Part shown: positions 1 to 64,000 of the stretch, in pieces
Numbering within the stretch: position 1 is the first letter of the stretch
How the letters are laid out: each line of letters starts with the position of its first letter
Source of the DNA: a virus
Taxonomy: Duplodnaviria > Caudoviricetes
DNA: 64,000 bases
Virus record (IMG/VR): IMGVR_UViG_3300029288_000168
Location: 5,394 to 69,393 of that record
Strand: one strand, 5' to 3'
Notes under the pieces: model-generated
The model's input: the letters and a program-made list of their open reading frames with translations, nothing else
Databases searched by the model: none
Told to the model about the DNA's origin: nothing
Program-made: the position numbers and the translations under genes

Positions 1-2709
1 GTTGGATCATATACATCTATTGGTTCTTGGTTTAATAATGGTTCGTTGTTATTGAGTTCCAATGCGTTGGTTGCTGGGTGGGTGGCCCCAACTGAAAGGT
101 TATTTGTTGAGTCTCCAGATGCAGTAGTAGATGCTGTAACAAACGTTTTAGGGTTATATCATGCGGCAGGAACGTTTGCAACTGTAGGGTGTGGTACTGG
201 TTTAGTTTTTTATGGGGATTGGTCATCATCCTCGTATCAAGAGGTAGCCAATATAGAATCTGTATTGGGTGCAGCTGATGGCAGTTTGATGAACTTAGTA
301 TTTGGCGTACTTGGTGCCAACAAGATGTACCTTTCCAACCTCGGGTACTTAGGTATTGGTACATCAGATTTTGACGGTACTCCTGCAGTTGGTATGCTTA
401 CCGTCCAAGGTTCTACTAATGACGGCTCTACTAACATTTTTGTAGGTAGAGACAGCGACGGTGCAAACGTTGCATGGATAAATACTAATGGCAATTTATT
501 TTTTGGTGGTAATACAGAAAGTGGTGCATCTGGATTAAGAATATTCCAAAATAATACTGATAGTTTTATTGATTCGGTTACAGACGCTGCTACTGGTGCA
601 CTTAGGTTTAGGACGAATACTGGTACAGATGCAACGGAACGCATGCGAATAACTTCTGGTGGACACGTTCTTATCAACTCCACCGACGACGACGGAACGC
701 CAGCTACTGGTATGTTTGTTGTTAAGGGTTCGACCAATGATGGCTCTACTAACATCCTTGTTGGTAGAGATAGTGATGAGGCGAATGTTGCGACGCTGGA
801 CACGAACGGGAAGATGTCTTTAACGTCGGATGCCGTTGCTGTTAAACCAACCGCTACGATAGTTATTGCCTCGTCTACTTCGAGAGGTAAAGACGCTGCG
901 GATTACGTCTGTGATGGAACAAATGATGAAGTCCAGATACAGGCGGCGATAGACGCCCTTGGGGTCGAGGGTGGGACGATATGTTTACTCGAAGGAACAT
1001 ATACTATTGCGGCAGTAATAACCATTGATAAACGCATTACGATAACAGGACAGCAATCGGGCGATAAGGGCGGTGGAACAAAACTCGTCCTTGCCAATGC
1101 CGCAGACTGCGATATGTTTGACCTTGTTCCTGCCGTAGGTGCTTCGACTACTCACTACCAGTTGACACGATTTGAACACCTTATGCTTGATGGCAATAAG
1201 GCAAATCAAACAGCCGCTACCAAAGCTATCGACCAGAATGAGGGAAGCGCTGTAGACCTTACCCTGTATGATATATGGTTCGACTCTTGGAAGGGCTACT
1301 GCATTGACTTACAGCAGTATTGGGACTGGCATATTTTCAGGTGCGTGTTTGAACATAACGACACCTATGCGATACATCTTGAACACGTTAATAGCCATGC
1401 CCCTACGACTGGCTGGATAAAAGATTGCTTTTATCCGTCTGTCATACAGGACGGAACAGATAGAAGCACGAGGTTGATTATTGAAGGTAATTATATAAAT
1501 ACCTCGGACGCTTTTAACAACTTTGACCTGTGGTGCTCCAACCTTATATTCAAGAGCAATATGACCAACGCTTCTGCGGCAGTAAGGACGGCAAATACCT
1601 ATACCATATTAAAGATTAACTCTACCACGGGTGGGACAAATACCAATAACTATGTTATCTCCGATAATATCTTTAATGAGACGGGCGATAAATATGCTAT
1701 AGATATCGGCGGTGGCGGCACTACAATAATCAATCGTATGGTAATCGAGGGCAACGTCTTCCAATTCAGCGATGGCGCTTCAATAATTCACAACACGGGA
1801 ACAGGCCAGCTCGCCAACTTTATTGTTTCGGGTAACACCTTCCAAGGGCAGGACGATAATTCGATGAAGGGCGTATATGTCGGGAATAGCAACGTATCTA
1901 ACATTAGCGACAACACCTTTATTAACTTTGCCACGGGAGTCGATATTTCGGATGCTTCTTGTTATAACCCTATTGTTAGTGGGAATAACTTTGACGCCTG
2001 CACGACCCCTGTAACGGCAGGCGGTTCAGGAACATATAATCCTCTGGTCTATGGGAATAAAACAGGAAACACGAAGGATTTTATAGTCCCTGACGCAGGG
2101 AAACTACAGGCAAATTCTTTAGGCGACGACAAGAACATTCAGGTATATCACGATGATACGAATGGGCAAATCGTAACTTCTTCTGGAAAATTGATTCTTG
2201 CTCCCAATGGGACAACAGTTACGGTCTACCCTAAAATATTAGATGTAGATACCATACAAAATTACAACGATATAGTTCTCAAGACTTATGACGGTGGTTC
2301 TTACGATGCGGCTCTTACCGTTCACGGTGCAGGTGGAACACAAACTATTCAGATGAACGCCTATGGAGCAGGTGCCTTGACAACTGACGCTTCGGGAAAT
2401 ATTGTTGCTACTTCCGATGAACGCCAAAAGGATATTCAAGGTAATTTTACCCGTGGACTTAAAGACCTCAAAGATATAAGCCCTATATTTTATAAGTGGA
2501 AACCTGAAACTGGCTACGATACCGAACACGTTTACGCAGGTCTGTCCGCTCAAAATGTTCAGAAGAATATACCTGAAGCGGTGATGGCGAATGAGGAAGG
2601 ATATTTAGGATTACAAGACAGACCGATAATTGCGACGCTCATCAATGCTATAAACGAACAGCAGAAAGAGATAAATTCATTGAAGGCGCGTCTTGATGGT
2701 TTAGTTTAG
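1..2709 (+). CDS. Tail fibre/tailspike with parallel beta-helix and C-terminal intramolecular chaperone (Peptidase S74-like); 5'-truncated by the window
   Basis: Frame is open from base 1. Asn/Ile/Gly-rich beta-helix repeats (ISDNIF, IEGNVF, VSGNTF). C-terminus SDERQKDI..YKWK..GLSAQNVQ..coiled coil is typical of S74 chaperones. Confidence 0.85.
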   Translation, partial: VGSYTSIGSWFNNGSLLLSSNALVAGWVAPTERLFVESPDAVVDAVTNVLGLYHAAGTFATVGCGTGLVFYGDWSSSSYQEVANIESVLGAADGSLMNLVFGVLGANKMYLSNLGYLGIGTSDFDGTPAVGMLTVQGSTNDGSTNIFVGRDSDGANVAWINTNGNLFFGGNTESGASGLRIFQNNTDSFIDSVTDAATGALRFRTNTGTDATERMRITSGGHVLINSTDDDGTPATGMFVVKGSTNDGSTNILVGRDSDEANVATLDTNGKMSLTSDAVAVKPTATIVIASSTSRGKDAADYVCDGTNDEVQIQAAIDALGVEGGTICLLEGTYTIAAVITIDKRITITGQQSGDKGGGTKLVLANAADCDMFDLVPAVGASTTHYQLTRFEHLMLDGNKANQTAATKAIDQNEGSAVDLTLYDIWFDSWKGYCIDLQQYWDWHIFRCVFEHNDTYAIHLEHVNSHAPTTGWIKDCFYPSVIQDGTDRSTRLIIEGNYINTSDAFNNFDLWCSNLIFKSNMTNASAAVRTANTYTILKINSTTGGTNTNNYVISDNIFNETGDKYAIDIGGGGTTIINRMVIEGNVFQFSDGASIIHNTGTGQLANFIVSGNTFQGQDDNSMKGVYVGNSNVSNISDNTFINFATGVDISDASCYNPIVSGNNFDACTTPVTAGGSGTYNPLVYGNKTGNTKDFIVPDAGKLQANSLGDDKNIQVYHDDTNGQIVTSSGKLILAPNGTTVTVYPKILDVDTIQNYNDIVLKTYDGGSYDAALTVHGAGGTQTIQMNAYGAGALTTDASGNIVATSDERQKDIQGNFTRGLKDLKDISPIFYKWKPETGYDTEHVYAGLSAQNVQKNIPEAVMANEEGYLGLQDRPIIATLINAINEQQKEINSLKARLDGLV
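775..944 (+). repeat. 170-bp direct repeat, copy 1 (identical to 5847-6016)
   Basis: Base-by-base comparison GATGAGGCGAATG...CCAGATACAGGC shows no mismatch. Confidence 0.95.
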
Positions 2710-2717
2710 GGATTATA

Positions 2718-3929
2718 ATGTCTATAAAAATTATAAATGATGGTACAAGTAGTATGGTGATTAGAGGTCCGCATCCATCGGAAATTTGGATGGATTATAC
2801 TCTAACTCCAGTAAGGACAGTTTTAAGTGCACAGTCTAGTGAAGATGTCGTTATTGATGATTTGAATGTAAGGATAGACTATGTGGCTGATGTTCTTGTA
2901 GAGGGTCAGCTAAATGTTTATAATACAATTCCTATAGATGCTGGAATTCCTACATTTACTTCGTTAGATACTGATATAGGTACAGTCAATTCTGACGGGT
3001 ATGTAACAAGGGTAACAACTGGAACGGCTCGTATACTGATGAGTGCTTATCGTATAACTAAGGGGGCAGATGTTCCAGTATATTTGGAAGACGGTGGTAC
3101 CGAAGAAACACCATTAAGTTTTGTATCTGGCAGTTTGGGGTATAATATATCAAATAATGTAGATAGTCGGATTGTTGGTATTACTCCAGAAACTGCAACT
3201 GCTAAGAAGCCTATTTATTCAGTGCAGGATCATACTGGATCCTCTCATGGTGGGGTGCCCACCTACGTTCGCAGTACAGACTGTTGGGCGTATGGTTTAG
3301 ATTTAACTTGCATGAGTCCATGGAATAGTTATAGTGGTATATATAGGGCAGGGACGTTAATTAGTCCTAGACATTACATGCTTGCTAACCACTATGTTAT
3401 TCCAAATGGATATACACTTAGGTTTGTAACACAAGATAATGTTGTAGTAGATAGAACGATAGTCAATTCGTTGCATGTTGGCACTAACGACACACGCATC
3501 GGTGTTTTAGATAGTGATGTTCCAGAAACCGTAACGTTTGCGAAGGTCTTGCCAGATAATTGGATAGATTATATTCCTAGCATTGCTTTTGCAGTTCCTA
3601 CATTGTATACAGATCAGCAGGAGAAGGCTCTTGTAAGTCATTTAGACAAGGATTTGTCTGACTCTCTAATTTGGTTTTTAGTACCAGCTGAAACATATAC
3701 AAGTAGATTGGCTTTGTATGAAACAGTTGTTGGCGGTGATTCTGGCAATCCGATTTTTTTGGTAATTAACAATGAGTTAGTACTGCTGACATGTTGGTAT
3801 TATGGTGGATCTGGTGGAGGTCCGAATATACTTGTTAATAAAACCGCAATAAACGCAGCGATGACTACCTTAGGGGGCGGTTATCAGCTGACAGAGATAG
3901 ATTTAAGTGGATTTCCTACTTATTCGTAA
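2718..3929 (+). CDS. Ig-like domain plus trypsin-like serine protease, probably virion-associated
   Basis: GTLISPRHYMLANH (His), TNDTRIG (Asp), GGDSGNP (Ser); N-terminal Big_2-like GTVNSDGYVTRVTTGTARI. Confidence 0.75.
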   Translation: MSIKIINDGTSSMVIRGPHPSEIWMDYTLTPVRTVLSAQSSEDVVIDDLNVRIDYVADVLVEGQLNVYNTIPIDAGIPTFTSLDTDIGTVNSDGYVTRVTTGTARILMSAYRITKGADVPVYLEDGGTEETPLSFVSGSLGYNISNNVDSRIVGITPETATAKKPIYSVQDHTGSSHGGVPTYVRSTDCWAYGLDLTCMSPWNSYSGIYRAGTLISPRHYMLANHYVIPNGYTLRFVTQDNVVVDRTIVNSLHVGTNDTRIGVLDSDVPETVTFAKVLPDNWIDYIPSIAFAVPTLYTDQQEKALVSHLDKDLSDSLIWFLVPAETYTSRLALYETVVGGDSGNPIFLVINNELVLLTCWYYGGSGGGPNILVNKTAINAAMTTLGGGYQLTEIDLSGFPTYS

Positions 3930-3941
3930 AGGTAAATAACT

Positions 3942-6900
3942 ATGGGTACAATTAAAGTCGTAGTTCCTTCTACACCTACAATGCTTGTTACATTGACATA
4001 CGGGATTCCTACAGGGGTTAGTGTAGACTCTCACTTTGTAGTTACTCAGGCAGAGACAACTTTACCACATTCAACTAACTTGGGCGCTTTAGCAACTGGT
4101 TTGTTAAAAGGTACGGTTACAAACGGTGTGTCTGTAGTATCATCTATAATAGATAATTCTTCTAATTGGGATGCAGGGTATACCTACAGACTTACGTCAG
4201 TTTCTAGTACTTCGCCGTTAGTACTTGCATTGACTAACAATATTTTAAGTGGTTCGATCTTGCAGGCGTCTGCTGTAGCTTCTGGTTATTTATCTGCAAC
4301 TGATTGGCTCACGTTTAATAGCAAGCAAAGTACTCTTACATTTACAGACTCTGTTCAAAATACTGGTGGTACTGTAAACCTAGTAGGTGATAGTACTAGC
4401 CCAGGTAACTCATATTATTACGGTACAAATGGTAGCGGTACTAAAGGCTTTTACGCAGTACCAGCAGCTATGGCTTATCCAGTAGCTGGCATAGCCTTAT
4501 CTACTGGCAGTGCGTGGGGTACATCTATAACAGACAACTCCCCCAACTGGAATTTAGCTTATTCTCACAAAACAACAGAGGATGCTATAAGCGGGCTTGT
4601 ATTTGTTGACGGAGCTGGAGTATATTCGGCTAAGACTATAGGGTCGGATGTGCAAGCGTATAGTGATAACCTTGCTTCTATTTCTGGGTTGTCTTATTCT
4701 GCTACTGCATTTGTAAAGATGACAAATGCAAATACATTTACACTTGATACATCTGTATATTTAGTTACTGAGTCAGATCCCGTATATACGGCATGGTATA
4801 ATGGCGGTTCTCCGACGCTTGTTAACCTCAACGTCACCAATTCGGCAGGCTCGACATTAACCGATACAGCCGTAGTCAATATCAGGCAGAATGACGCCTT
4901 TGATGCGGTGTATAGGTATAATGGAGCAAGCGTGTTTCAAACTGATAATACTACATCAGCCAAGACCACGAGTGGTTCGTTTACGGTATTCGCCGCTTCT
5001 GGCGACCAACTACTCTGCGGCAAGACCAATACTTTTGAAGAAATATATGTTGATATAAATACCGCCTCAACCGCAGGACGAACTTTGACTTTCGAGTATT
5101 CCAATGGTGTCGGAACGTGGGACACTCTTGCCGTGACAGACGGCACGACTGCCTTTACCACGGATGGCTCAATAACTTTTACCGCCCCTGCAGGTTGGGT
5201 GACAGATACCTATAACGGCTCACCACAATATTATTGGGTAAAGATTACCTCTACAAATGACCCCGGAACAAATCCATCGGCATATATAATCGTGCCATCA
5301 AGCAAGCCATCATTTCAGGTATTTGCACAGGCGGGCGACACGACACCTGCGATATATATAAGTCCAAGAGGACCGTATGTAGGAATAGGAACCGCAAGAG
5401 ATTCATCTGTTGGAACAAATGAACTTTATGTAGTTGGAAATATATACTCTGATTCGGGGGGGATAGCCGCTAATTTAACTACGACAACAACCTCAACAGA
5501 TGGACTTGCTTTGGCTGTTGGAAATTCTGCTACTGGTGGAACTCCAGTAAGAGTTTCTCCAAGATTGCGTTTTACTTCTCGTGCTTGGGATGGTTCCGCT
5601 TCAAAATCCGAACAATGGATAGAAGAAGTTACTCCTGTCGCTGGGGCATCTCCTACGACTTCATATATCGCTTGGTCCAACGCCTCGAACGGCTCATCGA
5701 CCTTTACCGAACGTATGCGTCTGCTTTCAGGCGGTCAGTTATTTCTTAACACAACTGATACCGACGGCACGCCAGCGATAGGTATGTTGACCGTCAAAGG
5801 CTCCACCAACGACGGCTCGACAAACGTTCAGGTCTGGAGAGATTCAGATGAGGCGAATGTTGCGACGCTGGACACGAACGGGAAGATGTCTTTAACGTCG
5901 GATGCCGTTGCTGTTAAACCAACCGCTACGATAGTTATTGCCTCGTCTACTTCGAGAGGTAAAGACGCTGCGGATTACGTCTGTGATGGAACAAATGATG
6001 AAGTCCAGATACAGGCAGCAATAAACTCTCTGCCAGCTTGGGCTGCTACACCAGCTACCTTTGGTGGAGAAATAAAACTTCTTGAAGGACATTATAGTAT
6101 TGGCGCAACAATAACAGTCGATAGGTCTATTCAAATTATAGGATGTGGTTCAGGACAACAAACTGTTCTTGAATTGGCCGCCGGAGCAAACTGTGATATG
6201 TTTCAATTATCTCCTGGCACAGGCAATCATTCTTTCCCTTTGGCTAAGTTTTCTGATTTAATGTTAGATGGAAATGCCGCTAATCAGGACGTTGCTTCTT
6301 ATGCCATAGACCAAGCCGATGAAAGCGCCTATGATTTTTATTGTATAAATGTTTGGTTCAATGACTGGAAAGGTTCATCGCTCCACTTGACAGCAGACTA
6401 TGACCATAGGATAGAGAGGTGTGTTTTTGAAAACCAGACGACTTATGCCATAGACCTTGAGCGGATAGATACCACAACAGATACTGCTCCTATGCGGATG
6501 TGGATAACAAATTGTTTTGCTCCTACAATTTATTCTCACGGGGCAGGAACAGTTTTAGTTCAAGATTTAATAATTGATAATAATATATTCGTTCCGCAGT
6601 TTGATGATAGGACGGCGATGAACTTATCGGGCGTTGCTAACTTGCACGTGACAAATAACTCATCATTGGGCGAAACGACTACAGATAATACCTACGACTG
6701 GCTGTCGCTAGATAAGGCTCCTATTTTAGGAAGTGTAATTATAAGCAATAACACGGTTCGTAATGGTAAATGGAGGTATGTAGTCAACTTATCGGGTGTT
6801 AACGCATCGGCTTCCGATAGTGTTCTCATAAATGGTAATACTTTCCACGAAGATGATGGCACAACTGTTATATTCAATGACGCAAATAACATCATAAGCG

Positions 6901-7850
6901 GACTAACTATCTCGAATAATATTATCCAGACGCAGAATGACGATAGTATGACCGCTATAGATGTCGGGGCTGTTAATATGGCAAAGATTTTTGGAAACCA
7001 CTTCCAAGACGGAGCGGTGGGAATAGACATTTCCGATGCCACCTCTGATGACGTTACTATCTATGGTAATTCCTTTGACGGGCTGACAACCGAAATTACT
7101 TCAAGTGGTGATGCTTCCCATCCAGCTTTAATATACGGAAACAAATCTTCAGCAAGCGATACTTCCGTTTTTGTGGTTTCTAATGCCGGAAAAGTTCAAG
7201 TCAATTCAGCGGGAGATGATAAGAATGTGCAACTCTACCACGATGATACCAATGCCTATTTAGTATCAAGCTCGGGCTCTGTCACGGTTCAAGGAACGGG
7301 AACTTTTGACGTGAGTTGTGCAGGAACGGGTGTATTAGGGGCTTCTGCTGTCCAGAACTATGGCACGTTCTCTATAAAAACCTATGATGGCTCCGCCTAC
7401 AATTCTGGTCTTTCTGTTGCGGGAAGTGGCGGAACACAGACCGTAACAATAGCTTCTCTCGCGGGAGTAGGCTCTCGCACCGTCGTTGCTGATGCAAACG
7501 GCGTTCTTTCTGCTCCCGTTTCCGACAAGAGATTAAAGAAAGATATTACTCCTCTTTTAACTGATACCATATCAATGCTCAAGGATGAAAATATCAAGGC
7601 CATAAATTACAAATGGAGGGACAGAAGCAAGGGCGATGCGATAGAACTCGGTTTTACCGCCCAGATGTTCGAGCCATATCATATTCAAGGACTCACTTTC
7701 GAGGATAAGGGGATTAAAGGGCTTAACTACGAGAAATTGACAACGATATTATGGGAACAGAATAAGGTTCAGCAGAAGGAAATAGACGACCTTAAGAATA
7801 GGGTAAGGAAGCTCGAACAGGCAACCGAGGAAAACATCAAGGGGGAATAG
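3942..7850 (+). CDS. Tail fibre/tailspike 2 with beta-helix and S74-like chaperone
   Basis: Thr/Ser/Gly-rich stalk, beta-helix repeats, C-terminal SDKRLKKDI..YKWR..GFTAQ..LNYEKL; paralogue of 1-2709. Confidence 0.85.
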   Translation: MGTIKVVVPSTPTMLVTLTYGIPTGVSVDSHFVVTQAETTLPHSTNLGALATGLLKGTVTNGVSVVSSIIDNSSNWDAGYTYRLTSVSSTSPLVLALTNNILSGSILQASAVASGYLSATDWLTFNSKQSTLTFTDSVQNTGGTVNLVGDSTSPGNSYYYGTNGSGTKGFYAVPAAMAYPVAGIALSTGSAWGTSITDNSPNWNLAYSHKTTEDAISGLVFVDGAGVYSAKTIGSDVQAYSDNLASISGLSYSATAFVKMTNANTFTLDTSVYLVTESDPVYTAWYNGGSPTLVNLNVTNSAGSTLTDTAVVNIRQNDAFDAVYRYNGASVFQTDNTTSAKTTSGSFTVFAASGDQLLCGKTNTFEEIYVDINTASTAGRTLTFEYSNGVGTWDTLAVTDGTTAFTTDGSITFTAPAGWVTDTYNGSPQYYWVKITSTNDPGTNPSAYIIVPSSKPSFQVFAQAGDTTPAIYISPRGPYVGIGTARDSSVGTNELYVVGNIYSDSGGIAANLTTTTTSTDGLALAVGNSATGGTPVRVSPRLRFTSRAWDGSASKSEQWIEEVTPVAGASPTTSYIAWSNASNGSSTFTERMRLLSGGQLFLNTTDTDGTPAIGMLTVKGSTNDGSTNVQVWRDSDEANVATLDTNGKMSLTSDAVAVKPTATIVIASSTSRGKDAADYVCDGTNDEVQIQAAINSLPAWAATPATFGGEIKLLEGHYSIGATITVDRSIQIIGCGSGQQTVLELAAGANCDMFQLSPGTGNHSFPLAKFSDLMLDGNAANQDVASYAIDQADESAYDFYCINVWFNDWKGSSLHLTADYDHRIERCVFENQTTYAIDLERIDTTTDTAPMRMWITNCFAPTIYSHGAGTVLVQDLIIDNNIFVPQFDDRTAMNLSGVANLHVTNNSSLGETTTDNTYDWLSLDKAPILGSVIISNNTVRNGKWRYVVNLSGVNASASDSVLINGNTFHEDDGTTVIFNDANNIISGLTISNNIIQTQNDDSMTAIDVGAVNMAKIFGNHFQDGAVGIDISDATSDDVTIYGNSFDGLTTEITSSGDASHPALIYGNKSSASDTSVFVVSNAGKVQVNSAGDDKNVQLYHDDTNAYLVSSSGSVTVQGTGTFDVSCAGTGVLGASAVQNYGTFSIKTYDGSAYNSGLSVAGSGGTQTVTIASLAGVGSRTVVADANGVLSAPVSDKRLKKDITPLLTDTISMLKDENIKAINYKWRDRSKGDAIELGFTAQMFEPYHIQGLTFEDKGIKGLNYEKLTTILWEQNKVQQKEIDDLKNRVRKLEQATEENIKGE
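5847..6016 (+). repeat. 170-bp direct repeat, copy 2
   Basis: Identical to 775-944. Confidence 0.95.
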
Positions 7851-8099
7851 ATGCCATCTGAGGACCGCAGGAACGATATCGGGCAGAAGCTGACCTATAC
7901 GGTAATGACGGCGATCGTCTCGATTCTCCTGACGCTGATATTCGTCAAGACCTATCAGACCGCCGAGAACGCTTATGCCGCGTCCTGCACCAATACGACC
8001 GATATCGCGGTGCTCAAGCAGGTGGATAAGACGCTCACAGAGAAATTCGACACGATAGACAAGAAGCTCGACCAGATACTTAAAATATCGGTGCGATGA
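7851..8099 (+). CDS. Small single-TM plus coiled-coil protein (holin/XhlA-like)
   Basis: One hydrophobic helix (YTVMTAIVSILLTLIFV) followed by heptads; sits after the tail genes. Confidence 0.5.
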   Translation: MPSEDRRNDIGQKLTYTVMTAIVSILLTLIFVKTYQTAENAYAASCTNTTDIAVLKQVDKTLTEKFDTIDKKLDQILKISVR

Positions 8100-8314
8100 T
8101 GAGCAATGAAAACGGACAAGCGCCGTTTGATGATTACGCGGTATACGGCAATGTGTGTATCCGCAAGAAAGACCTTGCCGTTGCCGGCATATACAAGGGC
8201 AACGTCCTCGTTGATATCAAGGACATGACGCAAGAGGAAAAAGAACAGGCGCACAGGTATGTTAGGCAGAACACGTTCGATATATGTTTAACGAAGGTGC
8301 AGGATCTACTTTGA
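8096..8314 (+). CDS. Hypothetical protein
   Basis: 72-aa ORF coupled to the upstream gene by an ATGA overlap. Confidence 0.55.
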   Translation: MMSNENGQAPFDDYAVYGNVCIRKKDLAVAGIYKGNVLVDIKDMTQEEKEQAHRYVRQNTFDICLTKVQDLL

Positions 8315-8397
8315 TTGATGATGTATCTGGAGTTAATGGTACAATAACGGGGGCGAACTGGGCAAATACAGGATGGGGGTGGTACAATTGCTCCTAA
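8281..8397 (+). pseudogene. Remnant of a LamG/concanavalin-like domain gene
   Basis: Frame reads YMFNEGAGSTLIDDVSGVNGTITGANW, a LamG-type motif; in-frame TAG at 8263, so no full-length gene. Confidence 0.55.
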
Positions 8398-8427
8398 TTT
8401 CCTTGCATTATAACAAAGGATGGGTAA

Positions 8428-9216
8428 ATGGGGTATGTAATTACTCGCAATAAGCATATGGATGATCACAACTACGTCAGGCAAGTAATTTTGGATAAGG
8501 CTAACAGGAGCTATGCTATCAATCATAAGATTACTGAAAAGTACAACTCTGAATCGTGGATTAATCAAAAGTGCTTTATTATAGCTGGAGGCGAGAGCCT
8601 TGCAGGGTTTGATTTCAACGTTCTTAACGAGTATAACACCATAGGCATAAATAGGACATTCCAGTACTATCCCAAGTTAAAGATTAATTACTCTATGGAT
8701 TCTGATTTTTACAATGCCGTTTTGGATGGTAGATATGATGTTGAAGGCAAGCCTAAAGTTAAAGATGCTTGGGTAAAATTTGCCGGATCACGTGTGTTCC
8801 TATCCCCGATGGAGCTTAAGAAATACGGCGATGAGGTCTTTTTGATTAAGCGTATACATAGACCATCCATAAGTCGCGATATTAATCAAGGCATATTTGG
8901 CGGTGCAAATTCAGCTGTTGGGGCTCTTATGTTGTCTATTGTTTTGGGGTCTAATCCAATATATTTGCTTGGGTATGATATGAAGGTAAGTACAAAGTCC
9001 CATTGGCATGACGGATACCCCAACCGCAACCTTAAAGATTTTGCAAATAAACTAACTAGTTATAGGGACGAAATAAATAGGTTGGTGTCTCTTATAAATG
9101 AGCTTGGGGTGGATATATACAACCTGAATCCAGATAGTGCTTTACGCTGCTTTCCTTTCGCAGATTTAAACAAAGTTTTGAAGGAGCAACATGCCGACAT
9201 ATCGCAATGTAAGTAG
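8428..9216 (+). CDS. MptE/DUF115-like (Maf/sialyltransferase-like fold) putative sugar transferase
   Basis: CFIIAGGESL, IGINR and IYLLGYDM motifs. Confidence 0.6.
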   Translation: MGYVITRNKHMDDHNYVRQVILDKANRSYAINHKITEKYNSESWINQKCFIIAGGESLAGFDFNVLNEYNTIGINRTFQYYPKLKINYSMDSDFYNAVLDGRYDVEGKPKVKDAWVKFAGSRVFLSPMELKKYGDEVFLIKRIHRPSISRDINQGIFGGANSAVGALMLSIVLGSNPIYLLGYDMKVSTKSHWHDGYPNRNLKDFANKLTSYRDEINRLVSLINELGVDIYNLNPDSALRCFPFADLNKVLKEQHADISQCK

Positions 9217-9610
9217 CATAAAAAGGTTGGTTGCAAACAGGGTAGTTGAGCCAGGCGCCATAATGGCTTCTCCAATAATATACGATTCAAATGAAGCAGG
9301 GTTGCTTAAGGTATCTGATTTACCATCCTATAATCCAACTTTAATATCTGTAAAGGTAGACAAGGGATGTGAAATCGGTGTGCCGTTGAAAGACGGGTTT
9401 GGGAACAACGTATCTAAGTATTCTATACATTTGTATGTGGAATCTGGTGAAGTTGATATTTTATTCAACGACGTAAAGAACGTACCATCTTTACAATTGT
9501 ACACTGGTGCCAAGTGGAACTTGCGGTGCATGGAGCGTACTATTGACAAGTTCTTTGTATCGTCTGATGTTGCTTTTGTATTATGGGCAATTATAGAAAG
9601 GCTTTTATAG
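9191..9610 (+). CDS. Hypothetical protein
   Basis: ORF with GGAG SD overlapping the upstream gene. Confidence 0.6.
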   Translation: MPTYRNVSSIKRLVANRVVEPGAIMASPIIYDSNEAGLLKVSDLPSYNPTLISVKVDKGCEIGVPLKDGFGNNVSKYSIHLYVESGEVDILFNDVKNVPSLQLYTGAKWNLRCMERTIDKFFVSSDVAFVLWAIIERLL

Positions 9611-9619
9611 GAGAAACTG

Positions 9620-10102
9620 ATGTTAAACTTTATATTGTCAATCGGAGTGATAGTGCTGGGTGGGTATTTGTGGTGGGTAGGAGGTCATGGCATCCATAAG
9701 GTACGGTTGCTTGCCTTTCCGGTAGCAATTGCCCTAGTTAAGTTTTATCTGTTGCATTGGAACTGGGTGTCTCTTTTATACATACCTACAATGATAGCCC
9801 TCATTGCATCAATTAACTATGGTAATGGTAGCTTCCCGCACAAGTTTTGGGTTTGGGTGTTTAAGGGGCAGGGACACGATGGAACGTATTTGCCAGTTGA
9901 GTTGTGTGTTAGGTCTAGTTGTGGACTCCTTTGGTCCTTGGCTAGTATTTGGTTTGTCATGGCTGGCGGTAGTTGGATGTATCAAGTAACTTATATTGTA
10001 ATTATGGCATTGTTAGTACCAGTTTTTGGGGTTTTAGTAAACAGCGATTTTTGGTCTGAAAGAGGAGTCGGTATGACAACGTCGTGTGCCGTTCTAGTAT
10101 AA
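9620..10102 (+). CDS. Multi-pass membrane protein
   Basis: Four to five hydrophobic segments; AGGAG SD. Confidence 0.65.
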   Translation: MLNFILSIGVIVLGGYLWWVGGHGIHKVRLLAFPVAIALVKFYLLHWNWVSLLYIPTMIALIASINYGNGSFPHKFWVWVFKGQGHDGTYLPVELCVRSSCGLLWSLASIWFVMAGGSWMYQVTYIVIMALLVPVFGVLVNSDFWSERGVGMTTSCAVLV

Positions 10103-10431
10103 TGTTAAAGAACTATATTAATAAGTACAGGGTAATGAACGAAAGACATAAAGTAGTAGAGTTTAACGGGCAGGTGTCTCAATACTGCTTTGCGCATTGT
10201 GTTGCCATGGCTAACCAACATAACCTTTATCATGCTCCGTCACATTACCTAAATGGTTGGCATGAGGCAGTCGGCGCTTTATCATATAGCGATAACTGGG
10301 CAGACGAAATTTTATCTTACATGATTAATAGCGATGATGGGCATAGGTCTGTTATATTAAACTGTAGTGAAATTGCATATGCTCACTATATAAGCAATAA
10401 CTGTGTGTATGTCTGTATCCGAGGTTGTTGA
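10102..10431 (+). CDS. CAP/SCP-like domain protein
   Basis: AHCVAMA..LYH..EAVG..MINSDDGHRSVIL resembles the CAP motif; TAATG coupling gives start 10102. Confidence 0.55.
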   Translation: MLKNYINKYRVMNERHKVVEFNGQVSQYCFAHCVAMANQHNLYHAPSHYLNGWHEAVGALSYSDNWADEILSYMINSDDGHRSVILNCSEIAYAHYISNNCVYVCIRGC

Positions 10432-10679
10432 TGGGTACAAATGGTGTACGAGGAGACCAATTAATGAAACTTTCTTTGGAAACTGTAATACACAATATTG
10501 TATATAGTACTATAGATGCTTGGATAAAACGATGTCCAGATAAGCGCTTAGAAGATTATAGCAATTGGTGCGACGATATTGTAAGCAATGTAGTAGCATA
10601 CGTTAATAAGGAAAAGGGTAAAAACGCAGTTAACAAAACAAAGGAGGGAAGTGAAGATGTTGATCGGCATGCTGTTTAG
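10425..10679 (+). CDS. Hypothetical protein
   Basis: 84-aa ORF in the operon; start uncertain. Confidence 0.5.
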   Translation: MLMGTNGVRGDQLMKLSLETVIHNIVYSTIDAWIKRCPDKRLEDYSNWCDDIVSNVVAYVNKEKGKNAVNKTKEGSEDVDRHAV

Positions 10680-10782
10680 TGGTTATTTTTGGATTGGCGC
10701 GGCATTAGGATGCTTGCTTATGTACATATTCCAGCCGTTGGTAAAGTCGATGTTGGATAAGTTGTTTAAGCACAACGACTAA
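10657..10782 (+). CDS. Small membrane protein (41 aa, MLIGMLFSGYFWIGAALG...)
   Basis: Found by hand below the ORF-track cutoff; GGAGGG SD; single TM. Confidence 0.55.
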   Translation: MLIGMLFSGYFWIGAALGCLLMYIFQPLVKSMLDKLFKHND

Positions 10783-10842
10783 CATATGCGTGGGAATGGG
10801 CGTTGGTTTGTGCCGACGCCCGTCCCTACTAAAGGAGATACG

Positions 10843-11520
10843 ATGCGGAAAAAGGGATTTACTGGGATTGAAATTATCTTGTTAGTAGCTGTTATAGGTG
10901 TACTCGGGTGGTTTGCTGGTCCTTTTATTGGTAAGGGAATAAATAATATTGTTGGAGGTGCAAACAATCAGCAGAAACAAACCTATGAGGTAACAGAACA
11001 ATATTCTATGTTTTACCAAGACCCTGTAACTGGTAAGTTCAGACCAGCTCCAGTACCATATAAGCGCTCAGAGAAGTCCCTGAACTACACTACAATCCAA
11101 CCACCAGAGACTCTTTGGCAGAAGTTTTGGAAGATGGGTGCCACGGCTGTGGTAATTATAGTAGTGTTATCTTATTTGGGCTTATGGCCAGTTATTACCC
11201 TTTGGTGGAATAAAAAGATAAAGCCAAAGATAGAGGCTACCCAAGCACAACTTGAAGCTGAGCAATGTGAAAAGGAAGAACTTACAACTGAAGCTAAACG
11301 TATTGTAGTTAGTGTAGACGCTGGTTTAAAGTCGCTTAACGGAGCATCTTCAAAGGCAATGGATCTTGCCAATGCAGCCACTGATCCCAATATAAAGGCT
11401 ACTCAGTTGGCGGTTGCACAGGCTCTGATGTCAGCAAAGTCTACATTTATGACAGAAATGTCTAAATACCAGGATCAGTCTACAAAGGATAAGGTTAAGG
11501 AGCTGTTAAAGAACGACTAA
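10843..11520 (+). CDS. Membrane protein with type IV prepilin-like N-terminus and C-terminal coiled coil
   Basis: AAGGAG SD then MRKKG/FTGIEIILLVAVIGVL (G|F-x3-E class III signal); second TM; start moved from 10786. Confidence 0.65.
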   Translation: MRKKGFTGIEIILLVAVIGVLGWFAGPFIGKGINNIVGGANNQQKQTYEVTEQYSMFYQDPVTGKFRPAPVPYKRSEKSLNYTTIQPPETLWQKFWKMGATAVVIIVVLSYLGLWPVITLWWNKKIKPKIEATQAQLEAEQCEKEELTTEAKRIVVSVDAGLKSLNGASSKAMDLANAATDPNIKATQLAVAQALMSAKSTFMTEMSKYQDQSTKDKVKELLKND

Positions 11521-11557
11521 TTTGGTTATCCGTTGATCTGTAACTAGGGAGGAAAAC

Positions 11558-11728
11558 TTGAAAGTATATATCAATTCTAAAGACTGCAATGAGAACACGC
11601 CCCGCCAGATTGTAGAAGCAAAACTAATAAAAGTACAGGATCATACTATCATTGTGCAACTACCGGACGGGTCTGTCATTTCTAGGAAGAAGAAGCGTGA
11701 CATTCCAGAGGGGGAGCCAATCAAATGA
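11558..11728 (+). CDS. Small hypothetical protein (56 aa)
   Basis: GGAGG SD, TTG start, ATGA overlap with the next gene. Confidence 0.5.
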   Translation: MKVYINSKDCNENTPRQIVEAKLIKVQDHTIIVQLPDGSVISRKKKRDIPEGEPIK

Positions 11729-12843
11729 TCTCTATGTTTTCTAATACGCTTGGCAAAGAAGAATTAGAGGCTGTTGACCGTGTATTCCAGTCGCGTTGGA
11801 TTGGTCCTGGCAAAGAAAACAGTCTGTTTGAAAAAGAGCTTGGTGAGAAGGTAGGTACTGATAAGGTACTGTCGTTGAGTTCTTGTACTGCTGGGCTCTT
11901 TATGTCCATGAAGGTATTAGGTATTGGTAGGGGCGATGAAGTAATAATACCTACAGTGCATTTTATCGGAGCTGTTAATGCTATTGTCGAGTGCGGAGCT
12001 GTGCCAGTCTTTGCTGATGTAGATTCTTGTACCCTTAATGTTTTACCATCAGAGATAAAGAGGCTACGTACTAATAAAACTAAGGCAGTTTTTCTATTAC
12101 ATTATGGCGGTCACCCTTGCAATATGGGCGCCATATATGCAGAGTCAAAAGGGTTGCATTTGATTGAAGATGGAGCTAATTCGCCATTTTCTAAATATAA
12201 AGGTACAAACTGCGGTTTGTTGGGTGATATAGGCATTTACAGCTTTGATGCTATGAAAATACTATGTGTTGGTGGTGGCGGTGCTATGGTATTTAAATCG
12301 GAGGAATATTATAATAGGGCAAAAGAATATAGATACTTTGGACTTAAGAACAAAAAGCAAACCGGCATAGATTCGTTCAAGGAAAATAAAGACAGATGGT
12401 GGGAAATAGAGTTAGCTTGTACTTCTAATAAATCTACGCAAACTGATATATTGTCTGCTGTAGCTAGGGTACAATTAAGGAAAGTAGACGACTTTATTAG
12501 AAGGAGAAAGGTTATTTGGGGCGAATACCAAGGGGGGTTGAGAAACTTGGACTGGTTGAGTATTCCTCCAGAGCCATTATTGGATACTACAAGTTCCTAT
12601 TATATGTATTGGGTAAATGCTGGCAAGTACAGGGATACATTGGCACGGCATTTAGTGGATAATGGTATCTATTGTACTTTTAGATATTACCCGTTGCACC
12701 TTATTAAATACTTTAATTCTAACACAAGCCTGCCAAACGCAGAGCTAATAAATGAAACTGTCCTTAATATTCCGTTGCATCAAAATCTAACAAGCGATGA
12801 TGTGGGAAAGATAATAGACACTATAAGGAGGTTTAAGTGTTAA
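11725..12843 (+). CDS. DegT/DnrJ/EryC1/StrS NDP-sugar aminotransferase (Lys type)
   Basis: SSCTAGL, LHYGGHP, IEDGAN, SFDAMK (PLP lysine). Confidence 0.92.
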   Translation: MISMFSNTLGKEELEAVDRVFQSRWIGPGKENSLFEKELGEKVGTDKVLSLSSCTAGLFMSMKVLGIGRGDEVIIPTVHFIGAVNAIVECGAVPVFADVDSCTLNVLPSEIKRLRTNKTKAVFLLHYGGHPCNMGAIYAESKGLHLIEDGANSPFSKYKGTNCGLLGDIGIYSFDAMKILCVGGGGAMVFKSEEYYNRAKEYRYFGLKNKKQTGIDSFKENKDRWWEIELACTSNKSTQTDILSAVARVQLRKVDDFIRRRKVIWGEYQGGLRNLDWLSIPPEPLLDTTSSYYMYWVNAGKYRDTLARHLVDNGIYCTFRYYPLHLIKYFNSNTSLPNAELINETVLNIPLHQNLTSDDVGKIIDTIRRFKC

Positions 12844-13772
12844 CCAAGGAGACTGGCATACAGTTCTTGTTATTTGAAGGGGCAAGCGCTAAGTTGGATG
12901 GTCTTAATATAGCCAGAGGATGGCAGAAGCTTGGGTATAATGTGCATTGGTGGTTTCCTAGGTTGGGCAGAGGCAATTTGCTTGAACGTCCTGAATATGT
13001 GTTTACTGTTAAGCCCAGGGAAGACGATTTATTACTTAAGTTTAAGAGCCAAGGTGCAAAGATAGTACAGATTTTGGAAGATGAAACACTGGTACCAGAT
13101 CGTAGGAAGATTTACGACTTTCTGGTGTCGTCTTCCTACGGGTGGAAGGCATCGGCTGCGTTAGACTATCCAAACATCCCGTGTTATTTGGTTAGGGACG
13201 AGCAAGATTACTATACTACTAAAGTGCACACCCCAGACTCTTTTAGGATAGTAACTGCTGGTCATATGGAGAACTTAAAATGTCATTTTAATATCTTACC
13301 TATATTGGGGCAGAGATATTTGGATGTTACTATAGTTAGTAATTGGATAGATAGGGACGTCTTTCCATATGCAAACTTTGAGAAATGGGTGCCAAAGTTT
13401 GATTATTTTGATGAACAACATGATACTATAATGACGGAACAATTTAAAAAATACGACGTTGCTGTAGTTACCCAGTATGCAAGCAGGCTTTCTCGTAATT
13501 CTAGCAGGCTTAGAACCTTTATTTATGCTGGGTTGCCTGTTGTAGCAATAGACAGTGAAAACCACCGCGACTTATGGTTGAATGGTGAAGACGTTAAAGT
13601 TTCTTTAGTCAAAAAAGAAACAGATTGGTTAGACCATTTAAAGGCGTTAGAAGATTACAAAGTACGCCAAGAAATAGCCGATTATAACTATGAGAAAGTT
13701 AAGAAGTGGGGTGGCATAGAGCAGGCAGCTCTAACTTTTGTTAAAGCCATAGAGCAGTACGAGGGCAGATGA
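12837..13772 (+). CDS. Putative GT-B glycosyltransferase
   Basis: RLRTFIYAGLPVVA motif; paralogue of the next gene. Confidence 0.6.
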   Translation: MLTKETGIQFLLFEGASAKLDGLNIARGWQKLGYNVHWWFPRLGRGNLLERPEYVFTVKPREDDLLLKFKSQGAKIVQILEDETLVPDRRKIYDFLVSSSYGWKASAALDYPNIPCYLVRDEQDYYTTKVHTPDSFRIVTAGHMENLKCHFNILPILGQRYLDVTIVSNWIDRDVFPYANFEKWVPKFDYFDEQHDTIMTEQFKKYDVAVVTQYASRLSRNSSRLRTFIYAGLPVVAIDSENHRDLWLNGEDVKVSLVKKETDWLDHLKALEDYKVRQEIADYNYEKVKKWGGIEQAALTFVKAIEQYEGR

Positions 13773-14713
13773 AGATACAGTTTTTATTGTTATCTGATGG
13801 AGTAAGTCACAAGATTTTAGGGATAAATGTAGTTAGAGGGTTGCAACAACTTGGCATTGAAGCTGATTATTATTTCCCTAGTAGGGGCAGTGGCAGATTG
13901 ATGGAAAACCCTGATTATGTGTTTGTTTTGAAACCAAATAGTATCCACGTAGAACTAATTAAAAGCTTTGGCAACAGTACCGTTTGTTTAATTGTAAATG
14001 ATCAGATGGTGTCAAACGACATACTTCCATATATAGACTTTTATGTTTCTCCGTCTATAAACTGGCAAACAAGGCATTCTCCGTGCTATTTAGTTAAAGA
14101 AGAATTCGATTACTATACAGCTAAGGTGCATACACCAAATTCTTTTAAACTGGTTTTTACTGGGTACAAAGAAAACTTGATTACATACCTTGCACCAGTT
14201 ATTGATATCATAACTGAAAAATATACAGATTTGACCATAGTAAGCAACTTTACTAAAGAGGACGTAGTTGCTGATAATAAGTTACTTCCTGAATCCTTTT
14301 ATAAATGTACTTTAAAAAGGTTTAACCCGAGTATATGGGATGATGTTTTATCTGATGTATATGGCAGGGGTGTAATAGAGCAGTTTAAAGAGTACGATGT
14401 AGGTATAAAGGTGCAACCAATTGAGAAGTCTCAACGGACATCTAATGGTATAAAAATATTTATGTATGCTGGTCTTCCAGTCGTTGCTTCTTATAATGAA
14501 AATAATGCTAATTTGTGGTTTAATAAAGCTGGTGAGCGCGTGTGTCTTGTTTACGATCCATCAATGTGGATTAAACATTTAGATTATTTAAGGGATTATA
14601 AAACAAGGCAACAAATAGTTGATGAAAACTTTGAACTAATAAAGAAGAATGCAGGAGTAATTGAGTCTGCAGAGAGTTTTTTGGAGGCTATTAACTTGTA
14701 TGAGCATCGTTAA
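13769..14713 (+). CDS. Putative GT-B glycosyltransferase (tandem paralogue)
   Basis: Shares FPxxGxGxLxExPxYVFxxKP, YYTxKVHTPxSF and YAGLPVVA with the upstream gene. Confidence 0.6.
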   Translation: MKIQFLLLSDGVSHKILGINVVRGLQQLGIEADYYFPSRGSGRLMENPDYVFVLKPNSIHVELIKSFGNSTVCLIVNDQMVSNDILPYIDFYVSPSINWQTRHSPCYLVKEEFDYYTAKVHTPNSFKLVFTGYKENLITYLAPVIDIITEKYTDLTIVSNFTKEDVVADNKLLPESFYKCTLKRFNPSIWDDVLSDVYGRGVIEQFKEYDVGIKVQPIEKSQRTSNGIKIFMYAGLPVVASYNENNANLWFNKAGERVCLVYDPSMWIKHLDYLRDYKTRQQIVDENFELIKKNAGVIESAESFLEAINLYEHR

Positions 14714-15326
14714 GGGTAGAACAAATATTTTGAATCACCTAATAAAGAAGAATAACTATAATAATTATTTGGAGATAGGTATTGGATGTAATACTAACTT
14801 TAATAATATTGATATTTTTAATAAGACTGGGGTAGATCCAGTATACGATTGTAACTATAAGATGACTAGTGATAGGTTTTTTGAGATATTACTACCAGAA
14901 ATCAAATATGATATTGTGTTCATAGATGGACTTCACTACGCTGAACAATTACTTAAAGATATTGTTAATTCAATTAATAATTTAAAAGAGGGCGGTACAA
15001 TAGTATGTCATGATTGTAATCCATTGGTGGAGGAGCACCAACAAAGGCGACCTCATCCTATAGTCGGACAAACTGCTTGGACTGGGGATTGTTGGAAAGC
15101 GATATGGATAATTAAACACCATTTGCCTTGTATTGCAGATTATTGGACGGTAGATTGTGATTGGGGATGTTGCATCCTTAAACCTTCGGTTTTGAAGGCA
15201 GATAAGTTCAATGAACCCGATGTTATGAGTATGATTGGTAGTTTATCTTTTGTAGATTTGGATAATAATAGGAAAGATGTGCTTAACTTAATTTCCTTGC
15301 AGGAGTTTTATGAAAATTTTAATTAA
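14700..15326 (+). CDS. Class I SAM methyltransferase (Methyltransf_24-like)
   Basis: YLEIGIG, DIVFIDGLH, IVCHDCNP. Confidence 0.8.
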   Translation: MSIVKGRTNILNHLIKKNNYNNYLEIGIGCNTNFNNIDIFNKTGVDPVYDCNYKMTSDRFFEILLPEIKYDIVFIDGLHYAEQLLKDIVNSINNLKEGGTIVCHDCNPLVEEHQQRRPHPIVGQTAWTGDCWKAIWIIKHHLPCIADYWTVDCDWGCCILKPSVLKADKFNEPDVMSMIGSLSFVDLDNNRKDVLNLISLQEFYENFN

Positions 15327-16287
15327 AGCCCACGGTGCTACGTATGCTCTGCTAGATAATATGTGTAATTGTAACCACGTTGGTGGGTACTGGAACTTCT
15401 TGCACTATAATTGTTTTAAGCAATTGGGATATGAGGTAGCTTTTTATGGATCAACGGAAGTTCTCCCAAAGATAGTAAACAACCATGTTGGGTTTGATAT
15501 ACTGTTTTGTCGAGGGTATAACGGTATAAGATACGAACACGATTTCTTGGTTGAAGGTTTAAAGACGTTTAGAGGCAAGAAGATACTATATTTGGAGGGA
15601 GGAGACGAAAATGACATTGGTCAGTACTTTGATGTTGTTTTGGTGCCGGAGTTAGGAAAAGATGTTGACAAATGGAAAGCTCGGTACCCTCAAAAAGATA
15701 TTAGGTTGGCTACGTGGCCTGCAGCCGAAGTTTCCTTTATGGATGCCAACGTTGATAGTCCTTATCCAGATGATAAGTTTAGGATTATTTATACTGGGAT
15801 ATTTACCCAACGCTTTTTGGATGATATGATTAAATTGGCTAATTTGGGTGAGTATATAGTGTTGGGTGGGATATACTATGATGGTAAACAATGCAGGGGG
15901 TTTACGAAGGAGGAGAGGACAAACTTACCAACTAACATACAAGTCATTTCTGATAATGGTATATTTAATTACGGGGTTCATTTTCCCTACTTAAGGCACG
16001 CTGACTTAGCTCTTGGTTTTTATGCTTATTCGTTTGAAGGATCGTTGAGTTCTAAGTTAATTGAATATTTAAACTTTGGACTGCCAGTTGTCTGTGAGGA
16101 TACTGTACCAAACAGGAACAGAGTAAAGCAATATGATGCTGGTACTATTGTTAAATGGGGCAACTTTGAAGATTTATATGCTGGAATACAAAAGGAGAAG
16201 GAAATGAGACGCAATAAGGGAGATATTATGACTAAAGCTAGGGCAGTACACGATCCGATGGCAATTAGCAGGGGGATACTTTTATGA
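15310..16287 (+). CDS. GT-B (GT4-like) glycosyltransferase
   Basis: IIYTG, SSKLIEYLNFGLPVV. Confidence 0.75.
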   Translation: MKILIKAHGATYALLDNMCNCNHVGGYWNFLHYNCFKQLGYEVAFYGSTEVLPKIVNNHVGFDILFCRGYNGIRYEHDFLVEGLKTFRGKKILYLEGGDENDIGQYFDVVLVPELGKDVDKWKARYPQKDIRLATWPAAEVSFMDANVDSPYPDDKFRIIYTGIFTQRFLDDMIKLANLGEYIVLGGIYYDGKQCRGFTKEERTNLPTNIQVISDNGIFNYGVHFPYLRHADLALGFYAYSFEGSLSSKLIEYLNFGLPVVCEDTVPNRNRVKQYDAGTIVKWGNFEDLYAGIQKEKEMRRNKGDIMTKARAVHDPMAISRGILL

Positions 16288-17903
16288 ACGATTTGACAAA
16301 TGAACTTACAGTTTTTGTAATAACAACATCTGGTGAGCCAAACTATAATGACTGTGTTGGGGCATTGCAACGCCAGACTGTAAAGTTTAAGATGGATATT
16401 ATAAAGGACTACACGCCGCTATCTAAAGCCTTTCAAGAAATGCTTAACAGGTGTACGACCAAATATTACATCGAAGTAGATTCTGACATGATATTAGACA
16501 ATGATGCAATAGAAAAACTATATAGAAGAGCCTCTACTGCAGATCCAAAGCATCCTATGCTTTGTTTTCAGTTGTTGGACGTTCATCTTAATTTTAAGAT
16601 TTATGGAGTAAAGATATATCGCTTTGATGTTTTTAAAAACTACCCGTACAACTTACAACATCCGTCTTGTGAGGTCGAACAGATGGATAGGTTGCGTGCA
16701 AACGGGTATGACATGGATAACGTTTGCATTGAGGAAGTGGTTGGGAAGCACAGTCCGAACTGGACTAACGAGTCCATTTTTGAGAGATATTATAACCTAA
16801 TGGAGAAGTTTAAGTTGTTTAGGTATGTGTGGTTGGAGAAGTTGCCGGGTATGTTAATGGATATATACCACGCTAACCCAACTCCGCTTAACTTCTATGC
16901 TGTTGCTGGCATGTTATCTAGTGTTTATTCTGATAAAACAATGGAAGAGGAAAAAGACATTTGTATAAAGCGCAAAGACTTTAAGCGCGTGGAGGGATAT
17001 TTGGAACGACCGCACCAAGCAACTGTATATATGACTAGTAACTGTAATTTTAAGTGCGGGTTTTGTTACCGCCAACACGATCAAGTAGAGAAGGCTCCAG
17101 ATTTTACTGTAGCACTGGCTAACCAACTGCTGTGTAGGTTTCCTACAATAAAAGGGGTATGTATATGTGGGTTTGGGGAGCCGTTGCTAAGCCCAAATTT
17201 GGTACCAGTACTGCAAACTTTGAAGTCAGCTAATAAGACTGTTGGTCTTATTACCAACGGATCGATGCTTACTGAAAAATTGAATACTTTAGTCGGGTGG
17301 TTTAGCCCAGACTACATATCTGTAAGTTTAAACGCCCATTGTAAGGAGTTGCACCAGAAGACTACTGGTACAGATACTTGGGATAAGGTATTGGATGGTA
17401 TAAGGGTGTTGGCTGGGTCTAAGATACCTTGTTATGTAAGCTCTGTAATGACAACTGAAAATCTACAATACCTTCCTCAATTTTTAAGGTTGGTAAGATC
17501 TTTGGGCGTGCAGACAGTTCATTTGCACAATTTGTTGCCACATTTTAGGGATGATGAAGATCCAGAATTTTGGAGATTGGTATTGACAGAAGAACATCAA
17601 GCACGCATAGACGAATTAAAGAAAATGCCAGATGCTATTGTAGTAAAGAAGTGGCCTACTGTAATAAATAAAAGTGGCGGTAAACAGACTTGTAAGTTTC
17701 CGTGGTATATGATTGGGGTCAACGGAAAAGGGTCTATAAGCATTTGTAACTCAGTGTATCCGTGCAGCGCGGAGAAGTTTGGAAGTCTTAACGATTTGGT
17801 AGTATGGAATAGTGCAAAGTTGCAGAAGTTCAGGGAAGACTTTGTAAACAAGCAAATAGGTGCGTGCAAAAAGTGTTTTAGAAACTGTGATTGGGGGATG
17901 TAA
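16284..17903 (+). CDS. GT2-like glycosyltransferase fused to a radical SAM/SPASM domain
   Basis: N-terminal YYIEVDSD (DxD); CNFKCGFC; GFGEPLL; ITNGS; Cys-rich C-terminus CKFPW..CNS..CKKCFRNC. Confidence 0.85.
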   Translation: MNDLTNELTVFVITTSGEPNYNDCVGALQRQTVKFKMDIIKDYTPLSKAFQEMLNRCTTKYYIEVDSDMILDNDAIEKLYRRASTADPKHPMLCFQLLDVHLNFKIYGVKIYRFDVFKNYPYNLQHPSCEVEQMDRLRANGYDMDNVCIEEVVGKHSPNWTNESIFERYYNLMEKFKLFRYVWLEKLPGMLMDIYHANPTPLNFYAVAGMLSSVYSDKTMEEEKDICIKRKDFKRVEGYLERPHQATVYMTSNCNFKCGFCYRQHDQVEKAPDFTVALANQLLCRFPTIKGVCICGFGEPLLSPNLVPVLQTLKSANKTVGLITNGSMLTEKLNTLVGWFSPDYISVSLNAHCKELHQKTTGTDTWDKVLDGIRVLAGSKIPCYVSSVMTTENLQYLPQFLRLVRSLGVQTVHLHNLLPHFRDDEDPEFWRLVLTEEHQARIDELKKMPDAIVVKKWPTVINKSGGKQTCKFPWYMIGVNGKGSISICNSVYPCSAEKFGSLNDLVVWNSAKLQKFREDFVNKQIGACKKCFRNCDWGM

Positions 17904-17919
17904 CTACAAGGAGGATACA

Positions 17920-18477
17920 ATGAATTTTTGGGCGAGGGATATTAACAAACATCCTGAAGAACGCAGGGTTGCAATAAAAATGGCATTGGATAATTTATAT
18001 GGCATCAAGCCTTTTACGCTTGTAGACCTGTGTTGTGGTATTGGGGATTCTATTGTGTATTTATCTGATATTTTCCCAAAAGCAATGTTTACTGGTGTGG
18101 ACACATACGACTACAGGAAAGATGCGTACGGGGAGCAAAAACAAAAGTGCTGGGAAGAAAAAGATAACTTACACTTTGTATTGTACTCCATGCAGGATTA
18201 TATAAACTTGAACCTTGATTTTGATGTTTGTACTCTATTAAACTGTTATAGGAACTTCCCTGCAGATACTGCCAGTGTAGAGGGGAAAGCACATCAATTA
18301 AAGGTGCGTGATGAGTTGCATGCTTGGTTGCATAAACATGTTAATTATTTTATAACTTCTTTAAATGAACGCAGGGACGATGCACATTTGCCATTTAAAT
18401 ATAAAGTTATAGGATCAGATACTGAACCCAAGTATCCGTTAATATTGTGCAATACAAAAGAACTGAAGAATGTATAA
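17920..18477 (+). CDS. Class I SAM methyltransferase
   Basis: LVDLCCGIG, FTGVD; AAGGAGG SD gives start 17920. Confidence 0.75.
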   Translation: MNFWARDINKHPEERRVAIKMALDNLYGIKPFTLVDLCCGIGDSIVYLSDIFPKAMFTGVDTYDYRKDAYGEQKQKCWEEKDNLHFVLYSMQDYINLNLDFDVCTLLNCYRNFPADTASVEGKAHQLKVRDELHAWLHKHVNYFITSLNERRDDAHLPFKYKVIGSDTEPKYPLILCNTKELKNV

Positions 18478-19450
18478 CGTAAAAATATACAATTCTATGT
18501 TTGAAAAGCATTACTTCTGGTATACCAGAAGATGCTTAACATCTATGCGCGATGCTGGTGCTATAAAATTGGAGGTTCTAAGCGGATCTAAGTTTGAGAA
18601 GCACGATCATGCTTATGAATTAATGTTTATTGACGACTATCCAGTATTTGTCGACTTAAGGGATGATTTTACAATAGATAAGAACTTATTTGCAATTTGT
18701 GATGATTTTCTATTGTTGAAATCTAACTTTAGTTCGGAACTTTGGGATATGGCACAGCGCAGCCAGTATCCGGATGGTGTAGAATATACTTTGGATGAGG
18801 ATGAATTAAAGTATAGGAGTTGCATTAGACCCTTTGTGTTAGGTAGGACGTTTACAAACGACGTACAAGACGAATTCGAGTTTGCTAAGTATATTAAACC
18901 TGTAAAACATAAAGTTGTGTCTGCTTCTGGGGTAGGTATATTGAGTTTGCAATCTCAGACTAGGCTTAAGGTGTATGATTTGTTTGATAAAATACTTGGA
19001 GAAAAATCTAAGTTAATATACTTTGACAGAGATCACTTTGCTCAAAGGGAATACGTACCAAACTTAGATTATTATTTGAAGAAATATGTGTCTGATTGCC
19101 AACTAAACGGGTTTGATAACTATGTAGGTTTCTTGTCTACTGGTGAGTATTCTATAAACTTTCCAGGTATAGCATTAAGTACGCCGTTTAGGTTTGTTGA
19201 TGGTGTAATTTCAAATAGGTGTTGTATTTCTACTAAAATTTGGCATGATATCTACGCAAGTTTTCCGTGCGTACAACTGCCTATATGTGGATATTTAGGT
19301 ACTGGGGATTGGGTTAAAGCAGAGGAAATTCTAAGAGATTTGGATAAGGTGGATTATACAGGCGTGTTACAACAATCCAAAGAGTGGTATAATAAATACT
19401 TGTCTGCTAGTGGTATGTGGGAAAACCAATTTTTAAAATATTTAGATTAA
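18470..19450 (+). CDS. Hypothetical protein, possibly glycosyltransferase-related
   Basis: 326-aa ORF in the sugar operon; SINFPG..TPFRFVDG resembles GT-B/exostosin-like C-termini. Confidence 0.5.
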   Translation: MYNVKIYNSMFEKHYFWYTRRCLTSMRDAGAIKLEVLSGSKFEKHDHAYELMFIDDYPVFVDLRDDFTIDKNLFAICDDFLLLKSNFSSELWDMAQRSQYPDGVEYTLDEDELKYRSCIRPFVLGRTFTNDVQDEFEFAKYIKPVKHKVVSASGVGILSLQSQTRLKVYDLFDKILGEKSKLIYFDRDHFAQREYVPNLDYYLKKYVSDCQLNGFDNYVGFLSTGEYSINFPGIALSTPFRFVDGVISNRCCISTKIWHDIYASFPCVQLPICGYLGTGDWVKAEEILRDLDKVDYTGVLQQSKEWYNKYLSASGMWENQFLKYLD

Positions 19451-19474
19451 ATTATATGAAAGGAGCACAACGTT

Positions 19475-20152
19475 TTGGATATGGAAAATATAAAAGGGTA
19501 CTTTAATCATTATAGGATAGAGTTGGAAATAAAGCGACTGCCATCAGATGTTTATGGGTTGTCTTACAGACCAAGTGTGGAACCTGTTTGGCAAGATGAC
19601 GCAGATTATTATGCAGAATGGGGATCGAAAGATTGTGTGTACGAGATACAAGATGTAGATAGAGGGTTTATTATGGAGTTTTTAAGTAAGCACAAGAACC
19701 AATTTAGAACAATAGTAGAAATTGGTGTGTGTAGACGTAACTTAGAAACTTCTTGGACTAAATATTTTATAGAACTGAAGCATCTAGACTGCTTTTATAT
19801 AGGAGTAGACGCTAATGATAAATCCTTTCTAAATAACGTCCAAAACAAAGTTTATACTATTAAGGCTTGGTCTAGTGAATTGGATGGGGTTTTGCAATTT
19901 ATTGAGAAAACAACTGGTCGAAAGAAGATTGATTTGTTATTTGTTGATGGAAATCATAGCATACAAGCAACTTACAACGATTTTAGGTATGTACAATATT
20001 TGTCAGACGGCGGAGTTGTCTTGTTCCACGATGTGTCGGTTCACCCTGCAGGACTTGTCTTTGACGCGATAGATGACAAGCTATTCAGGAAAGAAAAGAT
20101 GTTTTTACACCATCCACAAAGTTCTGGGGTAGGCATAGCATATAAAAGATAG
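19475..20152 (+). CDS. Class I SAM methyltransferase (Methyltransf_24-like)
   Basis: IVEIGV, IDLLFVDGNH, VLFHD. Confidence 0.8.
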   Translation: MDMENIKGYFNHYRIELEIKRLPSDVYGLSYRPSVEPVWQDDADYYAEWGSKDCVYEIQDVDRGFIMEFLSKHKNQFRTIVEIGVCRRNLETSWTKYFIELKHLDCFYIGVDANDKSFLNNVQNKVYTIKAWSSELDGVLQFIEKTTGRKKIDLLFVDGNHSIQATYNDFRYVQYLSDGGVVLFHDVSVHPAGLVFDAIDDKLFRKEKMFLHHPQSSGVGIAYKR

Positions 20153-20160
20153 GAGAAAGC

Positions 20161-21324
20161 ATGAACATCGATTTTGCAAAGTGTGAATTTGGGCAAGAGG
20201 AAGTAGGTGCGGTCAACAGAGTATTGGAGGGATATTGGTTAGCTTCCGGTGTTGAAAATGAAAAATTTGAACACGAATTTGCTAATTACATTGGCACTGA
20301 TTATGCTGTGTGTGTCAATTCTGGAAGCTTGGCTAATTTAATAGCATTGCAGTCGCTAAACTTGCCCAAGGGAAGTAAAGTAATGACGTCAGCGTGCGGG
20401 TTTCCTGCTACGTTGTCTCCGCTTTTGCATTTAGGGTTGGATCCTGTTTTGGTAGATTACAATATTAAAACACACAATATAGACATTGATCAAGTGATAT
20501 TAAGGTTGCCGGAAGTTAAAGCTGTAATGTTTGCACATACGATGGGCAACCCAGTAGATGTAAGATCTATGTTGGCAGTAGCAAATGCCTTGCACATACC
20601 AATAATAGAAGACTGTTGTGAGGCGGTCGGTGCCAAAATTGATGGTAGGCAAGTTGGTAGCTTTGGCAAGTTGGGCACCTTTAGCTTTTATCCAGCTCAT
20701 CAAATAACAGCTTTGGGCGGGGGCGGTATGATAGTTACTAACGACAAAGAGCTGGCAAACGAGTGTAGAAGTTTGAGAGATTGGGGTAAAATATACAACT
20801 GGGATTCTTATCTAGGAGATCATAAGACTAGATATTCTGCAGAGATTAACGGTATACCTTATTTTAAGCATTATACTTACCACTCAGTTGGGTATAATGC
20901 CAAGCTTCCAGAGGCAAATGCGGCTTTTGGTAGGGAACAACTGAAGAAGTTAGATGTGTTTGTGCAGAAGCGGTTGGAGAACTATCAATACTTGCACGAT
21001 CGTATTGCTAAAATTGGCGTATTTGAAGATATAGAAATGATTGATGGGGCAACGCCTAGTTGGTTTGGGTGTATACTAACATTTAAAGATAGCGTTGATT
21101 TTAATAGAAATAGGTTTGGGGATTATTTGGAAGATAATGGCATTAGAACTAGACCATTTTTTGCCGGGAATATAACACGCCATGAACCATTTAGGCAATA
21201 TGAAGCGGATTTCCCAGTTGCTGATAAGTTAATGAAAGACTCGCTGTTTGTTGGTATATGGCAGGGTTTGGGTGCAACAGAACTTGATTATATGGTACAG
21301 ACAATTACAGACTATACAAAATGA
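20161..21324 (+). CDS. DegT-family NDP-4-keto-6-deoxysugar 3-dehydratase (RfbH/DdhC/ColD-like)
   Basis: VNSGSLAN, AHTMGNP, IEDCCEA; SFYPAH has His in place of the aminotransferase Lys. Confidence 0.85.
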   Translation: MNIDFAKCEFGQEEVGAVNRVLEGYWLASGVENEKFEHEFANYIGTDYAVCVNSGSLANLIALQSLNLPKGSKVMTSACGFPATLSPLLHLGLDPVLVDYNIKTHNIDIDQVILRLPEVKAVMFAHTMGNPVDVRSMLAVANALHIPIIEDCCEAVGAKIDGRQVGSFGKLGTFSFYPAHQITALGGGGMIVTNDKELANECRSLRDWGKIYNWDSYLGDHKTRYSAEINGIPYFKHYTYHSVGYNAKLPEANAAFGREQLKKLDVFVQKRLENYQYLHDRIAKIGVFEDIEMIDGATPSWFGCILTFKDSVDFNRNRFGDYLEDNGIRTRPFFAGNITRHEPFRQYEADFPVADKLMKDSLFVGIWQGLGATELDYMVQTITDYTK

Positions 21325-22145
21325 AATTGCACGGAAATTCCAACTACTCTGTAGAAATTAAGTCTAATTGTAACGGCTTCTTTGTTGTGAAAAAGGCATA
21401 CAACACAGATGACTGGAAGAGGTTATGTAGGCAAATACACAAACAACAAAATTACTTTCACTTTATTGAAAACCATAAAGTGATGCGTTGCTTTTTCGAT
21501 GTGCCAGAGGTTATTGATGTTGATTTTGAATCTAAACATGTTGAAATGAAATTTTGTAACGGAAGATCGGTGTTGGACATTATAGAGCAGGAGGATATAT
21601 TTGTACTTTCAAATGTGTTAGAGGAATTATTTTTATTTTTACAGTGGGAGTTTGACAATTCTAAAGTGTATATATCAAGTTGTAAGGCTTGGGACGACAA
21701 AGTTGACGACTTACGTTCTAAGGTAAAAGACAACCAGATTCTAAAAGTGTTGCAACGTCTACCTAGTGATGGGTTAAATATACCCATCGGACGGTGTCAT
21801 GGTGATTTGACGTTTAGTAATATGCTTTTTTCTAATAAGATAGTATTGCTAGATTTCTTGGATAGTTTTATAGAGACTCCGTTGATAGATATAACTAAAC
21901 TTATGCAGGAAGTAAACCTTAAATGGTCCCTTCTAATGAGTAATAGGAGATACGACTACCCAAAAATAATTATAGGGTATAACTATTTGCAAAATAAGTT
22001 TGCAGAAAGGTTAAAAAGTTTTATAGAGGAAAACAAAATACACCAACCAACGCTTGAGCTGTTTTATAAGATGACTTTGGTTAGAATACTGCCTTATTGT
22101 AAGTCTGAACGTATACACAACATCATAATAGAGGAGTTGCAATGA
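21321..22145 (+). CDS. APH/choline-kinase-like phosphotransferase
   Basis: CHGDLTFSNML and LLDF motifs. Confidence 0.8.
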   Translation: MKLHGNSNYSVEIKSNCNGFFVVKKAYNTDDWKRLCRQIHKQQNYFHFIENHKVMRCFFDVPEVIDVDFESKHVEMKFCNGRSVLDIIEQEDIFVLSNVLEELFLFLQWEFDNSKVYISSCKAWDDKVDDLRSKVKDNQILKVLQRLPSDGLNIPIGRCHGDLTFSNMLFSNKIVLLDFLDSFIETPLIDITKLMQEVNLKWSLLMSNRRYDYPKIIIGYNYLQNKFAERLKSFIEENKIHQPTLELFYKMTLVRILPYCKSERIHNIIIEELQ

Positions 22146-23197
22146 AAACTTTAATATTGCCCGTGTGTGGCAAGTCTTCTAGGTTTCCTAATGTTAGACC
22201 GAAGTTTCTGTTAACACACCCGTCTGGCAATAGTATCCTTGCTGAATCAATACGCGGAATAGATTTGAAAACTATTAATCAGGTTGTGATTGTTGGGTTG
22301 CAAGATCACCAAGATAAGTACGACTATGTTGAACCATTGCGTGATGAATTGAACTTAGAATACAATCTTGGAAGTAAATTACAGATACTTCTGTTAAAGG
22401 ACGACGTTGGCAGTCAACCGGGCAATGTAGCAGAGGGTATAAAGAGATTAGGTATAGATGGACAAGTGTTGGTAAAGGATTGTGATAATTACTTTAAAAT
22501 TGATAACGTCGATGGCAATTTCGTTGGTGTATATGGTCTTGATAAGTTGCGGAATGTAAATGCCAGCAATAAAAGTTATATAAAGTTTGGTAAGAGTGGG
22601 GAGATTGTTAATATAGTAGAAAAGTGTATTATAAGCAACGAGTTTTGCTGTGGCGTATATGGGTTTGAAGATGCCAAGAGCTTTGTGTCTACTTATGATA
22701 AATTGAAAGAATATGACAATTTGTATATGTCTCATATCATTTATCAATTAATTTTAGATGGTGTGTTATTCTTTGCAAGAGAGGCTAGTGACTATGTGGA
22801 CTGGGGAACGTTGGAGGACTGGCAGTTTTTTGTTGGACAGTATTCTACGTTGTTTGTGGATATAGATGGTATATTGGTAGAAAACTCTGGCAAGCTAACT
22901 ACTCCAAGGTGGGGGAGTACTAAGGGCATTGCAAGAAACATAGAGTTAATAAATAGGTTATATGCTTCTGGCAAGCACTATATTGCATTAACTACCACTA
23001 GAAGTCAAAATAGCATAGATCTTACTACAGAACAACTTAAACGGGAGGGGCTACAGGGTTGGCATAAGATGGTAATGGATTTGCCTCATTGTAAAAGGAT
23101 ACTAATAAACGACTACTCAGATACAAACCCTCATCCATCAGCCATTGCTATTAATTTAGAAAGGAATGACGATAAATTGGAGAAATTGATTAAATGA
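22142..23197 (+). CDS. Sugar-phosphate nucleotidyltransferase fused to a HAD-like domain
   Basis: LILPVCGKSSRF, DCD, DWGT; C-terminal FVDIDG (DxD). Confidence 0.75.
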   Translation: MKTLILPVCGKSSRFPNVRPKFLLTHPSGNSILAESIRGIDLKTINQVVIVGLQDHQDKYDYVEPLRDELNLEYNLGSKLQILLLKDDVGSQPGNVAEGIKRLGIDGQVLVKDCDNYFKIDNVDGNFVGVYGLDKLRNVNASNKSYIKFGKSGEIVNIVEKCIISNEFCCGVYGFEDAKSFVSTYDKLKEYDNLYMSHIIYQLILDGVLFFAREASDYVDWGTLEDWQFFVGQYSTLFVDIDGILVENSGKLTTPRWGSTKGIARNIELINRLYASGKHYIALTTTRSQNSIDLTTEQLKREGLQGWHKMVMDLPHCKRILINDYSDTNPHPSAIAINLERNDDKLEKLIK

Positions 23198-24885
23198 AAA
23201 CCTATTCAGTTTTGCGGTGCGGTGATCAATACGGGTGGGCTTACCATAATGTTGCAAAGGGTCATGCTAAATATTCTAGGCATGACATAAAATATGTTAA
23301 CCAGGCTGATGTCTACTATACTGGTCTAAACTTGATGTATATCCACAGTTCGGACATTAGCAACAGACATTCAGTAACCATTCCAATAGAAGCAAAAAAG
23401 CGTAAAATAAAAGTAATTGGTGCATACGCTGGTAACCCTAAATATTGGGGTAGGGACGTTATACGAATATATTCACACGCGGATTTAATAGTAGCAATTT
23501 CCCCTCAAACTTATCAATTTGCTAAAAACAACTATCCGTCTATTCCAGTTATCTTTCTGCCAGAATCTATAGATGCTAATTTCTTTACTCAGAAACCTAA
23601 TTATAATGTTAACACTTTTAATGTGGGGTGGGCTGGAGGAATACACAAACAAATAAAGAGAGTATACTTAGCAGAAAGGTTGGATTACCATGTAACTATA
23701 CAAAGTGAATGGGGGCGTACACATTTTACTAAGGACAGAACCTTGGATCACATGCGCAATTTCTACCATAATATGGACGTACTTGTAGTTACTAGTATGA
23801 CTGAGTGTATGCCACTAGTTGTCTTAGAGGCTATGTCTTGTGGGTTGCCAGTAGTTTCTACAGAAGTAGGGAGTATTAGGTTGTTGTTGGAGGATGACTG
23901 GATAGTACCAAACTCTCCAGATGAAACTGTAATAAAAGAAATAAATTGCAAGCTAAAGATGTTGAAGGAAAACCCAGAGCTAAGGGAAAGGGTTGGAAGG
24001 AGGAACGCTGAACATATAAGAAAGTGTTTTGATTGGAAGGTTAATACTACTTTGTGGGATGACGTATTTTCTGCAGTAATTGAAAACCACATTCAAGATG
24101 CTGTTGGATATCAAGATCAGTTTCTTGTGCCGTTTGTAGAGAGATTTGATAGTGCAGTTAATAAATCTGAATATACAGATATAAACCAACAGATTCAATA
24201 TATTGGCGGTAGGCTTGCGCGTTTGATAAAGCACCTATCTAGTACTAAAATATGCTTTTGGTTATCTGGTGATTCGTATCAAGACTTTTTGAAATATGGC
24301 AGGACTCATGATGAGGGCAGAGACTTGTGCATATCTGTTAGGTCAGATGCTGATAAGAATATTTTGACAGAGTTGTCAAAGAATTCGTTGTGTAGGGAGT
24401 TGCTTAATGATGTAAACCTACACATATGTGTTGACGAATCTGTTAATAAAACAAGATGCGTCAATTTTCATGGCGTTGAGGTAAACGTACCATTATTAGT
24501 AGAAGATAAAACGTTGTCACCTGTGCAAGAACCTTACAACTTTGAACAGGAATATAAACTCCTCCAGTTGATAAGTAGTGCAAATATAAGATTTTGCCTT
24601 GTGAAAGATTCTTGTTATGACTGTGTTATAAATGGCAAGTTGACTAATAAACTGTTAAGCTTGGAGGTATGGCATGATGCGGACAAGGTTAAAATTGAAG
24701 ATATAATAACATCTAACAACTTAAATATAGACGTTGAAATTAGTGTTAACGGTAGTAGAAATGCAAAGATTTTTGCTGTAAACAACATTTCCGTTCGTGT
24801 ACCAATCCCAGTTACTGTATATTTGGAGAAGCACACTGGTCAAAACTGGTCGTATTTGTGTAGGTTAATAAATACGAAGAAATAA
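23194..24885 (+). CDS. GT4 glycosyltransferase with a duplicated C-terminal domain
   Basis: VGWAG, ECMPLVVLEAMSCGLPVVSTEVG; two related C-terminal repeats (FWLSGDSY / FCLVKDSC). Confidence 0.85.
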   Translation: MKTYSVLRCGDQYGWAYHNVAKGHAKYSRHDIKYVNQADVYYTGLNLMYIHSSDISNRHSVTIPIEAKKRKIKVIGAYAGNPKYWGRDVIRIYSHADLIVAISPQTYQFAKNNYPSIPVIFLPESIDANFFTQKPNYNVNTFNVGWAGGIHKQIKRVYLAERLDYHVTIQSEWGRTHFTKDRTLDHMRNFYHNMDVLVVTSMTECMPLVVLEAMSCGLPVVSTEVGSIRLLLEDDWIVPNSPDETVIKEINCKLKMLKENPELRERVGRRNAEHIRKCFDWKVNTTLWDDVFSAVIENHIQDAVGYQDQFLVPFVERFDSAVNKSEYTDINQQIQYIGGRLARLIKHLSSTKICFWLSGDSYQDFLKYGRTHDEGRDLCISVRSDADKNILTELSKNSLCRELLNDVNLHICVDESVNKTRCVNFHGVEVNVPLLVEDKTLSPVQEPYNFEQEYKLLQLISSANIRFCLVKDSCYDCVINGKLTNKLLSLEVWHDADKVKIEDIITSNNLNIDVEISVNGSRNAKIFAVNNISVRVPIPVTVYLEKHTGQNWSYLCRLINTKK

Positions 24886-24900
24886 TTCCTATTAGTTATG

Positions 24901-24929
24901 TTGACAGCGTTTAATAACTGTGTTATAAT
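24901..24929 (+). promoter_or_regulatory. sigma70/sigmaA-type promoter
   Basis: TTGACA-17-TATAAT. Confidence 0.75.
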
Positions 24930-24935
24930 AATATT

Positions 24936-25715
24936 ATGAGTATATCAGGAAAAGTTGCAATTATATATACTACATTCATGCGTGATGATTTAATGTATAA
25001 AACGGTGCGGTCTATCCTTGATAATTGGCAGGATGAGTTTTGCCTATTAATAGGAGATCAAAACCCGTCAGTTGCTAAAGAAGAAAAGATTTGCGACATG
25101 TCTGGCAACAAAGATGTCAAATATGTTGCTCTGGGGTTTGACTGCGGATTGTCTCAAGCTAGGAATATGTTGGTTGATATTGCACATACCCTAGGTATAA
25201 AATATTGTTTTGTTACTGCTGATTCAATTGTATTTACTGCGTCTATTGACTTGAATCCCATTATTAGTTTTTTGCAGGAAGAACCAAACAGGGGTCTTGT
25301 TGGGTTTGACCTTAAAAATCGTACACCGTGGGAATATAACATGTGTTTGGACTCCTTTGGGTTTATACTAACTAAGGCAGACAAACGCATATGTATAGGT
25401 GGTATTGACTATATTGAGTGTGATATTTGTAGGAATTTTTTCTTAGCTAAAACAGAGTTGTTGCTTAAAAATAAATGGGATAATACATTAAAGTTAAGTG
25501 AACACGAGGATATGTTCTACCGGATTAAGACGCAAACGTCTTACAAAGTATTTTTTACTAAATGCGTGGTTGGTGAATATATAGATTCTAAACCGATGGA
25601 GTATGTAAAATACCGCAGTCGTATGTATGGTATATATAGAAAGAAACTGCAACAAAAATATAGTATTAGGGGATGGATAAAAATAATAGACAAGTGTCAG
25701 AGTCAGCCATCTTGA
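24936..25715 (+). CDS. GT2 glycosyltransferase
   Basis: IIYTTF, IGDQ, DCGLSQARN, FVTADS, EHED; start lies near the predicted TSS (leaderless?). Confidence 0.8.
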   Translation: MSISGKVAIIYTTFMRDDLMYKTVRSILDNWQDEFCLLIGDQNPSVAKEEKICDMSGNKDVKYVALGFDCGLSQARNMLVDIAHTLGIKYCFVTADSIVFTASIDLNPIISFLQEEPNRGLVGFDLKNRTPWEYNMCLDSFGFILTKADKRICIGGIDYIECDICRNFFLAKTELLLKNKWDNTLKLSEHEDMFYRIKTQTSYKVFFTKCVVGEYIDSKPMEYVKYRSRMYGIYRKKLQQKYSIRGWIKIIDKCQSQPS

Positions 25716-25830
25716 TTTTAACATACCTTCCTTTAGCCTTCTTGGTATTTTCCTTTTTATTTGTCGTGCAAATTGGTGTTTTGCTATTTGTTTATGATAC
25801 ATATGGAATACTATAACCTATTACATATAC

Positions 25831-25860
25831 TTGACAAATGCATATGTTATATGGTATAAT
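25831..25860 (+). promoter_or_regulatory. sigma70-type promoter
   Basis: TTGACA-18-TATAAT with TGG before the -10. Confidence 0.75.
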
Positions 25861-25862
25861 AT

Positions 25863-26060
25863 ATGTATAATAGAGAGGGTTGCATGCCAGATAAGGGGCT
25901 AGATACAGAAATTGAAGAGGCAATTGAAAAGTTGCCTAAGCTAAAACAAAGGCAATACGCCACGTTTGATCAGTTGTCGTATTTATCTAAAATAGCAACC
26001 AAGTTAGGTTTGTACGATGCCGATAATTTTGTCAGACAGGCTATGGATCTTTTTAATTAA
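25863..26060 (+). CDS. Hypothetical protein
   Basis: Short ORF after a promoter; true start probably the later ATG. Confidence 0.5.
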   Translation: MYNREGCMPDKGLDTEIEEAIEKLPKLKQRQYATFDQLSYLSKIATKLGLYDADNFVRQAMDLFN

Positions 26061-26084
26061 GATAACTATAATTTAGGGATCTAC

Positions 26085-26114
26085 TTGACAAATAGGTGTT
26101 TCTTGTGGTTTAAT
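26085..26114 (+). promoter_or_regulatory. sigma70-type promoter
   Basis: TTGACA-18-TTTAAT. Confidence 0.6.
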
Positions 26115-26183
26115 GTAATGTCTTTGTTCATGTGTTACAGTGGTAGGTGGAAAGTTCCTATAATATAATAAGGAGATGGAGAG

Positions 26184-26567
26184 ATGTGTTTAGATACAAA
26201 AACTAATTATCATAGGAAAGATTGTGGTTATGGGTGGAAGGTCTTTAACATCCATAGGTTTGGACTCTCAACGGAAAGAAAAGGAATCTTTCCCTGGGTT
26301 ATAGGTGAACATACTCAAAGAAAATCTTATCCTACTAATAAATGGCTCCGATCTAGGCAACGCACTATAAGAACTAGTATAGGAGATGGAACTTATTCAA
26401 CTGGGTTTCATATCTTTTCTAATTATCCAAGTCCATTTGGATCCAACAGCAGAATGAGAATTCTTAGGGTAAAATATAAAAATGTTATTTGCTCTGGAAA
26501 ACAGAGCGGCGAGAATGTAATAGTTGCCAAATATATGATGATCTTACCGCGTAACAGGAGGAAATGA
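26184..26567 (+). CDS. Hypothetical protein
   Basis: AAGGAG SD. Confidence 0.65.
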   Translation: MCLDTKTNYHRKDCGYGWKVFNIHRFGLSTERKGIFPWVIGEHTQRKSYPTNKWLRSRQRTIRTSIGDGTYSTGFHIFSNYPSPFGSNSRMRILRVKYKNVICSGKQSGENVIVAKYMMILPRNRRK

Positions 26568-26791
26568 TGGTTTGGGACGAAATAAAGACAGTGTGTGCAA
26601 TACTTGTTGGGATAGCTCTTTTTGTAATCCTTACCTTAGGACTTTTTCTTTTAACTCATCAACCGCTTGTAATTAAAGCAGCTGACGGATCTATTATAAT
26701 GATTATAAAGAACTATCCAAACGGCAAGGTCAAGGATGGAACTTATTTACTCGTTCCAACTGAACTGGCTAGAAGCAAAGACAATTATTGA
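26564..26791 (+). CDS. Small single-TM protein
   Basis: AGGAG SD; hydrophobic N-terminus. Confidence 0.6.
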   Translation: MMVWDEIKTVCAILVGIALFVILTLGLFLLTHQPLVIKAADGSIIMIIKNYPNGKVKDGTYLLVPTELARSKDNY

Positions 26792-26953
26792 CGGATAGGT
26801 GGTGAGATCTCCCTAACCAGAGGTCAGAAATAAGAAAGCGGAAATTAGGTCAGCCTACCCACACAGGCTCCGCAAGGAAAGGATGACCGAGAGGTTGGGT
26901 TGCAGAGACGGCTGGTTGCCGATTTAGCACCCAACCTCGACAATAAACTATAG

Positions 26954-27190
26954 ATGTGTAAAAATGCTGGTGTAGCAAACGAAGTAGCTACAGCAGTCAT
27001 AAACTGTGCTATTGAAGAGATGTGTCGTAAGAATCCACAGGAAAGCCATTTCGTTCGCCAAGTTTGTGCCGAGATTCGCAACGATATTAAGAAATTTACA
27101 AGTGATATGATTACACTTTACGGAACCGAGCTTGGCGTTATAGAGCTTATTCCAAAAGAGGAGCAAGGAGTCAATGAAACTAAAAGTTAA
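26954..27190 (+). CDS. Hypothetical protein
   Basis: 78-aa ORF. Confidence 0.45.
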   Translation: MCKNAGVANEVATAVINCAIEEMCRKNPQESHFVRQVCAEIRNDIKKFTSDMITLYGTELGVIELIPKEEQGVNETKS

Positions 27191-27296
27191 TAACAACTTG
27201 ATAATTTTAACCGTATTTACCATACTTGTGTGGGTAATAGTTAAAGTTTGCTATCTTGTTGTTGATATATGCGCTATGAACTTGGGAGGGATGTAA
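27174..27296 (+). CDS. Small membrane protein (40 aa)
   Basis: AAGGAG SD; hydrophobic core; found by hand. Confidence 0.45.
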   Translation: MKLKVNNNLIILTVFTILVWVIVKVCYLVVDICAMNLGGM

Positions 27297-27309
27297 TTTA
27301 TTAATGATG

Positions 27310-27339
27310 TTGACACTGCGTGCATTTATATGTTATAAT
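27310..27339 (+). promoter_or_regulatory. sigma70-type promoter
   Basis: TTGACA-18-TATAAT. Confidence 0.7.
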
Positions 27340-27670
27340 GTTTAATATAAACGTGCTAGGTGTAGCTCATACAGACGATGTTCAATATATTAAATATATA
27401 TGGTGGTATGACGTTGTAAATGACTTCTTTGACGGATGTGAGCTTGGTAAAAGAGTCAGAAGACATTTGAACATAAAGGGTATTGATAGAGATGGAATTG
27501 TTAAAGGTAGGGTGGTGTTGTTTGGCGGTGAGTATTACCTAATGATTCATACTGTTGGATACAAAGCTCACTCAGAATTTGTGGTGTCAAGGATAGTTGA
27601 AGCAATTTCTAATAAGTTTTTGGTACATTTCGTAATTAATGAGTCTGGGGAATTGTTGTTGAATAGATGA
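27320..27670 (+). CDS. Hypothetical protein (start uncertain)
   Basis: Track start lies inside the promoter; true start is downstream. Confidence 0.45.
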   Translation: MHLYVIMFNINVLGVAHTDDVQYIKYIWWYDVVNDFFDGCELGKRVRRHLNIKGIDRDGIVKGRVVLFGGEYYLMIHTVGYKAHSEFVVSRIVEAISNKFLVHFVINESGELLLNR

Positions 27671-27828
27671 CTGATAGATGCGTTGTATGTGGAAAGGAAA
27701 AATTAAAACGCAAGGGCAAATACTGCTTTAAATGTAGGTTTGAAGTGCGCAAGGCATATATGCGTACTTATGGTGCTAAATGGCGCAGTGAACACAAACA
27801 AAAGGAGAAACAAAATGGCAATAGTTAA
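27667..27828 (+). CDS. Small CxxC..CxxC zinc-finger protein
   Basis: MTDRCVVCG..YCFKC; ATGA overlap. Confidence 0.5.
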   Translation: MTDRCVVCGKEKLKRKGKYCFKCRFEVRKAYMRTYGAKWRSEHKQKEKQNGNS

Positions 27829-28018
27829 AATTAGAACAGCAACGCAGAAGGCTCAGCAGTGTGCGGCATGTCAGGCAATAATTGAAAAAGGTCAGCAGTA
27901 TGCCGATTCTGACGAGAAACTTACTCCACCCAAACCGTTTCCTTCGAAGAAGTACTGTCTTAACTGCTCTAAGGATATGCCGATGAAAGAAGCCAAGAAG
28001 AAGGAGGCTAGGAAGTAG
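27815..28018 (+). CDS. Small zinc-finger protein
   Basis: AAGGAG SD; CAAC..CLNC. Confidence 0.6.
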   Translation: MAIVKIRTATQKAQQCAACQAIIEKGQQYADSDEKLTPPKPFPSKKYCLNCSKDMPMKEAKKKEARK

Positions 28019-28037
28019 GTATATTTTACTAAATGTA

Positions 28038-28067
28038 TTGACATTGATGTTGCGATTGTGGTATAAT
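28038..28067 (+). promoter_or_regulatory. sigma70-type promoter driving the DIP1984-like gene and downstream RNAs
   Basis: TTGACA-18-TATAAT, with TGTGG. Confidence 0.8.
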
Positions 28068-28108
28068 GTGTAATACAATTAACAAACACTAAATAAAGGA
28101 GATGCGAG

Positions 28109-28621
28109 ATGAAGCTTATCGAGGGTATGAAGAATGTCAAATCCATCCTACGTAAAATGGAGGATATGAGGGGCAAGGTACAGAAGTATTGTGCTGATAT
28201 GGATTTCCAAGCGCCCACATACCCTAACCAGAAAGAGCAGGTTTCTCAGTGGCTTCAGTCGCATCATGATTTGGCGTTGGAACTTACTACGTTGAAGAAG
28301 AATATACAGAAGACCAACCTGTATTCTGATGTTACTATCAGGATTGGAGATAAAGATGTAACTAGATCAATAGCTGAGTGGGTTATAAGGCGCCGGGAAA
28401 TAGTAGACCTTGAAGTGCAGTGCTGGGCTGGTCTTTCCAATAGGAGTTTGCAGGATGTACAGCTTAGGACGGGGTCTGGCGATACTGCACCTGCCAAGGT
28501 AAGGTTGTACTTCGATGCTAAGGAGCGCGACGCCAACGTAGAGCTTTACAAATCGGAGAAGGAGTCGATCGATAAAGCTCTTGAGATAGCAAATGCAACT
28601 ACGAATCTTATTGAGGATTAG
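28109..28621 (+). CDS. Helical coiled-coil protein resembling the DIP1984 family
   Basis: MKLIEGM.. N-terminus, IQKTN, SIAEWVIRRR, C-terminal IANATTNLIED; family recognised from memory, not searched. Confidence 0.6.
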   Translation: MKLIEGMKNVKSILRKMEDMRGKVQKYCADMDFQAPTYPNQKEQVSQWLQSHHDLALELTTLKKNIQKTNLYSDVTIRIGDKDVTRSIAEWVIRRREIVDLEVQCWAGLSNRSLQDVQLRTGSGDTAPAKVRLYFDAKERDANVELYKSEKESIDKALEIANATTNLIED

Positions 28622-28627
28622 TTAATT

Positions 28628-28637
28628 TGTTCTTTGG
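28628..28637 (+). promoter_or_regulatory. boxA-like antitermination element
   Basis: TGTTCTTTGG directly before ncRNA candidate A. Confidence 0.55.
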
Positions 28638-28860
28638 ATAATTAAGTGGCGCGAAAGCGTAGTTATCTGAGCTGAGACTACTCGGATACGTTGCTTAGTT
28701 GCGGGCTCCATAAAACTATCAGGGAAGCCTGAGGGTGGACGACAACAGAAGACTACAAATAGCAGGGGTGTTAGTGACTGGGTACCAGTCCAATCCTGAG
28801 GGTATGTAGGGATGAAAAATAGCTTAACGTAAAGAGTTGACAAAGTCTTCACTTAATTAT
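28638..28860 (+). ncRNA. Structured ncRNA candidate A (about 220 nt)
   Basis: 11-bp closing helix ATAATTAAGTG/CACTTAATTAT, GCGC-GAAA-GCGT tetraloop, AAGACT/AGTCTT, CAGG-GAAG-CCTG, GACTGG-GTA-CCAGTC; no + strand ORF. Confidence 0.7.
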
Positions 28861-28865
28861 AATAG

Positions 28866-28880
28866 TGTTCTTTGATAACA
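28866..28880 (+). promoter_or_regulatory. boxA-like element
   Basis: TGTTCTTTGATAACA before ncRNA candidate B. Confidence 0.65.
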
Positions 28881-29430
28881 TTCACGATAAGAGATAAAAA
28901 TCGGGATCGAACTAAGCGCTTCTAATTGCGTAAATTAGAATCTATCGGGTATAAACCTAAATTGTCTCTTGACAAGACAGTATGATTATCCATACTCGGG
29001 TTACACCGGTACGGATGACAAATGCATGCTGGATAACCCAGCCGACCTAAGGCTCAAGTTTGAAGTTGAAAGACTGAAGACGAGCAAGGCTAATGGTTGA
29101 TGGTTTAAGTTTAAAGGCAATGGTGTCGTTTCCTATTGGGGAAATAGGGAGGTCGCCCGCAAATGCCGAATGACCTTGAGTAAGTTTGGTTCTTAGTTCC
29201 CAGTCGAAACTTTCAAGGCTTCCTTATTGGGGAATGTTTAAATTTCAGGTGGTAAGTTCAAGAGCGGAAACCGGGCGGGTCAGGATGGTCGTGCAGGGCT
29301 GCCTGACAAGGAAGGTGGACATGGCGAGAGGGCTGTCGTAACTGCGAATAGCGATGGGGTAGCCATGGTAGCAAAGACTCTACAAAGTCCCGTAGGGCTA
29401 ACCCTCTTAGGGTTGCTTGGACACGGCAAG
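28881..29430 (+). ncRNA. Large ornate ncRNA candidate B (about 550 nt)
   Basis: Many hairpins plus long-range pairs GAACTAAG(28909)/CTTAGTTC(29192), CGACCT(29043)/AGGTCG(29150), CTCAAG(29053)/CTTGAG(29175); GC-richer than flanks; no convincing ORF. Confidence 0.65.
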
Positions 29431-29455
29431 TATAAATATAATCTATTAAATATAC

Positions 29456-29485
29456 TTGACAAAATGGCATTTTGGATGGTATACT
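29456..29485 (+). promoter_or_regulatory. sigma70-type promoter
   Basis: TTGACA-18-TATACT. Confidence 0.7.
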
Positions 29486-29491
29486 AAACGT

Positions 29492-30025
29492 ATGGGCAAC
29501 AAACGTAAAAGGGCTATTGATCTTTGGAATTCTGGTTGTTTTACCATGCAACAAATTGGTAAACAATTGGGCTTGAGTAGGGAACGCATTAGACAATTTG
29601 TTGAAGATGCTATAAGGAGCAACCAAGCAGTTTTGTCTGCAAAAGAGTGGCAGTTGCATAGGAAAGTTGTAAGGGAGGCTTCAATAGATTGTGTGCGTAC
29701 ATCTAAACTTTGGGATATGCCACTATATACTACTGTTAGTAGAAATGGGTGGGTTAAGGTAAGGTTAAAGAGAATAATTAATAGATGGCGGTGTGAGAAA
29801 TGTGGGTGGCATAAATATCCTATAGCTTTGGTGATCCACCACATCGACAAAAACAGGAGAAACAACGATCCTAATAATTTAATGTTATTATGTCCTAATT
29901 GTCATTGGTTTATACATCAAATGTCTAAAGATTTTAGTATGACATCAAAGGGTCGGAAGAGACAAACGGGTAGTAATTATACGGAACATTTATATAAGAA
30001 GCGACACGCAATTAGAAGTATTTAA
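29492..30025 (+). CDS. HTH (sigma r4-like) plus HNH endonuclease, probably leaderless
   Basis: TMQQIGKQLGLSRERIRQ; CEKCG..IHHIDKNRRNN..NLMLLCPNCH; ATG 7 nt after the -10. Confidence 0.8.
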   Translation: MGNKRKRAIDLWNSGCFTMQQIGKQLGLSRERIRQFVEDAIRSNQAVLSAKEWQLHRKVVREASIDCVRTSKLWDMPLYTTVSRNGWVKVRLKRIINRWRCEKCGWHKYPIALVIHHIDKNRRNNDPNNLMLLCPNCHWFIHQMSKDFSMTSKGRKRQTGSNYTEHLYKKRHAIRSI

Positions 30026-30034
30026 CAAATGTGG

Positions 30035-30043
30035 TGATATAAT
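30035..30043 (+). promoter_or_regulatory. Extended -10 promoter for the tRNA island
   Basis: TG-A-TATAAT, no clear -35. Confidence 0.5.
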
Positions 30044-30289
30044 GTATAGTGATGACAAAGGCGGTCCAATATGAAACCGACTACAGGTGGTTAGATGAGA
30101 ACTGATGAACTTGAGGAAATGCGGTAATGGAAAATATTAAGAATGTTTGAGCAAAAAGATGAGAGTTGAAGAGGAAAAAGGCGCAAGGTAAATAAAGGAG
30201 TAGTACGATGTTTAGGTTATGGCAGGATAGGATGTTGCATTCGTCTGGACAGGGTCAACGCCCCGTCGAGGACGGGTGTAAGTACCCGT

Positions 30290-30410
30290 CAGCCTTAACC
30301 TGTGCTGCTCTGAATTTTAATATTATAGCCAAAACAATACTCGAATAAGCAGCAGCACTTAGGTTAAACTAAAAGGCTGTCGCAATATCGAGAGGAGTTT
30401 TGGCTTTTTT
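30290..30410 (+). ncRNA. Pseudoknot or alternative-fold leader element ending in a U-tract
   Basis: H1 30290-30309 pairs 30351-30379; H2 30327-30344 pairs 30388-30405; the two helices cross. Confidence 0.55.
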
Positions 30411-30417
30411 GTTCTTT
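30410..30417 (+). promoter_or_regulatory. boxA-like element
   Basis: TGTTCTTT before the first tRNA. Confidence 0.5.
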
Positions 30418-30492
30418 GGGGCTGTGGTCTAATGGGAGGACAAGGGTTTTTCAAGCCCTTAGCGAGGGTTCGATTTCCCTCCAGCCCTACCA
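30418..30492 (+). tRNA. tRNA-Glu(TTC)
   Basis: Cloverleaf, loop TTTTCAA, CCA. Confidence 0.92.
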
Positions 30493-30493
30493 T

Positions 30494-30567
30494 GGCGCAT
30501 TCGTCTAAAGGCAGGATAGATGGTTCTCAACCATTTGACACCGGGTCAGTACCGGTATGCGCTACCA
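30494..30567 (+). tRNA. tRNA-Glu(CTC), atypical T-loop GTCAGTA
   Basis: Cloverleaf, CCA. Confidence 0.88.
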
Positions 30568-30576
30568 AATTGAGAG

Positions 30577-31329
30577 GTGACATTGAAATGTATTAATTGT
30601 AATACTGATTTAATAGGTACTCAAACTAAATTCTGCAATAAGAAGTGTAAAGATAATTATTACCATAAACGGGATTTGGTCGATGTAAAATGTACTTGTT
30701 GTGGTAGTATGTTTAAACGCAGAAGGCAGAGATTGGGTATATATCGTAGTTTGTGTAGACATTGTAGTTCTAGGCAGAATGCATTAGATTATATGGCATA
30801 TAAATCTGGTAAAGATAGTCCAAAATGGAGGGGCGGGTACAAGTATTGGATGTCTGGGAGGTACGGCAAGGATAAAGATGGGTTATCTTGGAAGATACAA
30901 CGCAGGCTAGCACGTGAACGTGATGGGTACTTATGTCAGAAATGCGGATGTTGTGAGATAAATAAAAAAGTTAGTGTGCATCATAAAGTACCATACAGAA
31001 TTTCGTTTTCGCATGCTTTAGATAATTTGATATGTTTGTGTAAACGGTGCCACCCCAGAGATGAGTCTCAAATTAAAGAGTTGTGGGGAGGTAAGACGTT
31101 AGCTCCACCTATGAGAGGTTTACCTAAACCACGTTGTAGTATATGTAGCAAAAAGAGAAAGCTTATTGGTGGGATTTGTACAACTTGTATTAGAATTAAA
31201 AACATAACCACAGCTAGGTTGTTATTGAATGAGGGGCTGAGTTATGTTGAGGTTGGTAGGATGCTTAACAAGGATAGGCGGGTTGTTTGGAGTTGGGTCA
31301 ATATTTGTAAAGACGGTGTGGTGCAGTGA
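30577..31329 (+). CDS. HNH homing endonuclease with zinc fingers
   Basis: CQKCG..VHHKVPY..SHALDNLICLCKRCH; 3' end overlaps tRNA-Asp. Confidence 0.85.
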   Translation: MTLKCINCNTDLIGTQTKFCNKKCKDNYYHKRDLVDVKCTCCGSMFKRRRQRLGIYRSLCRHCSSRQNALDYMAYKSGKDSPKWRGGYKYWMSGRYGKDKDGLSWKIQRRLARERDGYLCQKCGCCEINKKVSVHHKVPYRISFSHALDNLICLCKRCHPRDESQIKELWGGKTLAPPMRGLPKPRCSICSKKRKLIGGICTTCIRIKNITTARLLLNEGLSYVEVGRMLNKDRRVVWSWVNICKDGVVQ

Positions 31330-31386
31330 ATAGCATACGAGCTTGTCACGCTTGAGACGCGAGTCTGATTCTCGCCATCGTCGCCA
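31312..31386 (+). tRNA. tRNA-Asp(GTC)
   Basis: GACGGTG/CATCGTC acceptor, loop TTGTCAC, GCCA. Confidence 0.9.
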
Positions 31387-31389
31387 AAT

Positions 31390-31399
31390 TGTTCTTTAA
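31390..31399 (+). promoter_or_regulatory. boxA-like element
   Basis: TGTTCTTTAA before the RNase P RNA. Confidence 0.6.
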
Positions 31400-31694
31400 T
31401 TAAGTTAACGAAGTAGTTGCGGGCCGTTTTACCAGTAAAAAGAAGATTTGGTGGTGTCATCTTCTTTTCGGTCTGAGGAAAGTCCGAGCTCCGCAGAGCA
31501 ACGTAGCAACTAACGGTTGCCCGCCGTGAGGCGAGGATTAGAGGACAGAGACGAGCCACTTAAGTGTGGGTGAGACGACCAATCTCTACGTGGAGCAAGT
31601 TCATATAGGAACCTAGCTGGCTCGGTTGATAGGTTCGGGTAGAACGCTTAGACGGATGACTACATAAACAAAACTCGGCTTATTGTTAACTTGA
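31400..31694 (+). ncRNA. rnpB: RNase P RNA, compact form
   Basis: GAGGAAAGTCC and ACAAAACTCGGCTTA P4 strands; P1 TTAAGTTAAC/GTTAACTTGA; P2, P3, P8, P9 and P15 GGTA identifiable; no apparent P13/14/18. Confidence 0.93.
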
Positions 31695-31775
31695 AAATTA
31701 AAGGGAATTCAGAAACGGCTTTGATGTAGGATCTTGTGAAGAAAACCGCTGATAACGACACTGATAGCCCTACGT

Positions 31776-31869
31776 GGAAGTGAGGTGCATAGTGGTTAGG
31801 CACGCTTGTTTGCTAAACAGGTGAGGATTAAACCCCCCTCTGCTGGTTCGACCCCAGTCACTTCCGCCA
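31776..31869 (+). tRNA. tRNA-Ser(GCT)
   Basis: Long variable arm, GCCA. Confidence 0.9.
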
Positions 31870-31873
31870 TTTT

Positions 31874-31962
31874 GGAGAGTAGCCAGATATGGTTGGCTGG
31901 GACGGCTTGGAATACCGTTTGGGATAAAACCCATGCTGATTCGAATTCAGCACTCTCCGCCA
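31874..31962 (+). tRNA. tRNA-Ser(GGA)
   Basis: Long variable arm, GCCA. Confidence 0.88.
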
Positions 31963-31967
31963 GTATT

Positions 31968-32055
31968 GGAGGATCTGGGCATATTGGTGAGCCCAACCGC
32001 CTCGAAAGCGGTAGCCGTAACAGGCTTGGTTGTTCAACTCAACCATCCTCCGCCA
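31968..32055 (+). tRNA. tRNA-Ser(CGA)
   Basis: Long variable arm, GCCA. Confidence 0.9.
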
Positions 32056-32058
32056 TTT

Positions 32059-32140
32059 GATGCTATAAGATAGGCGTTGTCCGACGGGCATAATGCGACC
32101 TATTGACCAGTCATTGACGAATATAAATCTGGCTAGCATC
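32059..32140 (+). ncRNA. 82-nt three-way-junction RNA candidate
   Basis: GATGCTA/TAGCATC closes ATAGG..CCTAT and CCAG..CTGG arms; not a cloverleaf. Confidence 0.5.
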
Positions 32141-32142
32141 TT

Positions 32143-32229
32143 GGAAGCGCTGAGCAGTGGCTGAGCTCACCCGTCTTGAACACGGGAGCTGTAAAAGGCT
32201 TAGAGGATCGTCGCCTCTCGCTTCCGCCA
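32143..32229 (+). tRNA. tRNA-Ser(TGA), atypical T-loop
   Basis: Long variable arm, GCCA. Confidence 0.88.
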
Positions 32230-32231
32230 TT

Positions 32232-32241
32232 TGTTCTTTAA
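32232..32241 (+). promoter_or_regulatory. boxA-like element
   Basis: TGTTCTTTAA. Confidence 0.6.
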
Positions 32242-32244
32242 TGT

Positions 32245-32318
32245 GGGAGTGAAGTGTTAGGGCAGCATCGCGGTCTCCAAAACCGTTGGTCAAGGTTCAA
32301 ATCCTTGCACTCCTGCCA
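32245..32318 (+). tRNA. tRNA-Trp(CCA)
   Basis: Cloverleaf, GCCA. Confidence 0.92.
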
Positions 32319-32319
32319 A

Positions 32320-32395
32320 GGTGGGATCGCCTAGATGGTAAGGCATTCGTTTCATAAGCGAATTATCGCGGATTCGAGTTCCGCTCCCACTACCA
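32320..32395 (+). tRNA. tRNA-Met(CAT), elongator (Ile2 not excluded)
   Basis: Cloverleaf, loop TTCATAA. Confidence 0.85.
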
Positions 32396-32399
32396 ATTT

Positions 32400-32476
32400 T
32401 GCGGGTTAGACTGGAGGTGGTTCCAGCATAGGCTCATACCCTATTGACATTGGTTCGATTCCAATACCCGCTTCCA
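32400..32476 (+). tRNA. tRNA(CAT), initiator-like
   Basis: 1:72 mismatch, TGCGGGT acceptor, loop CTCATAC; only two G-C pairs in the anticodon stem. Confidence 0.75.
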
Positions 32477-32477
32477 A

Positions 32478-32556
32478 GCGCAGGTACCCAAGTGGTCGAA
32501 GGGGACGGTCTGCAAAACCGTTATTACCGTCGGTTCAAATCCGACCCTGCGCTCCA
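32478..32556 (+). tRNA. tRNA-Cys(GCA)
   Basis: Cloverleaf, U73. Confidence 0.92.
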
Positions 32557-32563
32557 GATTTAT

Positions 32564-32575
32564 TGTTCTTTGTGA
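32564..32575 (+). promoter_or_regulatory. boxA-like element
   Basis: TGTTCTTTGTGA. Confidence 0.55.
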
Positions 32576-32578
32576 TTT

Positions 32579-32655
32579 GCGTTCGTGCGCCGAAATGGAT
32601 AGGCAATCGGCTTTTAACCGATACTATGAGAGTTCAAGCCTCTCCGAACGCACCA
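32579..32655 (+). tRNA. tRNA-Lys(TTT)
   Basis: Cloverleaf, ACCA. Confidence 0.92.
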
Positions 32656-32659
32656 ATAA

Positions 32660-32755
32660 AAGCTGAGATGTAGGTTCAACCCCTCGCAGGGGCAGTTCCT
32701 GCGTATACTAGGCTGTCACGGCAGCCTATAGTTTAATGGTAAAACGCAGCTTGTG
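32660..32755 (+). ncRNA. Circularly permuted tRNA-like RNA (YrlA-like topology) with an insertion in the T-arm
   Basis: Order: AGCTG, T-loop GTAGG-TTCAACC-CCT, hairpin, closed acceptor TAGGCTG-TCACGG-CAGCCTA, TA, D-arm GTTT-AATGGTA-AAAC, CAGCT. Confidence 0.65.
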
Positions 32756-32765
32756 TATAATTATT

Positions 32766-32840
32766 GGGTGTGTAGCAAAATGATAATGCATCTCCCTCTT
32801 AAGGAGAAGAATGAAGGTTAGAGTCCTTCCACACCCACCA
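32766..32840 (+). tRNA. tRNA-Lys(CTT)
   Basis: Cloverleaf, ACCA. Confidence 0.92.
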
Positions 32841-32855
32841 TTTTACAGGAGACAA

Positions 32856-33581
32856 ATGATACATAAACATAAAGTTAATGATAAGTTCTTTGACAAATGG
32901 TCTGCAGATATGGCATATGTTTTAGGATACTTTTTTGGTGATGGTTGTATTTACAAAAATAAGGGCGGGTCTAAACGAGTCATATTTTGTGGTCATCAAG
33001 ATGATGAGGAGTTTCTTAAGAAGTTGGCTAGTATAATAGGGTGTAGTGCTTTGGTATCTCAAAGTAAACGATCTAAATGTTGTAGGTTTGAATTTGTTAG
33101 TGCTAGGATGTTTGATAGGTTATATAGTTTGGGTAAGAGGAAGAGACTTGTTTGTCCTAAGGTACCCAGGGAGTTTATTAGAGATTTTGTAAGGGGATAT
33201 ATTGATTCTGATGGATGTGTAGGATTTGTGAAGTCTGAATACTATAAGACTTTGAGTAGTGGCTATAAAAAATTATATTGTTATAATAAATTGGTGGTGC
33301 AAATGACAAGTAAGGATATTGGGTTTTTATGTAAATTAGAGAAATATATTAGAGGTTTGGGTTTTAAGAAAGCAAATATCCACGGCAATCAATATTTTAG
33401 TGTTTATTATTATAGATTGCATGCACAACGATTAGTAGATTTAATATATTATAAAAATTGTTTAGCTTTAACGAGAAAATTGTTGCAGGTTCGTCTAATT
33501 GGTAGGACGGTTGGTTTTGAGCCAAAAAATCGTGGTTCGAGTCCACGACCTGTAGCCAATGCGGTGTCGACTAATAGGTAG
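32856..33581 (+). CDS. LAGLIDADG homing endonuclease
   Basis: YVLGYFFGDG and FVRGYIDSDG; AGGAG SD gives start 32856; reads through tRNA-Gln(TTG). Confidence 0.88.
   Translation: MIHKHKVNDKFFDKWSADMAYVLGYFFGDGCIYKNKGGSKRVIFCGHQDDEEFLKKLASIIGCSALVSQSKRSKCCRFEFVSARMFDRLYSLGKRKRLVCPKVPREFIRDFVRGYIDSDGCVGFVKSEYYKTLSSGYKKLYCYNKLVVQMTSKDIGFLCKLEKYIRGLGFKKANIHGNQYFSVYYYRLHAQRLVDLIYYKNCLALTRKLLQVRLIGRTVGFEPKNRGSSPRPVANAVSTNR
33484..33558 (+). tRNA. tRNA-Gln(TTG)
   Basis: TGCAGGT/ACCTGTA acceptor, GCCA. Confidence 0.88.
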
Positions 33582-33634
33582 GTCAACTGACTCTGAATCA
33601 GTTAGTTGAGGTTCGAACCCTTACACCGCAACCA
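33560..33634 (+). tRNA. tRNA-Gln(CTG)
   Basis: Cloverleaf, ACCA. Confidence 0.9.
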
Positions 33635-33642
33635 AATTTCAT

Positions 33643-33720
33643 CTGCGTGTAGCTCAGTTTGTCCAGAGCGCTCGGCCAGGAACCGAGAGGTCAGTGGTTG
33701 AAATCCACTCATGCAGACCA
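33643..33720 (+). tRNA. tRNA-Pro(AGG), rare anticodon, C33
   Basis: C1-G72, A73; stem CTCGG/CCGAG, loop CCAGGAA. Confidence 0.85.
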
Positions 33721-33724
33721 TTTA

Positions 33725-33802
33725 CGGAGTGTCGGTCAATTTGGTAGACCACATGCCCTGGGAGCATGAATAGTGAGAGTTCAAGTCTCTCCACTCCGAC
33801 CA
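33725..33802 (+). tRNA. tRNA-Pro(TGG), C33
   Basis: CGGAGTG acceptor, loop CCTGGGA. Confidence 0.9.
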
Positions 33803-33816
33803 ATTTAGAGGTAGTA

Positions 33817-33960
33817 ATGAAGATAAGAAAGAAGTTGCAAAAAGAGATTGAGAGAAGGGGGAAGCTTTCAAGTTGGGAACAGTTTGAAATCGAGACTGCC
33901 GACCCAATGTTGTTTAAGGTTCAAAAAGAGGTACAAAGGAGTAGTAAATGCGGTGCTTAG
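33817..33960 (+). CDS. Small basic hypothetical protein
   Basis: GAGG SD; 47 aa. Confidence 0.45.
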   Translation: MKIRKKLQKEIERRGKLSSWEQFEIETADPMLFKVQKEVQRSSKCGA

Positions 33961-34451
33961 TTTTAAATGCAAGCCATGAGTTTCTTGGCGTCTGTGACTG
34001 GCAGTCGGCTGTTTGTGCTACTGTTACGGGCAAGGTAATAGTTATGGAGGAGTATGATAGGGTTATACACTCTGTATCTATGGAGATGAGGGTTCCGGCT
34101 GTTATAAAGCTTAAGAACTATGTTAAGGTTTCTTATGATAGGATATCCTACGTTTCCTACACCAAGCGCAACGTACATCTCCGTGATAACTACATATGTC
34201 AGTACTGTGGCGAGAAGACGGATTCTAAGCACATAGGCATTGACCATGTTTTACCAGAATCTCGTGGCGGTCAAGACACATGGGAAAATACAGTTTCAGC
34301 TTGCAACCCTTGCAACTTTGATAAGGACAACCGAACGCCTTGGGAAGCAGGTATGAAGCTGATAAGGACTCCCCATAAGCCTCGTGGTTTTAAGGAGATT
34401 ATAAGAATTAAGGTTGGTGAAATACATGATCTTTGGTTGAAGTATTTGTAA
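33948..34451 (+). CDS. McrA-type HNH nuclease
   Basis: LVLNAS, PAVIKL, RDNYICQYCG, IDHVLPESRGG, CNPCNFDK. Confidence 0.9.
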   Translation: MRCLVLNASHEFLGVCDWQSAVCATVTGKVIVMEEYDRVIHSVSMEMRVPAVIKLKNYVKVSYDRISYVSYTKRNVHLRDNYICQYCGEKTDSKHIGIDHVLPESRGGQDTWENTVSACNPCNFDKDNRTPWEAGMKLIRTPHKPRGFKEIIRIKVGEIHDLWLKYL

Positions 34452-34459
34452 AATTTGAT

Positions 34460-34535
34460 GGCGGGTATAGTGTAATGGAAGCACAGGAGACTGTGGCTCT
34501 CCTAGAGCGGGTTCGATTTCCCGTTACTCGCCCCA
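34460..34535 (+). tRNA. tRNA-His(GTG) with encoded G-1
   Basis: 8-bp acceptor G-1:C73. Confidence 0.92.
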
Positions 34536-34541
34536 AATTTC

Positions 34542-34616
34542 GAGTCGCAGGTGTTAGTGACAGCACATCGGGCCGTAACCCCGTTGGTGAAGGTTTAAGT
34601 CCTTCGCGACTCACCA
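34542..34616 (+). tRNA. tRNA-Tyr(GTA), short variable loop, C33
   Basis: G1-C72, A73, loop CCGTAAC; lacks the usual bacterial long arm. Confidence 0.7.
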
Positions 34617-34618
34617 TT

Positions 34619-34630
34619 TGATCTTTGAAA
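34619..34630 (+). promoter_or_regulatory. boxA-like element
   Basis: TGATCTTTGAAA. Confidence 0.6.
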
Positions 34631-34632
34631 TT

Positions 34633-34706
34633 GGGGGCTTGGTATAGCGAGATTACTCCCGCCCTGCAAGCGGGCGACGGCGGTTTGATTCCGCCAGCCT
34701 CCACCA
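34633..34706 (+). tRNA. tRNA-Ala(TGC)
   Basis: G3:U70, loop CCTGCAA. Confidence 0.88.
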
Positions 34707-34711
34707 ATATA

Positions 34712-34839
34712 CGAGCAATAGTGTAATATCTTGTGAGAGTAGGTGTCGACTCCATGGTTAATAGTCAAGGCATTAGGGTAGCAGGACAGCATGATTAGCA
34801 GTGGCTGATAGGTTACGTGAAAATCGTATTGCTCGACCA
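34712..34839 (+). ncRNA. 128-nt acceptor-stem/ACCA RNA lacking a normal anticodon arm
   Basis: CGAGCAATA/TATTGCTCG followed by ACCA; T-like hairpin TACG-TGAAAAT-CGTA; internal hairpins. Confidence 0.55.
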
Positions 34840-34859
34840 ACAATTTAGGGGGGGGGGCA

Positions 34860-35711
34860 GTGTATAAATGTAAATATTGTGGTAAAGAGTTTGAAAAGTG
34901 CGGTAGTCTCGGTGCTCATGTCTTGTGTATGCATAACGTTGAGTTTAGAAGAAAGCAACGCTTACCTAGAAGGTTGCGTGAGGTTATAACTAGACAATGC
35001 GCAGTGTGCGGTTGTAAATTTTCGTATGAGAAAATTGTTGGTAGTAAGAAGGGCGACAGGAAGTGTTGTTCGGTATCATGTGCGGCAAGACGATATCCGA
35101 CGAATGTCAATGTGTGTTTGTGTTGTGGGAAAAATATAGATAGACATCTTAAGTTTTGTAGTTTAAAATGTTGTTATGAATATAAGCGTCAGGAATATAT
35201 TAAAAAGTGGTTGAAAGGCGAAGTTAGTGGGAATACTAAGGATGACTTGTCTAATCATGTACGTAAGTATTTGTTTGAAATCAATAATAATAAATGTGAG
35301 AAGTGTGGTTGGAATGAAGTAAACAAACTTACTGGGCTGGTGCCATTAGAGATACATCATAAAGACGGCAATAGTGGAAATAGTAAAAGAGAAAATGTGG
35401 AGTTGTTATGCCCCAATTGTCATTCCCTTACGTTTAATTATGGTGGGCTTAATGTTGGCAATGGCAGAGAATGTCGCAGGCTGAGTAGGCAGGAACATAA
35501 GCTCGGTATAATACATATTAAAAGATCAATAAAGATAAAGAAAAATTGTCTATTGTGTAATAAAGAATTTTTTGTTTTCCCAAGCCGAAGTAAGAGGAAA
35601 TACTGTTCTCATAAGTGTGCTTTATCTTCCCCTAAAAGAGTATCATATACTACGTCGGGGATGGCGCTTCTTAGCTCTAGTAGTGATAACGTTAGCACAA
35701 CTGTCTTGTAA
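34860..35711 (+). CDS. HNH homing endonuclease with multiple zinc fingers
   Basis: CEKCG..LEIHHKDGNSGNSKRENVELLCPNCH; 3' end overlaps tRNA-Thr(TGT). Confidence 0.87.
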   Translation: MYKCKYCGKEFEKCGSLGAHVLCMHNVEFRRKQRLPRRLREVITRQCAVCGCKFSYEKIVGSKKGDRKCCSVSCAARRYPTNVNVCLCCGKNIDRHLKFCSLKCCYEYKRQEYIKKWLKGEVSGNTKDDLSNHVRKYLFEINNNKCEKCGWNEVNKLTGLVPLEIHHKDGNSGNSKRENVELLCPNCHSLTFNYGGLNVGNGRECRRLSRQEHKLGIIHIKRSIKIKKNCLLCNKEFFVFPSRSKRKYCSHKCALSSPKRVSYTTSGMALLSSSSDNVSTTVL

Positions 35712-35748
35712 ACAGTGAGTCGGAGTTAAATTCTCCGCTAGAGCTCCA
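35674..35748 (+). tRNA. tRNA-Thr(TGT)
   Basis: Cloverleaf, TCCA. Confidence 0.9.
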
Positions 35749-35753
35749 GATTT

Positions 35754-35828
35754 GCCCGTCTAGTGATAATGTTAGCACGTCTGTTTCGTAAGCAGAAAGT
35801 CAGAGTTAAATTCTCTGGATGGGCTCCA
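35754..35828 (+). tRNA. tRNA-Thr(CGT)
   Basis: Cloverleaf, TCCA. Confidence 0.9.
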
Positions 35829-35829
35829 A

Positions 35830-35903
35830 GCTCGTGTGGTTCAAAAGTAGAATGCGTCCTTGGTAAGGATGAGACGACAGAGCGTTACTGTCCACGAGCT
35901 CCA
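35830..35903 (+). tRNA. tRNA-Thr(GGT), atypical T-loop
   Basis: Cloverleaf, TCCA. Confidence 0.88.
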
Positions 35904-35909
35904 GATTTA

Positions 35910-35979
35910 CACGGTGTAGGATAAAGTAGTCTCTCCTGCGCGCAGGAGGATTCAGCTTGACGAACTGACGCCGTGACCA
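35910..35979 (+). tRNA. Degenerate tRNA-like RNA with a self-complementary 6-nt anticodon loop
   Basis: CACGGTG/CGCCGTG acceptor plus ACCA; arm CTCCT-GCGCGC-AGGAG. Confidence 0.6.
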
Positions 35980-35980
35980 A

Positions 35981-36055
35981 GCGGGTGAAGTGTTTATGGT
36001 TACACCCCAGTCTTCCAAACTGGTATAGAGAGATCGTGACTCTCCACCCGCTCCA
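35981..36055 (+). tRNA. tRNA-Gly(TCC)
   Basis: GCG acceptor start, U73. Confidence 0.9.
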
Positions 36056-36060
36056 GATTT

Positions 36061-36135
36061 GCCGCAATAGCTTAATTGGTGAAAGCGACCGCCTGAAGAG
36101 CGGAAGATTCGGCTCGATACCCGATTGCGGCACCA
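36061..36135 (+). tRNA. tRNA-Phe(GAA)
   Basis: Cloverleaf, ACCA. Confidence 0.9.
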
Positions 36136-36139
36136 ATAT

Positions 36140-36222
36140 TCCGAGGTTGGGTAATGGTATCCCAGCGGACTGTTAATCCGTCGCCGTAAGGCATGCAGGT
36201 TCGACTCCTGCTCTCGGAGCCA
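36140..36222 (+). tRNA. tRNA-Asn(GTT) with a long variable arm
   Basis: TCC start, G73; extra arm GCC-GTAA-GGC. Confidence 0.88.
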
Positions 36223-36227
36223 ATTTT

Positions 36228-36303
36228 GCCCGCATAGCCTAGCGGCTAAGGCGACTGGTCTACACCCAGTGCATCGGTGGTTCGAGTCCATCTGCGGGTA
36301 CCA
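36228..36303 (+). tRNA. tRNA-Val(TAC), C33
   Basis: Loop TCTACAC, ACCA. Confidence 0.88.
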
Positions 36304-36307
36304 TTTT

Positions 36308-36399
36308 CGGCGGTTAGTTCAATGGTAGAACAGCGGTCTTATAAGCCGTAAGCATCCGATTAATGCGTAATCGAGGTTCAAGTCCTCGACCGCCGACCA
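36308..36399 (+). tRNA. tRNA-Ile(TAT) with a long variable arm
   Basis: Loop CTTATAA; extra arm GCAT-CCGATTA-ATGC. Confidence 0.85.
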
Positions 36400-36404
36400 A
36401 TTTA

Positions 36405-36481
36405 CCACGTGTGGCTGAGGTAGATATAGCGCCATCCTGATAAGGTGGAGAACGTCAGCGCAAATCTGACCGCGTGGACCA
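36405..36481 (+). tRNA. tRNA-Ile(GAT)
   Basis: Cloverleaf, T-loop CGCAAAT. Confidence 0.9.
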
Positions 36482-36483
36482 AT

Positions 36484-36495
36484 TGCTCTTTGTAA
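36484..36495 (+). promoter_or_regulatory. boxA-like element
   Basis: TGCTCTTTGTAA, closest to the E. coli rrn boxA. Confidence 0.65.
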
Positions 36496-36498
36496 TTT

Positions 36499-36575
36499 AC
36501 CCCTGTCGTCCAATTGAATAAGACATCTGGCTACGAACCAGAAGATTGAAGGTTTGAGTCCTTTCAGGGGTACCA
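36499..36575 (+). tRNA. tRNA-Arg(ACG)
   Basis: Cloverleaf, ACCA. Confidence 0.92.
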
Positions 36576-36578
36576 ATT

Positions 36579-36673
36579 CTTGCAGTCCTGTTGAAAGATA
36601 GGGTGGGCTGGATAACCTTTATTAGTAGAAGATGGGGGCATTTGAGGTATGCTAAAAACTCTACTACTGCAAG
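36579..36673 (+). ncRNA. 95-nt multibranch RNA candidate
   Basis: CTTGCAGT/ACTGCAAG, CCTGT/ATAGG, AGTAGA/TCTACT, GCAT/ATGC helices. Confidence 0.5.
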
Positions 36674-36677
36674 TTTC

Positions 36678-36751
36678 GCGCCTATAGTGTAATGGAAGCA
36701 TTACTTCGTCCTAAGGAGTGGGTGACAGTTCAAATCTGTCTTGGCGCACCA
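36678..36751 (+). tRNA. tRNA-Arg(CCT)
   Basis: Loop GTCCTAA, ACCA. Confidence 0.85.
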
Positions 36752-36761
36752 TTTATTAATA

Positions 36762-36815
36762 GGTTGGCATTGAGGGCGTGCCTTAAGAGTATGAATAACT
36801 CAGCCCTCTCCAGCT
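36762..36815 (+). ncRNA. 54-nt bulged stem-loop abutting tRNA-Arg(CCG)
   Basis: GGTTGG/CCAGCT, AGGGC/GCCCT, GAGT/ACTC. Confidence 0.4.
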
Positions 36816-36888
36816 GCCTGTAGTGTATCGGATCGCACATAACCCTCCGAAGGTTATAGAGTAGGTTCAATTCCTGCCAGGCAGACCA
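36814..36888 (+). tRNA. tRNA-Arg(CCG)
   Basis: Cloverleaf, ACCA. Confidence 0.9.
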
Positions 36889-36896
36889 AATTTAAT

Positions 36897-36972
36897 GTGC
36901 TCGTCACCCAATGGAAAGGGCAATCGTCTTCTAAACGGTTAAGTGCGGGTTCGACTCCCGCCGAGCACTCCA
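36897..36972 (+). tRNA. tRNA-Arg(TCT)
   Basis: Cloverleaf, CCA. Confidence 0.92.
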
Positions 36973-36977
36973 TATGT

Positions 36978-37060
36978 GCGTGAGTGGCGGAATGGCAGAC
37001 GCGCTGCTTTGAGGTGGCAGTGGTAATACCGTAGGGGTTCGACTCCCCTCTCGCGCACCA
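36978..37060 (+). tRNA. tRNA-Leu(GAG)
   Basis: Class II, A73. Confidence 0.92.
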
Positions 37061-37068
37061 ATATGCAA

Positions 37069-37152
37069 GCGAGCGTGGTGGAATGGCAGACACGGCAGCC
37101 TCAAAAGCTGTTGGGTAAAACCGTGAAGGTTCAAATCCTTTCGCTCGCACCA
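37069..37152 (+). tRNA. tRNA-Leu(CAA)
   Basis: Class II, A73. Confidence 0.92.
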
Positions 37153-37156
37153 TTTT

Positions 37157-37240
37157 GTCAGAGTGGTGGAATGGCAGACACAACAGACTTAAAATCTGTC
37201 GGGTAAAACCGTGAGGGTTCAACTCCCTTCTCTGACACCA
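37157..37240 (+). tRNA. tRNA-Leu(TAA)
   Basis: Class II, A73. Confidence 0.92.
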
Positions 37241-37246
37241 ATTAAT

Positions 37247-37329
37247 GCCCGGGTGGTGGAATGCAGACACGTTAGCCTTAGGAGCTAATGCCGTAAGGCG
37301 TGAGAGTTCAAATCTCTTCCTGGGTACCA
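37247..37329 (+). tRNA. tRNA-Leu(TAG)
   Basis: Class II, A73. Confidence 0.92.
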
Positions 37330-37359
37330 TTTTTAATAGATATAGTCTATTGTATATAC

Positions 37360-37389
37360 TTGACAATACAGTGTTTGTTGTGGTATAAT
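37360..37389 (+). promoter_or_regulatory. sigma70-type promoter for the Y-like RNA array and TerD-domain gene
   Basis: TTGACA-18-TATAAT, with TGTGG. Confidence 0.8.
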
Positions 37390-37422
37390 GTGTCCATACT
37401 AACACTGTGGAGGAATTAGTAA

Positions 37423-37487
37423 GGCATAGGAAGTTCCTATTAAAACCAAGCGCCCCACAAGGGCGCTTACTAGAAATACTTCCCGCT
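37423..37487 (+). ncRNA. Y-RNA-like unit 1 (simple hairpin payload)
   Basis: GGCATA-GGAAGT-TCCTATTAAAA..AAGCGCCC/GGGCGCTT..GAAAT-ACTTCC-CGCT. Confidence 0.7.
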
Positions 37488-37498
37488 TTACGAATTAG

Positions 37499-37546
37499 GG
37501 CATAGGGAGTTCCTATTAAAATTCAAATGGCGAAAATACTCCCCGC
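37499..37546 (+). ncRNA. Y-RNA-like unit 2 (10-nt loop payload)
   Basis: GGCATA-GGGAGT-TCCTATTAAAA..GAAAT-ACTCCC-CGCC. Confidence 0.7.
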
Positions 37547-37561
37547 CCACGAATTAATTGA

Positions 37562-37672
37562 GGCATAAGAGGTTCCTATTAAAATCTGGAACCGAAAGAG
37601 TCAGTTCGATTCTGACCTAGACTTGCGGGTCTAGTAGTGTAATGGCAGCACGTCGGTATAATACCTCTCGCC
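37562..37672 (+). ncRNA. Y-RNA-like unit 3 with a permuted tRNA mimic (YrlA-like)
   Basis: GGCATA-AGAGGT-TCCTATTAAAA; ACCGA/TCGGT; T-arm GTCAG-TTCGATT-CTGAC; closed acceptor CTAGACT-TGCG-GGTCTAG; D-arm; ATAAT-ACCTCT-CGCC. Confidence 0.82.
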
Positions 37673-37696
37673 TTTAAAAACTAAGGAGGTGTCGAG

Positions 37697-39592
37697 ATGG
37701 AAGCAACAATTAGGTTGTTTAGAGCCCTGCCTATTACTAAAACAAGTAAAAAGTATGACAAAACCCTGATGGCGAATACCATCAAAAAGGGGTTTGTTTT
37801 CTCCCCTGCAGTTATAGCCAATTATTCCTACGGAGAGTTGTGCCGACTAGCTGATGTTGTTGAGGATGCTGTTGGTTTGTCTGCAGATAAGATGAACAAT
37901 GCCTTTCATAAATCATGGAAGAAAATAAAGACTGCAGATATAGAACAGTTGGTTTTGGAACAGCTTGTTCACTATATAACTACCTACGGATATGAGAGGT
38001 TAGGTATTTATGATAAGGACACTGTTTACATTCCTCAGGAAGAATTGAAAATACCTAAGACGGATGTTAAAGGCATACCTCTTGTAGTAATTAGAGGGTA
38101 TACAAAAAAGGTGCTTAAAGATAAAATAATAGACTTGCTTCAGTCTGGAGTTGCCCTTAAGGAAGATACTAAGAGGGATGTTATAGATGTTGCTACCTTT
38201 GTTGGGTTTGATGAAACTGAGGTTTCTAATATAAAGAACAAAGAAGTTCGCGTAGCGCTATATGACTACTTAGGGATGTTTCCAGAAAACCCTATTGAGT
38301 TTTTGCGGTTTGCTATATATAAGTCTATTAACAAAACTTTGTTGATCAAAAATGGGTTTACCATCCACGAGATAAAAACCAAAGATAACTTGGCTGTTCT
38401 TGGGTTGTTGAACAAGTACGATGCCAAATTCGGGTTGGAAAGGTTAGCGGAGGTTTTCTATCGGTTCAAACCTTTGTTCTTGGCGTTTAGAACCAACAAG
38501 AAACTTAAGGTAATTATAAATAGGATAGGCAAACTTGCTAAGACTCACCACAAGCCTATGAAGGAAGACTATCTTAATACAGTTACATCCATGATTTCAA
38601 ACGGCAAGACTATAAAGAAAGATGTGCTGGTAGACGCATTGAACCAATCCAACATCTTTAGGAAAATAAGGCTGGCGTATGCTTTGAAATTTAGGACGTC
38701 GGATGCTGAGTCAATCTTATATAGAATAAGAAACGGCAAGAGCTATGCAACCAGCTTCCAATTTGATAACCATAAGGAAGCTAAAGGGGCGTTGGAGGTT
38801 GTACTTAGATCAATAGTTAAGGACATAGAACCTAAAGTTAAGGGTAAGAAAATATTTATACCGTCTGGGGTTCAGTATGCACTACCTGCAACGGAAAAGC
38901 AGTTTACTGGCAACTTACCGTCTGGTACCAGTATATCAGTGTCAAAAGATATGGTTTTTGGTGTGCACTGGGAAGATGTTGGCAATACTAGGATTGATTT
39001 GGACTTGTCATTACTTGGTTCAGATGGTTGCAAAACTGGTTGGGATGCAAATTACAGGTCTGGCGATCGTAAGATCCTGTTCTCTGGCGATATGACGGCT
39101 GCGCCTAAGCCTAATGGTGCATCAGAACTGTTTTATGTAGCAAGGCAGACGGAGGCGTCTCTTATATTGTTTGTTAACTATTTTAACCACGATGAAGACG
39201 TAGAGGTTCCTTTTAAAATATTGGTTGCTGAGGAGCCTGTAAAGAACCTTAGTAAGAACTACATGGTTAACCCTAACAATGTAGTTGGTGTTGTTGCGAC
39301 TAAGATTAAAGAAAGGCAAAGGATGTTAGGGTTGGTAACTGTATCGCCAAATGAATGTAAGTTTTATTTTGCTGAGGCTGATATAGGAAATTCGATAACA
39401 TCTTATGGTAATAAGTACTCAGATGATGCTAGGAGGTACTTGTTTGACTTCTATAAGAATGCTATTACATTAAACGAGGTTTTGGATATGGCTGGAGCTA
39501 AGCTTGTGTCTAAAAAGGATAAGTGCGATGTAGACTTGTCCTTGGAAGGGTTGGAGAAGGATACAATTCTTTCATTGATAAGGAAGTCGTAA
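37697..39592 (+). CDS. Large helical protein with a C-terminal TerD-like domain
   Basis: FGVHW..IDLDLS..GW..LFSGDMTAAP..GASE..FVNYF; long alpha-helical N-terminal region; AAGGAGG SD. Confidence 0.7.
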   Translation: MEATIRLFRALPITKTSKKYDKTLMANTIKKGFVFSPAVIANYSYGELCRLADVVEDAVGLSADKMNNAFHKSWKKIKTADIEQLVLEQLVHYITTYGYERLGIYDKDTVYIPQEELKIPKTDVKGIPLVVIRGYTKKVLKDKIIDLLQSGVALKEDTKRDVIDVATFVGFDETEVSNIKNKEVRVALYDYLGMFPENPIEFLRFAIYKSINKTLLIKNGFTIHEIKTKDNLAVLGLLNKYDAKFGLERLAEVFYRFKPLFLAFRTNKKLKVIINRIGKLAKTHHKPMKEDYLNTVTSMISNGKTIKKDVLVDALNQSNIFRKIRLAYALKFRTSDAESILYRIRNGKSYATSFQFDNHKEAKGALEVVLRSIVKDIEPKVKGKKIFIPSGVQYALPATEKQFTGNLPSGTSISVSKDMVFGVHWEDVGNTRIDLDLSLLGSDGCKTGWDANYRSGDRKILFSGDMTAAPKPNGASELFYVARQTEASLILFVNYFNHDEDVEVPFKILVAEEPVKNLSKNYMVNPNNVVGVVATKIKERQRMLGLVTVSPNECKFYFAEADIGNSITSYGNKYSDDARRYLFDFYKNAITLNEVLDMAGAKLVSKKDKCDVDLSLEGLEKDTILSLIRKS

Positions 39593-39598
39593 TGTTTT

Positions 39599-39652
39599 GT
39601 GGCGTTGCCTGGGTGTGGCTCTCCCCGCTACTGTGGGTCTTGGCAACGCCAC
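39599..39652 (+). other. GC-rich stem-loop after the TerD-domain gene
   Basis: 11-bp GTGGCGTTGCC/GGCAACGCCAC; no U-tract after it. Confidence 0.5.
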
Positions 39653-39670
39653 TTCGATATCTAAATATAC

Positions 39671-39700
39671 TTGACAAACCTATAGTTAATGTGGTATAAT
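39671..39700 (+). promoter_or_regulatory. sigma70-type promoter
   Basis: TTGACA-18-TATAAT. Confidence 0.8.
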
Positions 39701-39725
39701 GGTTGTATAACAAGGAGATGACGAG

Positions 39726-40739
39726 ATGGCAGAAATAAAAGATGGTGAGATAGTTGAGGTGCAAGGTTCGGCAGCAACCCCGTATCAAGTTAAGCGCATT
39801 GGTGATGTAATATCGTGCTCGTGTCCCGCGTGGCGCAATCAGTCCCTTCCTATTAATAAAAGGACATGCAAACATATCCGTAAAGTGAGGGGTGATGAGG
39901 CAGAATCTGCTCGTATAGGCGGGTCTCTAACTATGCGCGCCCCTAAAACTAAGGAAGGTGGTAAGGTGCAAGCAGTACCGCCGGCGCTCTTACTTGCTAA
40001 CAAGTGGACTCCCGACATCGATCCCAATGGCTGGTGGATGTCCGAAAAGCTTGATGGCATCCGTGCCTATTGGACGGGCAAAGAGCTCATTTCGCGCTTG
40101 GGCAACAAGCTCTATGCGCCGGAGTGGTTTACCAAGGACTTGGGTGAAGACCCCCTCGATGGCGAGCTTTGGCTTGGTCGTAAGAAATTTCAGGAGACGA
40201 TGTCCATTGTACGGTCGCAAGGTCTCGATGAGGAGTGGAGACCTATTAAGTACCTCATCTTCGATATGCCGGGGCTTACAATAGCGGAATTTGAGGAAAG
40301 GCGCAAATTCATGGCGCATGCAAAGTTGCCCGATCACTGCGTAATAGTTGAGCAGATGCCTTGTAATGGTGTTGATCACCTTAAAGCTACCTTGAAGGCG
40401 CTTGAGGAGAAGGGTGCTGAGGGCGTGATGCTCCGTAAACCGCACTCGCGCTATGAGGGGAGGCGTTCTCCTACGCTCCTTAAGGTAAAGAGCTTCTATG
40501 ATGATGAGGCGACAATAATCGGATACGAGCCCGGTAAGGGTAGGCACAAAGGTAGGCTTGGAGGTTACGTTTGTGTTTTGGCAAATGGGGTAAGGTTTTC
40601 TGTTGGATCTGGGCTGACAGACAAAGAAAGGAACAGCCCATTGAAGATTAATACGAAGATTACATTTCGCTATTGCGAACTGACAGATACAGGGGTGCCT
40701 AGATTTCCTACGTATGTTGGTGAATGCTTGGATAAATAG
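39726..40739 (+). CDS. lig: ATP-dependent DNA ligase with N-terminal SWIM finger
   Basis: CSCPAW..TCKH; SEKLDGIRAYW; LDGELW; EGVMLRK; LLKVK; PRFP. Confidence 0.92.
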   Translation: MAEIKDGEIVEVQGSAATPYQVKRIGDVISCSCPAWRNQSLPINKRTCKHIRKVRGDEAESARIGGSLTMRAPKTKEGGKVQAVPPALLLANKWTPDIDPNGWWMSEKLDGIRAYWTGKELISRLGNKLYAPEWFTKDLGEDPLDGELWLGRKKFQETMSIVRSQGLDEEWRPIKYLIFDMPGLTIAEFEERRKFMAHAKLPDHCVIVEQMPCNGVDHLKATLKALEEKGAEGVMLRKPHSRYEGRRSPTLLKVKSFYDDEATIIGYEPGKGRHKGRLGGYVCVLANGVRFSVGSGLTDKERNSPLKINTKITFRYCELTDTGVPRFPTYVGECLDK

Positions 40740-40750
40740 ATGCATTTTAC

Positions 40751-40780
40751 TTGACAAGGCATACATCGATGTGTTATAAT
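40751..40780 (+). promoter_or_regulatory. sigma70-type promoter
   Basis: TTGACA-18-TATAAT. Confidence 0.8.
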
Positions 40781-40792
40781 AATTATAAGACT

Positions 40793-40903
40793 GGGAGTCT
40801 TGTATGTATAAATCAAGTAAACAATTAAGAGGTAATGAGGCACGCCAAGTGCAGTCTGTCTCCGGCTGTCTTAAGTCGGCAGGACTCCTACTCGTTACCT
40901 CTG
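40793..40903 (+). ncRNA. Pseudoknotted 5' leader of the HNH gene
   Basis: 40793-802 pairs 40880-889; 40828-839 pairs 40892-903 (crossing); two inner hairpins. Confidence 0.6.
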
Positions 40904-40921
40904 TTCTATGCAGGGACTAAT

Positions 40922-41683
40922 ATGCCAACAACTGTGCAAGTTTGTAGAATATGCAAGGTAGGAAAGCCTACTACAGAGTTTTATAAACGGACAAATAAGA
41001 CTGGACATAGAACTGAGTGTAAGGATTGTAGGAGAAAATACGGAAAGTTATATAGGCTGGAACATAAAGCAGAAATTGCCAATGCAAAAAAGATGCAGGC
41101 GCAGTTGCACCCAGAGAAAGTTAGAGCTAGGAGAGAACGATATAAGCGAGCGCACCCAGATAGGGTAAGAGCTACTCAGAAACGGTATGCGCAGGTTCAC
41201 CCAGAGAATGGTCGGTTTAGGCAGAAGCGGTACCGTAAAGCGCACCCAGATAGAGTGGCTGCTAAAAATAAACGTTGGACGGAAGGTAATTTAGAACATA
41301 TAATTGCTTATCGGAAGCGGTACCGTCAGACGGAAGTGTATAAATTATCAGCCAGGGTAAATTCGCACAACCAAAAGACAAAGCGAGCAATTGTTGGTCA
41401 TTTAAGTTTGGGAACAGTGCAACAAGTTTATGAAGACAACATTAAGAAATATGGGACGCTTACTTGTGAATTGTGTTTTGATGTAATAGTGTTTGGCAAC
41501 GATTCGATTGAACATAGTATACCAATAGTAAGAGGCGGTACGCACGAGCGTTCTAACTTAGGCGTGGCTCATTTGCCGTGCAATTTATTTAAGGGTAGGA
41601 TGACGCTTGATGAATGGTTTGTATTACATTCAGAATATAAAGAAAGGAGGGGGAGTTATAATGGCAAAGGCAAAGGTTTTTAA
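40922..41683 (+). CDS. HNH endonuclease
   Basis: CRIC..CKDC N-terminus; CELC..SIEHSIPIVRGGTHERSNLGVAHLPCNLFKG; start moved to ATG 40922. Confidence 0.82.
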   Translation: MPTTVQVCRICKVGKPTTEFYKRTNKTGHRTECKDCRRKYGKLYRLEHKAEIANAKKMQAQLHPEKVRARRERYKRAHPDRVRATQKRYAQVHPENGRFRQKRYRKAHPDRVAAKNKRWTEGNLEHIIAYRKRYRQTEVYKLSARVNSHNQKTKRAIVGHLSLGTVQQVYEDNIKKYGTLTCELCFDVIVFGNDSIEHSIPIVRGGTHERSNLGVAHLPCNLFKGRMTLDEWFVLHSEYKERRGSYNGKGKGF

Positions 41684-41807
41684 GGTGGCAGAGCACGAAG
41701 CTTTGTGCAACATTTGTGGCGATAAGGTTGTTACTACTGAGTCTCGGTGCGTTTGTGATAAATGTAAGAGTGGGCTAACAAAGAAAGAGATAGCAAAGTA
41801 TTTATAA
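41661..41807 (+). CDS. Small zinc-ribbon protein
   Basis: GGAG SD; CNIC..CDKC. Confidence 0.6.
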   Translation: MAKAKVFKVAEHEALCNICGDKVVTTESRCVCDKCKSGLTKKEIAKYL

Positions 41808-41906
41808 TTTACTCAATTGGACATTTCAATGTAAGTATAGAGGAGTTCTTGAAGGTGGCGGAACCTTTGGATGCTGTGCGGTAGTATAATAAAAGGGGGC
41901 GATGGG

Positions 41907-42176
41907 ATGGATGACAGAGTATGCAAGGCGCTTGAAGTTGCCAGCGAATATGGTAGTATCGATGGGGATCATCACAAGATGTGGGTTATTGATCAAATGG
42001 TTAGATGCCTTACTAATTGCCCAACTGTAGTAGTAAAAGCAACAGATTGCCACGGCAAAGAGTATAGTTACGAATCTCTTGGTGAAAGTGATGAGTATAA
42101 AGAGTGGGTTAGAAGGTTTTGTGATGGTGAAGATGGATCAAATACATATGCATGGGATATAGGAATAGCACCATGA
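41907..42176 (+). CDS. Hypothetical protein
   Basis: IDGDHHKMWVIDQMVR..WD.GIAP, a typical small phage ORF. Confidence 0.6.
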   Translation: MDDRVCKALEVASEYGSIDGDHHKMWVIDQMVRCLTNCPTVVVKATDCHGKEYSYESLGESDEYKEWVRRFCDGEDGSNTYAWDIGIAP

Positions 42177-42775
42177 GTAATTTAAAATGGCGCCAAGCCA
42201 ACGGAAAAGAGATAAACATTAGAGATATGGATACTGTCCATCTCTTTAATAGCCTTAAAATGGTGTATAACCATTTTGCTGAGGTTTACGATTTGCCTAC
42301 ATACATGTTTGGCAACGAGTATGAATATTACAAGGCTATGGTTATGGATGATCCTTTTGGTATGCTAAAGGTAATAGAGGTACTTAACAGTGAGTTATAT
42401 GGTAGGAGGGACCTGCCTAAAAAATACGAGTTTATTTACAATTCGATAAAAGGCACTTTGACGTCTGGTAGTATAAGGGTTTTAGTTGTACAGAAGGATA
42501 TAGAAAGTGGTTGGGGCGGGTTAGGGTGTTGTCGTATGCGCAGTATTGATGAGGAAGGCGACTGGTGTAATAAAGATGTTGTAGATGGCGGTATGTTTTG
42601 TCGTAGGCATACGTGTGTTATAGAGGGTTGTAGGAAACAGGCGTCTGCTTGGTACCCCCTATTGAAGGGTGCGCCAGGGTTTTGTAGTGAGCATCACAAC
42701 GAGAAGTATGCTGGTAAGTACGGTGCTGACTTTAGTGGTCCTGATGATTTTGATGTTCCGATATTGCTATTGTAA
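42173..42775 (+). CDS. Hypothetical protein with Cys-rich C-terminus
   Basis: ATGA overlap. Confidence 0.6.
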   Translation: MSNLKWRQANGKEINIRDMDTVHLFNSLKMVYNHFAEVYDLPTYMFGNEYEYYKAMVMDDPFGMLKVIEVLNSELYGRRDLPKKYEFIYNSIKGTLTSGSIRVLVVQKDIESGWGGLGCCRMRSIDEEGDWCNKDVVDGGMFCRRHTCVIEGCRKQASAWYPLLKGAPGFCSEHHNEKYAGKYGADFSGPDDFDVPILLL

Positions 42776-42792
42776 TTTAATATAGGTTATAT

Positions 42793-43185
42793 ATGTATGA
42801 TATAGTTTATGAACTACCAAAAGATGTAGAGCTGTCCCGATATCAGAGGGAGAAGGCTGTAAACGGGGCTTACTTTCGTGTTATGCTTGGAGGTGTTAAC
42901 TATTACATACCAATTACCAAACAACTAAAAGAGATATTTGATTTGCACATAAAGAACGGAAAATTTGTGCATAAGAAGTATGACTGCATAAAGGTGGATG
43001 AGGCAATAAGGGCTATAATTGACAGTGTTTATTTGCAAGTTCGTGATGTTGTGTGTGCCGGCATTGAAGACAGTTTGGACGATAAGTTGCGTACTGGGTT
43101 TTCCCAATTGTTCGAGAGGTATTTGCATGAGGAAGTTAGTGCGAAGGTTAAGTTGGCGTTGCCGTACAAACCTAAAGATACTTGA
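42793..43185 (+). CDS. Hypothetical protein
   Basis: 130-aa ORF. Confidence 0.6.
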   Translation: MYDIVYELPKDVELSRYQREKAVNGAYFRVMLGGVNYYIPITKQLKEIFDLHIKNGKFVHKKYDCIKVDEAIRAIIDSVYLQVRDVVCAGIEDSLDDKLRTGFSQLFERYLHEEVSAKVKLALPYKPKDT

Positions 43186-43211
43186 CAAACCTATGCCTTA
43201 TATGGTATAAT
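43182..43211 (+). promoter_or_regulatory. sigma70-type promoter
   Basis: TTGACA-18-TATAAT. Confidence 0.8.
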
Positions 43212-43236
43212 GGTAGTACAATAAGGAGGTGTTGAG

Positions 43237-43653
43237 ATGGCAAAAGGTAAATCGAGATCGGCGAGGGCTGGATGGGCGGCAGACGGTATTCGTACTATAG
43301 CATCTGAATTGCAGGATTTAATCGATGATTGCGGTGGCGATCTGGATAGCTTAAGTAAGACTAAAAAGGCGACAGTTGTCAAAGAAGCCAATAAGATACT
43401 TAGCAATGTTGATTTCAGCGAAGTTGAGTCGCTTACAGAAGAGATGACATCGTGGCGTGACAATATGAGCGGCGCCAATATGGAGCATCTTCCTAAGTAC
43501 GATGAGGTAAGCGAGGCGTGTGACGAGTTGGAGAACATAGACACTGGTGTGGATACAGAAGTTGCCGATGTTGGCGATATTGGAGATGCAATAAGCCAGC
43601 TTGAAGATATAGCAGACGCGCTTGAGGGTGTTTGTTTTCCGGGGATGTATTAA
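43237..43653 (+). CDS. Acidic helical hypothetical protein
   Basis: AAGGAGG SD. Confidence 0.7.
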   Translation: MAKGKSRSARAGWAADGIRTIASELQDLIDDCGGDLDSLSKTKKATVVKEANKILSNVDFSEVESLTEEMTSWRDNMSGANMEHLPKYDEVSEACDELENIDTGVDTEVADVGDIGDAISQLEDIADALEGVCFPGMY

Positions 43654-43671
43654 TAGGGGGAGGGTGTCGAG

Positions 43672-43938
43672 ATGTTGGGAAAAGGTGTAAGAATATTAGA
43701 GGTTGGATCTCCTAGTAACAGTGGTTCTTGTTGGTCAACCCGTGATCTTGTTGTGCAACACCCGGATGGAACTACTGGAAAAGTACTTATGAGAGAAGAC
43801 GAGTACGAGGTGGAGGTGCTGGCACAAAGGATTCTCAGTTGCGGTGTACCATACGATCTTTTGTCGGAGTTTAAAGATAAGGTATGGTCGGTTGCACAGT
43901 TTGAGGAATCCCTTAATAACGCAGGTGAAGACCTTTAA
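43672..43938 (+). CDS. Hypothetical protein
   Basis: GGAGG SD. Confidence 0.6.
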   Translation: MLGKGVRILEVGSPSNSGSCWSTRDLVVQHPDGTTGKVLMREDEYEVEVLAQRILSCGVPYDLLSEFKDKVWSVAQFEESLNNAGEDL

Positions 43939-43951
43939 TAAAGGAGTTTAA

Positions 43952-44137
43952 ATGGTAAAGAAGGATCAGTTTAAGGGTAAGCCGGTAATTAGCTTAATGA
44001 AGGATGAGGAGGATACATACCCGTTTACGTTTGGGGTTGCCAAAGCCAAACTTATCCTTGAGAATATATCAGAAATACGTAACTTTGTGGCTGAAAACGA
44101 TGCTAGTATTAAACCTGAGGATAGTGTTAAAGGATAG
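43952..44137 (+). CDS. Small conserved protein (FKGKPVI..YPFTFGVAKAKLI), possibly PC4-like
   Basis: AAGGAG SD; fold guess only. Confidence 0.55.
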   Translation: MVKKDQFKGKPVISLMKDEEDTYPFTFGVAKAKLILENISEIRNFVAENDASIKPEDSVKG

Positions 44138-44139
44138 TC

Positions 44140-45021
44140 ATGAGCCACTTTTCTGTACTAGTAGTTGGTTCAAACCCAGAGGAACAGTTAGCCCCGTTTA
44201 ACGAGGACTTAAAGGTAGATCCATATATGGAGAATTGCTACTGTATAGGTCGGAGGGCTTTAGAAGAGGTTGAAAAAAGGGTGGCATCAGAATGTTTGGT
44301 TGGGGATGAGAGTGTAAAGACGATACTGACGAACGCAGAAGATGGTATTTTTCAACCCGTATCTGAGGTGGAGGTAGTTCGTCGCAAGGCTGTGTTTGAT
44401 GTATATATAGAAAAGCGCCGTCAGCTTGTGGACAGGTATCTTCAAGACCATCCACTTAAAGATAAGCCAGACTTAAAGTGTAAAGAGTGTAGTGGTTCAG
44501 GGAAAAGGGAAACTACTTATAACCCAAACTCTAAATGGGATTATTATGTTTTGGGTGGCAGGTGGTGCGGTTTCTTTAAACTGAAGTCTGGAGCGTGCTG
44601 TCCTAAAATTGTATACAGGGGCATCTTTAAGTACGATCCTGAATTTGATACTGATGTTGCTTGTAAGGGGGATATTGATTTTGATGGTATGAGAGTAGCT
44701 CGGATTGAGAAAGCTACAAAGATGTGGGATCTTTTAGCTCCGCAGTTGGATAGTAAAGTTCTGTTAGAACGTCAAGAAGCATTTGCTCAATTGTTTGGGG
44801 CTGGCAATGTACTAACAAAAGACCAATATATTAAGGAGTCGGCACCTATTGCAACGTTTGCTGTATTGATGGATGAGGTATGGTATGAAAGAGGATCTAT
44901 GAAGTGGTTTGGCACTGTCAGCAATGATAAAGGCATTGGTGTTTGGGAAGATTGGTTTTGTAAAACCATCAATGCTTTGCCAGATAATACTTTGCTTAGC
45001 GTTTATGATTGTCATATTTAA
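44140..45021 (+). CDS. Hypothetical phage protein with a DnaJ-type CxxCxGxG finger
   Basis: MSHFSVLVV; CKECSGSG; NPNSKWDYYVLGGRW; YDCHI. Confidence 0.7.
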   Translation: MSHFSVLVVGSNPEEQLAPFNEDLKVDPYMENCYCIGRRALEEVEKRVASECLVGDESVKTILTNAEDGIFQPVSEVEVVRRKAVFDVYIEKRRQLVDRYLQDHPLKDKPDLKCKECSGSGKRETTYNPNSKWDYYVLGGRWCGFFKLKSGACCPKIVYRGIFKYDPEFDTDVACKGDIDFDGMRVARIEKATKMWDLLAPQLDSKVLLERQEAFAQLFGAGNVLTKDQYIKESAPIATFAVLMDEVWYERGSMKWFGTVSNDKGIGVWEDWFCKTINALPDNTLLSVYDCHI

Positions 45022-45027
45022 ATATAC

Positions 45028-45057
45028 TTGACAAACCTGTGTTTCATGTGGTATAAT
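45028..45057 (+). promoter_or_regulatory. sigma70-type promoter of ncRNA candidate C
   Basis: TTGACA-18-TATAAT. Confidence 0.8.
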
Positions 45058-45078
45058 GGATGTTGGTGGTAAAAATAT

Positions 45079-45090
45079 TGATCTTTGAGA
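45079..45090 (+). promoter_or_regulatory. boxA-like element
   Basis: TGATCTTTGAGA. Confidence 0.6.
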
Positions 45091-45511
45091 TTAACTTGGG
45101 GCAACCCTTAGAGCCGAAGCAATGCCTTTGTTAGGATTGGGTTAGCAGTTAGGATAGAAGGTAGCCAGGAAACTGGAGCTGGACTTAACTGTGGTGACCA
45201 AGTTAAAAGTGGGTGTTGGCGTAATGAATACGCTGCAAACTTTATAAGTGAAGACCGGATGCGGGGCCACTGAACGTAGCTAATTTCATTGCAATGAAAT
45301 TACATGCTGGCTACAGCCGGACGCGGTCGCGGGCCATATGTTCAGTCGCAGTGAGGTGACGATACCTTATAAGGTTGAAGAAATTGATGGGATGTAGCTA
45401 CTCCCTGGGCGCCTTTTATGAAGAATTAGGACGCGGGATACCTAACCCGTAGGTTAATAAAGTTCCGAAAGCTAAAGCTGGTAAAAATCCAGCCACCCAC
45501 TTTATAAGTTT
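45091..45511 (+). ncRNA. Large structured ncRNA candidate C (about 420 nt)
   Basis: AAAGTGGGTG/CACCCACTTT (10 bp), ACTGAAC/GTTCAGT crossed by GACCG/CGGTC, CCAG-GAAA-CTGG, 22-nt palindrome; own promoter and boxA; no ORF. Confidence 0.72.
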
Positions 45512-45553
45512 ACAAACGGTTAAGGCACAACACTCTAAAAAGGAGATGGGTAC

Positions 45554-45757
45554 ATGGGGAAGGGTTTGAATGAGATGACGCGAGACTTGTACGGAATGGA
45601 TTATGATAAGTTAACAATGTTTCAGCAGGCAAGGGTAAGGTCAAAGGTTGGTAGTGTTGTGGTTTCCTTATGCAAGTCTTGCAAGAGTGTTGAGTATTGT
45701 CCAAGAACCCCGAAGGATAAAACAATAGAGTGCGAGTTATATAGCAATAATACTTGA
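45554..45757 (+). CDS. Small Cys-containing hypothetical protein
   Basis: AAGGAG SD. Confidence 0.55.
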   Translation: MGKGLNEMTRDLYGMDYDKLTMFQQARVRSKVGSVVVSLCKSCKSVEYCPRTPKDKTIECELYSNNT

Positions 45758-45783
45758 CAAACCTGTGTTGCATGTGGTATAAT
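45754..45783 (+). promoter_or_regulatory. sigma70-type promoter
   Basis: One mismatch to the 45028 promoter. Confidence 0.8.
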
Positions 45784-45808
45784 ATTTTTATACAAAGGAG
45801 ATGGCGAG

Positions 45809-46516
45809 ATGGCAGAGTGCATTAAAGTAAAGTGTGTTGTTTGTCACAGGGATGTTCTAGTTTATACGAATGATAAGAAGTTGCACCAGTCCAAAATAGT
45901 TACGGAGAACAAGGTATGTAAGTTGTGCGAACCTAACGTGTCTAGGATTAGGGTTGTACTTAAGTGCTCTAAGTGCCAGCACGATTTTCAGACTAAGGTT
46001 CTGACAGAAAATAAAGATAAGTACGGCGCAGATTGGGTTTGCCCGATGTGTGTCAGCAACGACCTGCCTCAAGTAAAATCCAAAGAAGAAAAAAAGAAGT
46101 GTGTAGAGCTCAACTGCGACGGATGTCGTGTAGGGCGCGGTGTGTGTGTGCATCCAGAGCTTAACTGCACACTTTCCAAGAGCTTTGCGCGGTTTGGTAC
46201 TGGGGACTTGTATTCCGTAAAGAAAGCGTGTACGGTACTTTCTGTGCACAACGTGATTGCTAAGAGGAAAGACGTGCACTGCTTTGAATATACTCCGCTG
46301 TACAAGGAGAACTATAGCATTTCTGCAGATAACTATATAGTTATAAAGCAACGTATGGGGTCTAAGAAGAACTTTGTAACTAACATAATCGTGTACCAGT
46401 ATGACAAGGCGCACCACCAGTTTAAGGTGGCTTTGGATGTTAAGTATAACCGAGGGGAGGATTGGATAGTCCCTACTCGTAATTTTATGCTAAAGAAAGG
46501 GGAGAACGTTGGCTAA
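45809..46516 (+). CDS. Multi-zinc-finger hypothetical protein
   Basis: Several CxxC pairs; AAGGAG SD. Confidence 0.65.
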   Translation: MAECIKVKCVVCHRDVLVYTNDKKLHQSKIVTENKVCKLCEPNVSRIRVVLKCSKCQHDFQTKVLTENKDKYGADWVCPMCVSNDLPQVKSKEEKKKCVELNCDGCRVGRGVCVHPELNCTLSKSFARFGTGDLYSVKKACTVLSVHNVIAKRKDVHCFEYTPLYKENYSISADNYIVIKQRMGSKKNFVTNIIVYQYDKAHHQFKVALDVKYNRGEDWIVPTRNFMLKKGENVG

Positions 46517-46676
46517 ACAGGACAAGTTTTATATTGGGTTTGATACTAGGTTGAGAGGGGAAGTTTTTTCATCAGATGATCCGTCCCAAGCAACTCCAGA
46601 GGCAACTGGATACTTTGCTGTGTCGATGGCGTTTGATACTGAAGAGGAAGCAGCAAACAACTTAAACAGTAGGTAA
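46509..46676 (+). CDS. Small hypothetical protein (55 aa)
   Basis: GGAG SD, TTG start; found by hand. Confidence 0.4.
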   Translation: MAKQDKFYIGFDTRLRGEVFSSDDPSQATPEATGYFAVSMAFDTEEEAANNLNSR

Positions 46677-46783
46677 ACTTTGGTAAACAGGGGGGGGGCA
46701 ATGTTTCTTGATAGGGTTATGACTGAAGTTTATCATAACACATTGTAAGGCAATTGAGTTGCAAACAAAGGGAGGTAAAAGAG

Positions 46784-47143
46784 GTGGACAATAAACCTAA
46801 CCAATACTCGCATTTTTATTTGTATGCAAAAGATTGGTATAAAAGAGGAAATATGTTTGAGGACTTAAAAATCCTCTTAGGTAATTATTCTGGAACAGAC
46901 CCGAAGCATTTGAGTATTGATGATGTAATAACCTTCCTGTCTGGGATTGTATCGGAAGAGATGACTCCACAAAGGTTTGAGAACTTTATTAGGGATATGA
47001 TTAGCGATGTAAGGTGGAGCCCAGAAAAGACAGCCGATATAATATTGACGGAGAATTTCCTCCGTGTGCTTAATATGACAGTTGTAAAAGGGCGTATGGT
47101 GTTAGCTAAGCCTGACGGGAGTATATTGCCTTTAAAAACATAG
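46784..47143 (+). CDS. Hypothetical protein
   Basis: GGAGG SD, GTG start. Confidence 0.6.
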   Translation: MDNKPNQYSHFYLYAKDWYKRGNMFEDLKILLGNYSGTDPKHLSIDDVITFLSGIVSEEMTPQRFENFIRDMISDVRWSPEKTADIILTENFLRVLNMTVVKGRMVLAKPDGSILPLKT

Positions 47144-47169
47144 CAGTAAGCTATAACCTATTAAAGGTA

Positions 47170-47199
47170 TTGACTTTGTGCGGTGCAGTGTGGTATAAT
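47170..47199 (+). promoter_or_regulatory. sigma70-type promoter
   Basis: TTGACT-18-TATAAT. Confidence 0.7.
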
Positions 47200-47250
47200 G
47201 GTGACGTGAACAGGCAAGGTGTGTATAAATAACAACAAGGAGATGGGTAG

Positions 47251-47994
47251 ATGAAGGTACAAAGGAAAGAGAAGGTTGACTTAGTCTGGGTTGATCCTAA
47301 GAGTTTACAGCTTTTACAAGGTAATCGATATGTTAATCCAGATCACGTTGCTGTATTGAAAGCGTCTATGTCTAAAGAAAACCTTTTGCATCTTAATCCT
47401 ATTAAAGTTGATTCTCATATGCAAATAATAGACGGTCAGCACCGCGTGGAAGCTGCTGTCGATCTTGGATTCAAGGAGGTGCCGTGTTTTGTTGTAAATG
47501 CCGGACTAGAGGAGGCGCAGAAGCTTAATCAGTTTAATAGGAATTGGACTGTGTATGACTTTGCAAGGTCTTACGAGTCCCTCGGAAATGAAAACTATAG
47601 GCAATTTCGTATTTTCCATGAGGCAACTGGGTTTGATGCGACTGCGTGTATGTATATGTTGTCAGGTTCGCGATCAAAGCATAGCAACTGTAGCCATGCC
47701 AACTTCAAAGCAGGGTTGTTTAAGGTTAAAGATGCCGAGGCAGCTGAGGAAATTTCGTATTTGATTGACGATTTCAAGCCATACCTGCCAGATCATTACA
47801 AGAGTCGGTCGTTTGTACTGGCGTTTTTACAGGTATATGATACTGCTGGATACAACCACGAGAATATGATGCACAAGTTAGAGCTTGTACCTATACGCAG
47901 GTGTCCAAATTGCAGATATTATGTTGAGGAACTAGAGCGTATATACAATTATAAGGTGTCACAGGAGAAGAAACTAAGGTTTAGACAAACCTAA
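47251..47994 (+). CDS. ParB/Srx-like N-terminal domain protein
   Basis: NPIKVD..IIDGQHRVEAA. Confidence 0.78.
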   Translation: MKVQRKEKVDLVWVDPKSLQLLQGNRYVNPDHVAVLKASMSKENLLHLNPIKVDSHMQIIDGQHRVEAAVDLGFKEVPCFVVNAGLEEAQKLNQFNRNWTVYDFARSYESLGNENYRQFRIFHEATGFDATACMYMLSGSRSKHSNCSHANFKAGLFKVKDAEAAEEISYLIDDFKPYLPDHYKSRSFVLAFLQVYDTAGYNHENMMHKLELVPIRRCPNCRYYVEELERIYNYKVSQEKKLRFRQT

Positions 47995-48011
47995 CAAGAG
48001 GAGGCAAAGTA

Positions 48012-49037
48012 ATGGCAGAAGTAGAGAAGAAATATGTAGTTATGATGGGTGCTGAGGTTATGTTCGGTCCAGAGGCGGATTATGCAAAGGTTAAGGCGTT
48101 TGCGGATAGCTTGTCACCTGCGATTAAGAGCAAGTGCACTGTAAAGACGACTACGTCTTCCAAGCCAAGTGCAACTGCAGCACCTGCAACAGCGACACCG
48201 GCTACGGCAAAGGCGCCTGCTAGTGCAGCAAAAGAGGCATCGAAGCCGGTTGCACCTGTTGATGGGGATGCTGTGTTTGGATCCTACTTGGAAGGTGGCG
48301 GTCCGTCAGACCTTTGGAAGCCCAAAGATGGGAAGAATATAATTAGGATTCTTCCTGTCGGTGGAGTGTTGCCGTCTGATTGGTCAACCCCGTATCCATT
48401 CATATTGTCTGGCGTGCACCCGAAGGTAGGGTTGTCGCTGAATGATATGGTGTACTGTGCTAGGCTTACTCACAAGAAGGCGTGTCCTTTGTGCCAGTTT
48501 ATCTGGAACTTGTATTCATCCAAGGACGAGAACGATGTAAAGTTAGCAAAAAGGATGAAGGCGTACAACCGCGTTATTGCTAACATTATAGACCTTTCTG
48601 ATGTAGAAAAGGGCGTTCAGAAGTTTGCTTTTGGTAAGACCTTAGCACGTAAGATCTTCTCATACATGGAAGATCCAGAGTTCAAACCCTTATTGGACGC
48701 TGAACAGGGTCATAACTTTGTAGTTATCAAGAAGACAGTAGATGGATATCCGAACTATGACGATTCCCGTCCAGAGGTTAAGATTACTCCGCTTTCCTCG
48801 ATTTACCCGAAGTGGAAAGATGAGGTGTTTGACCTTAGGAAAGAGATAGCGGAAAAGTCTTACGAAGAGCTTGCAGAAGTCCTTGCAAATACCAAGAAAG
48901 CCATTATGTCCACCGATCCTGGGGATATCCTTGGCGATCATACGTCCAGAAGGAAACCTAGTGGTGCCGTAGATGGTGATGTGGTAGTTGTAGAGGAATC
49001 GGAAGACAGTATACAAAAAAGGCTTAGCGAAATATAA
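48012..49037 (+). CDS. ssDNA-binding protein, T4 gp32-like, with an N-terminal Ala/Pro linker extension
   Basis: IRILP, CPLC, FAFGK, GHNFVVIKK..GYPNYDDS, acidic tail. Confidence 0.82.
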   Translation: MAEVEKKYVVMMGAEVMFGPEADYAKVKAFADSLSPAIKSKCTVKTTTSSKPSATAAPATATPATAKAPASAAKEASKPVAPVDGDAVFGSYLEGGGPSDLWKPKDGKNIIRILPVGGVLPSDWSTPYPFILSGVHPKVGLSLNDMVYCARLTHKKACPLCQFIWNLYSSKDENDVKLAKRMKAYNRVIANIIDLSDVEKGVQKFAFGKTLARKIFSYMEDPEFKPLLDAEQGHNFVVIKKTVDGYPNYDDSRPEVKITPLSSIYPKWKDEVFDLRKEIAEKSYEELAEVLANTKKAIMSTDPGDILGDHTSRRKPSGAVDGDVVVVEESEDSIQKRLSEI

Positions 49038-49107
49038 AGACTAACAGGTAAGGAAAGTAAAAGGAGGATGGGCAGGTCGCCTAGCGACTGGATACCCCAC
49101 CTGCCAA

Positions 49108-49992
49108 TTGGTCTTTTGTGCAACCATGCAAAACTTACATGTTAAGCCTAACTCTACGAAAACTAAGTTTTATGCCAATTGTCCGAACTGTGAAAATACA
49201 GGGAGAACGGTTGACACGAAGTTTCATCTTTATATAGTTCCCGGAAGGTTTGCCTATTGCTTCCGGTGTGGTTGGAAGATTTCCTACAGAAGGTTGATAG
49301 AACTATATAGAGTAGATGCGTCTGGTCTTAAAGATGACCCCGTAAGGAAGCCTGCCGGAGAATTTGACAAAGACATATCAGAGAACATTATACCATTCGG
49401 GGATTCTGTATATTCTACTGGGGCTATGAACTATTTGTTAAAGAGAAAACTGGATGTAGACCTAATTAGTAAAATGGGGATACATCTAGGTACCAATAGG
49501 TTGTTTGGTAGAGTTGTGTTTCTTGATCAAAAGAATAGGTACTATGTAGCGCGCGCTTTCCTTAAAGGTTTGGATCCGAAAACGTTAAATCCGCCATCTG
49601 GCACCTCTGGTAAACCTCTTATGTACTTTACTAAGCGGGAATATGATACATTGTACTTGGTTGAGGGTTGCTTCGATTCGGTTCCATTCCTGAAGACAAA
49701 TAGGTCTGCAGTGTGTGTGCTTGGCAAGGATGTTTCGGCAGATCAGATGAAACAACTGAAGTCTGTGTTGATTAAAACTATAATTATAGCTTTAGATAGT
49801 GATGCATTTGATGGAGCTAAACGGTTGGCTCAAAGGATTGCTGACGAACTTCCATTGACGAATATTGGTGTGTTAATGTATGATGATAGGGAAGGAAAAG
49901 ATCCGTCAGATTATGACGTTGAATTGTTTACTAAAACTAGTATTTATTGGGTCAGAATAATGAGCCAAAACTGTATGTTGGAGCGTGTATGA
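49108..49992 (+). CDS. DNA primase (Zn finger plus Toprim)
   Basis: CPNC..CFRCG; YLLKR; LVEGCFD; ALDSD. Confidence 0.85.
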   Translation: MVFCATMQNLHVKPNSTKTKFYANCPNCENTGRTVDTKFHLYIVPGRFAYCFRCGWKISYRRLIELYRVDASGLKDDPVRKPAGEFDKDISENIIPFGDSVYSTGAMNYLLKRKLDVDLISKMGIHLGTNRLFGRVVFLDQKNRYYVARAFLKGLDPKTLNPPSGTSGKPLMYFTKREYDTLYLVEGCFDSVPFLKTNRSAVCVLGKDVSADQMKQLKSVLIKTIIIALDSDAFDGAKRLAQRIADELPLTNIGVLMYDDREGKDPSDYDVELFTKTSIYWVRIMSQNCMLERV

Positions 49993-51257
49993 AAGGCAAG
50001 TTAAAGCCATATCAAGAGGCAGCAGTTAAGTTTATATTGGATAGACCCAAGTCTGCCCTTTTAATGCCAACTGGAACTGGGAAAACGATTGTAGCGTTGA
50101 TGTATTTGAAGGTTTTAGACAAGCCAGCCATGATTATATGTGAGGCGTCTAAGAAGCACATATGGATAAATGAAAATAAAAACTTTGAACTTGGATTAAG
50201 TCTTACAACTGACTTGCGACACCCAGGTAAGATATTTATTACATCCTATGACTGGATAAAGAATAATACTGAAGTAATGGAAGATTATGATATTTTTGTT
50301 TTTGATGAAGCGCATTGCATATCTGATCCAGAGACTGCTAGGTATAAAAACATTTCTGAGGTTCTTAAAAACAAAAGTCGTGTGGTGCTCTTGGCGGGTT
50401 ATCCAGTAGAGAATAAGCTTAATGAAATATTTGTATTGTCTTTGGTTACGGACGTGCTTGGTAAAAACTATTATCATTTCTTGTATAAGTTCTTTACAGT
50501 TATAAGGAGGAATGGTAGGATTATTAAGACAGTTGCTAAGCGCGGCTCTTTTGATAACATCATTGCGTTGATTAAAGATGTTGTTTTCATTGTCGATAAG
50601 TCGGAAGCTGTGCCTAGTACGGTAAAGAAAGAAACTGTAGTTGTTAGATACGAGTTGAGTGACTATCAAAAAGGCATAGTAAATGCTATTGCTGAGTTTG
50701 GGGAATACGATGATGGTAAAGTACATGTTATATGTAATGATGGGTTGTCTGTGTTTTCTAAAATGATGCAGATTATTTCTGGGTTTGTATACGTAGAAGA
50801 CCCAACAGCAACTAGTACTACATTTGATGAGAGTGCTGATAAAAAGCAAAAAGTGCCAGTGGTGCCAGTGTTCTTTGATTCACCAAACCCTAAATTGGAG
50901 GCGTTGCAGAGGATAGTTGCAGATCGTAGCAACTTTTTGTTGTGGTATTTCTTTGACGCTGAATATGAAATGCTAAAGAAGTTTGGGAGGTGCTCTCGCT
51001 TATGTAAGTTACAAGTAGATTCTCGCGGTTTAAACCTACAAAGCTTTGACTTTGCTATGTACTTTTCAATACCGACATCTGGTGGGATGTATTTTCAGTC
51101 TCAAGATAGGCTACATAGGATGGGCAGGACGAAGGATGTAATATCTGTGGTGTTGGTACCAAACGGGGAGTTCGGGGATAGGTTGTTGCAGATGCTTGAT
51201 CGCAAGCACAAATTGACTAAGAAATTTATAGACAGGTTGCTTCAGGTGAGGGTATAA
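49989..51257 (+). CDS. SF2 (SNF2-like) helicase
   Basis: LKPYQ, MPTGTGKT, DEAH, QSQDRLHRMG. Confidence 0.85.
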   Translation: MKGKLKPYQEAAVKFILDRPKSALLMPTGTGKTIVALMYLKVLDKPAMIICEASKKHIWINENKNFELGLSLTTDLRHPGKIFITSYDWIKNNTEVMEDYDIFVFDEAHCISDPETARYKNISEVLKNKSRVVLLAGYPVENKLNEIFVLSLVTDVLGKNYYHFLYKFFTVIRRNGRIIKTVAKRGSFDNIIALIKDVVFIVDKSEAVPSTVKKETVVVRYELSDYQKGIVNAIAEFGEYDDGKVHVICNDGLSVFSKMMQIISGFVYVEDPTATSTTFDESADKKQKVPVVPVFFDSPNPKLEALQRIVADRSNFLLWYFFDAEYEMLKKFGRCSRLCKLQVDSRGLNLQSFDFAMYFSIPTSGGMYFQSQDRLHRMGRTKDVISVVLVPNGEFGDRLLQMLDRKHKLTKKFIDRLLQVRV

Positions 51258-51700
51258 TGGATATAATAGTATTGAATAGAGGGTTGATACAACAATATTA
51301 TTCTGATACACCGCATATACTTATTTCTATATGTGATCCGTGCGATGTGCATCCGCCGTTGCCGCAGATAAAGGCAAGGGTAGGAACGTTGCAGTTGAAG
51401 TTCCATGATTTTAATGGTACTAAGTGCATAAGCATACGCAAAGATAACTACGTCGACAAATCCGGCAAAATGGTGGCATTTTCCCGCGCACACGCCAAGA
51501 AGATACTTTCCTTTGTAAAGAAACATACTTTGGAGATAGGGTTGATAGTGTGTCAGTGTGATGGTGGTATTAGTAGGAGTGCTGGTGTAGCAGCGGCACT
51601 ATCTAAATGCTTTAACCAAGACGATTCTTTCTTTTTTAAATGTTACTTGCCAAATAGCTTAGTTTATAGTACAATATTAAAGGAGTGGCATGGGGTTTAG
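51257..51700 (+). CDS. Cys-based (PTP/DSP-like) phosphatase
   Basis: CDGGISRS (CX5R). Confidence 0.75.
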   Translation: MDIIVLNRGLIQQYYSDTPHILISICDPCDVHPPLPQIKARVGTLQLKFHDFNGTKCISIRKDNYVDKSGKMVAFSRAHAKKILSFVKKHTLEIGLIVCQCDGGISRSAGVAAALSKCFNQDDSFFFKCYLPNSLVYSTILKEWHGV

Positions 51701-52976
51701 TACTGATCAATATGAATTGCTTTTACTGTCTACAATAGTAAAAGATGACGATGCGTTTAGGAAGACGATGGGCCTTGCTGACTCCCAGATGTTTTCATCT
51801 GCCATGTCTTCAGACGTTTATGATATACTTCGGGTGTTTTATGCAGAATATAACAGGGTACCTACTCAGTCTGAACTTTTGTATTTGTATAAGCGCGATC
51901 GTACAATTGCCGACGATTCTATTGTTGTTGGTTTCTTAAACCTTATATACACCCAGGAAGTAGACACCAAATTTGTTACCAACGAGCTAAACAGATATGC
52001 TAAGTTGCGTAAACTCGAAAACTTATTTAAGACTTCCTATGAGAAAATTAAGTCTGGTTCTGATGTAGATGTATCATCTACTGTGTCTAGCATGTTTAAG
52101 ATACAGATGGATTCTATAGAAGATAAACATATATATGGAGTTAACATTGATGAGTCAGAGTATATACTGGAACAAGGCAAAACTAGGAAATGTGTGCCAA
52201 CAAATATAAGTTTCTTAAATGATATTCTGCGTACTGGATCGATTGGGGAGGTTGGAGGTCTTGGTGCTGGTCAACTCGGCATAATACTAGCTCCGCCGAA
52301 CTACGGGAAAACGATGTCTTTGTTGAATTTTGCATTATATGCGTGGTTGAAAGGTCACAACGTTTTGTTTGTTACGCTAGAAATGCCAGAGTTTTCCATA
52401 TTGAGGCGTGTAATGATGTTGTTGTCTGGCGCTTTGAAAATGGATATTACTATGGATGGCATTAAGGTTATTAGTGAGAAGGTAAATAAGAAGTTTATGA
52501 TACTTTACAGACCAGTACGATCTATTTCGGTGGATTATTTGTATTCGGTCTACCATCAAGCAGATGCGGATGGTATTAAATTTGATATAATGTATGTAGA
52601 CTATGCAGATTTGTTGTTATCCCAAGCTCGGTACAAGGAAAAACGGTTTGAGTTGGCAGATATATTTAGTGCATTAAAGGCATATTCTCAGATTTTGCAG
52701 ATTCCGGTTTGGTCAGCTACTCAGGCCAATAGAGAGGGCTTGCGAGCCGAAGTGGTTACAATGGAGCATATGTCTGAGTCTATTGATAAAGCATTTGTAA
52801 GCGATGTTGTACTATCGCTGTGTGAGAAGATGGAACCAGGCAAGGTGTCTAAGTTCTTTTTAACAAAACATAGAGAAGGTAAGTCAGATATATACATAGA
52901 TATGTTTGTAAATGATAAAATGTGGGTGGAGAATAGTGAACGAGCTGTTTCCGTTTCTATGGACAATGTAAGCTAA
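51690..52976 (+). CDS. DnaB/gp41-like replicative helicase
   Basis: APPNYGKT, TLEM, YVDYAD, SATQANR, KHREG. Confidence 0.9.
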   Translation: MGFSTDQYELLLLSTIVKDDDAFRKTMGLADSQMFSSAMSSDVYDILRVFYAEYNRVPTQSELLYLYKRDRTIADDSIVVGFLNLIYTQEVDTKFVTNELNRYAKLRKLENLFKTSYEKIKSGSDVDVSSTVSSMFKIQMDSIEDKHIYGVNIDESEYILEQGKTRKCVPTNISFLNDILRTGSIGEVGGLGAGQLGIILAPPNYGKTMSLLNFALYAWLKGHNVLFVTLEMPEFSILRRVMMLLSGALKMDITMDGIKVISEKVNKKFMILYRPVRSISVDYLYSVYHQADADGIKFDIMYVDYADLLLSQARYKEKRFELADIFSALKAYSQILQIPVWSATQANREGLRAEVVTMEHMSESIDKAFVSDVVLSLCEKMEPGKVSKFFLTKHREGKSDIYIDMFVNDKMWVENSERAVSVSMDNVS

Positions 52977-53044
52977 AACTACTGAAGAGGTGAGGTTATA
53001 TAGTTTGCTAATTAAAAATAAAGCGAGAAAGGCGGTAATGAATA

Positions 53045-53377
53045 GTGAAGACAAAAAGATTAAAAGAGATAGAACCAAGAGAGCGACCGACTGTACATTG
53101 TCTTAATTGTATTAACTTTAAGACTCGGTTGATTACTAAGAGGATGATTAAGGATGCGCTTAGAATGAAGTCGCGTGTAGCGTTAGAAGATGAAGGAGAC
53201 AGGCTTGGTTTCCCATTAAACTATATTGTGGCACGCAACGTTAAAAAAGACGGGCAGGCGCGTATTTATTACTGTAGCAAGGGTATGATGAGGCGGAACG
53301 TGTATGTGTGCAAAGATGACAAAAGGTTAAGTACGTTTTGCCCAGAGAATCCCCATTATTGCCAGTGTTATAAGTAA
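53045..53377 (+). CDS. Cys-containing hypothetical protein
   Basis: ORF between helicase and polymerase. Confidence 0.55.
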   Translation: MKTKRLKEIEPRERPTVHCLNCINFKTRLITKRMIKDALRMKSRVALEDEGDRLGFPLNYIVARNVKKDGQARIYYCSKGMMRRNVYVCKDDKRLSTFCPENPHYCQCYK

Positions 53378-53395
53378 TATATTCTACAAAAGTAG

Positions 53396-53424
53396 TTGAC
53401 GTTGTTGTTTAGGTGTGGTATAAT
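53396..53424 (+). promoter_or_regulatory. sigma70-type promoter
   Basis: TTGACG-17-TATAAT. Confidence 0.7.
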
Positions 53425-53449
53425 GTTGTATACAACAAAATGAGGTGAT

Positions 53450-56400
53450 GTGGTGGATTTTAAAGTAGACAACTTTGAATCGTCGGCAAATTGTAGTGCT
53501 TGCACACTTAATAACACTCCTAAAGTTTTTTCCTGTATATCTAATGTAAGTCAGGTGGATATTTTGGTTATTGGTCAGTCTCCAGGTCTAAACGAGGTTA
53601 AAGAGGGTAAGCCGTTTGTCGGTGCGTCTGGTGAGTTGATACACAGGGTGCTTGATCAGTATTCGAAGAATACTGCTATGGTTAATATAATATCCTGTCG
53701 CCCTGAGGATCAGGAAACTAATAAAGACAGGCAACCGTCTACCATAGAGGTAAAGTGTTGTAGACCTAGGCTAGATGCTGATATCAATTACATAATATCT
53801 CATTTGCCCCCAAAAACCATTCTTGTATTTGGTGCAATTGCTAAAAAGGAAATGCAACGCATCTTAAAGTCTAACCCCTCCTACGAGAAAATCCCCATTG
53901 CTACATTCGACCATCCTGCATACATACTTCGCAATAGGCACTTGGAACCTCGGTATGTAGCACAGTTGCATAACCACATGAAGTCCATATTTGGTAATAG
54001 CAGTACGGTAAGTGTAGAAGAGAAATTTGTTACCTATACTGACAACCTTAAACATCAGTTTGTAGAGGATGCTTATAGTTCTAAAAACGTTGGTGTAGAT
54101 ATTGAAACTAATAGTTTAAATGTGTTTAGTTTGTCTTTTATTATAGGAACTATAGCAGTTAGTTGTGATAAGTTTACATATTTCTTTGATTGCAGGGAAA
54201 AAGATATTAAGGAGTACGATGTATTGGTTGACTTCCTGCAATCAGATAAGGTTCAGAAAGTTTTTGCGGATATACTATTTGATGTTGTTGCTTTGGCACA
54301 ATATAATATAAAAGTAAGAAATTATTCAGATTTGTTTCCGTTGGCCTTTATATACGATAATACATACAACGAGTATGGATTAGAGGCAATTAGTATGAGG
54401 TACATGCCAGACTTGGCTGGGTACAAGTCTAAATTCAAGTCTTCTTTGGTAGAGCATGATTATTTAGGGGCTCCAACCGAAGAACTAAAGCGCTATAATG
54501 CCTACGACTCTTACATGACGCGTATGTTGTACAACTACATCTACGACCGTCTGGATGTTAAAGCAAAGACTATATTTGAGAAAATTACTGTAAAGTTGTT
54601 GCCGGTACTTGTAGTGTTGAAATGTTCTGGCATGAAAATAGACGCTGACTTGTTGGATCAATATACGGGTATATTCAAAGGCAGGATAGACGAACTTTCT
54701 AAATATTTTAATGATAAATATGGGGTAACCAACATAAATTCTACGCCCCAAATAAGTAAGTGGTTGTTTGAGACGCTGAAGCTTAAACCTATAAAATATA
54801 ATGATCTAACTGCTACACAAAAAGCAAAGGGACAGAAGAAGGGATCTCCGTCTACGGATAAGGAGGTACTTGAGGCATACGCTAACGAGGTGCCAGATGT
54901 CAATCCGCTTTATGAGGCACGTAGGGTGACCAATGTGCTTACTTACTTTTTGCCGTCCATTAAAGAAAGTTTGGATGATAGAGACATAGTGCATCCAAAC
55001 TTTAAACATTATGGTATACAAAGCTTCCGTTTAGCCTGTAAAGCACCGCCGCTTCAGGGAATTCCGCGTGATGAAACTAAGAGCGAATTTTTAAATCAGT
55101 ATCCGTTACGCAGGTTGTTTGTAGCTAGGTTTAGTGACTCGTATATATTGGAGTGTGACTTCTCGCAACAGGAAGTCAGGATTGTTGCTGAATTGGCTCG
55201 TGATAAAGGCATGATGGATACATTTGCCAAGAACGAAGACATTCACAAGTTTGTTGGATCTCTGGTTTTTGAGAAGCCAATAGATCAGATAACTAAGTTT
55301 GAGCGTCAGATTGCAAAAGGTTGCGTGTTTGGTGCAATTTTTGGGGCATCGGCAAAAGAAATGAGTGTTAGGTTGCATATGCCAGAGAAGCAGGCACAGA
55401 CGTATTTAAATAAATTTGTAGATGCGTTTCCGAGTGTTAGTGACTACCTCGCCCTACAACACAGGGCAGTTAAGAAGAACGGTGTAATTCATACGGTACT
55501 TGGCAGACCGCGAAAGTTTTTGATAGATTCTAATAGCAGATCTGCTATTGCTGATGCGGAACGCGAAGCTGCGAATCACTGTTTTCATTGGGATACTCGT
55601 GTGCTTTTAGAGGGCGGTGCTTCAAAGACAATCAAGGAAATTGTAGATAAAAAGCTTTCTGTTAAAGTTGCTTCGGTGAACAGTGCTACAAATAAAATTG
55701 AATTTAAACGAGTAGTGAATTGGTTTAAGAATGAATACAAGGATCCTCGGTGGTTGCGTGTAAATGTACAAGGTAGCAATGGTAAACATGGAGCGGTGTG
55801 TACACCAGATCATAGATATTACACTTCACGTGGTGTGGTGGAGGCTAAGAATTTGAGAGTTGGTGATATGTTATATACGAATTACTTACATATTCCGTCT
55901 ACCACATGTGAACAAATAATTCTTGGCAGTTTGCTTGGTGATGGTGGTATAAGCATGAGTAATGGTGTACGATTGTATATGACGCATTGTAATAAACAAC
56001 GATCTTATTTAGAGTACAAGTGCAGTATATTACAACCTTATATTGGTGGTAAAGTATCAAAAGGTGTTGCTGGTCTTAAAAGTTTTAAGCCTGGCAATAT
56101 AATGTGGAATTATCGTTCGAATGTGCATTGGAACCTTGCCGAGTATTATAATTTAAAATACCCTAATCTTGGTGTAAAGGATATAGTTAATAAAATAAGT
56201 TGGCTTGGGTTGGCTATATGGTATCAGGATGATGGGGGTTTGTGTCGTAGTAGGCACAATGTGGGGCGTAGATCTCATCACAGAGAAGGTTGGAGGCAGT
56301 TTATAAGGATTCATACAGAAAGTTTTAGTTTTGACGAGTCGATCCTGCTTGCAGAACTGCTAAATAAAAAATTTGGGTTGAAGTTGTATGTACGCAAGAG

Positions 56401-57046
56401 AAAATGTCACGGGGTGGTTGTTCCTGTGGTTGAAATGTATAGTAAACAACATTTAAAGGTGTTCTTTGATAATATTAAAATGCATATTCACCCTGGTTTG
56501 AAGTATAAACTGCCAACTACCTATTGTAATTCTAAATTTGATGGTGGCAGTGGTGGCAATGTTGCTAGAGTTCCGGCGTTGGTTAAGTGTGTTGGTATAA
56601 CTGAGGTTTGTTATTCAAATGACAAACGTAGGGGTTATTTAGATGCTTGTAAACACAAAACTAAATACAATATTGAGGTTGAAGATAACCACAATTATTT
56701 TGTAGGAGGAGGTGCTAAATACTTTTGTTTAGTTAAAAATTGCATTCAATCACTAGGTGCTGACATTTCCTTCCTATCCCTTATAAAAATACATGATAAA
56801 TTGGTTGCAGATGGGGTGTTATACAATGGTGTTTTTATTATAAATACTATACACGATTCTATACTGTTTGATGTGAGACGCCAATACTTAAAGTATGTGT
56901 GCGATGAAATAGCGCCGATTATGACAGATGTGCCAAAGATGCTAGGGTTTAAGGTTAAGTTTCCTGTGGATATAAAGGTAGGCAAGCGCTGGGGTGAGTC
57001 ACTGAAATTGGAGGATATACTAAAACAAGAGGTTGAAAGTGCCTAA
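53450..57046 (+). CDS. polA: Family A DNA polymerase with N-terminal family-4 UDG domain, 3'-5' exonuclease and an intein
   Basis: GQSPG..GKPFVG, HPAYILR; DIET; DFSQQEVR; RQIAKGCVFGAIFG; IHDS. Confidence 0.92.
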   Translation: MVDFKVDNFESSANCSACTLNNTPKVFSCISNVSQVDILVIGQSPGLNEVKEGKPFVGASGELIHRVLDQYSKNTAMVNIISCRPEDQETNKDRQPSTIEVKCCRPRLDADINYIISHLPPKTILVFGAIAKKEMQRILKSNPSYEKIPIATFDHPAYILRNRHLEPRYVAQLHNHMKSIFGNSSTVSVEEKFVTYTDNLKHQFVEDAYSSKNVGVDIETNSLNVFSLSFIIGTIAVSCDKFTYFFDCREKDIKEYDVLVDFLQSDKVQKVFADILFDVVALAQYNIKVRNYSDLFPLAFIYDNTYNEYGLEAISMRYMPDLAGYKSKFKSSLVEHDYLGAPTEELKRYNAYDSYMTRMLYNYIYDRLDVKAKTIFEKITVKLLPVLVVLKCSGMKIDADLLDQYTGIFKGRIDELSKYFNDKYGVTNINSTPQISKWLFETLKLKPIKYNDLTATQKAKGQKKGSPSTDKEVLEAYANEVPDVNPLYEARRVTNVLTYFLPSIKESLDDRDIVHPNFKHYGIQSFRLACKAPPLQGIPRDETKSEFLNQYPLRRLFVARFSDSYILECDFSQQEVRIVAELARDKGMMDTFAKNEDIHKFVGSLVFEKPIDQITKFERQIAKGCVFGAIFGASAKEMSVRLHMPEKQAQTYLNKFVDAFPSVSDYLALQHRAVKKNGVIHTVLGRPRKFLIDSNSRSAIADAEREAANHCFHWDTRVLLEGGASKTIKEIVDKKLSVKVASVNSATNKIEFKRVVNWFKNEYKDPRWLRVNVQGSNGKHGAVCTPDHRYYTSRGVVEAKNLRVGDMLYTNYLHIPSTTCEQIILGSLLGDGGISMSNGVRLYMTHCNKQRSYLEYKCSILQPYIGGKVSKGVAGLKSFKPGNIMWNYRSNVHWNLAEYYNLKYPNLGVKDIVNKISWLGLAIWYQDDGGLCRSRHNVGRRSHHREGWRQFIRIHTESFSFDESILLAELLNKKFGLKLYVRKRKCHGVVVPVVEMYSKQHLKVFFDNIKMHIHPGLKYKLPTTYCNSKFDGGSGGNVARVPALVKCVGITEVCYSNDKRRGYLDACKHKTKYNIEVEDNHNYFVGGGAKYFCLVKNCIQSLGADISFLSLIKIHDKLVADGVLYNGVFIINTIHDSILFDVRRQYLKYVCDEIAPIMTDVPKMLGFKVKFPVDIKVGKRWGESLKLEDILKQEVESA
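55580..56740 (+). mobile_element. Intein (387 aa) with LAGLIDADG endonuclease
   Basis: AANH|CFHWDTRV ... YNIEVEDNHNYF..VKN|CIQS; LGSLLGDG and AIWYQDDG. Confidence 0.92.
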
Positions 57047-57269
57047 AGCAAAGGTTCCGAGGAAGCTTAGTATTGTTAAGTTTGTTACCAAAGGGTTTGA
57101 TACAGACTACATTAGGAGTCTTCCTTTTAAAGAGTCCTATGTTTATGTTTTCTTAGGAGAAATACCGAATATGCGTGGTCGTTGTATAGTTATGAACTAT
57201 AAAAGTGGTTGTATATTTAGCGGGTATCATACGAATAGTTTTGTTGAACTAACCAGGGATGAAGTTTAA
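57033..57269 (+). CDS. Hypothetical protein
   Basis: Overlaps both neighbours; VFLGEIPNMRGRC. Confidence 0.6.
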   Translation: MKVPKAKVPRKLSIVKFVTKGFDTDYIRSLPFKESYVYVFLGEIPNMRGRCIVMNYKSGCIFSGYHTNSFVELTRDEV

Positions 57270-58314
57270 AACAAGGAGGTGTGTTGTGCAGGAAGGAAAG
57301 CTTAACGTTTTAATTGGAATTTCATTTGGGTCAGAAGGTAAAGGCAATGTTGCCAATTATTTGGCTGTCAAGCATCCGGATTTGGATTTGTGTATTGCTA
57401 ACAATTCTCCGAATGCTGGTCATCAAATAAAGCGTGAAGATGGTACGGTAGAGACTATAAAGATGTTGCCTACTGCTGGTGTTATTTGTAAAGGTGCCAA
57501 CATCTTGCTTGGATCTGGTTCTGTTATAGATAAGGATAAGTTGATCGAGGAAATAAACAAATACGACGTTGCTGGCAGGCTTACTGTGTCGGCTTTTGCT
57601 CCTGTAGTAAGCGAGGAGTGTAAAGAATATGAAAGGGAGAACTTAAAGTATATAGCATCTACGTTTCAGGGTACTGGTGCGGCTATCGGATTGAAGGCCA
57701 TGCGATCGCCGTCTATTAAGTTAGTTAAGGATTACCCTGAATTGGAAAAGTGGTGTCACTATCATACACCCGATATTATACTTAATCGGGTAGGCAAAGC
57801 TGGTCATACTGCACTAGCGGAGGTTTGCCAAGGATATGGGCTGTCCGTAGATTCAGAGCACTATCCTCACGTTACGTCGCGCCCAGTTAATGTTGGTCAG
57901 GCTTTTGGGTATTTAGATGTACCCCCGTCGTTGTGTGGTGATGTAATCGGAGTGGCGCGTACCTACATAATAAGAGTAGGTAACGTGGAAGGAGGTTCAT
58001 CTGGTGATACCTTCTACGATTCTAAGGAGGTATCTTGGGAAGAAGTATCTGCTAAGTTGAACAGACCGACTATTGAGTTTACGTCTGTAACTAAGCGCAA
58101 GAGAAGGGTGTTTACTTTTTCCAAGTACTTGTTTAACCAAGCTGTTAAGCGCAACGGTGTAAATGTACTTTTCCTAACTTTTGTCGATTATTTGTTGCCC
58201 GATGAGTTGAAGGAGATGACTGATTATGTAACGTCTGATGAGTTCAACTTTAAGGAAATTTACTTTGTACGTGGGTTCGGAGAATTTGACAAATTCGTGG
58301 AAAAGATTAGGTAA
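57259..58314 (+). CDS. purZ: Adenylosuccinate synthetase-like protein with the PurZ/PurZ0 Asp-to-Ser signature
   Basis: FGSEGKG, PNAGH, QGYGL..YPHVTSR, VTKRKRRVFTFS, LTFVDY. Confidence 0.7.
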   Translation: MKFKTRRCVVQEGKLNVLIGISFGSEGKGNVANYLAVKHPDLDLCIANNSPNAGHQIKREDGTVETIKMLPTAGVICKGANILLGSGSVIDKDKLIEEINKYDVAGRLTVSAFAPVVSEECKEYERENLKYIASTFQGTGAAIGLKAMRSPSIKLVKDYPELEKWCHYHTPDIILNRVGKAGHTALAEVCQGYGLSVDSEHYPHVTSRPVNVGQAFGYLDVPPSLCGDVIGVARTYIIRVGNVEGGSSGDTFYDSKEVSWEEVSAKLNRPTIEFTSVTKRKRRVFTFSKYLFNQAVKRNGVNVLFLTFVDYLLPDELKEMTDYVTSDEFNFKEIYFVRGFGEFDKFVEKIR

Positions 58315-59003
58315 TGAATCCGTGCTTTGAGACAGAGCTGGGCAAGTTGTATAATGCAGACTGTATGTCAGTATTGCCTAGTATTGATGATTCAAGTGTG
58401 GATTTGGTAGTTACTGATCCGCCGTATAACTTCGATTGTCGTGGCAGAGGTACTGTACATACGGCTAAAGACGATTTTGCTAATAATGCAATGTCGCCAG
58501 AAGAATATGTTGCTTGGTTTAAGCAAGTAGTTGATCAGTTATATAGGGTTGTAAAAGACGGCGGTGCTGTCTACGTTTATTGCGGATGGAAATTGTACCC
58601 GCATGTATACCCGATAATTGGTAAGTTGTTTGATATAAAGAACTGTATTGTTTGGCGGAAGCAACATTTTGGGGTCGGTTATCACTTTAGGTTTCAGCAT
58701 GAGTTTGTAGTATTTGCTACTAAGGGTAAACACCAACTGCGCCTACAGAAGCGGAATATATCAGATGTATGGGACATTGACAAGGAGAACAACAATCGTG
58801 TGCATCCAGCTCAAAAGCCTGTTGAGGCTATGTCACGTCCGATATTGTACTCTACTGATGTGGGCGGGTTGGTGTTAGACCCTTTTAATGGATCTGGTAC
58901 AACGTCACTTGCAGCCGAACGATCTGGTCGCAAATGGATAGGCATTGAGATGGACACAGAATACTGTGATAAAACCATAGAGAGAATAATTAAGAATGTA
59001 TAA
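58314..59003 (+). CDS. N4-C/N6-A DNA methyltransferase (beta class)
   Basis: VTDPPY, HPAQKP, VLDPFNGSGTT. Confidence 0.9.
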   Translation: MNPCFETELGKLYNADCMSVLPSIDDSSVDLVVTDPPYNFDCRGRGTVHTAKDDFANNAMSPEEYVAWFKQVVDQLYRVVKDGGAVYVYCGWKLYPHVYPIIGKLFDIKNCIVWRKQHFGVGYHFRFQHEFVVFATKGKHQLRLQKRNISDVWDIDKENNNRVHPAQKPVEAMSRPILYSTDVGGLVLDPFNGSGTTSLAAERSGRKWIGIEMDTEYCDKTIERIIKNV

Positions 59004-59080
59004 GTTTATTGCGTGGATTATAAGGCTGAATTTGAAGCCACTAGAGTGGAAGATTAATAGTATGTTGAGGAGGATTAAAG

Positions 59081-60802
59081 ATGCAACTTAGCCAGAACGC
59101 TATACAGGTGCTTGAGAAGAGGTATTTAGCAAAAGATAGGACTGGAAAGGTAATTGAAACCCCAGAACAACTTTTTGAGAGGGTAGCACGCACTATATCG
59201 GGTGCGGAGCGCGATGAGTCTATGAGTGAGTATGAGGAGAAATTTTATAAGATTATGACTAATTTGGAGTTTTTGCCAAATACTCCTACCCTTATAAACG
59301 CTGGGCGTGCAATAGGGCAATTATCCGCATGTTTTGTACTCAACATTGATGATAGCATGGAGTCTATATTTACCACGCTTAGAGATGCTGCATTGGTTCA
59401 AAAAAGCGGCGGAGGTTGTGGGTACAGTTTTTCCAATGTTCGTCCGTCTGGCGATTTAGTTAAGAGTACTAATAAGTGTGCGGGTGGTCCAATAGCGTTT
59501 ATTCGTATATTTGATAAGGCCATGGAAGCAATAGAGCAAGGCGGAGTGCGCCACGGTGCAAATCTTGGAACGTTAAGGATAGATCATCCGGATATAGTGA
59601 GTTTTATAGAGTGTAAACAAAAAGAAGGGGATATACCTAACTTTAACTTGTCTGTAGGTATTACTGATGAGTTTATGTCTGCAGTTAAGAGTGATAGGAT
59701 GCACCAATTGATTAATCCTCATACTGGTGCTGTTGTTAAAGAAATTAAGGCTAAAAAGTTGTTTGATCTAATAGTTCACCATGCTTGGGCAAACGGGGAA
59801 CCGGGCATTTTGTTCCTTGATGAGATGAACCGTCACAATATGATACCAAATGTTGGTGCCATAGAGTCGACGAATCCGTGCGGAGAGTTGCCACTTTTGG
59901 CGTATGAGTCGTGCAATTTAGGATCTGTAAACCTTGGAAGATTTGTCAAAGCTGAGAAGGTGGACTACGATCGCCTTGAGTATGTAGTTAGGCTTGCAAC
60001 AAGGTTTCTTGATGATGTGATAGACATGAACAAATACCCTATATCTCAAATAGAAACAAAGACTAAAATGACTAGGAAAATTGGGTTAGGAATTATGGGA
60101 TTTGCGGACATGCTTATTAAACTAAATATACAGTATGATACTGAAGAGGCAGTACGTTATGCGTCTGATGTTATGAGAAAGATTCGGCAATGGTCTATTG
60201 ATGAGTCTTCTAAGCTTGCTGAAGTGCGCGGTGTTTTCCCGGCTTGGCGCGGGAGCCGTTGGCAAACTGACGAGGGAGTTAGGTTAAGGAATGCAGGACT
60301 GACTGCTATAGCTCCTACAGGCACATTGTCCATTATTGCTAATGCATCTAGTGGGTGTGAGCCATATTATTCGAAGACTGTAAAGAAGCATGTAATTAAT
60401 ACTATACTCGAAGAGGAGGTTGAGTATGCTAAATCAGACTGCTTCATTACAGCTAAGGAAATATCGCCAGAATGGCATGTTAAGATCCAGGCGGCTCTTC
60501 AGGCGCAAACGTGTTCGGCAGTTAGTAAGACTATTAATTTTCCGAATGATGCTACTGAGGATGATATTAAGAGATCTATACTGTTAGCTTATAAATTAAA
60601 ATGTAAGGGTATTGCTTTGTACCGCGATGGATCAAGGGAAAAGCAAGTTTTGTATAGTGGAGATGCAAAGAAGGATGTTGTACCTACTAAGGAAAAGGCG
60701 ATAGAAAAGTGTCCAGAGTGTGGGGCTGATGTTGTAAATGAGTCTGGGTGCGTCAAATGTTCAAATGCGGGTTGTGGCTGGTCAGCTTGCAAAATTTCGT
60801 AA
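59081..60802 (+). CDS. nrdJ: Class II (B12-dependent) ribonucleotide reductase
   Basis: PNTPTL, ACFV, TNPCGE, ESCNLG, GLGIMG, IAPTGT, C-terminal Zn ribbon. Confidence 0.88.
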   Translation: MQLSQNAIQVLEKRYLAKDRTGKVIETPEQLFERVARTISGAERDESMSEYEEKFYKIMTNLEFLPNTPTLINAGRAIGQLSACFVLNIDDSMESIFTTLRDAALVQKSGGGCGYSFSNVRPSGDLVKSTNKCAGGPIAFIRIFDKAMEAIEQGGVRHGANLGTLRIDHPDIVSFIECKQKEGDIPNFNLSVGITDEFMSAVKSDRMHQLINPHTGAVVKEIKAKKLFDLIVHHAWANGEPGILFLDEMNRHNMIPNVGAIESTNPCGELPLLAYESCNLGSVNLGRFVKAEKVDYDRLEYVVRLATRFLDDVIDMNKYPISQIETKTKMTRKIGLGIMGFADMLIKLNIQYDTEEAVRYASDVMRKIRQWSIDESSKLAEVRGVFPAWRGSRWQTDEGVRLRNAGLTAIAPTGTLSIIANASSGCEPYYSKTVKKHVINTILEEEVEYAKSDCFITAKEISPEWHVKIQAALQAQTCSAVSKTINFPNDATEDDIKRSILLAYKLKCKGIALYRDGSREKQVLYSGDAKKDVVPTKEKAIEKCPECGADVVNESGCVKCSNAGCGWSACKIS

Positions 60803-60815
60803 AGGAGATGTATCG

Positions 60816-61304
60816 ATGAGCGAACAATTGGATGAAATATTAAACAACATCAGTTTGGCCTTTGGTATAGATAACCTAGAGGTAGTGTTTCCAGAAGATA
60901 CCTTAGTTGAATTGTCTTTGTTTAGGATATCCAAAATAGATGCTACTAGGTTAGATGAGGAGTTGGTATTTGAACCAAAGGTTTACATGTTGTTCTGTGC
61001 AATACTGGCGCACGTTTCAAATAAATATGAGCGCATGGAAGCTCATGTGGAGCAGTTGGATGCTAAATTATCGCTGAAGTACGAGAAGCATTTAATAAGT
61101 TCTGATGAGCGTGTTTCTGACAAGAAGATTGATAAACTGGTCAAAGCTGATGATGATTATGTAGAGGCTGTTAACAAATGCCTTGAGTATAAAAACATGG
61201 TTATTACGTTTAGGAATATACTTAATGGCTTGGATAAGAAGCATGATGGTTTGATGCAATTATCATCAAAACGTAACAAAGAAATTTCACAGAGGATGAT
61301 ATGA
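60816..61304 (+). CDS. UvsY-like recombination mediator
   Basis: Coiled coil, KKIDKLVKADDDY..GLDKK; upstream of RecA; AAGGAG SD. Confidence 0.65.
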   Translation: MSEQLDEILNNISLAFGIDNLEVVFPEDTLVELSLFRISKIDATRLDEELVFEPKVYMLFCAILAHVSNKYERMEAHVEQLDAKLSLKYEKHLISSDERVSDKKIDKLVKADDDYVEAVNKCLEYKNMVITFRNILNGLDKKHDGLMQLSSKRNKEISQRMI

Positions 61305-61642
61305 ATTTATTGATGGCAGTAGTGTTTGCGCACTACATTGCTGATTGGGCTCTCCAAACGGAGTTTGTAGCTAGGAACAAGGGCAAATATGGGTATATTA
61401 TGTTTAGCCACAGCATGGTGTGGACTGGAGTTATTTGCTTTGTTTTAAACTACTACAATGCTTATTCTTTATGGAAACTTGTATTTTTGTTGGTTGGTCA
61501 TATGTGGATGGATCAATATAAAATGGATAGGGTAAAAGAAGACTGTTCTGCTAGCAGGGAAACAGAAAAACACAATTTAAGACTGCTTTATATAGATCAG
61601 GCGTGGCATTTTGTGCAGTGTGTTGTTGTTAGTATATTTTAA
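61301..61642 (+). CDS. DUF3307-like membrane protein
   Basis: AHYIADWALQT, HSMVW, HMWMD, DQAWH. Confidence 0.75.
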   Translation: MNLLMAVVFAHYIADWALQTEFVARNKGKYGYIMFSHSMVWTGVICFVLNYYNAYSLWKLVFLLVGHMWMDQYKMDRVKEDCSASRETEKHNLRLLYIDQAWHFVQCVVVSIF

Positions 61643-61654
61643 AGGAGATGTACA

Positions 61655-62836
61655 ATGGCTAAAAAAGAAGAGAAGGGTGTTGTAAGCAAGTTGGAATCAG
61701 TTGACATATCAAAGCTTGTTAGTGGGTTGGTTGATGAGTATAGGAAGAAGAATATGCTTATCGAAACTGGGCACATTAACTGTGAGTTTTTTGATTCTGG
61801 AAACTTGGCGCTTAATTATATTTTGTCTGGCAAGTTTGATGAGGGATTCCCTACTGGTCAAGTTATTAACGTCCATGGTGATCCTCAGACTGGGAAAAGC
61901 TTGTTAGTATGCAATGCCATAGCTAACTTCCTAAAGAAATACCCAGATGGTGTTGCCATATTGGATGATACAGAGTTTGCCTATGTTGAATATTTAGGCA
62001 GTAATTTAGGTATTGATGAGTCAAGGTTTATAAGGTTAAATACCTCTACTGTTGAGGAGCATTCTAAGGCAGTGTTCTTTGGCGGTAAGATTAAGACAAT
62101 GGACGTTGATACTGGAAAGGATGTGGAGGTAGAGGTAGAGCCTATTGTACCTAAGCTTTGGAATAAAGGATGTAAACACATCCTTATAGCAGTTGATTCT
62201 ATAGCTATGTGGTCAACTGAGCATGAGCTTGCTATAGTTGGTTTAGATAAGCCTGATATGGGCAAGGCAAAAGTGTTGAGGGCTCTGCTCCGTACTATCA
62301 TGCCAGAGGTAAAGAAATACGGTTTAACATATATAATTACTAATCATTTGATATTCAACATAGGCGATATGTTTGGACCGCGCAAAATTGAAGGTGGTGG
62401 TCAGGCGCCAGCGTATCAGTCTTCTATAAGGCTTTGTATGCAAATTGCTGGGAAAATAAAGGTTGACAGTAAGGGTAAGAGTGGGGAACTAGGGGGAGAC
62501 AAGGATGATAAGAATGCCAAGATAGTTGGCGTAGTTGCTAGGGCTACCACGGTTAAAAACAGGTTTGCACCTCCATTTAGAAATTGCCTTATAGACATTA
62601 AGTTTGATGCGGGTATGTCTAGGTTTTCTGGGTTGTTGAAGCTCCTACAAGATTTGAGCATTGTATTGCTTGCGCCCGGTGGATGGTACGAAACTTGCGA
62701 TAAGAAAATAAAGTTTCAATCTAAAGACTTTGAAGCTAAGTGGCCTGAAATAAAGGCATTGATAACTCCAGATAGGGTAAAGATGCGCGAGTCGGAGTCT
62801 CCTATAATAGTTGAGGATATAAAAGACGAGGAATAA
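61655..62836 (+). CDS. recA: RecA/UvsX recombinase
   Basis: SGNLALN, GDPQTGKS, DTE, VDSIA, VKNRF..P. Confidence 0.9.
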   Translation: MAKKEEKGVVSKLESVDISKLVSGLVDEYRKKNMLIETGHINCEFFDSGNLALNYILSGKFDEGFPTGQVINVHGDPQTGKSLLVCNAIANFLKKYPDGVAILDDTEFAYVEYLGSNLGIDESRFIRLNTSTVEEHSKAVFFGGKIKTMDVDTGKDVEVEVEPIVPKLWNKGCKHILIAVDSIAMWSTEHELAIVGLDKPDMGKAKVLRALLRTIMPEVKKYGLTYIITNHLIFNIGDMFGPRKIEGGGQAPAYQSSIRLCMQIAGKIKVDSKGKSGELGGDKDDKNAKIVGVVARATTVKNRFAPPFRNCLIDIKFDAGMSRFSGLLKLLQDLSIVLLAPGGWYETCDKKIKFQSKDFEAKWPEIKALITPDRVKMRESESPIIVEDIKDEE

Positions 62837-62850
62837 GAAAGGAAAACGCT

Positions 62851-63981
62851 ATGTTTAAATACTCACATCAGTCTATAAGCTTAGATGAGGTATCTGTAAT
62901 ACCAGAGTCGGTAACTACTATAAGTGACGACGATGTTGATTTAACTATGTGGATAGGGGACTTAAAGCTCAAGTTGCCTATTGTAGGCGCCGCTATGGAT
63001 AGCGTTATGTCGGTCAAGTCGTTATTAGAACTAGGAAGGCTTGGTGGCATCGGCATTGTTAACCTATGCGGTTTGATCTCAAGGTATCCGTTAGATAAAT
63101 ATAATGATATATATGCAGAACTTGCAAGTTCCCCGTCTGTGTCTACCTTACAGAAGATTTATAACTCAGAGCCGGTTAATATGGTAGTATTGCAGAGCAA
63201 CTTGGCAAAATTGCAGGAGATAGTTGGGGATGTAGAATTTGCTGTATCTGCTACTCCACAACAGGCTGAAAGGTTGTTTGGCGTTGCAATGCAACAAGGC
63301 ATAAGAGCTTTAGTTATCCAGTCGTCGTTTATATCACCGTACTGGTCGTCGAGTAAGGCTACTGGTCTCAATGTTGGAAAATTTATCCAATATGCGCGCC
63401 AAAACGGGTGCACGGTAATGGTTGGTAATGTGGCCAGTTTGAATGCAGCTGTACCCTTTATAGAGGCTGGTGTAGATGCTATTATTGAAGGTGTTGGACC
63501 TGGAGTCCAGTGTACCACTCGCTTTGTTTTAGGCATAGGAGCTGGACATGTTACTACGATAGACGACTTACGTGGATATATTGAAAAGCAGAAATCTAGG
63601 ACAATTATTATAGCAGATGGTGGCATACACAATAGTGGCGACATTGTTAAATTGATGTGTTGTGGTGCTCATGCTGTTATTTTGGGCGGTATGATATCCA
63701 AAACAGTAGAGTCGCCGTTTAATGGATATCATTGGGGCATGTCGGCCTATCACCATACTCTGCCCAGAGGCACGCTTTTGCATTATGAGGTTGAAGATGG
63801 GGCTACAATAGAAAGGTTGTTAATGGGGCCGTCCACAAGAGCCGATGGTACATTGGCGCTCATTCCAGCCATAAAGAATGCTTTATCTAATTTGGGTTGT
63901 AATAGTATAAATAATGCCTACAGAGATACATTGGTAACGCGGTTTGCTGGCATACTAACAGAGGGTAAAGATAAAAAATGA
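62851..63981 (+). CDS. IMPDH/GMPR family protein (GuaB3-like, no CBS domain)
   Basis: AAMDSV, GVGPGVQCTTR, IADGG, YHWGM. Confidence 0.82.
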   Translation: MFKYSHQSISLDEVSVIPESVTTISDDDVDLTMWIGDLKLKLPIVGAAMDSVMSVKSLLELGRLGGIGIVNLCGLISRYPLDKYNDIYAELASSPSVSTLQKIYNSEPVNMVVLQSNLAKLQEIVGDVEFAVSATPQQAERLFGVAMQQGIRALVIQSSFISPYWSSSKATGLNVGKFIQYARQNGCTVMVGNVASLNAAVPFIEAGVDAIIEGVGPGVQCTTRFVLGIGAGHVTTIDDLRGYIEKQKSRTIIIADGGIHNSGDIVKLMCCGAHAVILGGMISKTVESPFNGYHWGMSAYHHTLPRGTLLHYEVEDGATIERLLMGPSTRADGTLALIPAIKNALSNLGCNSINNAYRDTLVTRFAGILTEGKDKK

Positions 63982-64000
63982 TGACGAATAAGGAAGCGAA

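What the first reader, a model, noticed from the sequence alone, without database searches (positions are those of the whole stretch)
28881..29430. ncRNA candidate B: about 550-nt ornate RNA with pseudoknot-type long-range pairs
Seen: at least eight local hairpins (e.g. TTCTAATT/AATTAGAA, GCTGG/CCAGC, TCCTATT/AATAGG, AACCCT/AGGGTT) and long-range pairs 28909/29192, 29043/29150 and 29053/29175, the last two crossing. Size and tRNA-adjacent position recall ROOL/GOLLD, but I cannot match it to either.
Basis: partly seen in the sequence, partly recalled or inferred. Interest (0 to 1): 0.75.

Follow-up and report, generated by a model that had tools for sequence, protein, structure and literature searches.

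The report
Knotted phage RNA with partner protein
The gap holds a real, about 362-base knotted non-coding RNA from an uncatalogued family that accompanies one small helical-protein gene in hundreds of uncultured phages, so the two probably form an undescribed RNA-protein particle of unknown function.

Summary
The conserved RNA is 28877-29238 (362 nt). The 29239-29430 tail is specific to this phage and shows no folding signal.

I found relatives by following the upstream 170-aa DIP1984/DUF6847-like gene. Of the loci with enough sequence, 63 of 74 metagenome or MAG loci and 61 of 78 IMG/VR loci carry the same RNA on the same strand. It usually starts about 25 nt after the stop codon.

On 52 distinct sequences the model pairs 85.8% of cells against 67.5% in shuffles (0/500). 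The model has:
- a terminal helix P0;
- a helix crossing P1, which makes a pseudoknot;
- a probable second, H-type pseudoknot.

A single-stranded run of about 9 NNNNAAG(G) units, spaced 7-8 nt apart, is conserved. About 60% of members carry a tRNA-shaped or YrlA-like module at one fixed site. This window has plain hairpins there.

No Rfam 15 family matches: not GOLLD, ROOL, RAGATH-27 or tmRNA. YrlA matches only below threshold, and only in some relatives. I found no paper on it.

Function is unknown; a particle formed with the neighbouring protein is the best guess.

This scan has already noted the same gene-plus-RNA pair on other DNA (at least 66 genomes).

The parts
28109..28621 (+). 170-aa helical protein gene, a divergent DIP1984/DUF6847-like family member; the RNA's constant genomic partner
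   Evidence: 55 homologues. NF038048 hits all 28 aligned relatives, but below the cut-off. PF20935 hits 14 of 28. The AF2 model has pLDDT 95 and is closest to 3KDQ at Z 13.2 over 149 residues. It is the only protein conserved around the RNA, in 88 loci.
28837..28866 (+). Sigma-70-like promoter (TTGACA, then AATAGT or TATAAT at 28858-63), placed to start transcription a few bases before P0
   Evidence: Consensus scan and reading of the sequence. Function is inferred.
28866..28879 (+). boxA-like TGTTCTTTGATAAC directly before P0
   Evidence: GYTCTTT(G/C) stands at the same place in the closest clade: L010, L013, L015, L017, L041-L044. It is absent in most other members. Its role is inferred.
28877..28883 (+). 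P0 5' strand (AACATTC); pairs with 29232-29238
   Evidence: helix 1: the inner five pairs are 90-100% paired with 4-6 pair types each. In the partner-swap test the native pair is better in 52/52.
28884..28900 (+). Unpaired joint ACGATAA plus the near-invariant GAGAUAAAA(A)
   Evidence: Present at a fixed 7-nt distance from P0 in nearly all members found.
28901..28916 (+). P1 5' strand (TCG ... GAACTAAG); pairs with 29192-29207
   Evidence: helices 2-4. Partner swap 52/52.
28916..28940 (+). Probable H-type pseudoknot PK1: GCGC, TTCTAATT, GCGT (inside the loop), A, AATTAGAA
   Evidence: The same a-b-a'-b' layout is found in 43 of 52 members, against 34% of shuffles. The alignment is too poor for a column-by-column count, so this is inferred.
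28941..29027 (+). Variable module site: plain hairpins here; a tRNA-shaped, YrlA-like or T-arm element in about 60% of members
   Evidence: A natural 89%-alike variant contig replaces 28941-29021 with 75 other letters.
29028..29042 (+). Hairpin GCTGG-ATAAC-CCAGC, conserved within the closest clade
   Evidence: Different stem letters stand at the same place in L010, L013, L015, L017, L042-L044.
29044..29117 (+). Single-stranded purine-rich array of about ten NNNNAAG(G) units
   Evidence: Spacing of A[AG]G units across 52 members peaks at 7 nt (148 cases) and 8 nt (102 cases); median 9 units per RNA. No consensus pairing is predicted there.
29116..29167 (+). Hairpin P6 (GGCA...TGCC, enclosing TCCTATT/AATAGGG)
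   Evidence: A helix with changed letters stands at the same site in relatives. Not counted formally.
29168..29186 (+). Conserved GAAUGA joint and the 5' strand of the crossing helix (CCTTGAG, AGTT)
   Evidence: helices 5-6: 91% and 90% paired, and 5 of 6 outer pairs change on both sides. Partner swap 49/52.
29192..29207 (+). P1 3' strand (CTTAGTTC ... CGA), lying inside the crossing helix, hence a pseudoknot
29208..29218 (+). 3' strand of the crossing helix (AACT, TCAAGG)
29217..29231 (+). Near-invariant GGCUUCC and a 3-bp hairpin (CCU/GGG)
   Evidence: helix 7; it hardly varies, so it says little.
29232..29238 (+). P0 3' strand (GAATGTT); likely 3' end region of the RNA
   Evidence: In relatives a run of four or more T follows within 28 nt in 21 of 49, against 3.4 expected. 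There is no such run in this window.
29239..29430 (+).
   Evidence: No counterpart after the RNA in relatives. z -0.87. Single copy in the record.

Best explanation
Positions 28877-29238 encode a stable, trans-acting non-coding RNA. It belongs to an uncatalogued family that is the fixed genomic partner of a DIP1984/DUF6847-like helical protein in uncultured phages.

Shown: the fold.
- A terminal helix (P0) joins the two ends.
- A 12-16-bp long-range helix (P1) crosses a second helix, locking the core into a pseudoknot.
- From this core the RNA displays an unpaired row of about nine to ten 7-8-nt NNNNAAG(G) units.
- It also displays one swappable module: tRNA-shaped or Y-RNA-like in most relatives, plain hairpins here.

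Inferred: the RNA and the neighbouring protein form a ribonucleoprotein. The invariant unpaired motifs and/or the periodic row would be the protein's binding sites, possibly one protomer per unit. The module would recruit tRNA-recognising factors, so the particle would act in the phage's tRNA or RNA-metabolism programme. In this phage it has its own promoter and sits at the head of a 34-tRNA array that also holds an RNase P RNA.
For: Structure:
- 85.8% of 1623 cells are paired against 67.5 +/- 0.7 in shuffles (0/500).
- 326 cells change on both sides against 108.6 in shuffles.
- Sliding the 3' partners drops pairing to 31-55%.
- Native strands beat strands swapped between members in 52/52 (P0), 52/52 (P1) and 49/52 (crossing helix).
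- MFE z is -3.13 on the plus strand with the correct ends and 0.0 on the minus strand.

Coupling to the protein:
- The RNA 3' domain is found on the same strand beside the gene in 63 of 74 loci with room.
- It is also found in 61 of 78 IMG/VR loci. Most of the remaining IMG/VR loci hold divergent copies by eye.
- No other neighbouring protein is conserved.
- The order is reversed (RNA first) in 9 loci, yet the two remain adjacent.

Other points:
- The periodic row is conserved.
- The module is tRNA-shaped in 19 of 52, T-before-D (YrlA-like order) in 5, and a T-arm only in 8. Sub-threshold YrlA hits reach E 2e-7.
- A promoter-like site stands just upstream.
- No ORF of 60 codons or more lies on the plus strand inside the RNA.
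Against: - There is no expression data: no RNA run is on record for this sequence.
- Binding of the protein to the RNA is untested.
- The protein fold (3KDQ) has no known function.
- Bona fide cellular DIP1984 genes (four loci) lack the RNA, so the fold alone does not imply RNA binding.
- This window lacks a U-tract after P0, so its 3' end is uncertain.
- Adjacency would also be expected for a cis-regulatory element.
Confidence: 0.5

Rival explanations
1. An RNA-only machine. Like ROOL and GOLLD, the RNA self-assembles into a homo-oligomer or cage. The neighbouring gene is merely co-inherited or helps its maturation.
For: It is phage-borne, large and multiply knotted. It sits next to tRNA islands and has tRNAs embedded in a variable linker, as reported for GOLLD (bioRxiv 10.1101/2024.12.08.627333).
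Against: At about 300-400 nt it is much smaller. The one-to-one linkage with a single protein family across otherwise unrelated neighbourhoods is not a feature reported for ROOL or GOLLD. A long unpaired purine row looks more like a binding track than a cage strut.
Confidence: 0.15
2. A cis-acting element of the protein's mRNA. It would be a 3'-UTR (or leader) platform that terminates, stabilises, processes or feedback-regulates the DIP1984-like message.
For: It usually starts 19-45 nt after the stop codon. A U-tract follows P0 in about 40% of members.
Against: - Here it is 270 nt from the gene, behind another element, and has its own promoter-like site.
- In 9 loci it precedes the gene.
- 300-400 nt with two knots, invariant unpaired motifs and an embedded tRNA is far more than a terminator or stabiliser needs.
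Confidence: 0.12
3. A decoy or sponge for a host factor. The tRNA-shaped module would bait tRNA-targeting defence nucleases or tRNA enzymes. The AAGG row would soak up an RNA-binding regulator or the 16S anti-Shine-Dalgarno tail, independently of the neighbouring protein.
For: The embedded tRNA-like modules carry arbitrary anticodons, including A34 and stop-reading ones. The array consists of repeated AAGG units.
Against: 19 of 52 members, this window included, have no tRNA-like module. GGA, the core of CsrA sites, is not conserved in the units. This reading does not explain the fixed protein partner.
Confidence: 0.15
4. Not a functional RNA: chance hairpins in a spacer, or a missed small gene.
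For: Short ORFs of 43 and 51 codons overlap the region.
Against: Covariation and conservation hold across 52 or more distinct sequences at protein identities down to about 36%. The short ORFs are not conserved.
Confidence: 0.02

Closest known systems
Bacterial Y RNAs of the YrlA type with Ro60/Rsr (Rfam RF02553; PMC4201824)
   Same: Both are modular RNAs encoded beside a dedicated protein gene, with ends brought together by a stem. In 5 of 52 members an internal tRNA mimic has the order T-arm, closed acceptor stem, D-arm. Four of 18 relatives scanned give YrlA hits (E 2e-7 to 6e-3), two of them over the whole model.
   Different: - All hits are below the gathering score (31-46 against 69 bits), and there is none in this window.
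- No TROVE/Ro60 gene is in this record, and none recurs among the neighbours.
- The RNA is three times larger, with knots and a heptamer row that Y RNAs lack.
GOLLD (RF01998) and ROOL (RF03087) large phage RNAs
   Same: Phage-borne, ornate and pseudoknotted, and near tRNA islands. GOLLD sometimes carries tRNAs in a variable linker, as this family does.
   Different: - No covariance-model match at E up to 10 in the window, or up to 1 in 18 relatives.
- About 300-400 nt against about 580-800 nt.
- A fixed protein partner gene.
- Self-assembly is untested.
HutP on hut mRNA and TRAP on the trp leader (Bacillus subtilis; own knowledge)
   Same: Evenly spaced NAG triplets on unpaired RNA. In those systems each triplet is read by one subunit of a protein ring. 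HutP sites also have a 7-nt period.
   Different: Those are cis-acting attenuators with 6 to 11 triplets and no folded core. The proteins are unrelated in fold. Oligomerisation of the protein here could not be tested.
RAGATH-27 motif (RF03100), named in earlier notes of this scan as covering the first 86 nt of related RNAs
   Same: Possibly the 5' part of a sister branch of the same superfamily, according to those notes. I did not check this on their DNA.
   Different: No RF03100 match in this window (E up to 10) or in 18 relatives (E up to 1).
tmRNA with SmpB
   Same: An RNA with tRNA-like and pseudoknot parts and a small dedicated protein partner gene.
   Different: ARAGORN and Rfam find no tmRNA. 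There is no acceptor end, no tag reading frame and no SmpB fold.

Membership tests
GOLLD RNA (RF01998) | Match to the family covariance model (conserved 3' domain) | tested here: not met
   No hit at E up to 10 in window 28300-31800. None at E up to 1 in 18 relatives.
ROOL RNA (RF03087) | Match to the family covariance model | tested here: not met
   no hit.
ROOL/GOLLD | RNA-only homo-oligomeric cage | not testable with these tools
   Needs SEC-MALS or cryo-EM.
YrlA / bacterial Y RNA (RF02553) | Covariance-model score at or above the gathering score of 69 bits | tested here: not met
   The window has no hit. Relatives L054, L122, L116 and L072 score 46.5, 40.7, 38.3 and 30.9 bits.
YrlA / bacterial Y RNA | Encoded near a Ro60 (TROVE) gene on the same strand | tested here: not met
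   No PF05731 match in the 69-kb record. No recurrent neighbour other than the DIP1984-like gene. The record is only 37% complete.
YrlA / bacterial Y RNA | tRNA-like domain with the order T-arm, closed acceptor stem, D-arm | tested here: not met
   Absent in the window. Present in 5 of 52 relatives.
RAGATH-27 (RF03100) | Match to the family covariance model | tested here: not met
   no hit.
tmRNA | tRNA-like acceptor end plus a tag reading frame | tested here: not met
   ARAGORN lists no tmRNA. No Rfam tmRNA hit.
DIP1984 family / DUF6847 (partner protein) | Profile match at or above the curated cut-off | tested here: inconclusive
   NF038048 scores 19.3 bits against a cut-off of 70 for the window protein, but all 28 relatives hit (best E 1.2e-12). 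PF20935 hits 14 of 28.
DIP1984 family / DUF6847 (partner protein) | Fold of 3KDQ | tested here: met
   Model pLDDT 95.2. 3kdq_A at Z 13.2 with 149 of 152 residues aligned, next best 8.8. Foldseek E 4.7e-4.
HutP/TRAP-type periodic RNA track | Evenly spaced purine triplets on unpaired RNA | tested here: met
   Spacing peaks at 7 and 8 nt; median 9 units.
HutP/TRAP-type periodic RNA track | Oligomeric protein that reads one unit per subunit | not testable with these tools
boxA/Nus antitermination site | GCTCTTTA-like boxA in the transcript ahead of the RNA | tested here: inconclusive
   TGTTCTTTGA stands at 28866-75, and similar words stand in the closest clade only. Here it overlaps the predicted -10 region, so it may not be transcribed from the near promoter.

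The most novel reading that the evidence does not exclude
The RNA is the scaffold of a new kind of phage ribonucleoprotein. Each 7-8-nt AAG(G) unit would bind one DIP1984-like protomer, giving a roughly nine- to ten-subunit array on a knotted RNA core. This particle would work like a Y-RNA adaptor without Ro60, bringing tRNA-recognising or RNA-processing enzymes to phage or host RNAs during infection.
Probability: 0.25. Interest if true: 0.85.

Novelty: categorically new. Interest (0 to 1): 0.72.

Why it matters
If this holds, a widespread and unstudied RNA-protein pair of phages joins the few large structured bacterial or phage RNAs known. I count 188 metagenome and 130 IMG/VR relatives of the gene, most of those examined having the RNA. 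It has a defined fold, a built-in tRNA mimic and a periodic protein-type track. It gives the orphan DIP1984/DUF6847 fold a first testable partner in its phage branch. It may also bear on why phages keep large RNAs in or near tRNA islands, as with ROOL and GOLLD. The fold model is specific enough to design probing, binding and cryo-EM experiments directly.

Tried and rejected
Searches that found nothing:
- blastn of the region against GenBank phages: no match.
- tblastn of the window protein and of P0053 against GenBank phages: no match.
- First protein-pattern scans of IMG/VR with single proteins: nothing, or only two distant phages that lack the RNA.
- The 15-mer GACCTAAGRCTCAAG in IMG/VR: 22 hits, of which 21 are by chance.
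- Genome collection: only 7 MAG contigs from unrelated phyla, so no host clue.
- No other conserved neighbour gene.

Expression:
- No RNA holder is listed for this sequence.
- The one run labelled RNA-Seq is probably DNA and covers only 28627-28863.

- A covariance model of the whole RNA could not be built. Alignments exceeded 400 columns, and a model of about 340 positions would exceed the calibration limit. I used MAFFT alignments, nhmmer profiles and a partner-swap test instead.

Other checks:
- Fold search of the protein gave only 3KDQ and generic helical hairpins. The TasH-tigRNA rows are weak (probability 0.2-0.4, TM 0.2-0.27).
- A lead from earlier notes says phage T5 carries the pair. 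My family profiles and a heptamer scan found nothing in T5 (AY543070) positions 1-72000. The rest of T5 was not scanned, and T5's annotated stable RNAs (RNAX, RNA2, RNAIV) do not resemble this family by eye.

Full report
**Setting.** The window is 64 kb of a 69-kb IMG/VR phage record estimated to be 37% complete. All genes run on the plus strand.

- It holds 34 tRNA genes at 30418-37329 and a bacterial type-A RNase P RNA at 31401-31697 (148.8 bits).
- HNH and LAGLIDADG endonuclease genes are interleaved with the tRNAs.
- Replication genes lie further on.
- Near-identical DNA occurs in landfill, groundwater and digester metagenomes.

The finding lies in an 835-nt gap without a convincing ORF, between a 170-aa gene (28109-28621) and an HNH gene.

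**First checks.** Rfam 15 gives nothing in 28300-31800 apart from tRNAs and RNase P, even at E up to 10. On this evidence alone the case would be weak.

**Finding relatives.** DNA searches failed, so I followed the upstream protein.

- It has 55 homologues. Every contig I fetched shows a 290-520-nt ORF-free gap behind the gene.
- Those gaps share clear motifs with the window: GAGATAAAA, a hairpin with a CG-containing loop, a run of NNNNAAG units, AAGTTA...ACTT, and GCTTCC...GGG.
- A profile scan of JGI metagenomes gave 188 relatives of the gene (80 fetched). IMG/VR gave 130 (80 fetched). The genome collection gave 7 MAG contigs.
- An nhmmer profile of the RNA's 3' domain finds it on the gene's strand in 63 of 74 loci with room: 58 downstream and 5 immediately upstream.
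- The same profile finds it in 61 of 78 IMG/VR loci. Most of the remaining IMG/VR loci contain recognisable divergent copies.
- Clustering all neighbouring ORFs shows that no other protein is conserved around the pair.
- Four bona fide cellular DIP1984 genes, found among 401 sampled genomes, lack the RNA.

**Boundaries and fold.** In every member, 5-10 nt lying exactly 7 nt upstream of GAGATAAAA pair with the letters directly after the 3' GGG. In the window this is AACATTC 28877-83 with GAATGTT 29232-38. This helix, P0, sets the RNA at 28877-29238 (362 nt).

- Behind GAGAUAAAA, positions 28901-16 pair with 29192-29207.
- The 3' strand of P1 lies inside a second helix (29174-86 with 29208-18). 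The two cross, which makes a pseudoknot.
- On a 52-sequence alignment (A5) the model has 85.8% of cells paired against 67.5 +/- 0.7 in shuffles (0/500).
- 326 cells change on both sides against 108.6 in shuffles. Pairing falls to 31-55% when partners are slid by 1-3 columns.
- MAFFT puts the P1 3' strand of two clades one column out of register, so I added an alignment-free test. Native strand pairs give lower duplex energy than strands swapped between members in 52/52 (P0), 52/52 (P1) and 49/52 (crossing helix).
- With the correct ends, the window RNA folds at z -3.13, and the MFE structure contains P0 and P1.
- Directly after P1 a compact H-type knot is probable: GCGC, TTCTAATT, GCGT in the loop, A, AATTAGAA (28916-40). 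The same layout recurs in 43 of 52 members against 34% of shuffles.
- In 21 of 49 relatives a run of four or more T follows P0, against 3.4 expected. This fits a transcript end there. The window lacks such a run.
- In the window a TTGACA/TATAAT-like site at 28837-66 would start transcription just before P0.

**Displayed elements.**

- A purine-rich row, unpaired in the consensus (29044-29117), has A[AG]G units spaced mostly 7 nt (148 cases) or 8 nt (102 cases) apart. The median is 9 units per RNA.
- Between PK1 and this row lies a variable site. ARAGORN calls a tRNA there in 19 of 52 members, with unrelated anticodons including tta, atg, act and aca.
- Five members have the permuted order of T-arm, closed acceptor hairpin, D-arm. 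Eight have only a T-arm. Nineteen, including the window and its clade, have plain hairpins.
- Rfam's YrlA model hits four of 18 relatives scanned below threshold, at 31-46 bits against 69. Two of those hits span the whole model. That topology is the one described for YrlA (PMC4201824).
- A natural variant contig that is 89% alike keeps both flanks but replaces 28941-29021 with 75 other letters. This fits a swappable module.

- The pairs CGACCT/AGGTCG (29043/29150) and CTCAAG/CTTGAG (29053/29175) have no counterpart in the closest relatives. The second competes with the conserved crossing helix.
- The 29239-29430 tail, including AACCCT/AGGGTT, is absent behind the RNA in relatives. It is single-copy and folds no better than shuffles (z -0.87).
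- The 220-nt element between the gene and the RNA (28638-28860) is likewise specific to this phage lineage.

**The partner protein.** AlphaFold gives a confident model (pLDDT 95.2): a long helical hairpin plus a small sheet. Its only clear structural relative is 3KDQ, the DIP1984 protein of unknown function, at Z 13.2. Invariant Y38, W48, N70, W91, R94, R95, R140 and N162 would suit nucleic-acid binding, but that is inference. PADLOC gives nothing.

**Interpretation.**

- Shown: a conserved, knotted RNA fold and its near-obligate linkage to one protein family.
- Inferred: that the two form a particle; that the periodic row and/or the invariant unpaired motifs are the protein's sites; and that the tRNA-like module engages tRNA-recognising factors.
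- The rivals are an RNA-only assembly, a cis element of the mRNA, and a decoy for host factors. They are weighed in their own sections.

**Comparison and novelty.**

- It works most like a Y RNA (a modular adaptor with a tRNA mimic beside its protein's gene). It resembles GOLLD in carrying tRNAs in a linker near tRNA islands.
- It fails every membership test I could run for GOLLD, ROOL, YrlA, RAGATH-27 and tmRNA.
- A full-text search for DUF6847 or DIP1984 found one unrelated paper. Surveys of phage RNAs that I read do not describe it.
- This scan's own notes record the same gene-plus-heptamer-RNA pair on other DNA, with 79 notes from at least 66 genomes. It is therefore new to the literature as far as I can tell, but not new to the scan.
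- Their lead that phage T5 carries it was not reproduced in T5 positions 1-72000.

Noticed in passing
window 31401-31697 (+): A phage-encoded bacterial type-A RNase P RNA (148.8 bits, full model span but only 297 nt, with several peripheral helices shortened), sitting inside the tRNA array between tRNA-Asp and tRNA-Ser.
   Followed up: partly
window 30418-37329 (+): A 34-tRNA array covering nearly all amino acids, interleaved with HNH and LAGLIDADG endonuclease genes. Rfam also calls a tRNA at 30494-30564 that ARAGORN does not list.
   Followed up: no
window 28638-28860 (+): A 220-nt element between the protein gene and the RNA. It is absent from all relatives outside this phage lineage but present in about 90%-alike variant contigs. 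No Rfam hit.
   Followed up: partly
window 29239-29440 (+): A G-rich, hairpin-containing 200 nt between the RNA and the HNH gene's promoter. It has no relatives, no ORF worth noting and no folding signal (z -0.87).
   Followed up: partly
L018 3578-3651; L121 3099-3174: tRNA-shaped modules embedded in relatives of the RNA carry a UUA anticodon (read as ochre suppressor by ARAGORN). Others carry A34 anticodons (atg, act, aca, aat) that are unusual for working tRNAs.
   Followed up: no
L123-L127, L193, L206, L209, L210: In nine loci the order is reversed. The RNA ends about 20-40 nt before the protein's start codon, so the two are probably one transcript there.
   Followed up: partly
L074, L086, L088: One sub-lineage has a hairpin-rich insertion splitting GAGAU from AAAAC, and a second insertion in the 3' terminal hairpin. 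This shows which joints tolerate insertions.
   Followed up: no
window 53450-57046 (+): The DNA polymerase I gene has a LAGLIDADG endonuclease-like segment at residues 821-951 (phrog_11023), suggesting an intein or inserted homing endonuclease.
   Followed up: no
L219 (phage T5, AY543070) 30284-33083 and 40848-41566: T5's tRNA region is annotated with eight 'stable RNAs with unknown functions', including a 719-nt RNAX behind a small hypothetical gene. They are analogous in position, but neither my profiles nor my eye see homology.
   Followed up: partly
control genomes: Deinococcus radiodurans was the only one of 14 control genomes with a bona fide DIP1984 gene. It was also one of the two with a TROVE/Ro60 match. 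I could not see whether the two genes are near each other.
   Followed up: no

Follow-up and report, generated by a model that had tools for sequence, protein, structure and literature searches.

A predicted compact type A RNase P RNA in the tRNA array of a large uncultured phage

Results

The locus and its phage context

The DNA analyzed here (the window, 64,000 nucleotides) comes from an IMG/VR virus record that is a linear fragment of 69 kb, ~37% complete and without terminal repeats. The record encodes a tail fiber, a family A DNA polymerase with an intein, a ribonucleotide reductase, a DnaB-like helicase, gp32-like and RecA-like proteins and a ligase, all on one strand. The carrier is a large uncultured phage from landfill and groundwater, with a full genome of roughly 190 kb as extrapolated from 69 kb at 37% completeness. 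A predicted RNase P RNA gene lies between two tRNA genes of an array interspersed with HNH and LAGLIDADG endonuclease ORFs (Table 1), and for 30 kb to either side of the RNA there are phage genes on its strand. The initial annotation had named host chromosome as the origin of the contig that would speak against a phage gene; this is not so, as the RNA sits in a phage tRNA array with phage genes on both sides.

Landfill contigs of an independent sequencing run (X6) bridge the HNH gene/tRNA-Asp/RNase P RNA stretch and the RNase P RNA/tRNA-Ser junction, in both cases with no differences. The identical sequence recurs in landfill and groundwater metagenomes sampled in 2018-2022, and no variants were found inside the RNase P RNA in four sequencing runs. 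A run labelled 'RNA?' (X15) is probably DNA; it covers just 31685-31924 and comes from a variant strain.

CCA is encoded by all 37 phage tRNAs. The nucleotide at -1 is T in 23 of the 37 in an array with a T content of 28%, so that U(-1) is enriched, and 27 of the 37 have G+1. Most spacers are only 1-8 nt (22 of 36 are ≤8 nt). Endonuclease ORFs run into downstream tRNAs, as does ORF 30577-31329, which overlaps tRNA-Asp (start 31312). The non-canonical T-loops remarked on in the initial annotation are real: 12 of the 34 ARAGORN tRNAs deviate from TTCRANN, and at least seven of these 12 also lack the D-loop GG. As no promoter-like or plus-strand terminator-like site was found adjoining the RNase P RNA, a single long precursor is suggested, for which the better of two consensus matches upstream of the array is a candidate start of the polycistronic transcript. 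The array tRNAs are the presumed substrates, and the RNA and the array would share one transcription unit.

Table 1 Window coordinates of the RNase P RNA, its elements and neighboring features
Feature	Position	Strand	Remarks
Candidate sigma-70-like promoter	29456..29485	+	TTGACA-18-TATACT, 11/12 matches, with TG; best upstream of array; consensus match only
Second sigma-70-like promoter candidate	30022-30050	+	Consensus match only
tRNA array	30418..37329	+	34 tRNAs at default ARAGORN settings plus 3 at relaxed threshold, all on + strand
tRNA-Asp(GUC)	31312..31386	+	14 nt 5' of RNase P RNA; non-canonical T-loop TCTGATT
Predicted RNase P RNA gene	31401..31693	+	P1 5' strand to P1 3' strand, 293 nt; Rfam match ends 31697
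P1 5' strand	31401-31411	+	Pairs with 31683-31693, 11 bp; 9/11 pairs change both sides on alignment
P2 5' strand	31413-31418	+	Pairs with 31658-31663; 6/6 pairs change both sides on alignment
Extended P3	31420..31475	+	cmscan alignment and structure model
CR-I GAGGAAAGUCC and P4 5' strand (31480-31488)	31475..31488	+	Invariant columns G75-G86
Specificity domain: P7, P8, P9, P10, P11, J11/12, P12	31501..31591	+	Without P13, P14
J11/12 joint ACAGAGACGAG	31545-31555	+	Alignment, structure model
P12 stub	31556-31569	+	4 bp, UUAA loop; alignment, structure model
GUGAGACG joint, then ACCAAUCUCUAC	31570-31577 for GUGAGACG	+	Elbow-reading surface with J11/12
P15, P16, P17, P6 partner, L15 3' side	31599..31645	+	cmscan and structure model
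P18 deletion site, then CR-IV AGACGGAU	31646..31657	+	GCUU then AGAC, junction between 31649 and 31650
CR-V ACAAAACUCGGCUUA, with P4 3' strand 31674-31681	31668..31682	+	cmscan, alignment, model
tRNA-Ser(GCU)	31776..31869	+	Start 82 nt past P1 3' strand

Covariance-model match and class

A search with the RNaseP_bact_a model (RF00010), which the initial annotation had proposed and which was run as Rfam cmscan, matched window positions 31401-31697 (+) at 148.8 bits (E 6.5e-46). The gathering score is 100 bits and the match spans model positions 1-367 of 367 without truncation. RF00010 was the top-scoring model of clan CL00002 on this stretch, and it stayed the best clan member in the comparison with archaeal models that had also been proposed. 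The annotated coordinates, 31390-31694, started 11 nt too far 5' and were otherwise right, whereas the description of the RNA (both P4 strands, a ~295-nt fold, a very short P12 and no P13, P14 or P18) agreed throughout with cmscan and the structure model, in which 89 of 89 pairs are canonical. Judged from this match and model, the RNA is a real, compact RNase P RNA of bacterial type A. An archaeal type A identity was rejected, RF00010 being the best clan model and the bacterial L15 and P6/P16/P17 being kept.

The minimum free energy (MFE) fold recovered several helices and gave a z-score of -1.0, a value that is uninformative because the RNA is pseudoknotted. Thermodynamics alone does not mark out the RNA, and the case therefore rests on the covariance-model score and covariation.

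Structure of the RNA

CR-I to CR-V are all present and lie in invariant columns of a 12-sequence alignment; we take these motifs to be GAGGAAAGUCC, the AG-rich J11/12 joint, the GUGA joint, AGnnnnAU and ACAnAAnnnGGCUUA. P4 (8 bp) is formed by 31480-31482 plus 31484-31488 with 31674-31681, and in its pair A31487-U31675 an A-U has replaced G-C by compensated change, as it has in four of the 11 aligned relatives. The bulged U31483 corresponds to the metal-binding U of P4 (PMC10731613).

P3 consists of a basal helix of 7 bp (31420-31426 with 31469-31475), an 11-nt bulge and an extra A/U-rich helix of 10 bp (31438-31447 with 31459-31468) closed by an 11-nt loop. Relative to the RF00010 model it carries a 32-nt insertion, which the initial annotation did not mention. 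Long P3 inserts are also found in the cellular relatives L048, L052 and G007. In the specificity domain, L8 is UAACG and L9 is GUGA.

The type A peripheral layout has P6/P16/P17 and no P5.1, P10.1 or P15.1; here P15 (31599-31602 with 31642-31645), P16 and P17 were modelled and P6 is possible (GCUC 31620-31623 with GAGC 31496-31499). The J5/15 CAA is present. The 3' side of L15 (GGGUA, 31637-31641) holds a GGU able to pair with tRNA 3' RCC(A), in keeping with the pairing of the L15 GGU with the RCC at the tRNA 3' end (PMC10731613).

In the cmscan alignment, the 45 model positions of P13/P14 correspond to 3 nt in the phage RNA and the 24 of P18 to none. P18 has been removed precisely at its base with CR-IV retained, and the L047 RNA has a P18 hairpin between the same flanks. 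The P13/P14 and P18 struts absent here are typical though not universal in RF00010. Because bacterial RNase P RNAs without these helices are not uncommon (PMC8172020), their loss does not bar membership in the family, and cellular RNase P RNAs without P13, P14 and P18 work (PMC8172020; PMC2615603).

Selection on the fold

Covariation was counted on a MAFFT alignment of 12 RNAs, the phage RNA and 11 cellular and other phage relatives; Rfam alignments were also used. Pairing was seen in 86.8% of the pairing cells versus 72.0% in shuffles, 52 pairs had changes on both sides and none of 500 shuffles reached the pairing or change values, although counting on a MAFFT alignment and a structure derived from the phage sequence somewhat favors that structure. 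When partners were slid by 1-3 columns, pairing fell to 36-41%. In P7 and P8, five of five pairs had both-side changes across the alignment.

Comparison with MG_L047, the nearest cellular RNA, showed 19 pairs in which both sides have changed with pairing retained and six with a change on one side; identity is 77% in unpaired and 60% in paired columns. Retention of pairing through 19 both-side changes means that the fold is under selection rather than a decaying relic. Many of the changes are G-C to A-U, and the G+C content of the phage RNA, 0.47, lies between that of its cellular relatives (0.51-0.57) and that of the phage (~0.41). This drift, together with the G-C to A-U changes, indicates long residence in the phage. 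With its conserved core and compensated pairs, the RNA looks functional and would presumably be catalytic.

Cellular and other phage RNAs were used for these counts because close phage relatives were not found. Searches of IMG/VR with the flanking 631-aa ORF and the DnaB-like and gp32-like proteins gave no relative close enough for phage-level covariation (no relative of the DnaB-like protein, and distant fragments only for the gp32-like protein), and a subfamily DNA pattern matched only L007 in IMG/VR.

Ancestry among Omnitrophota RNAs

In a similarity ranking the nearest sequence was the RNA of metagenome contig L047 (81% identity over 150 nt). A signature scan of 185,579 species genomes gave two matches, both Omnitrophota. 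The Omnitrophota set comprised the MAGs JAPLMG01 and JAUYDB01 and 53 others sampled, and the metagenome contigs L047 and L048 were compared alongside it. In a tree the phage RNA and two other phage RNAs adjoined one Omnitrophota subclade with moderate support (81/85); the tree is unrooted, with no outgroup beyond Omnitrophota, and the Omnitrophota origin rests on the signature scan and similarity ranking. The phylogeny suggested in the initial annotation for finding the host thus points, with the scan and ranking, to Candidatus Omnitrophota as host or donor. A search for a spacer-type host link by exact matches, window 37400-57399 versus 401 Omnitrophota genomes, found no long exact match. The same comparison gave short chance-level matches and one conserved small ORF.

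The phage RNA has in common with Omnitrophota RNAs the rare signatures of the P4 A-U pair, CGAGGAUUAGAGG-ACAGAGACGAG, GUGAGACGACCAAUCUC and ACAAAACUCGGCUUA, and most of those sampled also lack P13/P14. Loss of P13/P14 is therefore not a phage reduction. In contrast, the cellular RNAs that were aligned or placed keep P18 and have a longer P12 and P17; they measure 291-504 nt overall (the 291-nt RNA, G050, was not placed by anchors), are richer in G+C and lie in a cellular neighborhood, in which the tRNAs are limited to tRNA-Met and tRNA-Val, ~1.4 kb upstream. The closest of them is separated from the phage RNA by 19 compensated pair changes. Anchor-based helix lengths, which placed 37 of 54 RNAs and were used for the P13/P14 and P18 segments only, gave an L15-to-CR-V segment of 27 nt in the phage RNA and of at least 49 nt in 35 of the 36 other placed rows, VR_L011 being read as 0. 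Among the RNAs compared, P18 loss alone is, on alignment, confined to this phage.

The initial annotation had proposed that the phage carries its own copy because the host specificity domain may read the odd T-loops poorly. The elbow joints lend this no support, as they match those of the nearest cellular RNAs letter for letter: ACAGAGACGAG and GUGAGACG, then ACCAAUCUCUAC, are identical in the phage RNA, MG_L047 and Omnitrophota G028, and hence give no sign of re-specialization.

Protein partner

No RnpA gene had been seen in the initial annotation, and a PF00825 search of the 69-kb record (~37% complete) likewise found none at E ≤ 10. The search was also negative in five more phage records that contain an RNase P RNA, of which two are 100% complete. 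The simplest reading is therefore that RnpA is borrowed from the host. RnpA is encoded in 37 of 41 genomes of the Omnitrophota, the presumptive hosts, and the phage RNA would use that protein. Alternatively, RnpA or another protein partner could lie in the missing part of the record. Archaeal type A RNAs without P18 and P13/P14 have very weak RNA-alone activity (PMC2615603). Since loss of P18 and P13/P14 removes tertiary struts, the phage RNA may by this analogy depend heavily on protein.

Other phage copies

About ten further IMG/VR contigs in a small sample have RF00010 matches within tRNA arrays (L003, L006, L011, L014/L031, L018, L025, L026, L032 and L033), and phage RNase P RNAs are thus probably a common class. 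No near-identical RNase P RNA was found on any other IMG/VR contig, and blastn against 50,697 GenBank phage records gave no match. Two IMG/VR phages share the neighboring 631-aa gene (58-63% identity), and neither has an RF00010 match in 135-183 kb; at least some tRNA-carrying relatives can therefore do without the RNase P RNA gene. Searches of the literature turned up neither a description of an RNase P RNA encoded by a phage nor any work on RNase P in Omnitrophota, and viral RNase P ribozyme genes, as predicted here, seem to be a class not found in print.

Discussion

We consider it likely that 31401-31693 is a functional, phage-encoded catalytic RNase P RNA subunit of bacterial type A and Omnitrophota-type descent that matures phage pre-tRNAs. 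An Omnitrophota-type ancestor would already have lacked P13/P14; in the phage, P18 would have been cleanly deleted and P12 and P17 shortened. The RNA and the tRNA array would be transcribed together in a single long precursor, from which the RNA would be freed by the cuts that mature its neighboring tRNAs. It would then fold into a P1-P12/P15-P17 core with the P4 and P6 pseudoknots, bind host RnpA and cleave the 5' leaders of the 37 phage pre-tRNAs, the T-arm elbow being read by the P9-P11/J11-12 module, the encoded 3' RCCA pairing with the L15 GGU and U(-1) being preferred. Because most spacers are so short and CCA is encoded, each 5' cut would leave the preceding tRNA with an almost finished 3' end. 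The phage would probably gain processing capacity, in that an RNA subunit would be available for the tRNA burst whatever host rnpB transcription does.

A functional RNA with some role other than the routine 5' processing of phage tRNAs is unlikely. Candidates for such a role are an RnpA decoy or sponge, which would starve host tRNA maturation or redirect the holoenzyme, a ribozyme that needs no protein, or an enzyme specialized for other substrates in this RNA-rich genome, for instance tRNA-like structures or mRNAs from the endonuclease ORFs overlapping tRNAs. Such roles fit with the finding that no RnpA gene accompanies the phage RNAs, and selection on the fold fits any RNA-level function. 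Moreover, RNase P cuts would also process the mRNAs of the overlapping endonuclease ORFs, and certain phage-related mRNAs and small RNAs are known substrates of bacterial RNase P (PMC10731613). However, all the elements that catalysis and pre-tRNA recognition require, namely the P4 bulged U, J5/15, the L15 GGU and the J11/12 module, are kept, whereas a pure protein sponge needs none of them, and the gene lies among 37 CCA-encoding, U(-1)-rich tRNAs that are ideal canonical substrates. Quite improbable is a decaying relic, a host rnpB fragment caught by chance with tRNA genes that is non-functional and eroding. The RF00010 score is the lowest among the collected phage copies (148.8 vs 156-328 bits), peripheral helices are missing or short (no P18, short P12 and P17) and both phages sharing the neighboring gene lack the RNA. 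Arguing against a relic, 0 of 89 pairs are broken, 19 pairs have been doubly compensated since the phage RNA diverged from the nearest cellular RNA, columns of the single-stranded core are more conserved than the helices, and the P18 deletion falls exactly at the helix base (between GCUU and AGAC), sparing CR-IV. The same architecture works in cellular organisms (PMC8172020; PMC2615603) and the identical sequence persisted in landfill and groundwater metagenomes from 2018 to 2022.

We give almost no credence to a source outside the phage, be it the host chromosome, the flank of a provirus or an assembly chimera of phage and bacterial rnpB sequences. Compatible with such a source are the state of the record, a linear fragment that lacks terminal repeats and is estimated to be 37% complete, and the cellular affinity of the nearest relatives of the RNA. 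Nevertheless, same-strand phage genes extend 30 kb each way, 14 nt separate the RNA from a tRNA in an array of 37 that is full of homing endonucleases, both junctions are bridged without difference by contigs of another landfill run and the G+C content has drifted toward the phage value. The closest cellular RNA is just 81% identical over 150 nt, and the tRNA-Met and tRNA-Val ~1.4 kb upstream of the cellular relatives make a different neighborhood.

RNase P RNA, the ribozyme by which newly made tRNAs are trimmed, is viewed as a housekeeping molecule of the cell, and to our knowledge standard phage annotation does not search for it. A functional phage RNA that matures phage pre-tRNAs would extend phage-owned translation functions (tRNAs, synthetases and modification enzymes) to tRNA processing and add a ribozyme to the viral gene pool. 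It would also provide a natural minimal type A design, tested by selection, in which P13, P14 and P18 are absent and P12 is a stub and which could help to define the struts that the bacterial ribozyme needs, and would raise the testable question of whether RNase P capacity is limiting when dozens of phage tRNAs are made or host RNase P is a target of shut-off or defence. A broader proposal, which we put forward only tentatively, is that tailed phages with large tRNA arrays own an RNase P ribozyme lineage that frees tRNA supply from host rnpB expression or counter-measures. In its boldest form the trimmed RNA would be tuned to phage pre-tRNAs, one in three of which has a non-canonical elbow, and would need only the small host RnpA or no protein. 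If true, the RNA ancestry would name Omnitrophota, which are nano-sized, largely uncultured bacteria, as host of the ~190-kb phage. RNase P RNA could thus serve as a host marker, and its signatures point here to Candidatus Omnitrophota, for which we know of no characterized phages.

The other phage RNase P RNAs are likewise RF00010 matches between tRNA genes of large phage contigs. Four of them (L006, L031, L032 and L033) also lack P13/P14, and no RnpA was found in the five records tested. P18 deletion is seen only in the present RNA within the collected set and the carriers are not close kin, the polymerase match to the L032 phage being only a 35%-identical UDG domain. Compared with bacterial class A (RF00010; E. 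coli M1 RNA/rnpB and Thermotoga maritima P RNA), the phage RNA has CR-I to CR-V, P1-P5, P7-P12, P15-P17, the P4 and P6 pseudoknots, the P4 bulged U, the L15 GGU and a GNRA L9. Unlike these RNAs, it sits in a tRNA array, apparently without its own promoter, terminator or rnpA, and at 293 nt it lacks P13, P14 and P18 and has a 4-bp P12 and a doubled P3.

Archaeal RNase P RNAs act with four or five proteins; such proteins are not expected with the phage RNA. Archaeal type A RNAs (e.g., that of Methanothermobacter thermautotrophicus) resemble it in missing P13/P14 and P18 (PMC2615603), an arrangement that leaves only the L8-P4 contact and possibly an L9-P1 interdomain contact (PMC2615603). In contrast to them, the phage RNA has a bacterial sequence and retains the L15 GGU of bacterial RNAs and P6/P16/P17, and its P1, at 11 bp, is of sufficient length to accommodate L9. 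The likeness to archaeal type A is convergent, and just the list of missing helices coincides.

A class A RNase P RNA in the phage tRNA array

The Rfam covariance models, a check proposed in the initial annotation, gave a single RNase P match in the window. This was to the bacterial class A model RF00010 at 31401-31697 (+), scoring 148.8 bits against a gathering score of 100 (E 6.5e-46, model positions 1-367, untruncated), and a search of the whole record gave the same match. The annotation had described a compact RNA with both P4 strands, a very short P12 and no P13, P14 or P18. The RF00010 alignment bears this out: both P4 strands are seen, P12 is a stub, only 3 nt stand for the 45 model positions of P13/P14, and none for the 24 of P18. 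The annotated coordinates were otherwise correct, but the 5' end was 11 nt too long, and a 32-nt insertion in P3 had gone unmentioned.

The full secondary structure was taken from the Rfam alignment and each pair was checked; none of the 89 modelled pairs departs from Watson-Crick or G-U pairing. The five conserved regions (GAGGAAAGUCC, ACAGAGACGAG, GGGUGAGACG, AGACGGAU and ACAAAACUCGGCUUA) are intact, and their columns are invariant in a 12-sequence alignment. According to PMC10731613, catalytic metal ions are held by the bulged U of P4, U(-1) is read in J5/15 (by A248 in E. coli), the tRNA 3' RCC pairs with the L15 GGU and the T loop is contacted by P9-P11; the conserved regions include all four elements.

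Features of the RNase P RNA, the tRNA array and nearby genes (window coordinates)
Feature	Position	Strand	Remarks
Promoter match		29456-29485		among best 5' of array
Promoter match	30022-30050		among best 5' of array
tRNA array	30418-37329	+	34 tRNAs, ARAGORN default
tRNA-Glu(CUC)	30494-30567	+	relaxed ARAGORN; aberrant T-loop TCAGTAC
Homing-endonuclease ORF	30577-31329		extends into next tRNA gene
P1	31401-31411 / 31683-31693	+	11 bp
P2	31413-31418 / 31658-31663	+	
P3	31420-31475	+	7-bp base, 11-nt bulge, extra 10-bp A/U-rich helix
P4	31480-31488 / 31674-31681	+	U31483 bulged
P5	31489-31492 / 31592-31595	+	
P6	31496-31499 / 31620-31623	+	GAGC / GCUC
P7-P11	within 31501-31591	+	L8 UAACG; L9 GUGA, GNRA-type
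P12	31556-31569	+	4 bp, UUAA loop
P15-P17	31599-31645	+	L15 3' side GGGUA
J15/2	from 31646	+	GCUU / AGACGGAUG; slash where P18 would be
tRNA-Ser(GGA)	31874-31962	+	relaxed ARAGORN
tRNA-Lys spacer	32656-32765		110 nt, between two tRNA-Lys genes
Homing-endonuclease ORF	32811-33581		extends into next tRNA gene
Homing-endonuclease ORF	34860-35711		extends into next tRNA gene
tRNA-Thr(GGU)	35830-35903	+	relaxed ARAGORN; aberrant T-loop AGCGTTA
tRNA-Asn(GUU)	36140-36222	+	83 nt
tRNA-Ile(UAU)	36308-36399	+	92 nt, ~19-nt insertion in variable region
Promoter	37360-37389		perfect sigma-70 consensus, TTGACA-18-TATAAT, with TG
61-aa ORF	43953-44138		MVKKDQFKGKPVISL...
Family A DNA polymerase gene	53450-57046	+	N-terminal uracil-DNA-glycosylase (UDG) domain; split by LAGLIDADG-endonuclease intein

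The fold is maintained

Free energy alone was unremarkable (MFE z-score of -1.0 against 200 shuffles). Weak scores are common in pseudoknotted RNAs, and the argument is therefore based on the model score and covariation. In the 12-sequence alignment 86.8% of cells pair under the structure versus 72.0 ± 0.8% with partners shuffled, a contrast somewhat inflated in that the structure was derived from the phage sequence itself. Both sides have changed in 52 of the 89 pairs, none of 500 shuffles reached any of five covariation measures, and sliding the partners by 1-3 columns gave pairing of 36-41%. Despite the inflation, P1, P2, P7, P8, P9 and P15 all strongly covary.

Compared with L047, a cellular-looking metagenome contig, 19 pairs have changed on both sides and six on one side, and all still pair. 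Identity is 77% in unpaired core columns and 60% in paired columns, the pattern expected of a structural RNA on which purifying selection acts. Many of the changes are from G-C to A-U, and the G+C content of the RNA (0.47) lies between that of its cellular relatives (0.51-0.57) and that of the phage (~0.41). This indicates that the gene has long resided in an A+T-richer genome with its fold kept. Taken together, these results argue strongly against both a decaying relic and a recent accident.

The surrounding DNA is that of a phage

The source is a linear IMG/VR virus record of 69,393 bases with a CheckV completeness of 37%, of which the window covers bases 5394-69393. Same-strand genes of phage type extend for 30 kb in both directions from the RNA. 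They include tail-fibre, tailspike-chaperone and sugar-modification genes, the family A DNA polymerase gene, and genes for DnaB-like and other helicases, gp32-like and RecA/UvsX-like proteins, an ATP-dependent ligase and ribonucleotide reductase. The RNA is separated by 14 nt from the CCA of the preceding tRNA-Asp and by 82 nt from the following tRNA-Ser(GCU). Landfill metagenomes from several studies (2018-2022) and one groundwater metagenome contain the same DNA, with 95-100% of sampled words present. In landfill run X6, which was not flagged as a possible source of the record, contigs cross both junctions with zero differences, from the HNH gene through tRNA-Asp into the RNase P RNA (31000-31502) and from the RNase P RNA into tRNA-Ser (31473-31880). 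Given the gene context, the position in the tRNA array and independent contigs across both junctions, it is very unlikely that the locus is host chromosome, the possibility named against the initial annotation, or a chimeric join.

Presumed substrates and transcription

A relaxed ARAGORN threshold added three tRNAs, two of them already called by Rfam, for a total of 37. All 37 encode the 3' CCA, which matches the retained L15 GGU. N(-1) is T in 23 (array T content is 28%) and position +1 is G in 27; U(-1)/G(+1) is the preferred bacterial RNase P site (PMC10731613). Spacers are only 1-8 nt in 22 of 36 cases, so a single RNase P cut would part two tRNAs and bring the 3' end of the upstream one to within a few nucleotides of the mature CCA. 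Homing-endonuclease ORFs (HNH, LAGLIDADG) are interspersed among the tRNAs and overlap them (the HNH ORF ends 18 nt inside tRNA-Asp), so RNase P cuts at these tRNAs would also cleave the endonuclease mRNAs. Note that the long variable arms of tRNA-Ile(UAU) and tRNA-Asn(GUU) are unexpected for both identities, and that the tRNA-Lys spacer has a stable fold (-36.6 kcal/mol) and was not called as a tRNA.

Neither a promoter-like nor a + strand terminator-like site was found at the RNA, and the best promoter matches lie 5' of the array. The RNA is thus probably co-transcribed with the tRNAs and would be released by processing of its neighbours. The consensus promoter directly past the last tRNA starts a new unit upstream of a 631-aa ORF.

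The initial annotation had proposed that the phage copy serves tRNAs whose non-canonical T-loops the host specificity domain may read poorly. Such tRNAs are indeed many: 12 of 34 (14 of 37 with the extra three) depart from TTCRANN, and at least seven of these also lack the D-loop GG, so that the G19-C56 elbow pair is replaced. Loss of C56 and of the GG coincide in Lys-CUU, Pro-AGG, Tyr, Ala, Thr-UGU, Thr-CGU and Arg-ACG, and the elbow pair seems to have been rewired in a coordinated way. The specialisation itself found no support in the sequence: the elbow-reading joints of the phage RNA are identical to those of L047 and of the Candidatus Omnitrophota genome G028, with no sign that it reads elbows otherwise than the presumed host enzyme. 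An explanation in terms of supply or capacity would fit better than one of elbow specialisation.

Relatives in Omnitrophota and in other phages

A search signature made from the phage RNA (the P4 A-U variant plus CGAGGAUU) matched seven cellular-looking metagenome contigs, in which the only nearby tRNAs are tRNA-Met and tRNA-Val. Across 185,579 species, represented by one genome each, it matched exactly two genomes, both titled Candidatus Omnitrophota. RF00010 matched in 55 of 61 sampled Omnitrophota genomes, mostly at 150-235 bits; these scores are low because most of the RNAs lack P13/P14, as does the phage RNA. A minority (among Omnitrophota loci L056-L086 and contigs L047-L053) score 275-314 bits and probably keep P13/P14.

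The best match of the phage RNA is L047 (81% over 150 nt), followed by the Omnitrophota genomes G060, G007, G006 and G028. The rare derived strings AGAGG-ACAGAGACGAG, GUGAGACGACCAAUCUC and ACAAAACUCGGCUUA are common to the phage RNA, L047, a second such contig (L048) and G028. In a maximum-likelihood tree the phage RNA grouped with two other phage RNAs, L032 and L033 (support 93/94), beside one Omnitrophota subclade (81/85). The phylogeny, which had been proposed as a guide to the host, therefore points to Omnitrophota, but given the moderate support, the long branch of L033 and a tree with no outgroup from other phyla, this origin is only probable. Two weak hints agree with this: the landfill run in which the phage occurs also contains a fragment that matches the G028-type RNase P RNA exactly, and the 61-aa phage ORF may be a shared host-phage gene (DNA 72-74% identical over 100-117 nt to loci of Omnitrophota genomes G199, G213, G215, G235 and G040). 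We infer an Omnitrophota host.

Blastn of the RNA against GenBank phages gave no match. A P4-motif scan of IMG/VR gave 27 loci, 18 with RF00010 matches, of which about 10 lie inside tRNA arrays on contigs of up to 497 kb (L003/L024, L004 at the place of L033, L006, L008/L014/L031, L011, L018, L025 and L026); phage-borne RNase P RNAs are thus recurrent. L007 was cut off at the locus end, and a whole-record search gave the full match (L032). No other IMG/VR phage copy is close to the RNA studied here, and two phages that share the 631-aa gene lack the RNA, which is therefore an accessory trait. As the L032 phage is not close kin, the apparent phage clade may be a long-branch artefact, or may stem from inter-phage transfer or from capture in parallel from related hosts. 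A weak HEARO RNA match in a related 135-kb phage contig (L030:4339-4542) scored 37.9 bits, short of the gathering score of 83.

Protein partner

As the initial annotation had noted, no RnpA was seen: PF00825 had no match at E <= 10 in the 69-kb record (37% complete). Nor was PF00825 found in five other phage records carrying RNase P RNA, two of which, a record of 463 kb and a genome of 168.6 kb with terminal repeats, are rated 100% complete. RnpA is encoded in 37 of 41 Omnitrophota genomes, and the simplest model is that the phage RNA derives from that of the host and works with host RnpA.

Comparison with known RNase P RNAs

Full-text literature searches turned up neither a phage- or virus-encoded RNase P RNA nor any account of RNase P in Omnitrophota. 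Features also seen in the cellular relatives are the loss of P13/P14, the P4 A-U pair and a tendency to a long P3. In contrast, only the phage copy has a shorter P17 region and a cleanly excised P18 (L047 GCUUGA-hairpin-CCAGAUAGAUG versus phage GCUUAGACGGAUG), and its P12 is the shortest among the closest relatives aligned. The distance from L15 to conserved region CR-V is 27 nt in the phage RNA and at least 49 nt in 35 of 36 other anchor-placed RNAs, the exception being L011, which read 0 in this rough anchor measure. Loss of P12 is highly unusual in bacteria, whereas loss of P13, P14 and P18 is not uncommon (PMC8172020), and these three helices are also missing from type A RNAs of archaea (PMC2615603). 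The phage architecture is therefore a known viable one, and the novelty is where the gene resides: the ribozyme family is ordinary and its reduced architecture known, but the biological setting is new.

Follow-up and report, generated by a model that had tools for sequence, protein, structure and literature searches.

A boxA-like motif and a putative structured RNA unit behind an early promoter of a tRNA-rich phage

Described systems closest to the 45-kb locus

BoxA is a NusB/NusE site which makes rRNA transcription resistant to Rho. In bacterial rrn operons it is placed just after the promoter and again ahead of the 23S rRNA (PMC10250234), and the rrn leader combines the boxB-boxA-boxC elements with a leader-trailer helix (rrnTAC; PMC10250234) that needs more than 17 bp in E. 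coli (PMC10250234). The boxA consensus of gamma-proteobacteria is GYTCTTTAANA (PMC5725501). The phage locus which we describe here is similar to an rrn leader in several respects: a boxA-like element lies just after a strong promoter, the transcript is untranslated, a predicted long-range helix would join both flanks of a putative structured RNA, and the phage motif is repeated through its tRNA and RNase P array. On the other hand, the phage unit encloses about 300-420 nt of unassigned kind instead of rRNA, its motif agrees at 8 of 10 fixed positions with a gamma-proteobacterial consensus that may not be the host's, its helix is 10 bp when counted as perfect (about 25 when interrupted) as opposed to more than 17 bp in E. 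coli, and neither boxB nor boxC was identified in it.

In the early control region of phage T7, gene 0.3 is preceded by host promoters, a boxA-like element and an RNase III site. Compared with the RNA considered here, the leader of T7 is much shorter, and its RNase III hairpins are local, with no stalk enclosing 300 nt. The likeness between the two lies in the arrangement, that is early promoters for the host polymerase followed by an untranslated structured leader which is processed off the first small early gene in T7 and may be so here; there is no sequence similarity between T7 and our RNA region. The stable RNAs of phage T4, species 1 and 2, lie in its tRNA cluster. Like these, and like GOLLD and ROOL, the large phage-associated RNAs of Rfam, the RNA at 45 kb would be a phage-encoded structured non-coding RNA of unassigned function in a tRNA-rich phage, but it lies 8 kb off the tRNA array, has an early promoter to itself and gives no covariance-model match to GOLLD, ROOL or any other family. 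Two untranslated stretches of the same phage, behind the promoters at 37360 and 40751, are comparable as well: they share the promoter type, there is a boxA-like motif nearby, and a protein gene follows or adjoins.

The window, by which we mean the whole 64,000-nt stretch of DNA that was analysed, is a part of a 69-kb IMG/VR record estimated to be 37% complete. The source phage is large, and the Rfam scan places about 30 tRNA genes, together with one for RNase P RNA, at 30.4-37.3 kb. It is otherwise tightly packed. When plus-strand gaps of at least 150 nt without a 45-codon ORF were listed for the window, nine were located inside the RNA-gene array (26.8-37.7 kb), while the tenth, and the only one outside the array, was the RNA region at 45 kb. 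This region sits among early-type promoter units, in agreement with an earlier note on this DNA that had placed it among early genes. Replication genes begin 1.7 kb downstream, and ParB-like, SSB, primase and helicase genes lie on that side.

It needs to be mentioned that the gene immediately upstream (44140-45021, 293 aa) belongs to PHROG 10079, a family of unknown function, and has hundreds of relatives with 25-46% identity in phages and prophages, e.g. in records of Bacteroides and Burkholderia. It shows no linkage to the RNA region.

Promoter, boxA-like motif and coding capacity

Two elements define the beginning of the unit:

45028-45057, plus strand: sigma-70 promoter, TTGACA-18-TATAAT with a TG extension (extended -10), 12 of 12 matches
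45078-45087, plus strand: boxA-like motif TTGATCTTTG, about 15 nt into the predicted transcript, starting 21 nt past the -10 hexamer

The consensus promoter pointed out in the earlier note is thus a perfect sigma-70 match, from which transcription is predicted to start at about 45063-45066. Ten such near-identical consensus early promoters (atacTTGACAaacct...tgtggTATAAT), this one included, occur on the plus strand between 25831 and 47170. Five of the nine others have leaders of only about 15-45 nt to a Shine-Dalgarno sequence and ATG, without boxA, and a long untranslated stretch follows each of the promoters at 37360, 40751 and 45028.

About 490 nt behind the 45028 promoter are free of genes. 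The region had been described as lacking an ORF, and indeed no plus-strand ORF of at least 30 aa is present in 45031-45554. Each of the six frames of the RNA region is interrupted by 5-15 stops, and as every plus-strand frame contains all three stop codons, stop-codon reassignment cannot rescue any of them. For the nine stop-free fragments (29-63 aa), Pfam and PHROG returned nothing significant, only one chance-level PHROG match (E 0.3), so no pseudogene is seen. A recoded or decayed gene was therefore rejected, and the region is non-coding. Its GC content, previously called rich, is 0.46-0.49 in 45100-45500 vs 0.405 for the window, and is raised in a similar way to that of the other RNA gaps of this phage. 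A CsrA-type GGA sponge was also considered and rejected, as about 10 GGA motifs (hand count) are what base composition predicts.

The boxA-like site reported earlier is found at 45078-87, and about 470 nt without an ORF follow it. Its degenerate form, TTGHTCTTTR, occurs 10 times in the window vs 1.48 expected, and a count of 10 was not attained in any of 100 shuffles. Nine of these copies are on the plus strand; eight of the nine are in the RNA-gene array, where they span 28627-36492, and the ninth heads the 45-kb RNA unit. Six of the eight array copies end 0-6 nt 5' of an RNA gene called by Rfam, namely the RNase P RNA at 31401 and the tRNAs at 30418, 32245, 32579, 34633 and 36499. The ninth copy ends 3 nt before a helix arm (45091-99). 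No copy of TTGHTCTTTR is present in the plus-strand coding sequence of the window. The motif is thus tied to RNA genes.

As to its similarity to boxA, 8 of the 10 fixed positions in GYTCTTTAANA, a gamma-proteobacterial consensus that may not be that of the host, are shared by the 11-mer GATCTTTGAGA, taken from the G at 45080; the departures are A for Y at position 2 and G for A at position 8. The other array copies agree at 7-9 of the 10 fixed positions of this same consensus, with the same reservation about the host. The motif at 45 kb can also form a weak 7-bp hairpin (45078-84/45088-94, p 0.73). Because the element is boxA-like, is tied to RNA genes and is placed as boxA is in rrn operons, we read it as the mark of an untranslated unit. 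As it ends only 0-6 nt before six RNA genes, TTGHTCTTTR may serve as a leader or 5'-processing signal, either in addition to being a boxA or in its place.

Predicted fold and searches for relatives

The size of about 420 nt given earlier corresponds to the promoter-led unit 45091-45511. Folding of this segment alone resulted in two stem-closed domains, the second of which may be extended by a stalk:

45091-45206, plus strand: domain 1, about 115 nt, closable by a perfect 9-bp helix (45091-99/45198-206)
45206-45503, plus strand: domain 2, 298 nt, with 45206-15/45494-503 as its perfect 10-bp closing helix, p 0.97 with the 3' tail
45184-45524, plus strand: possible leader-trailer stalk, 45184-45215 against 45494-45524, about 25 interrupted pairs extending the 10-bp helix

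Only domain 2 is robustly predicted, as its 10-bp helix, one of those listed in the earlier note and confirmed here with all 10 pairs perfect, stays at p 0.97, while the closing helix of domain 1, present in both the MFE and the centroid structure of 45091-45511, drops to p 0.04 once the 3' tail is included. The predicted fold of domain 1 is thus ambiguous and depends on the chosen ends. Within it, the GNRA hairpin CCAG-GAAA-CUGG (45165-76) has p 0.97. The inner helices of domain 2 have p 0.8-1.0: these are hairpins 45218-34, 45351-70 (with three G-U pairs) and 45477-93, and also a branched stem, proposed as 45269-75/45340-46 and recovered here as 45266-78/45337-49 with 11 of 13 pairs, which carries a palindrome hairpin at 45281-302. 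All three small hairpins noticed earlier were likewise found (CCAG-GAAA-CTGG at 45165-76, GCGTA/TACGC at 45219-34 and GCTGG/CCAGC at 45477-93). As for the proposed pseudoknot, the complementary pair GACCG/CGGTC (45253-57/45324-28) is present, but since the crossing helix has only 5 bp and its 3' arm sits in a likelier local hairpin (45316-19/45324-27, p 0.83), we do not count it as supported. The extension of the stalk consists of 45184-92/45516-24 (p 0.64) and two 3-bp steps, and by analogy the stalk is a candidate RNase III-type processing stem.

The structure is moderately more than chance would give. Fold z-scores were -2.26 for 45091-45511 and -3.0 for domain 2 (45206-45503), the ends being hand-chosen in both cases. 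The genuine RNase P RNA of this phage reaches a fold z-score of only -1.0, and for this reason the test discriminates poorly in either direction. Scanned in unbiased 300-nt windows, the RNA region has z -1.7, which is equalled by some neighbouring coding windows. With its duplex energy of -28.4 to -29.1 kcal/mol the stalk ranks within the top 6% among 271 control windows, each represented by its best long-range duplex, and by its count of perfect inverted repeats the RNA region ranks within the top 2% among 461-nt windows.

Two kinds of symmetric sequence are superimposed on this fold. The 22-nt palindrome at 45281-45302, reported earlier as perfect, is indeed so and exceeds in length every other perfect palindrome of the window; it does not recur as a site elsewhere in the window, and the 39 exact matches of its core in viral contigs are all in unrelated contexts. 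The second kind is a shorter repeat:

45239-45509, plus strand: three near-palindrome copies, ACTTTATAAGT at 45239-49 and at 45499-509, and CCTTATAAGG within 45364-76

The start-to-start spacings of these CTT(T)ATAAG copies are 125 and 135 bp, and alternative mutual pairings between them are possible. In the window the motif is almost confined to the RNA region. The sole CTTATAAG outside it is at 36338-36345, inside a tRNA called at 36308-36396, a resemblance which we judge to be coincidental because no local stems flank the three copies of the RNA.

To assign the RNA to a family, Rfam 15 was used (4227 models, including tmRNA, SRP, 6S, RNase P and group I/II introns, and also GOLLD, ROOL, OLE, HEARO and riboswitches). 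No match was found in 45022-45553 at gathering thresholds, in line with the earlier failure to see tmRNA, SRP or intron signatures. With permissive filters and E up to 10, a search of 651 bases gave three chance-level matches only (E 4-7; CRISPR repeat, mir-509). As a positive control, a divergent, trimmed copy of RNase P RNA in the window was found at 149 bits. ARAGORN run on 44800-45800 detected no tRNA and no tmRNA.

Homologues were looked for by several routes. Neither blastn of the RNA region against GenBank phages, nor nhmmer over 155 loci carrying the 293-aa gene (75 viral, 80 metagenome), nor BLAST over 46 whole viral records revealed a homologue of the RNA. Scans of viral contigs for one exact 17-mer and for the palindrome core gave nothing beyond chance matches, a scan of GTDB genomes for one 22-mer was negative, and no paralogue of the RNA is present in the window. 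In the relatives of the 293-aa gene there is no gap downstream and other genes follow directly; in the closest of them a terminator and another gene occupy the position of the RNA.

The ORF67 cassette and the interpretation of the unit

Downstream of the RNA region two further features are located:

45541-45757, plus strand: ORF67 with strong Shine-Dalgarno sequence AAGGAG, ATG at 45554, 67 aa, four Cys (CxxC-x5-C-x10-C)
45750-45783, plus strand: second promoter copy, 33/34 identical (97%) to 45024-45057

The earlier note had called the RNA stand-alone, and this could not be upheld, as there is no intrinsic terminator between the RNA and ORF67, which has no promoter of its own. Unless processing takes place, the RNA therefore physically forms the 5' portion of the transcript of ORF67, and no terminator defines its 3' end. 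An exhaustive HMMER search of 1.8 billion representative proteins found one homologue of ORF67, a 66-aa protein (P0122) on a 991-nt Logan contig, 75% identical and with all four Cys kept, and a strain variant (P0124) that is 99% identical and located on a 122.5-kb contig. A second HMMER match, P0123, is a leucine-rich-repeat protein and was discarded as spurious. ORF67 is a real gene. It has no match in Pfam, PHROG or the ESM atlas. When ORF67 was sought in viral contigs together with the SSB, helicase, 235-aa and DIP1984-like genes, only SSB matched, in 1 contig and with 45% identity, and that contig ends before reaching the region equivalent to the RNA. No match was obtained by tblastn of the ORF67 homologue and the 235-aa protein against GenBank phages.

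Direct repeats of 34 nt (45024-45057 and 45750-45783; 33/34) bracket a 726-bp cassette consisting of the RNA and ORF67, and its layout is suggestive of an exchangeable module with a promoter on either flank. As a whole, the cassette is specific to the lineage of this phage. The 235-aa gene behind the second promoter copy (45809-46516) has a weak match to a treble-clef zinc finger, DUF4379 (E 0.0065, below the cut-off). We also considered sequestration of the ribosome-binding site, i.e. a translational riboswitch of ORF67, and rejected it: in the fold of 45064-45600 the Shine-Dalgarno sequence and ATG of ORF67 (45541-56) are unpaired with the upstream RNA, and a ribosome-binding site that is free argues against a simple translational switch.

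The reading that we tentatively favour, with somewhat less than even confidence, is that of an untranslated unit in the style of an rRNA operon, in which a boxA-like element would protect a structured RNA of about 420 nt and the stalk-clamped 298-nt domain would probably be released by processing. In this scenario, transcription by host RNA polymerase would begin from the strong early promoter at 45028, and the nascent RNA would display, within its first 25 nt, the same boxA-like element that heads the tRNA and RNase P blocks. This element may, through Nus factors, stop Rho from ending a transcript that is free of ribosomes. The next 420 nt or so would fold into one or two stem-closed domains, the best-supported being the 298-nt domain clamped by 45206-15/45494-503, whose flanks may extend the helix to a stalk of about 25 bp. 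The stalk could then serve as a processing site of the RNase III kind, and cutting there would free a stable RNA, possibly acting in trans, from the mRNA of ORF67, in the manner of rRNA precursors.

This rRNA-style reading is favoured by the z-score of domain 2 (-3.0 vs -1.0 for the RNase P RNA of the phage), by the long untranslated stretches that also follow promoters of the same type at 37360 and 40751, and by a combination of properties of the region: it is non-coding, it is the lone gap outside the array, it carries the TTGHTCTTTR tag, its GC is raised, its helices have high p, and its layout resembles that of rrn. Of these arguments, the gap and the tag, both drawn from the genomic context, weigh most. 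It is weakened, on the other hand, because no homologue was found in any search, and hence there is no covariation; because its sliding-window z is no better than that of some coding neighbours; and because the stalk is only in the top 6% and the inverted repeats only in the top 2%. It is further weakened by the boxA-like motif being two positions off the published consensus and perhaps paired itself, by the dependence of the domain 1 fold on the chosen ends, by the lack of a terminator at the 3' end and by the lineage-specific nature of the cassette.

A possible, though more doubtful, explanation is that no RNA is released at all and the region is a long cis-acting 5' leader of the mRNA of ORF67 and of read-through genes, where boxA would load Nus factors and the fold would stabilise or tune the message. 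The missing terminator and the dependence of a real, conserved ORF67 on an upstream promoter are what one would expect of such a leader. However, early expression does not require a long leader, given that five of the nine other promoters lack boxA and manage with leaders of only about 15-45 nt; the ORF67 ribosome-binding site is left free by the upstream fold; elsewhere the motif is tied to RNA genes and not to mRNAs; and the next promoter is only 200 nt on, which leaves little operon to antiterminate. It is unlikely that the region is filler without a function, having decayed or been acquired recently within a promoter-flanked mobile cassette, and with helices formed by chance. The failure of all searches to find a homologue would agree with this, as would the structure statistics (only p 0.02-0.06), the 34-nt direct repeats around the cassette, and the terminator and other gene found at this position in the closest relative of the upstream 293-aa gene. 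Yet this is a tightly packed phage whose other large gaps are all within the RNA-gene array, no trace of a former gene is left in any frame, GC is raised in the RNA region, and the marker motif of RNA genes is exactly where it would be expected.

We consider it very unlikely that the region acts at the level of DNA, as a set of operator, partition or origin sites in which the palindrome and the three CTT(T)ATAAG copies would be bound by a phage DNA-binding protein. This idea draws on a palindrome that is unmatched in length within the window and perfect even across its centre, on three motif copies that are spaced 125 and 135 bp apart and almost confined to the RNA region, and on the replication genes beginning 1.7 kb downstream. 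Nevertheless, neither palindrome nor repeat recurs as a site elsewhere in the window, the 39 core matches in viral contigs have unrelated surroundings, there is no GC-skew change and no AT-rich unwinding region (the RNA region is in fact GC-richer than its surroundings), and the motifs also make sense as arms of RNA helices. Finally, the RNA could be a very divergent member of a known family (tmRNA, SRP, 6S, group I intron, GOLLD or ROOL) missed by the covariance models; this is conceivable in a phage that has taken over more than one kind of host RNA (tRNAs, RNase P RNA), but we regard it as highly improbable, given that Rfam returned nothing on 651 bases up to E 10 except the three chance-level matches, that ARAGORN finds nothing, and that the divergent, trimmed RNase P copy of the same window still scores 149 bits.

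A further extension of the rRNA-style reading, decidedly speculative and in our opinion improbable, is that a stem-clamped RNA of 300-420 nt cut from the early transcript would associate with the four-Cys ORF67 protein to form a phage-specific ribonucleoprotein in the first minutes of infection. If true, this ribonucleoprotein would represent a new class of RNA with a dedicated small protein partner, and its targets would be found in host takeover or among the tRNAs and RNase P RNA of the phage itself.

At present the RNA is a single-lineage orphan, and its value is mainly that of a candidate for transcript mapping. If the unit is real, this phage would open an early unit with an extended, folded RNA whose layout and protection are those of a ribosomal RNA gene, and a boxA-like tag would join this RNA to the private tRNA set and RNase P RNA of the phage. 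Ultimately, it would then become testable what Nus-type antitermination and rRNA-style processing do for the RNA genes of phages.
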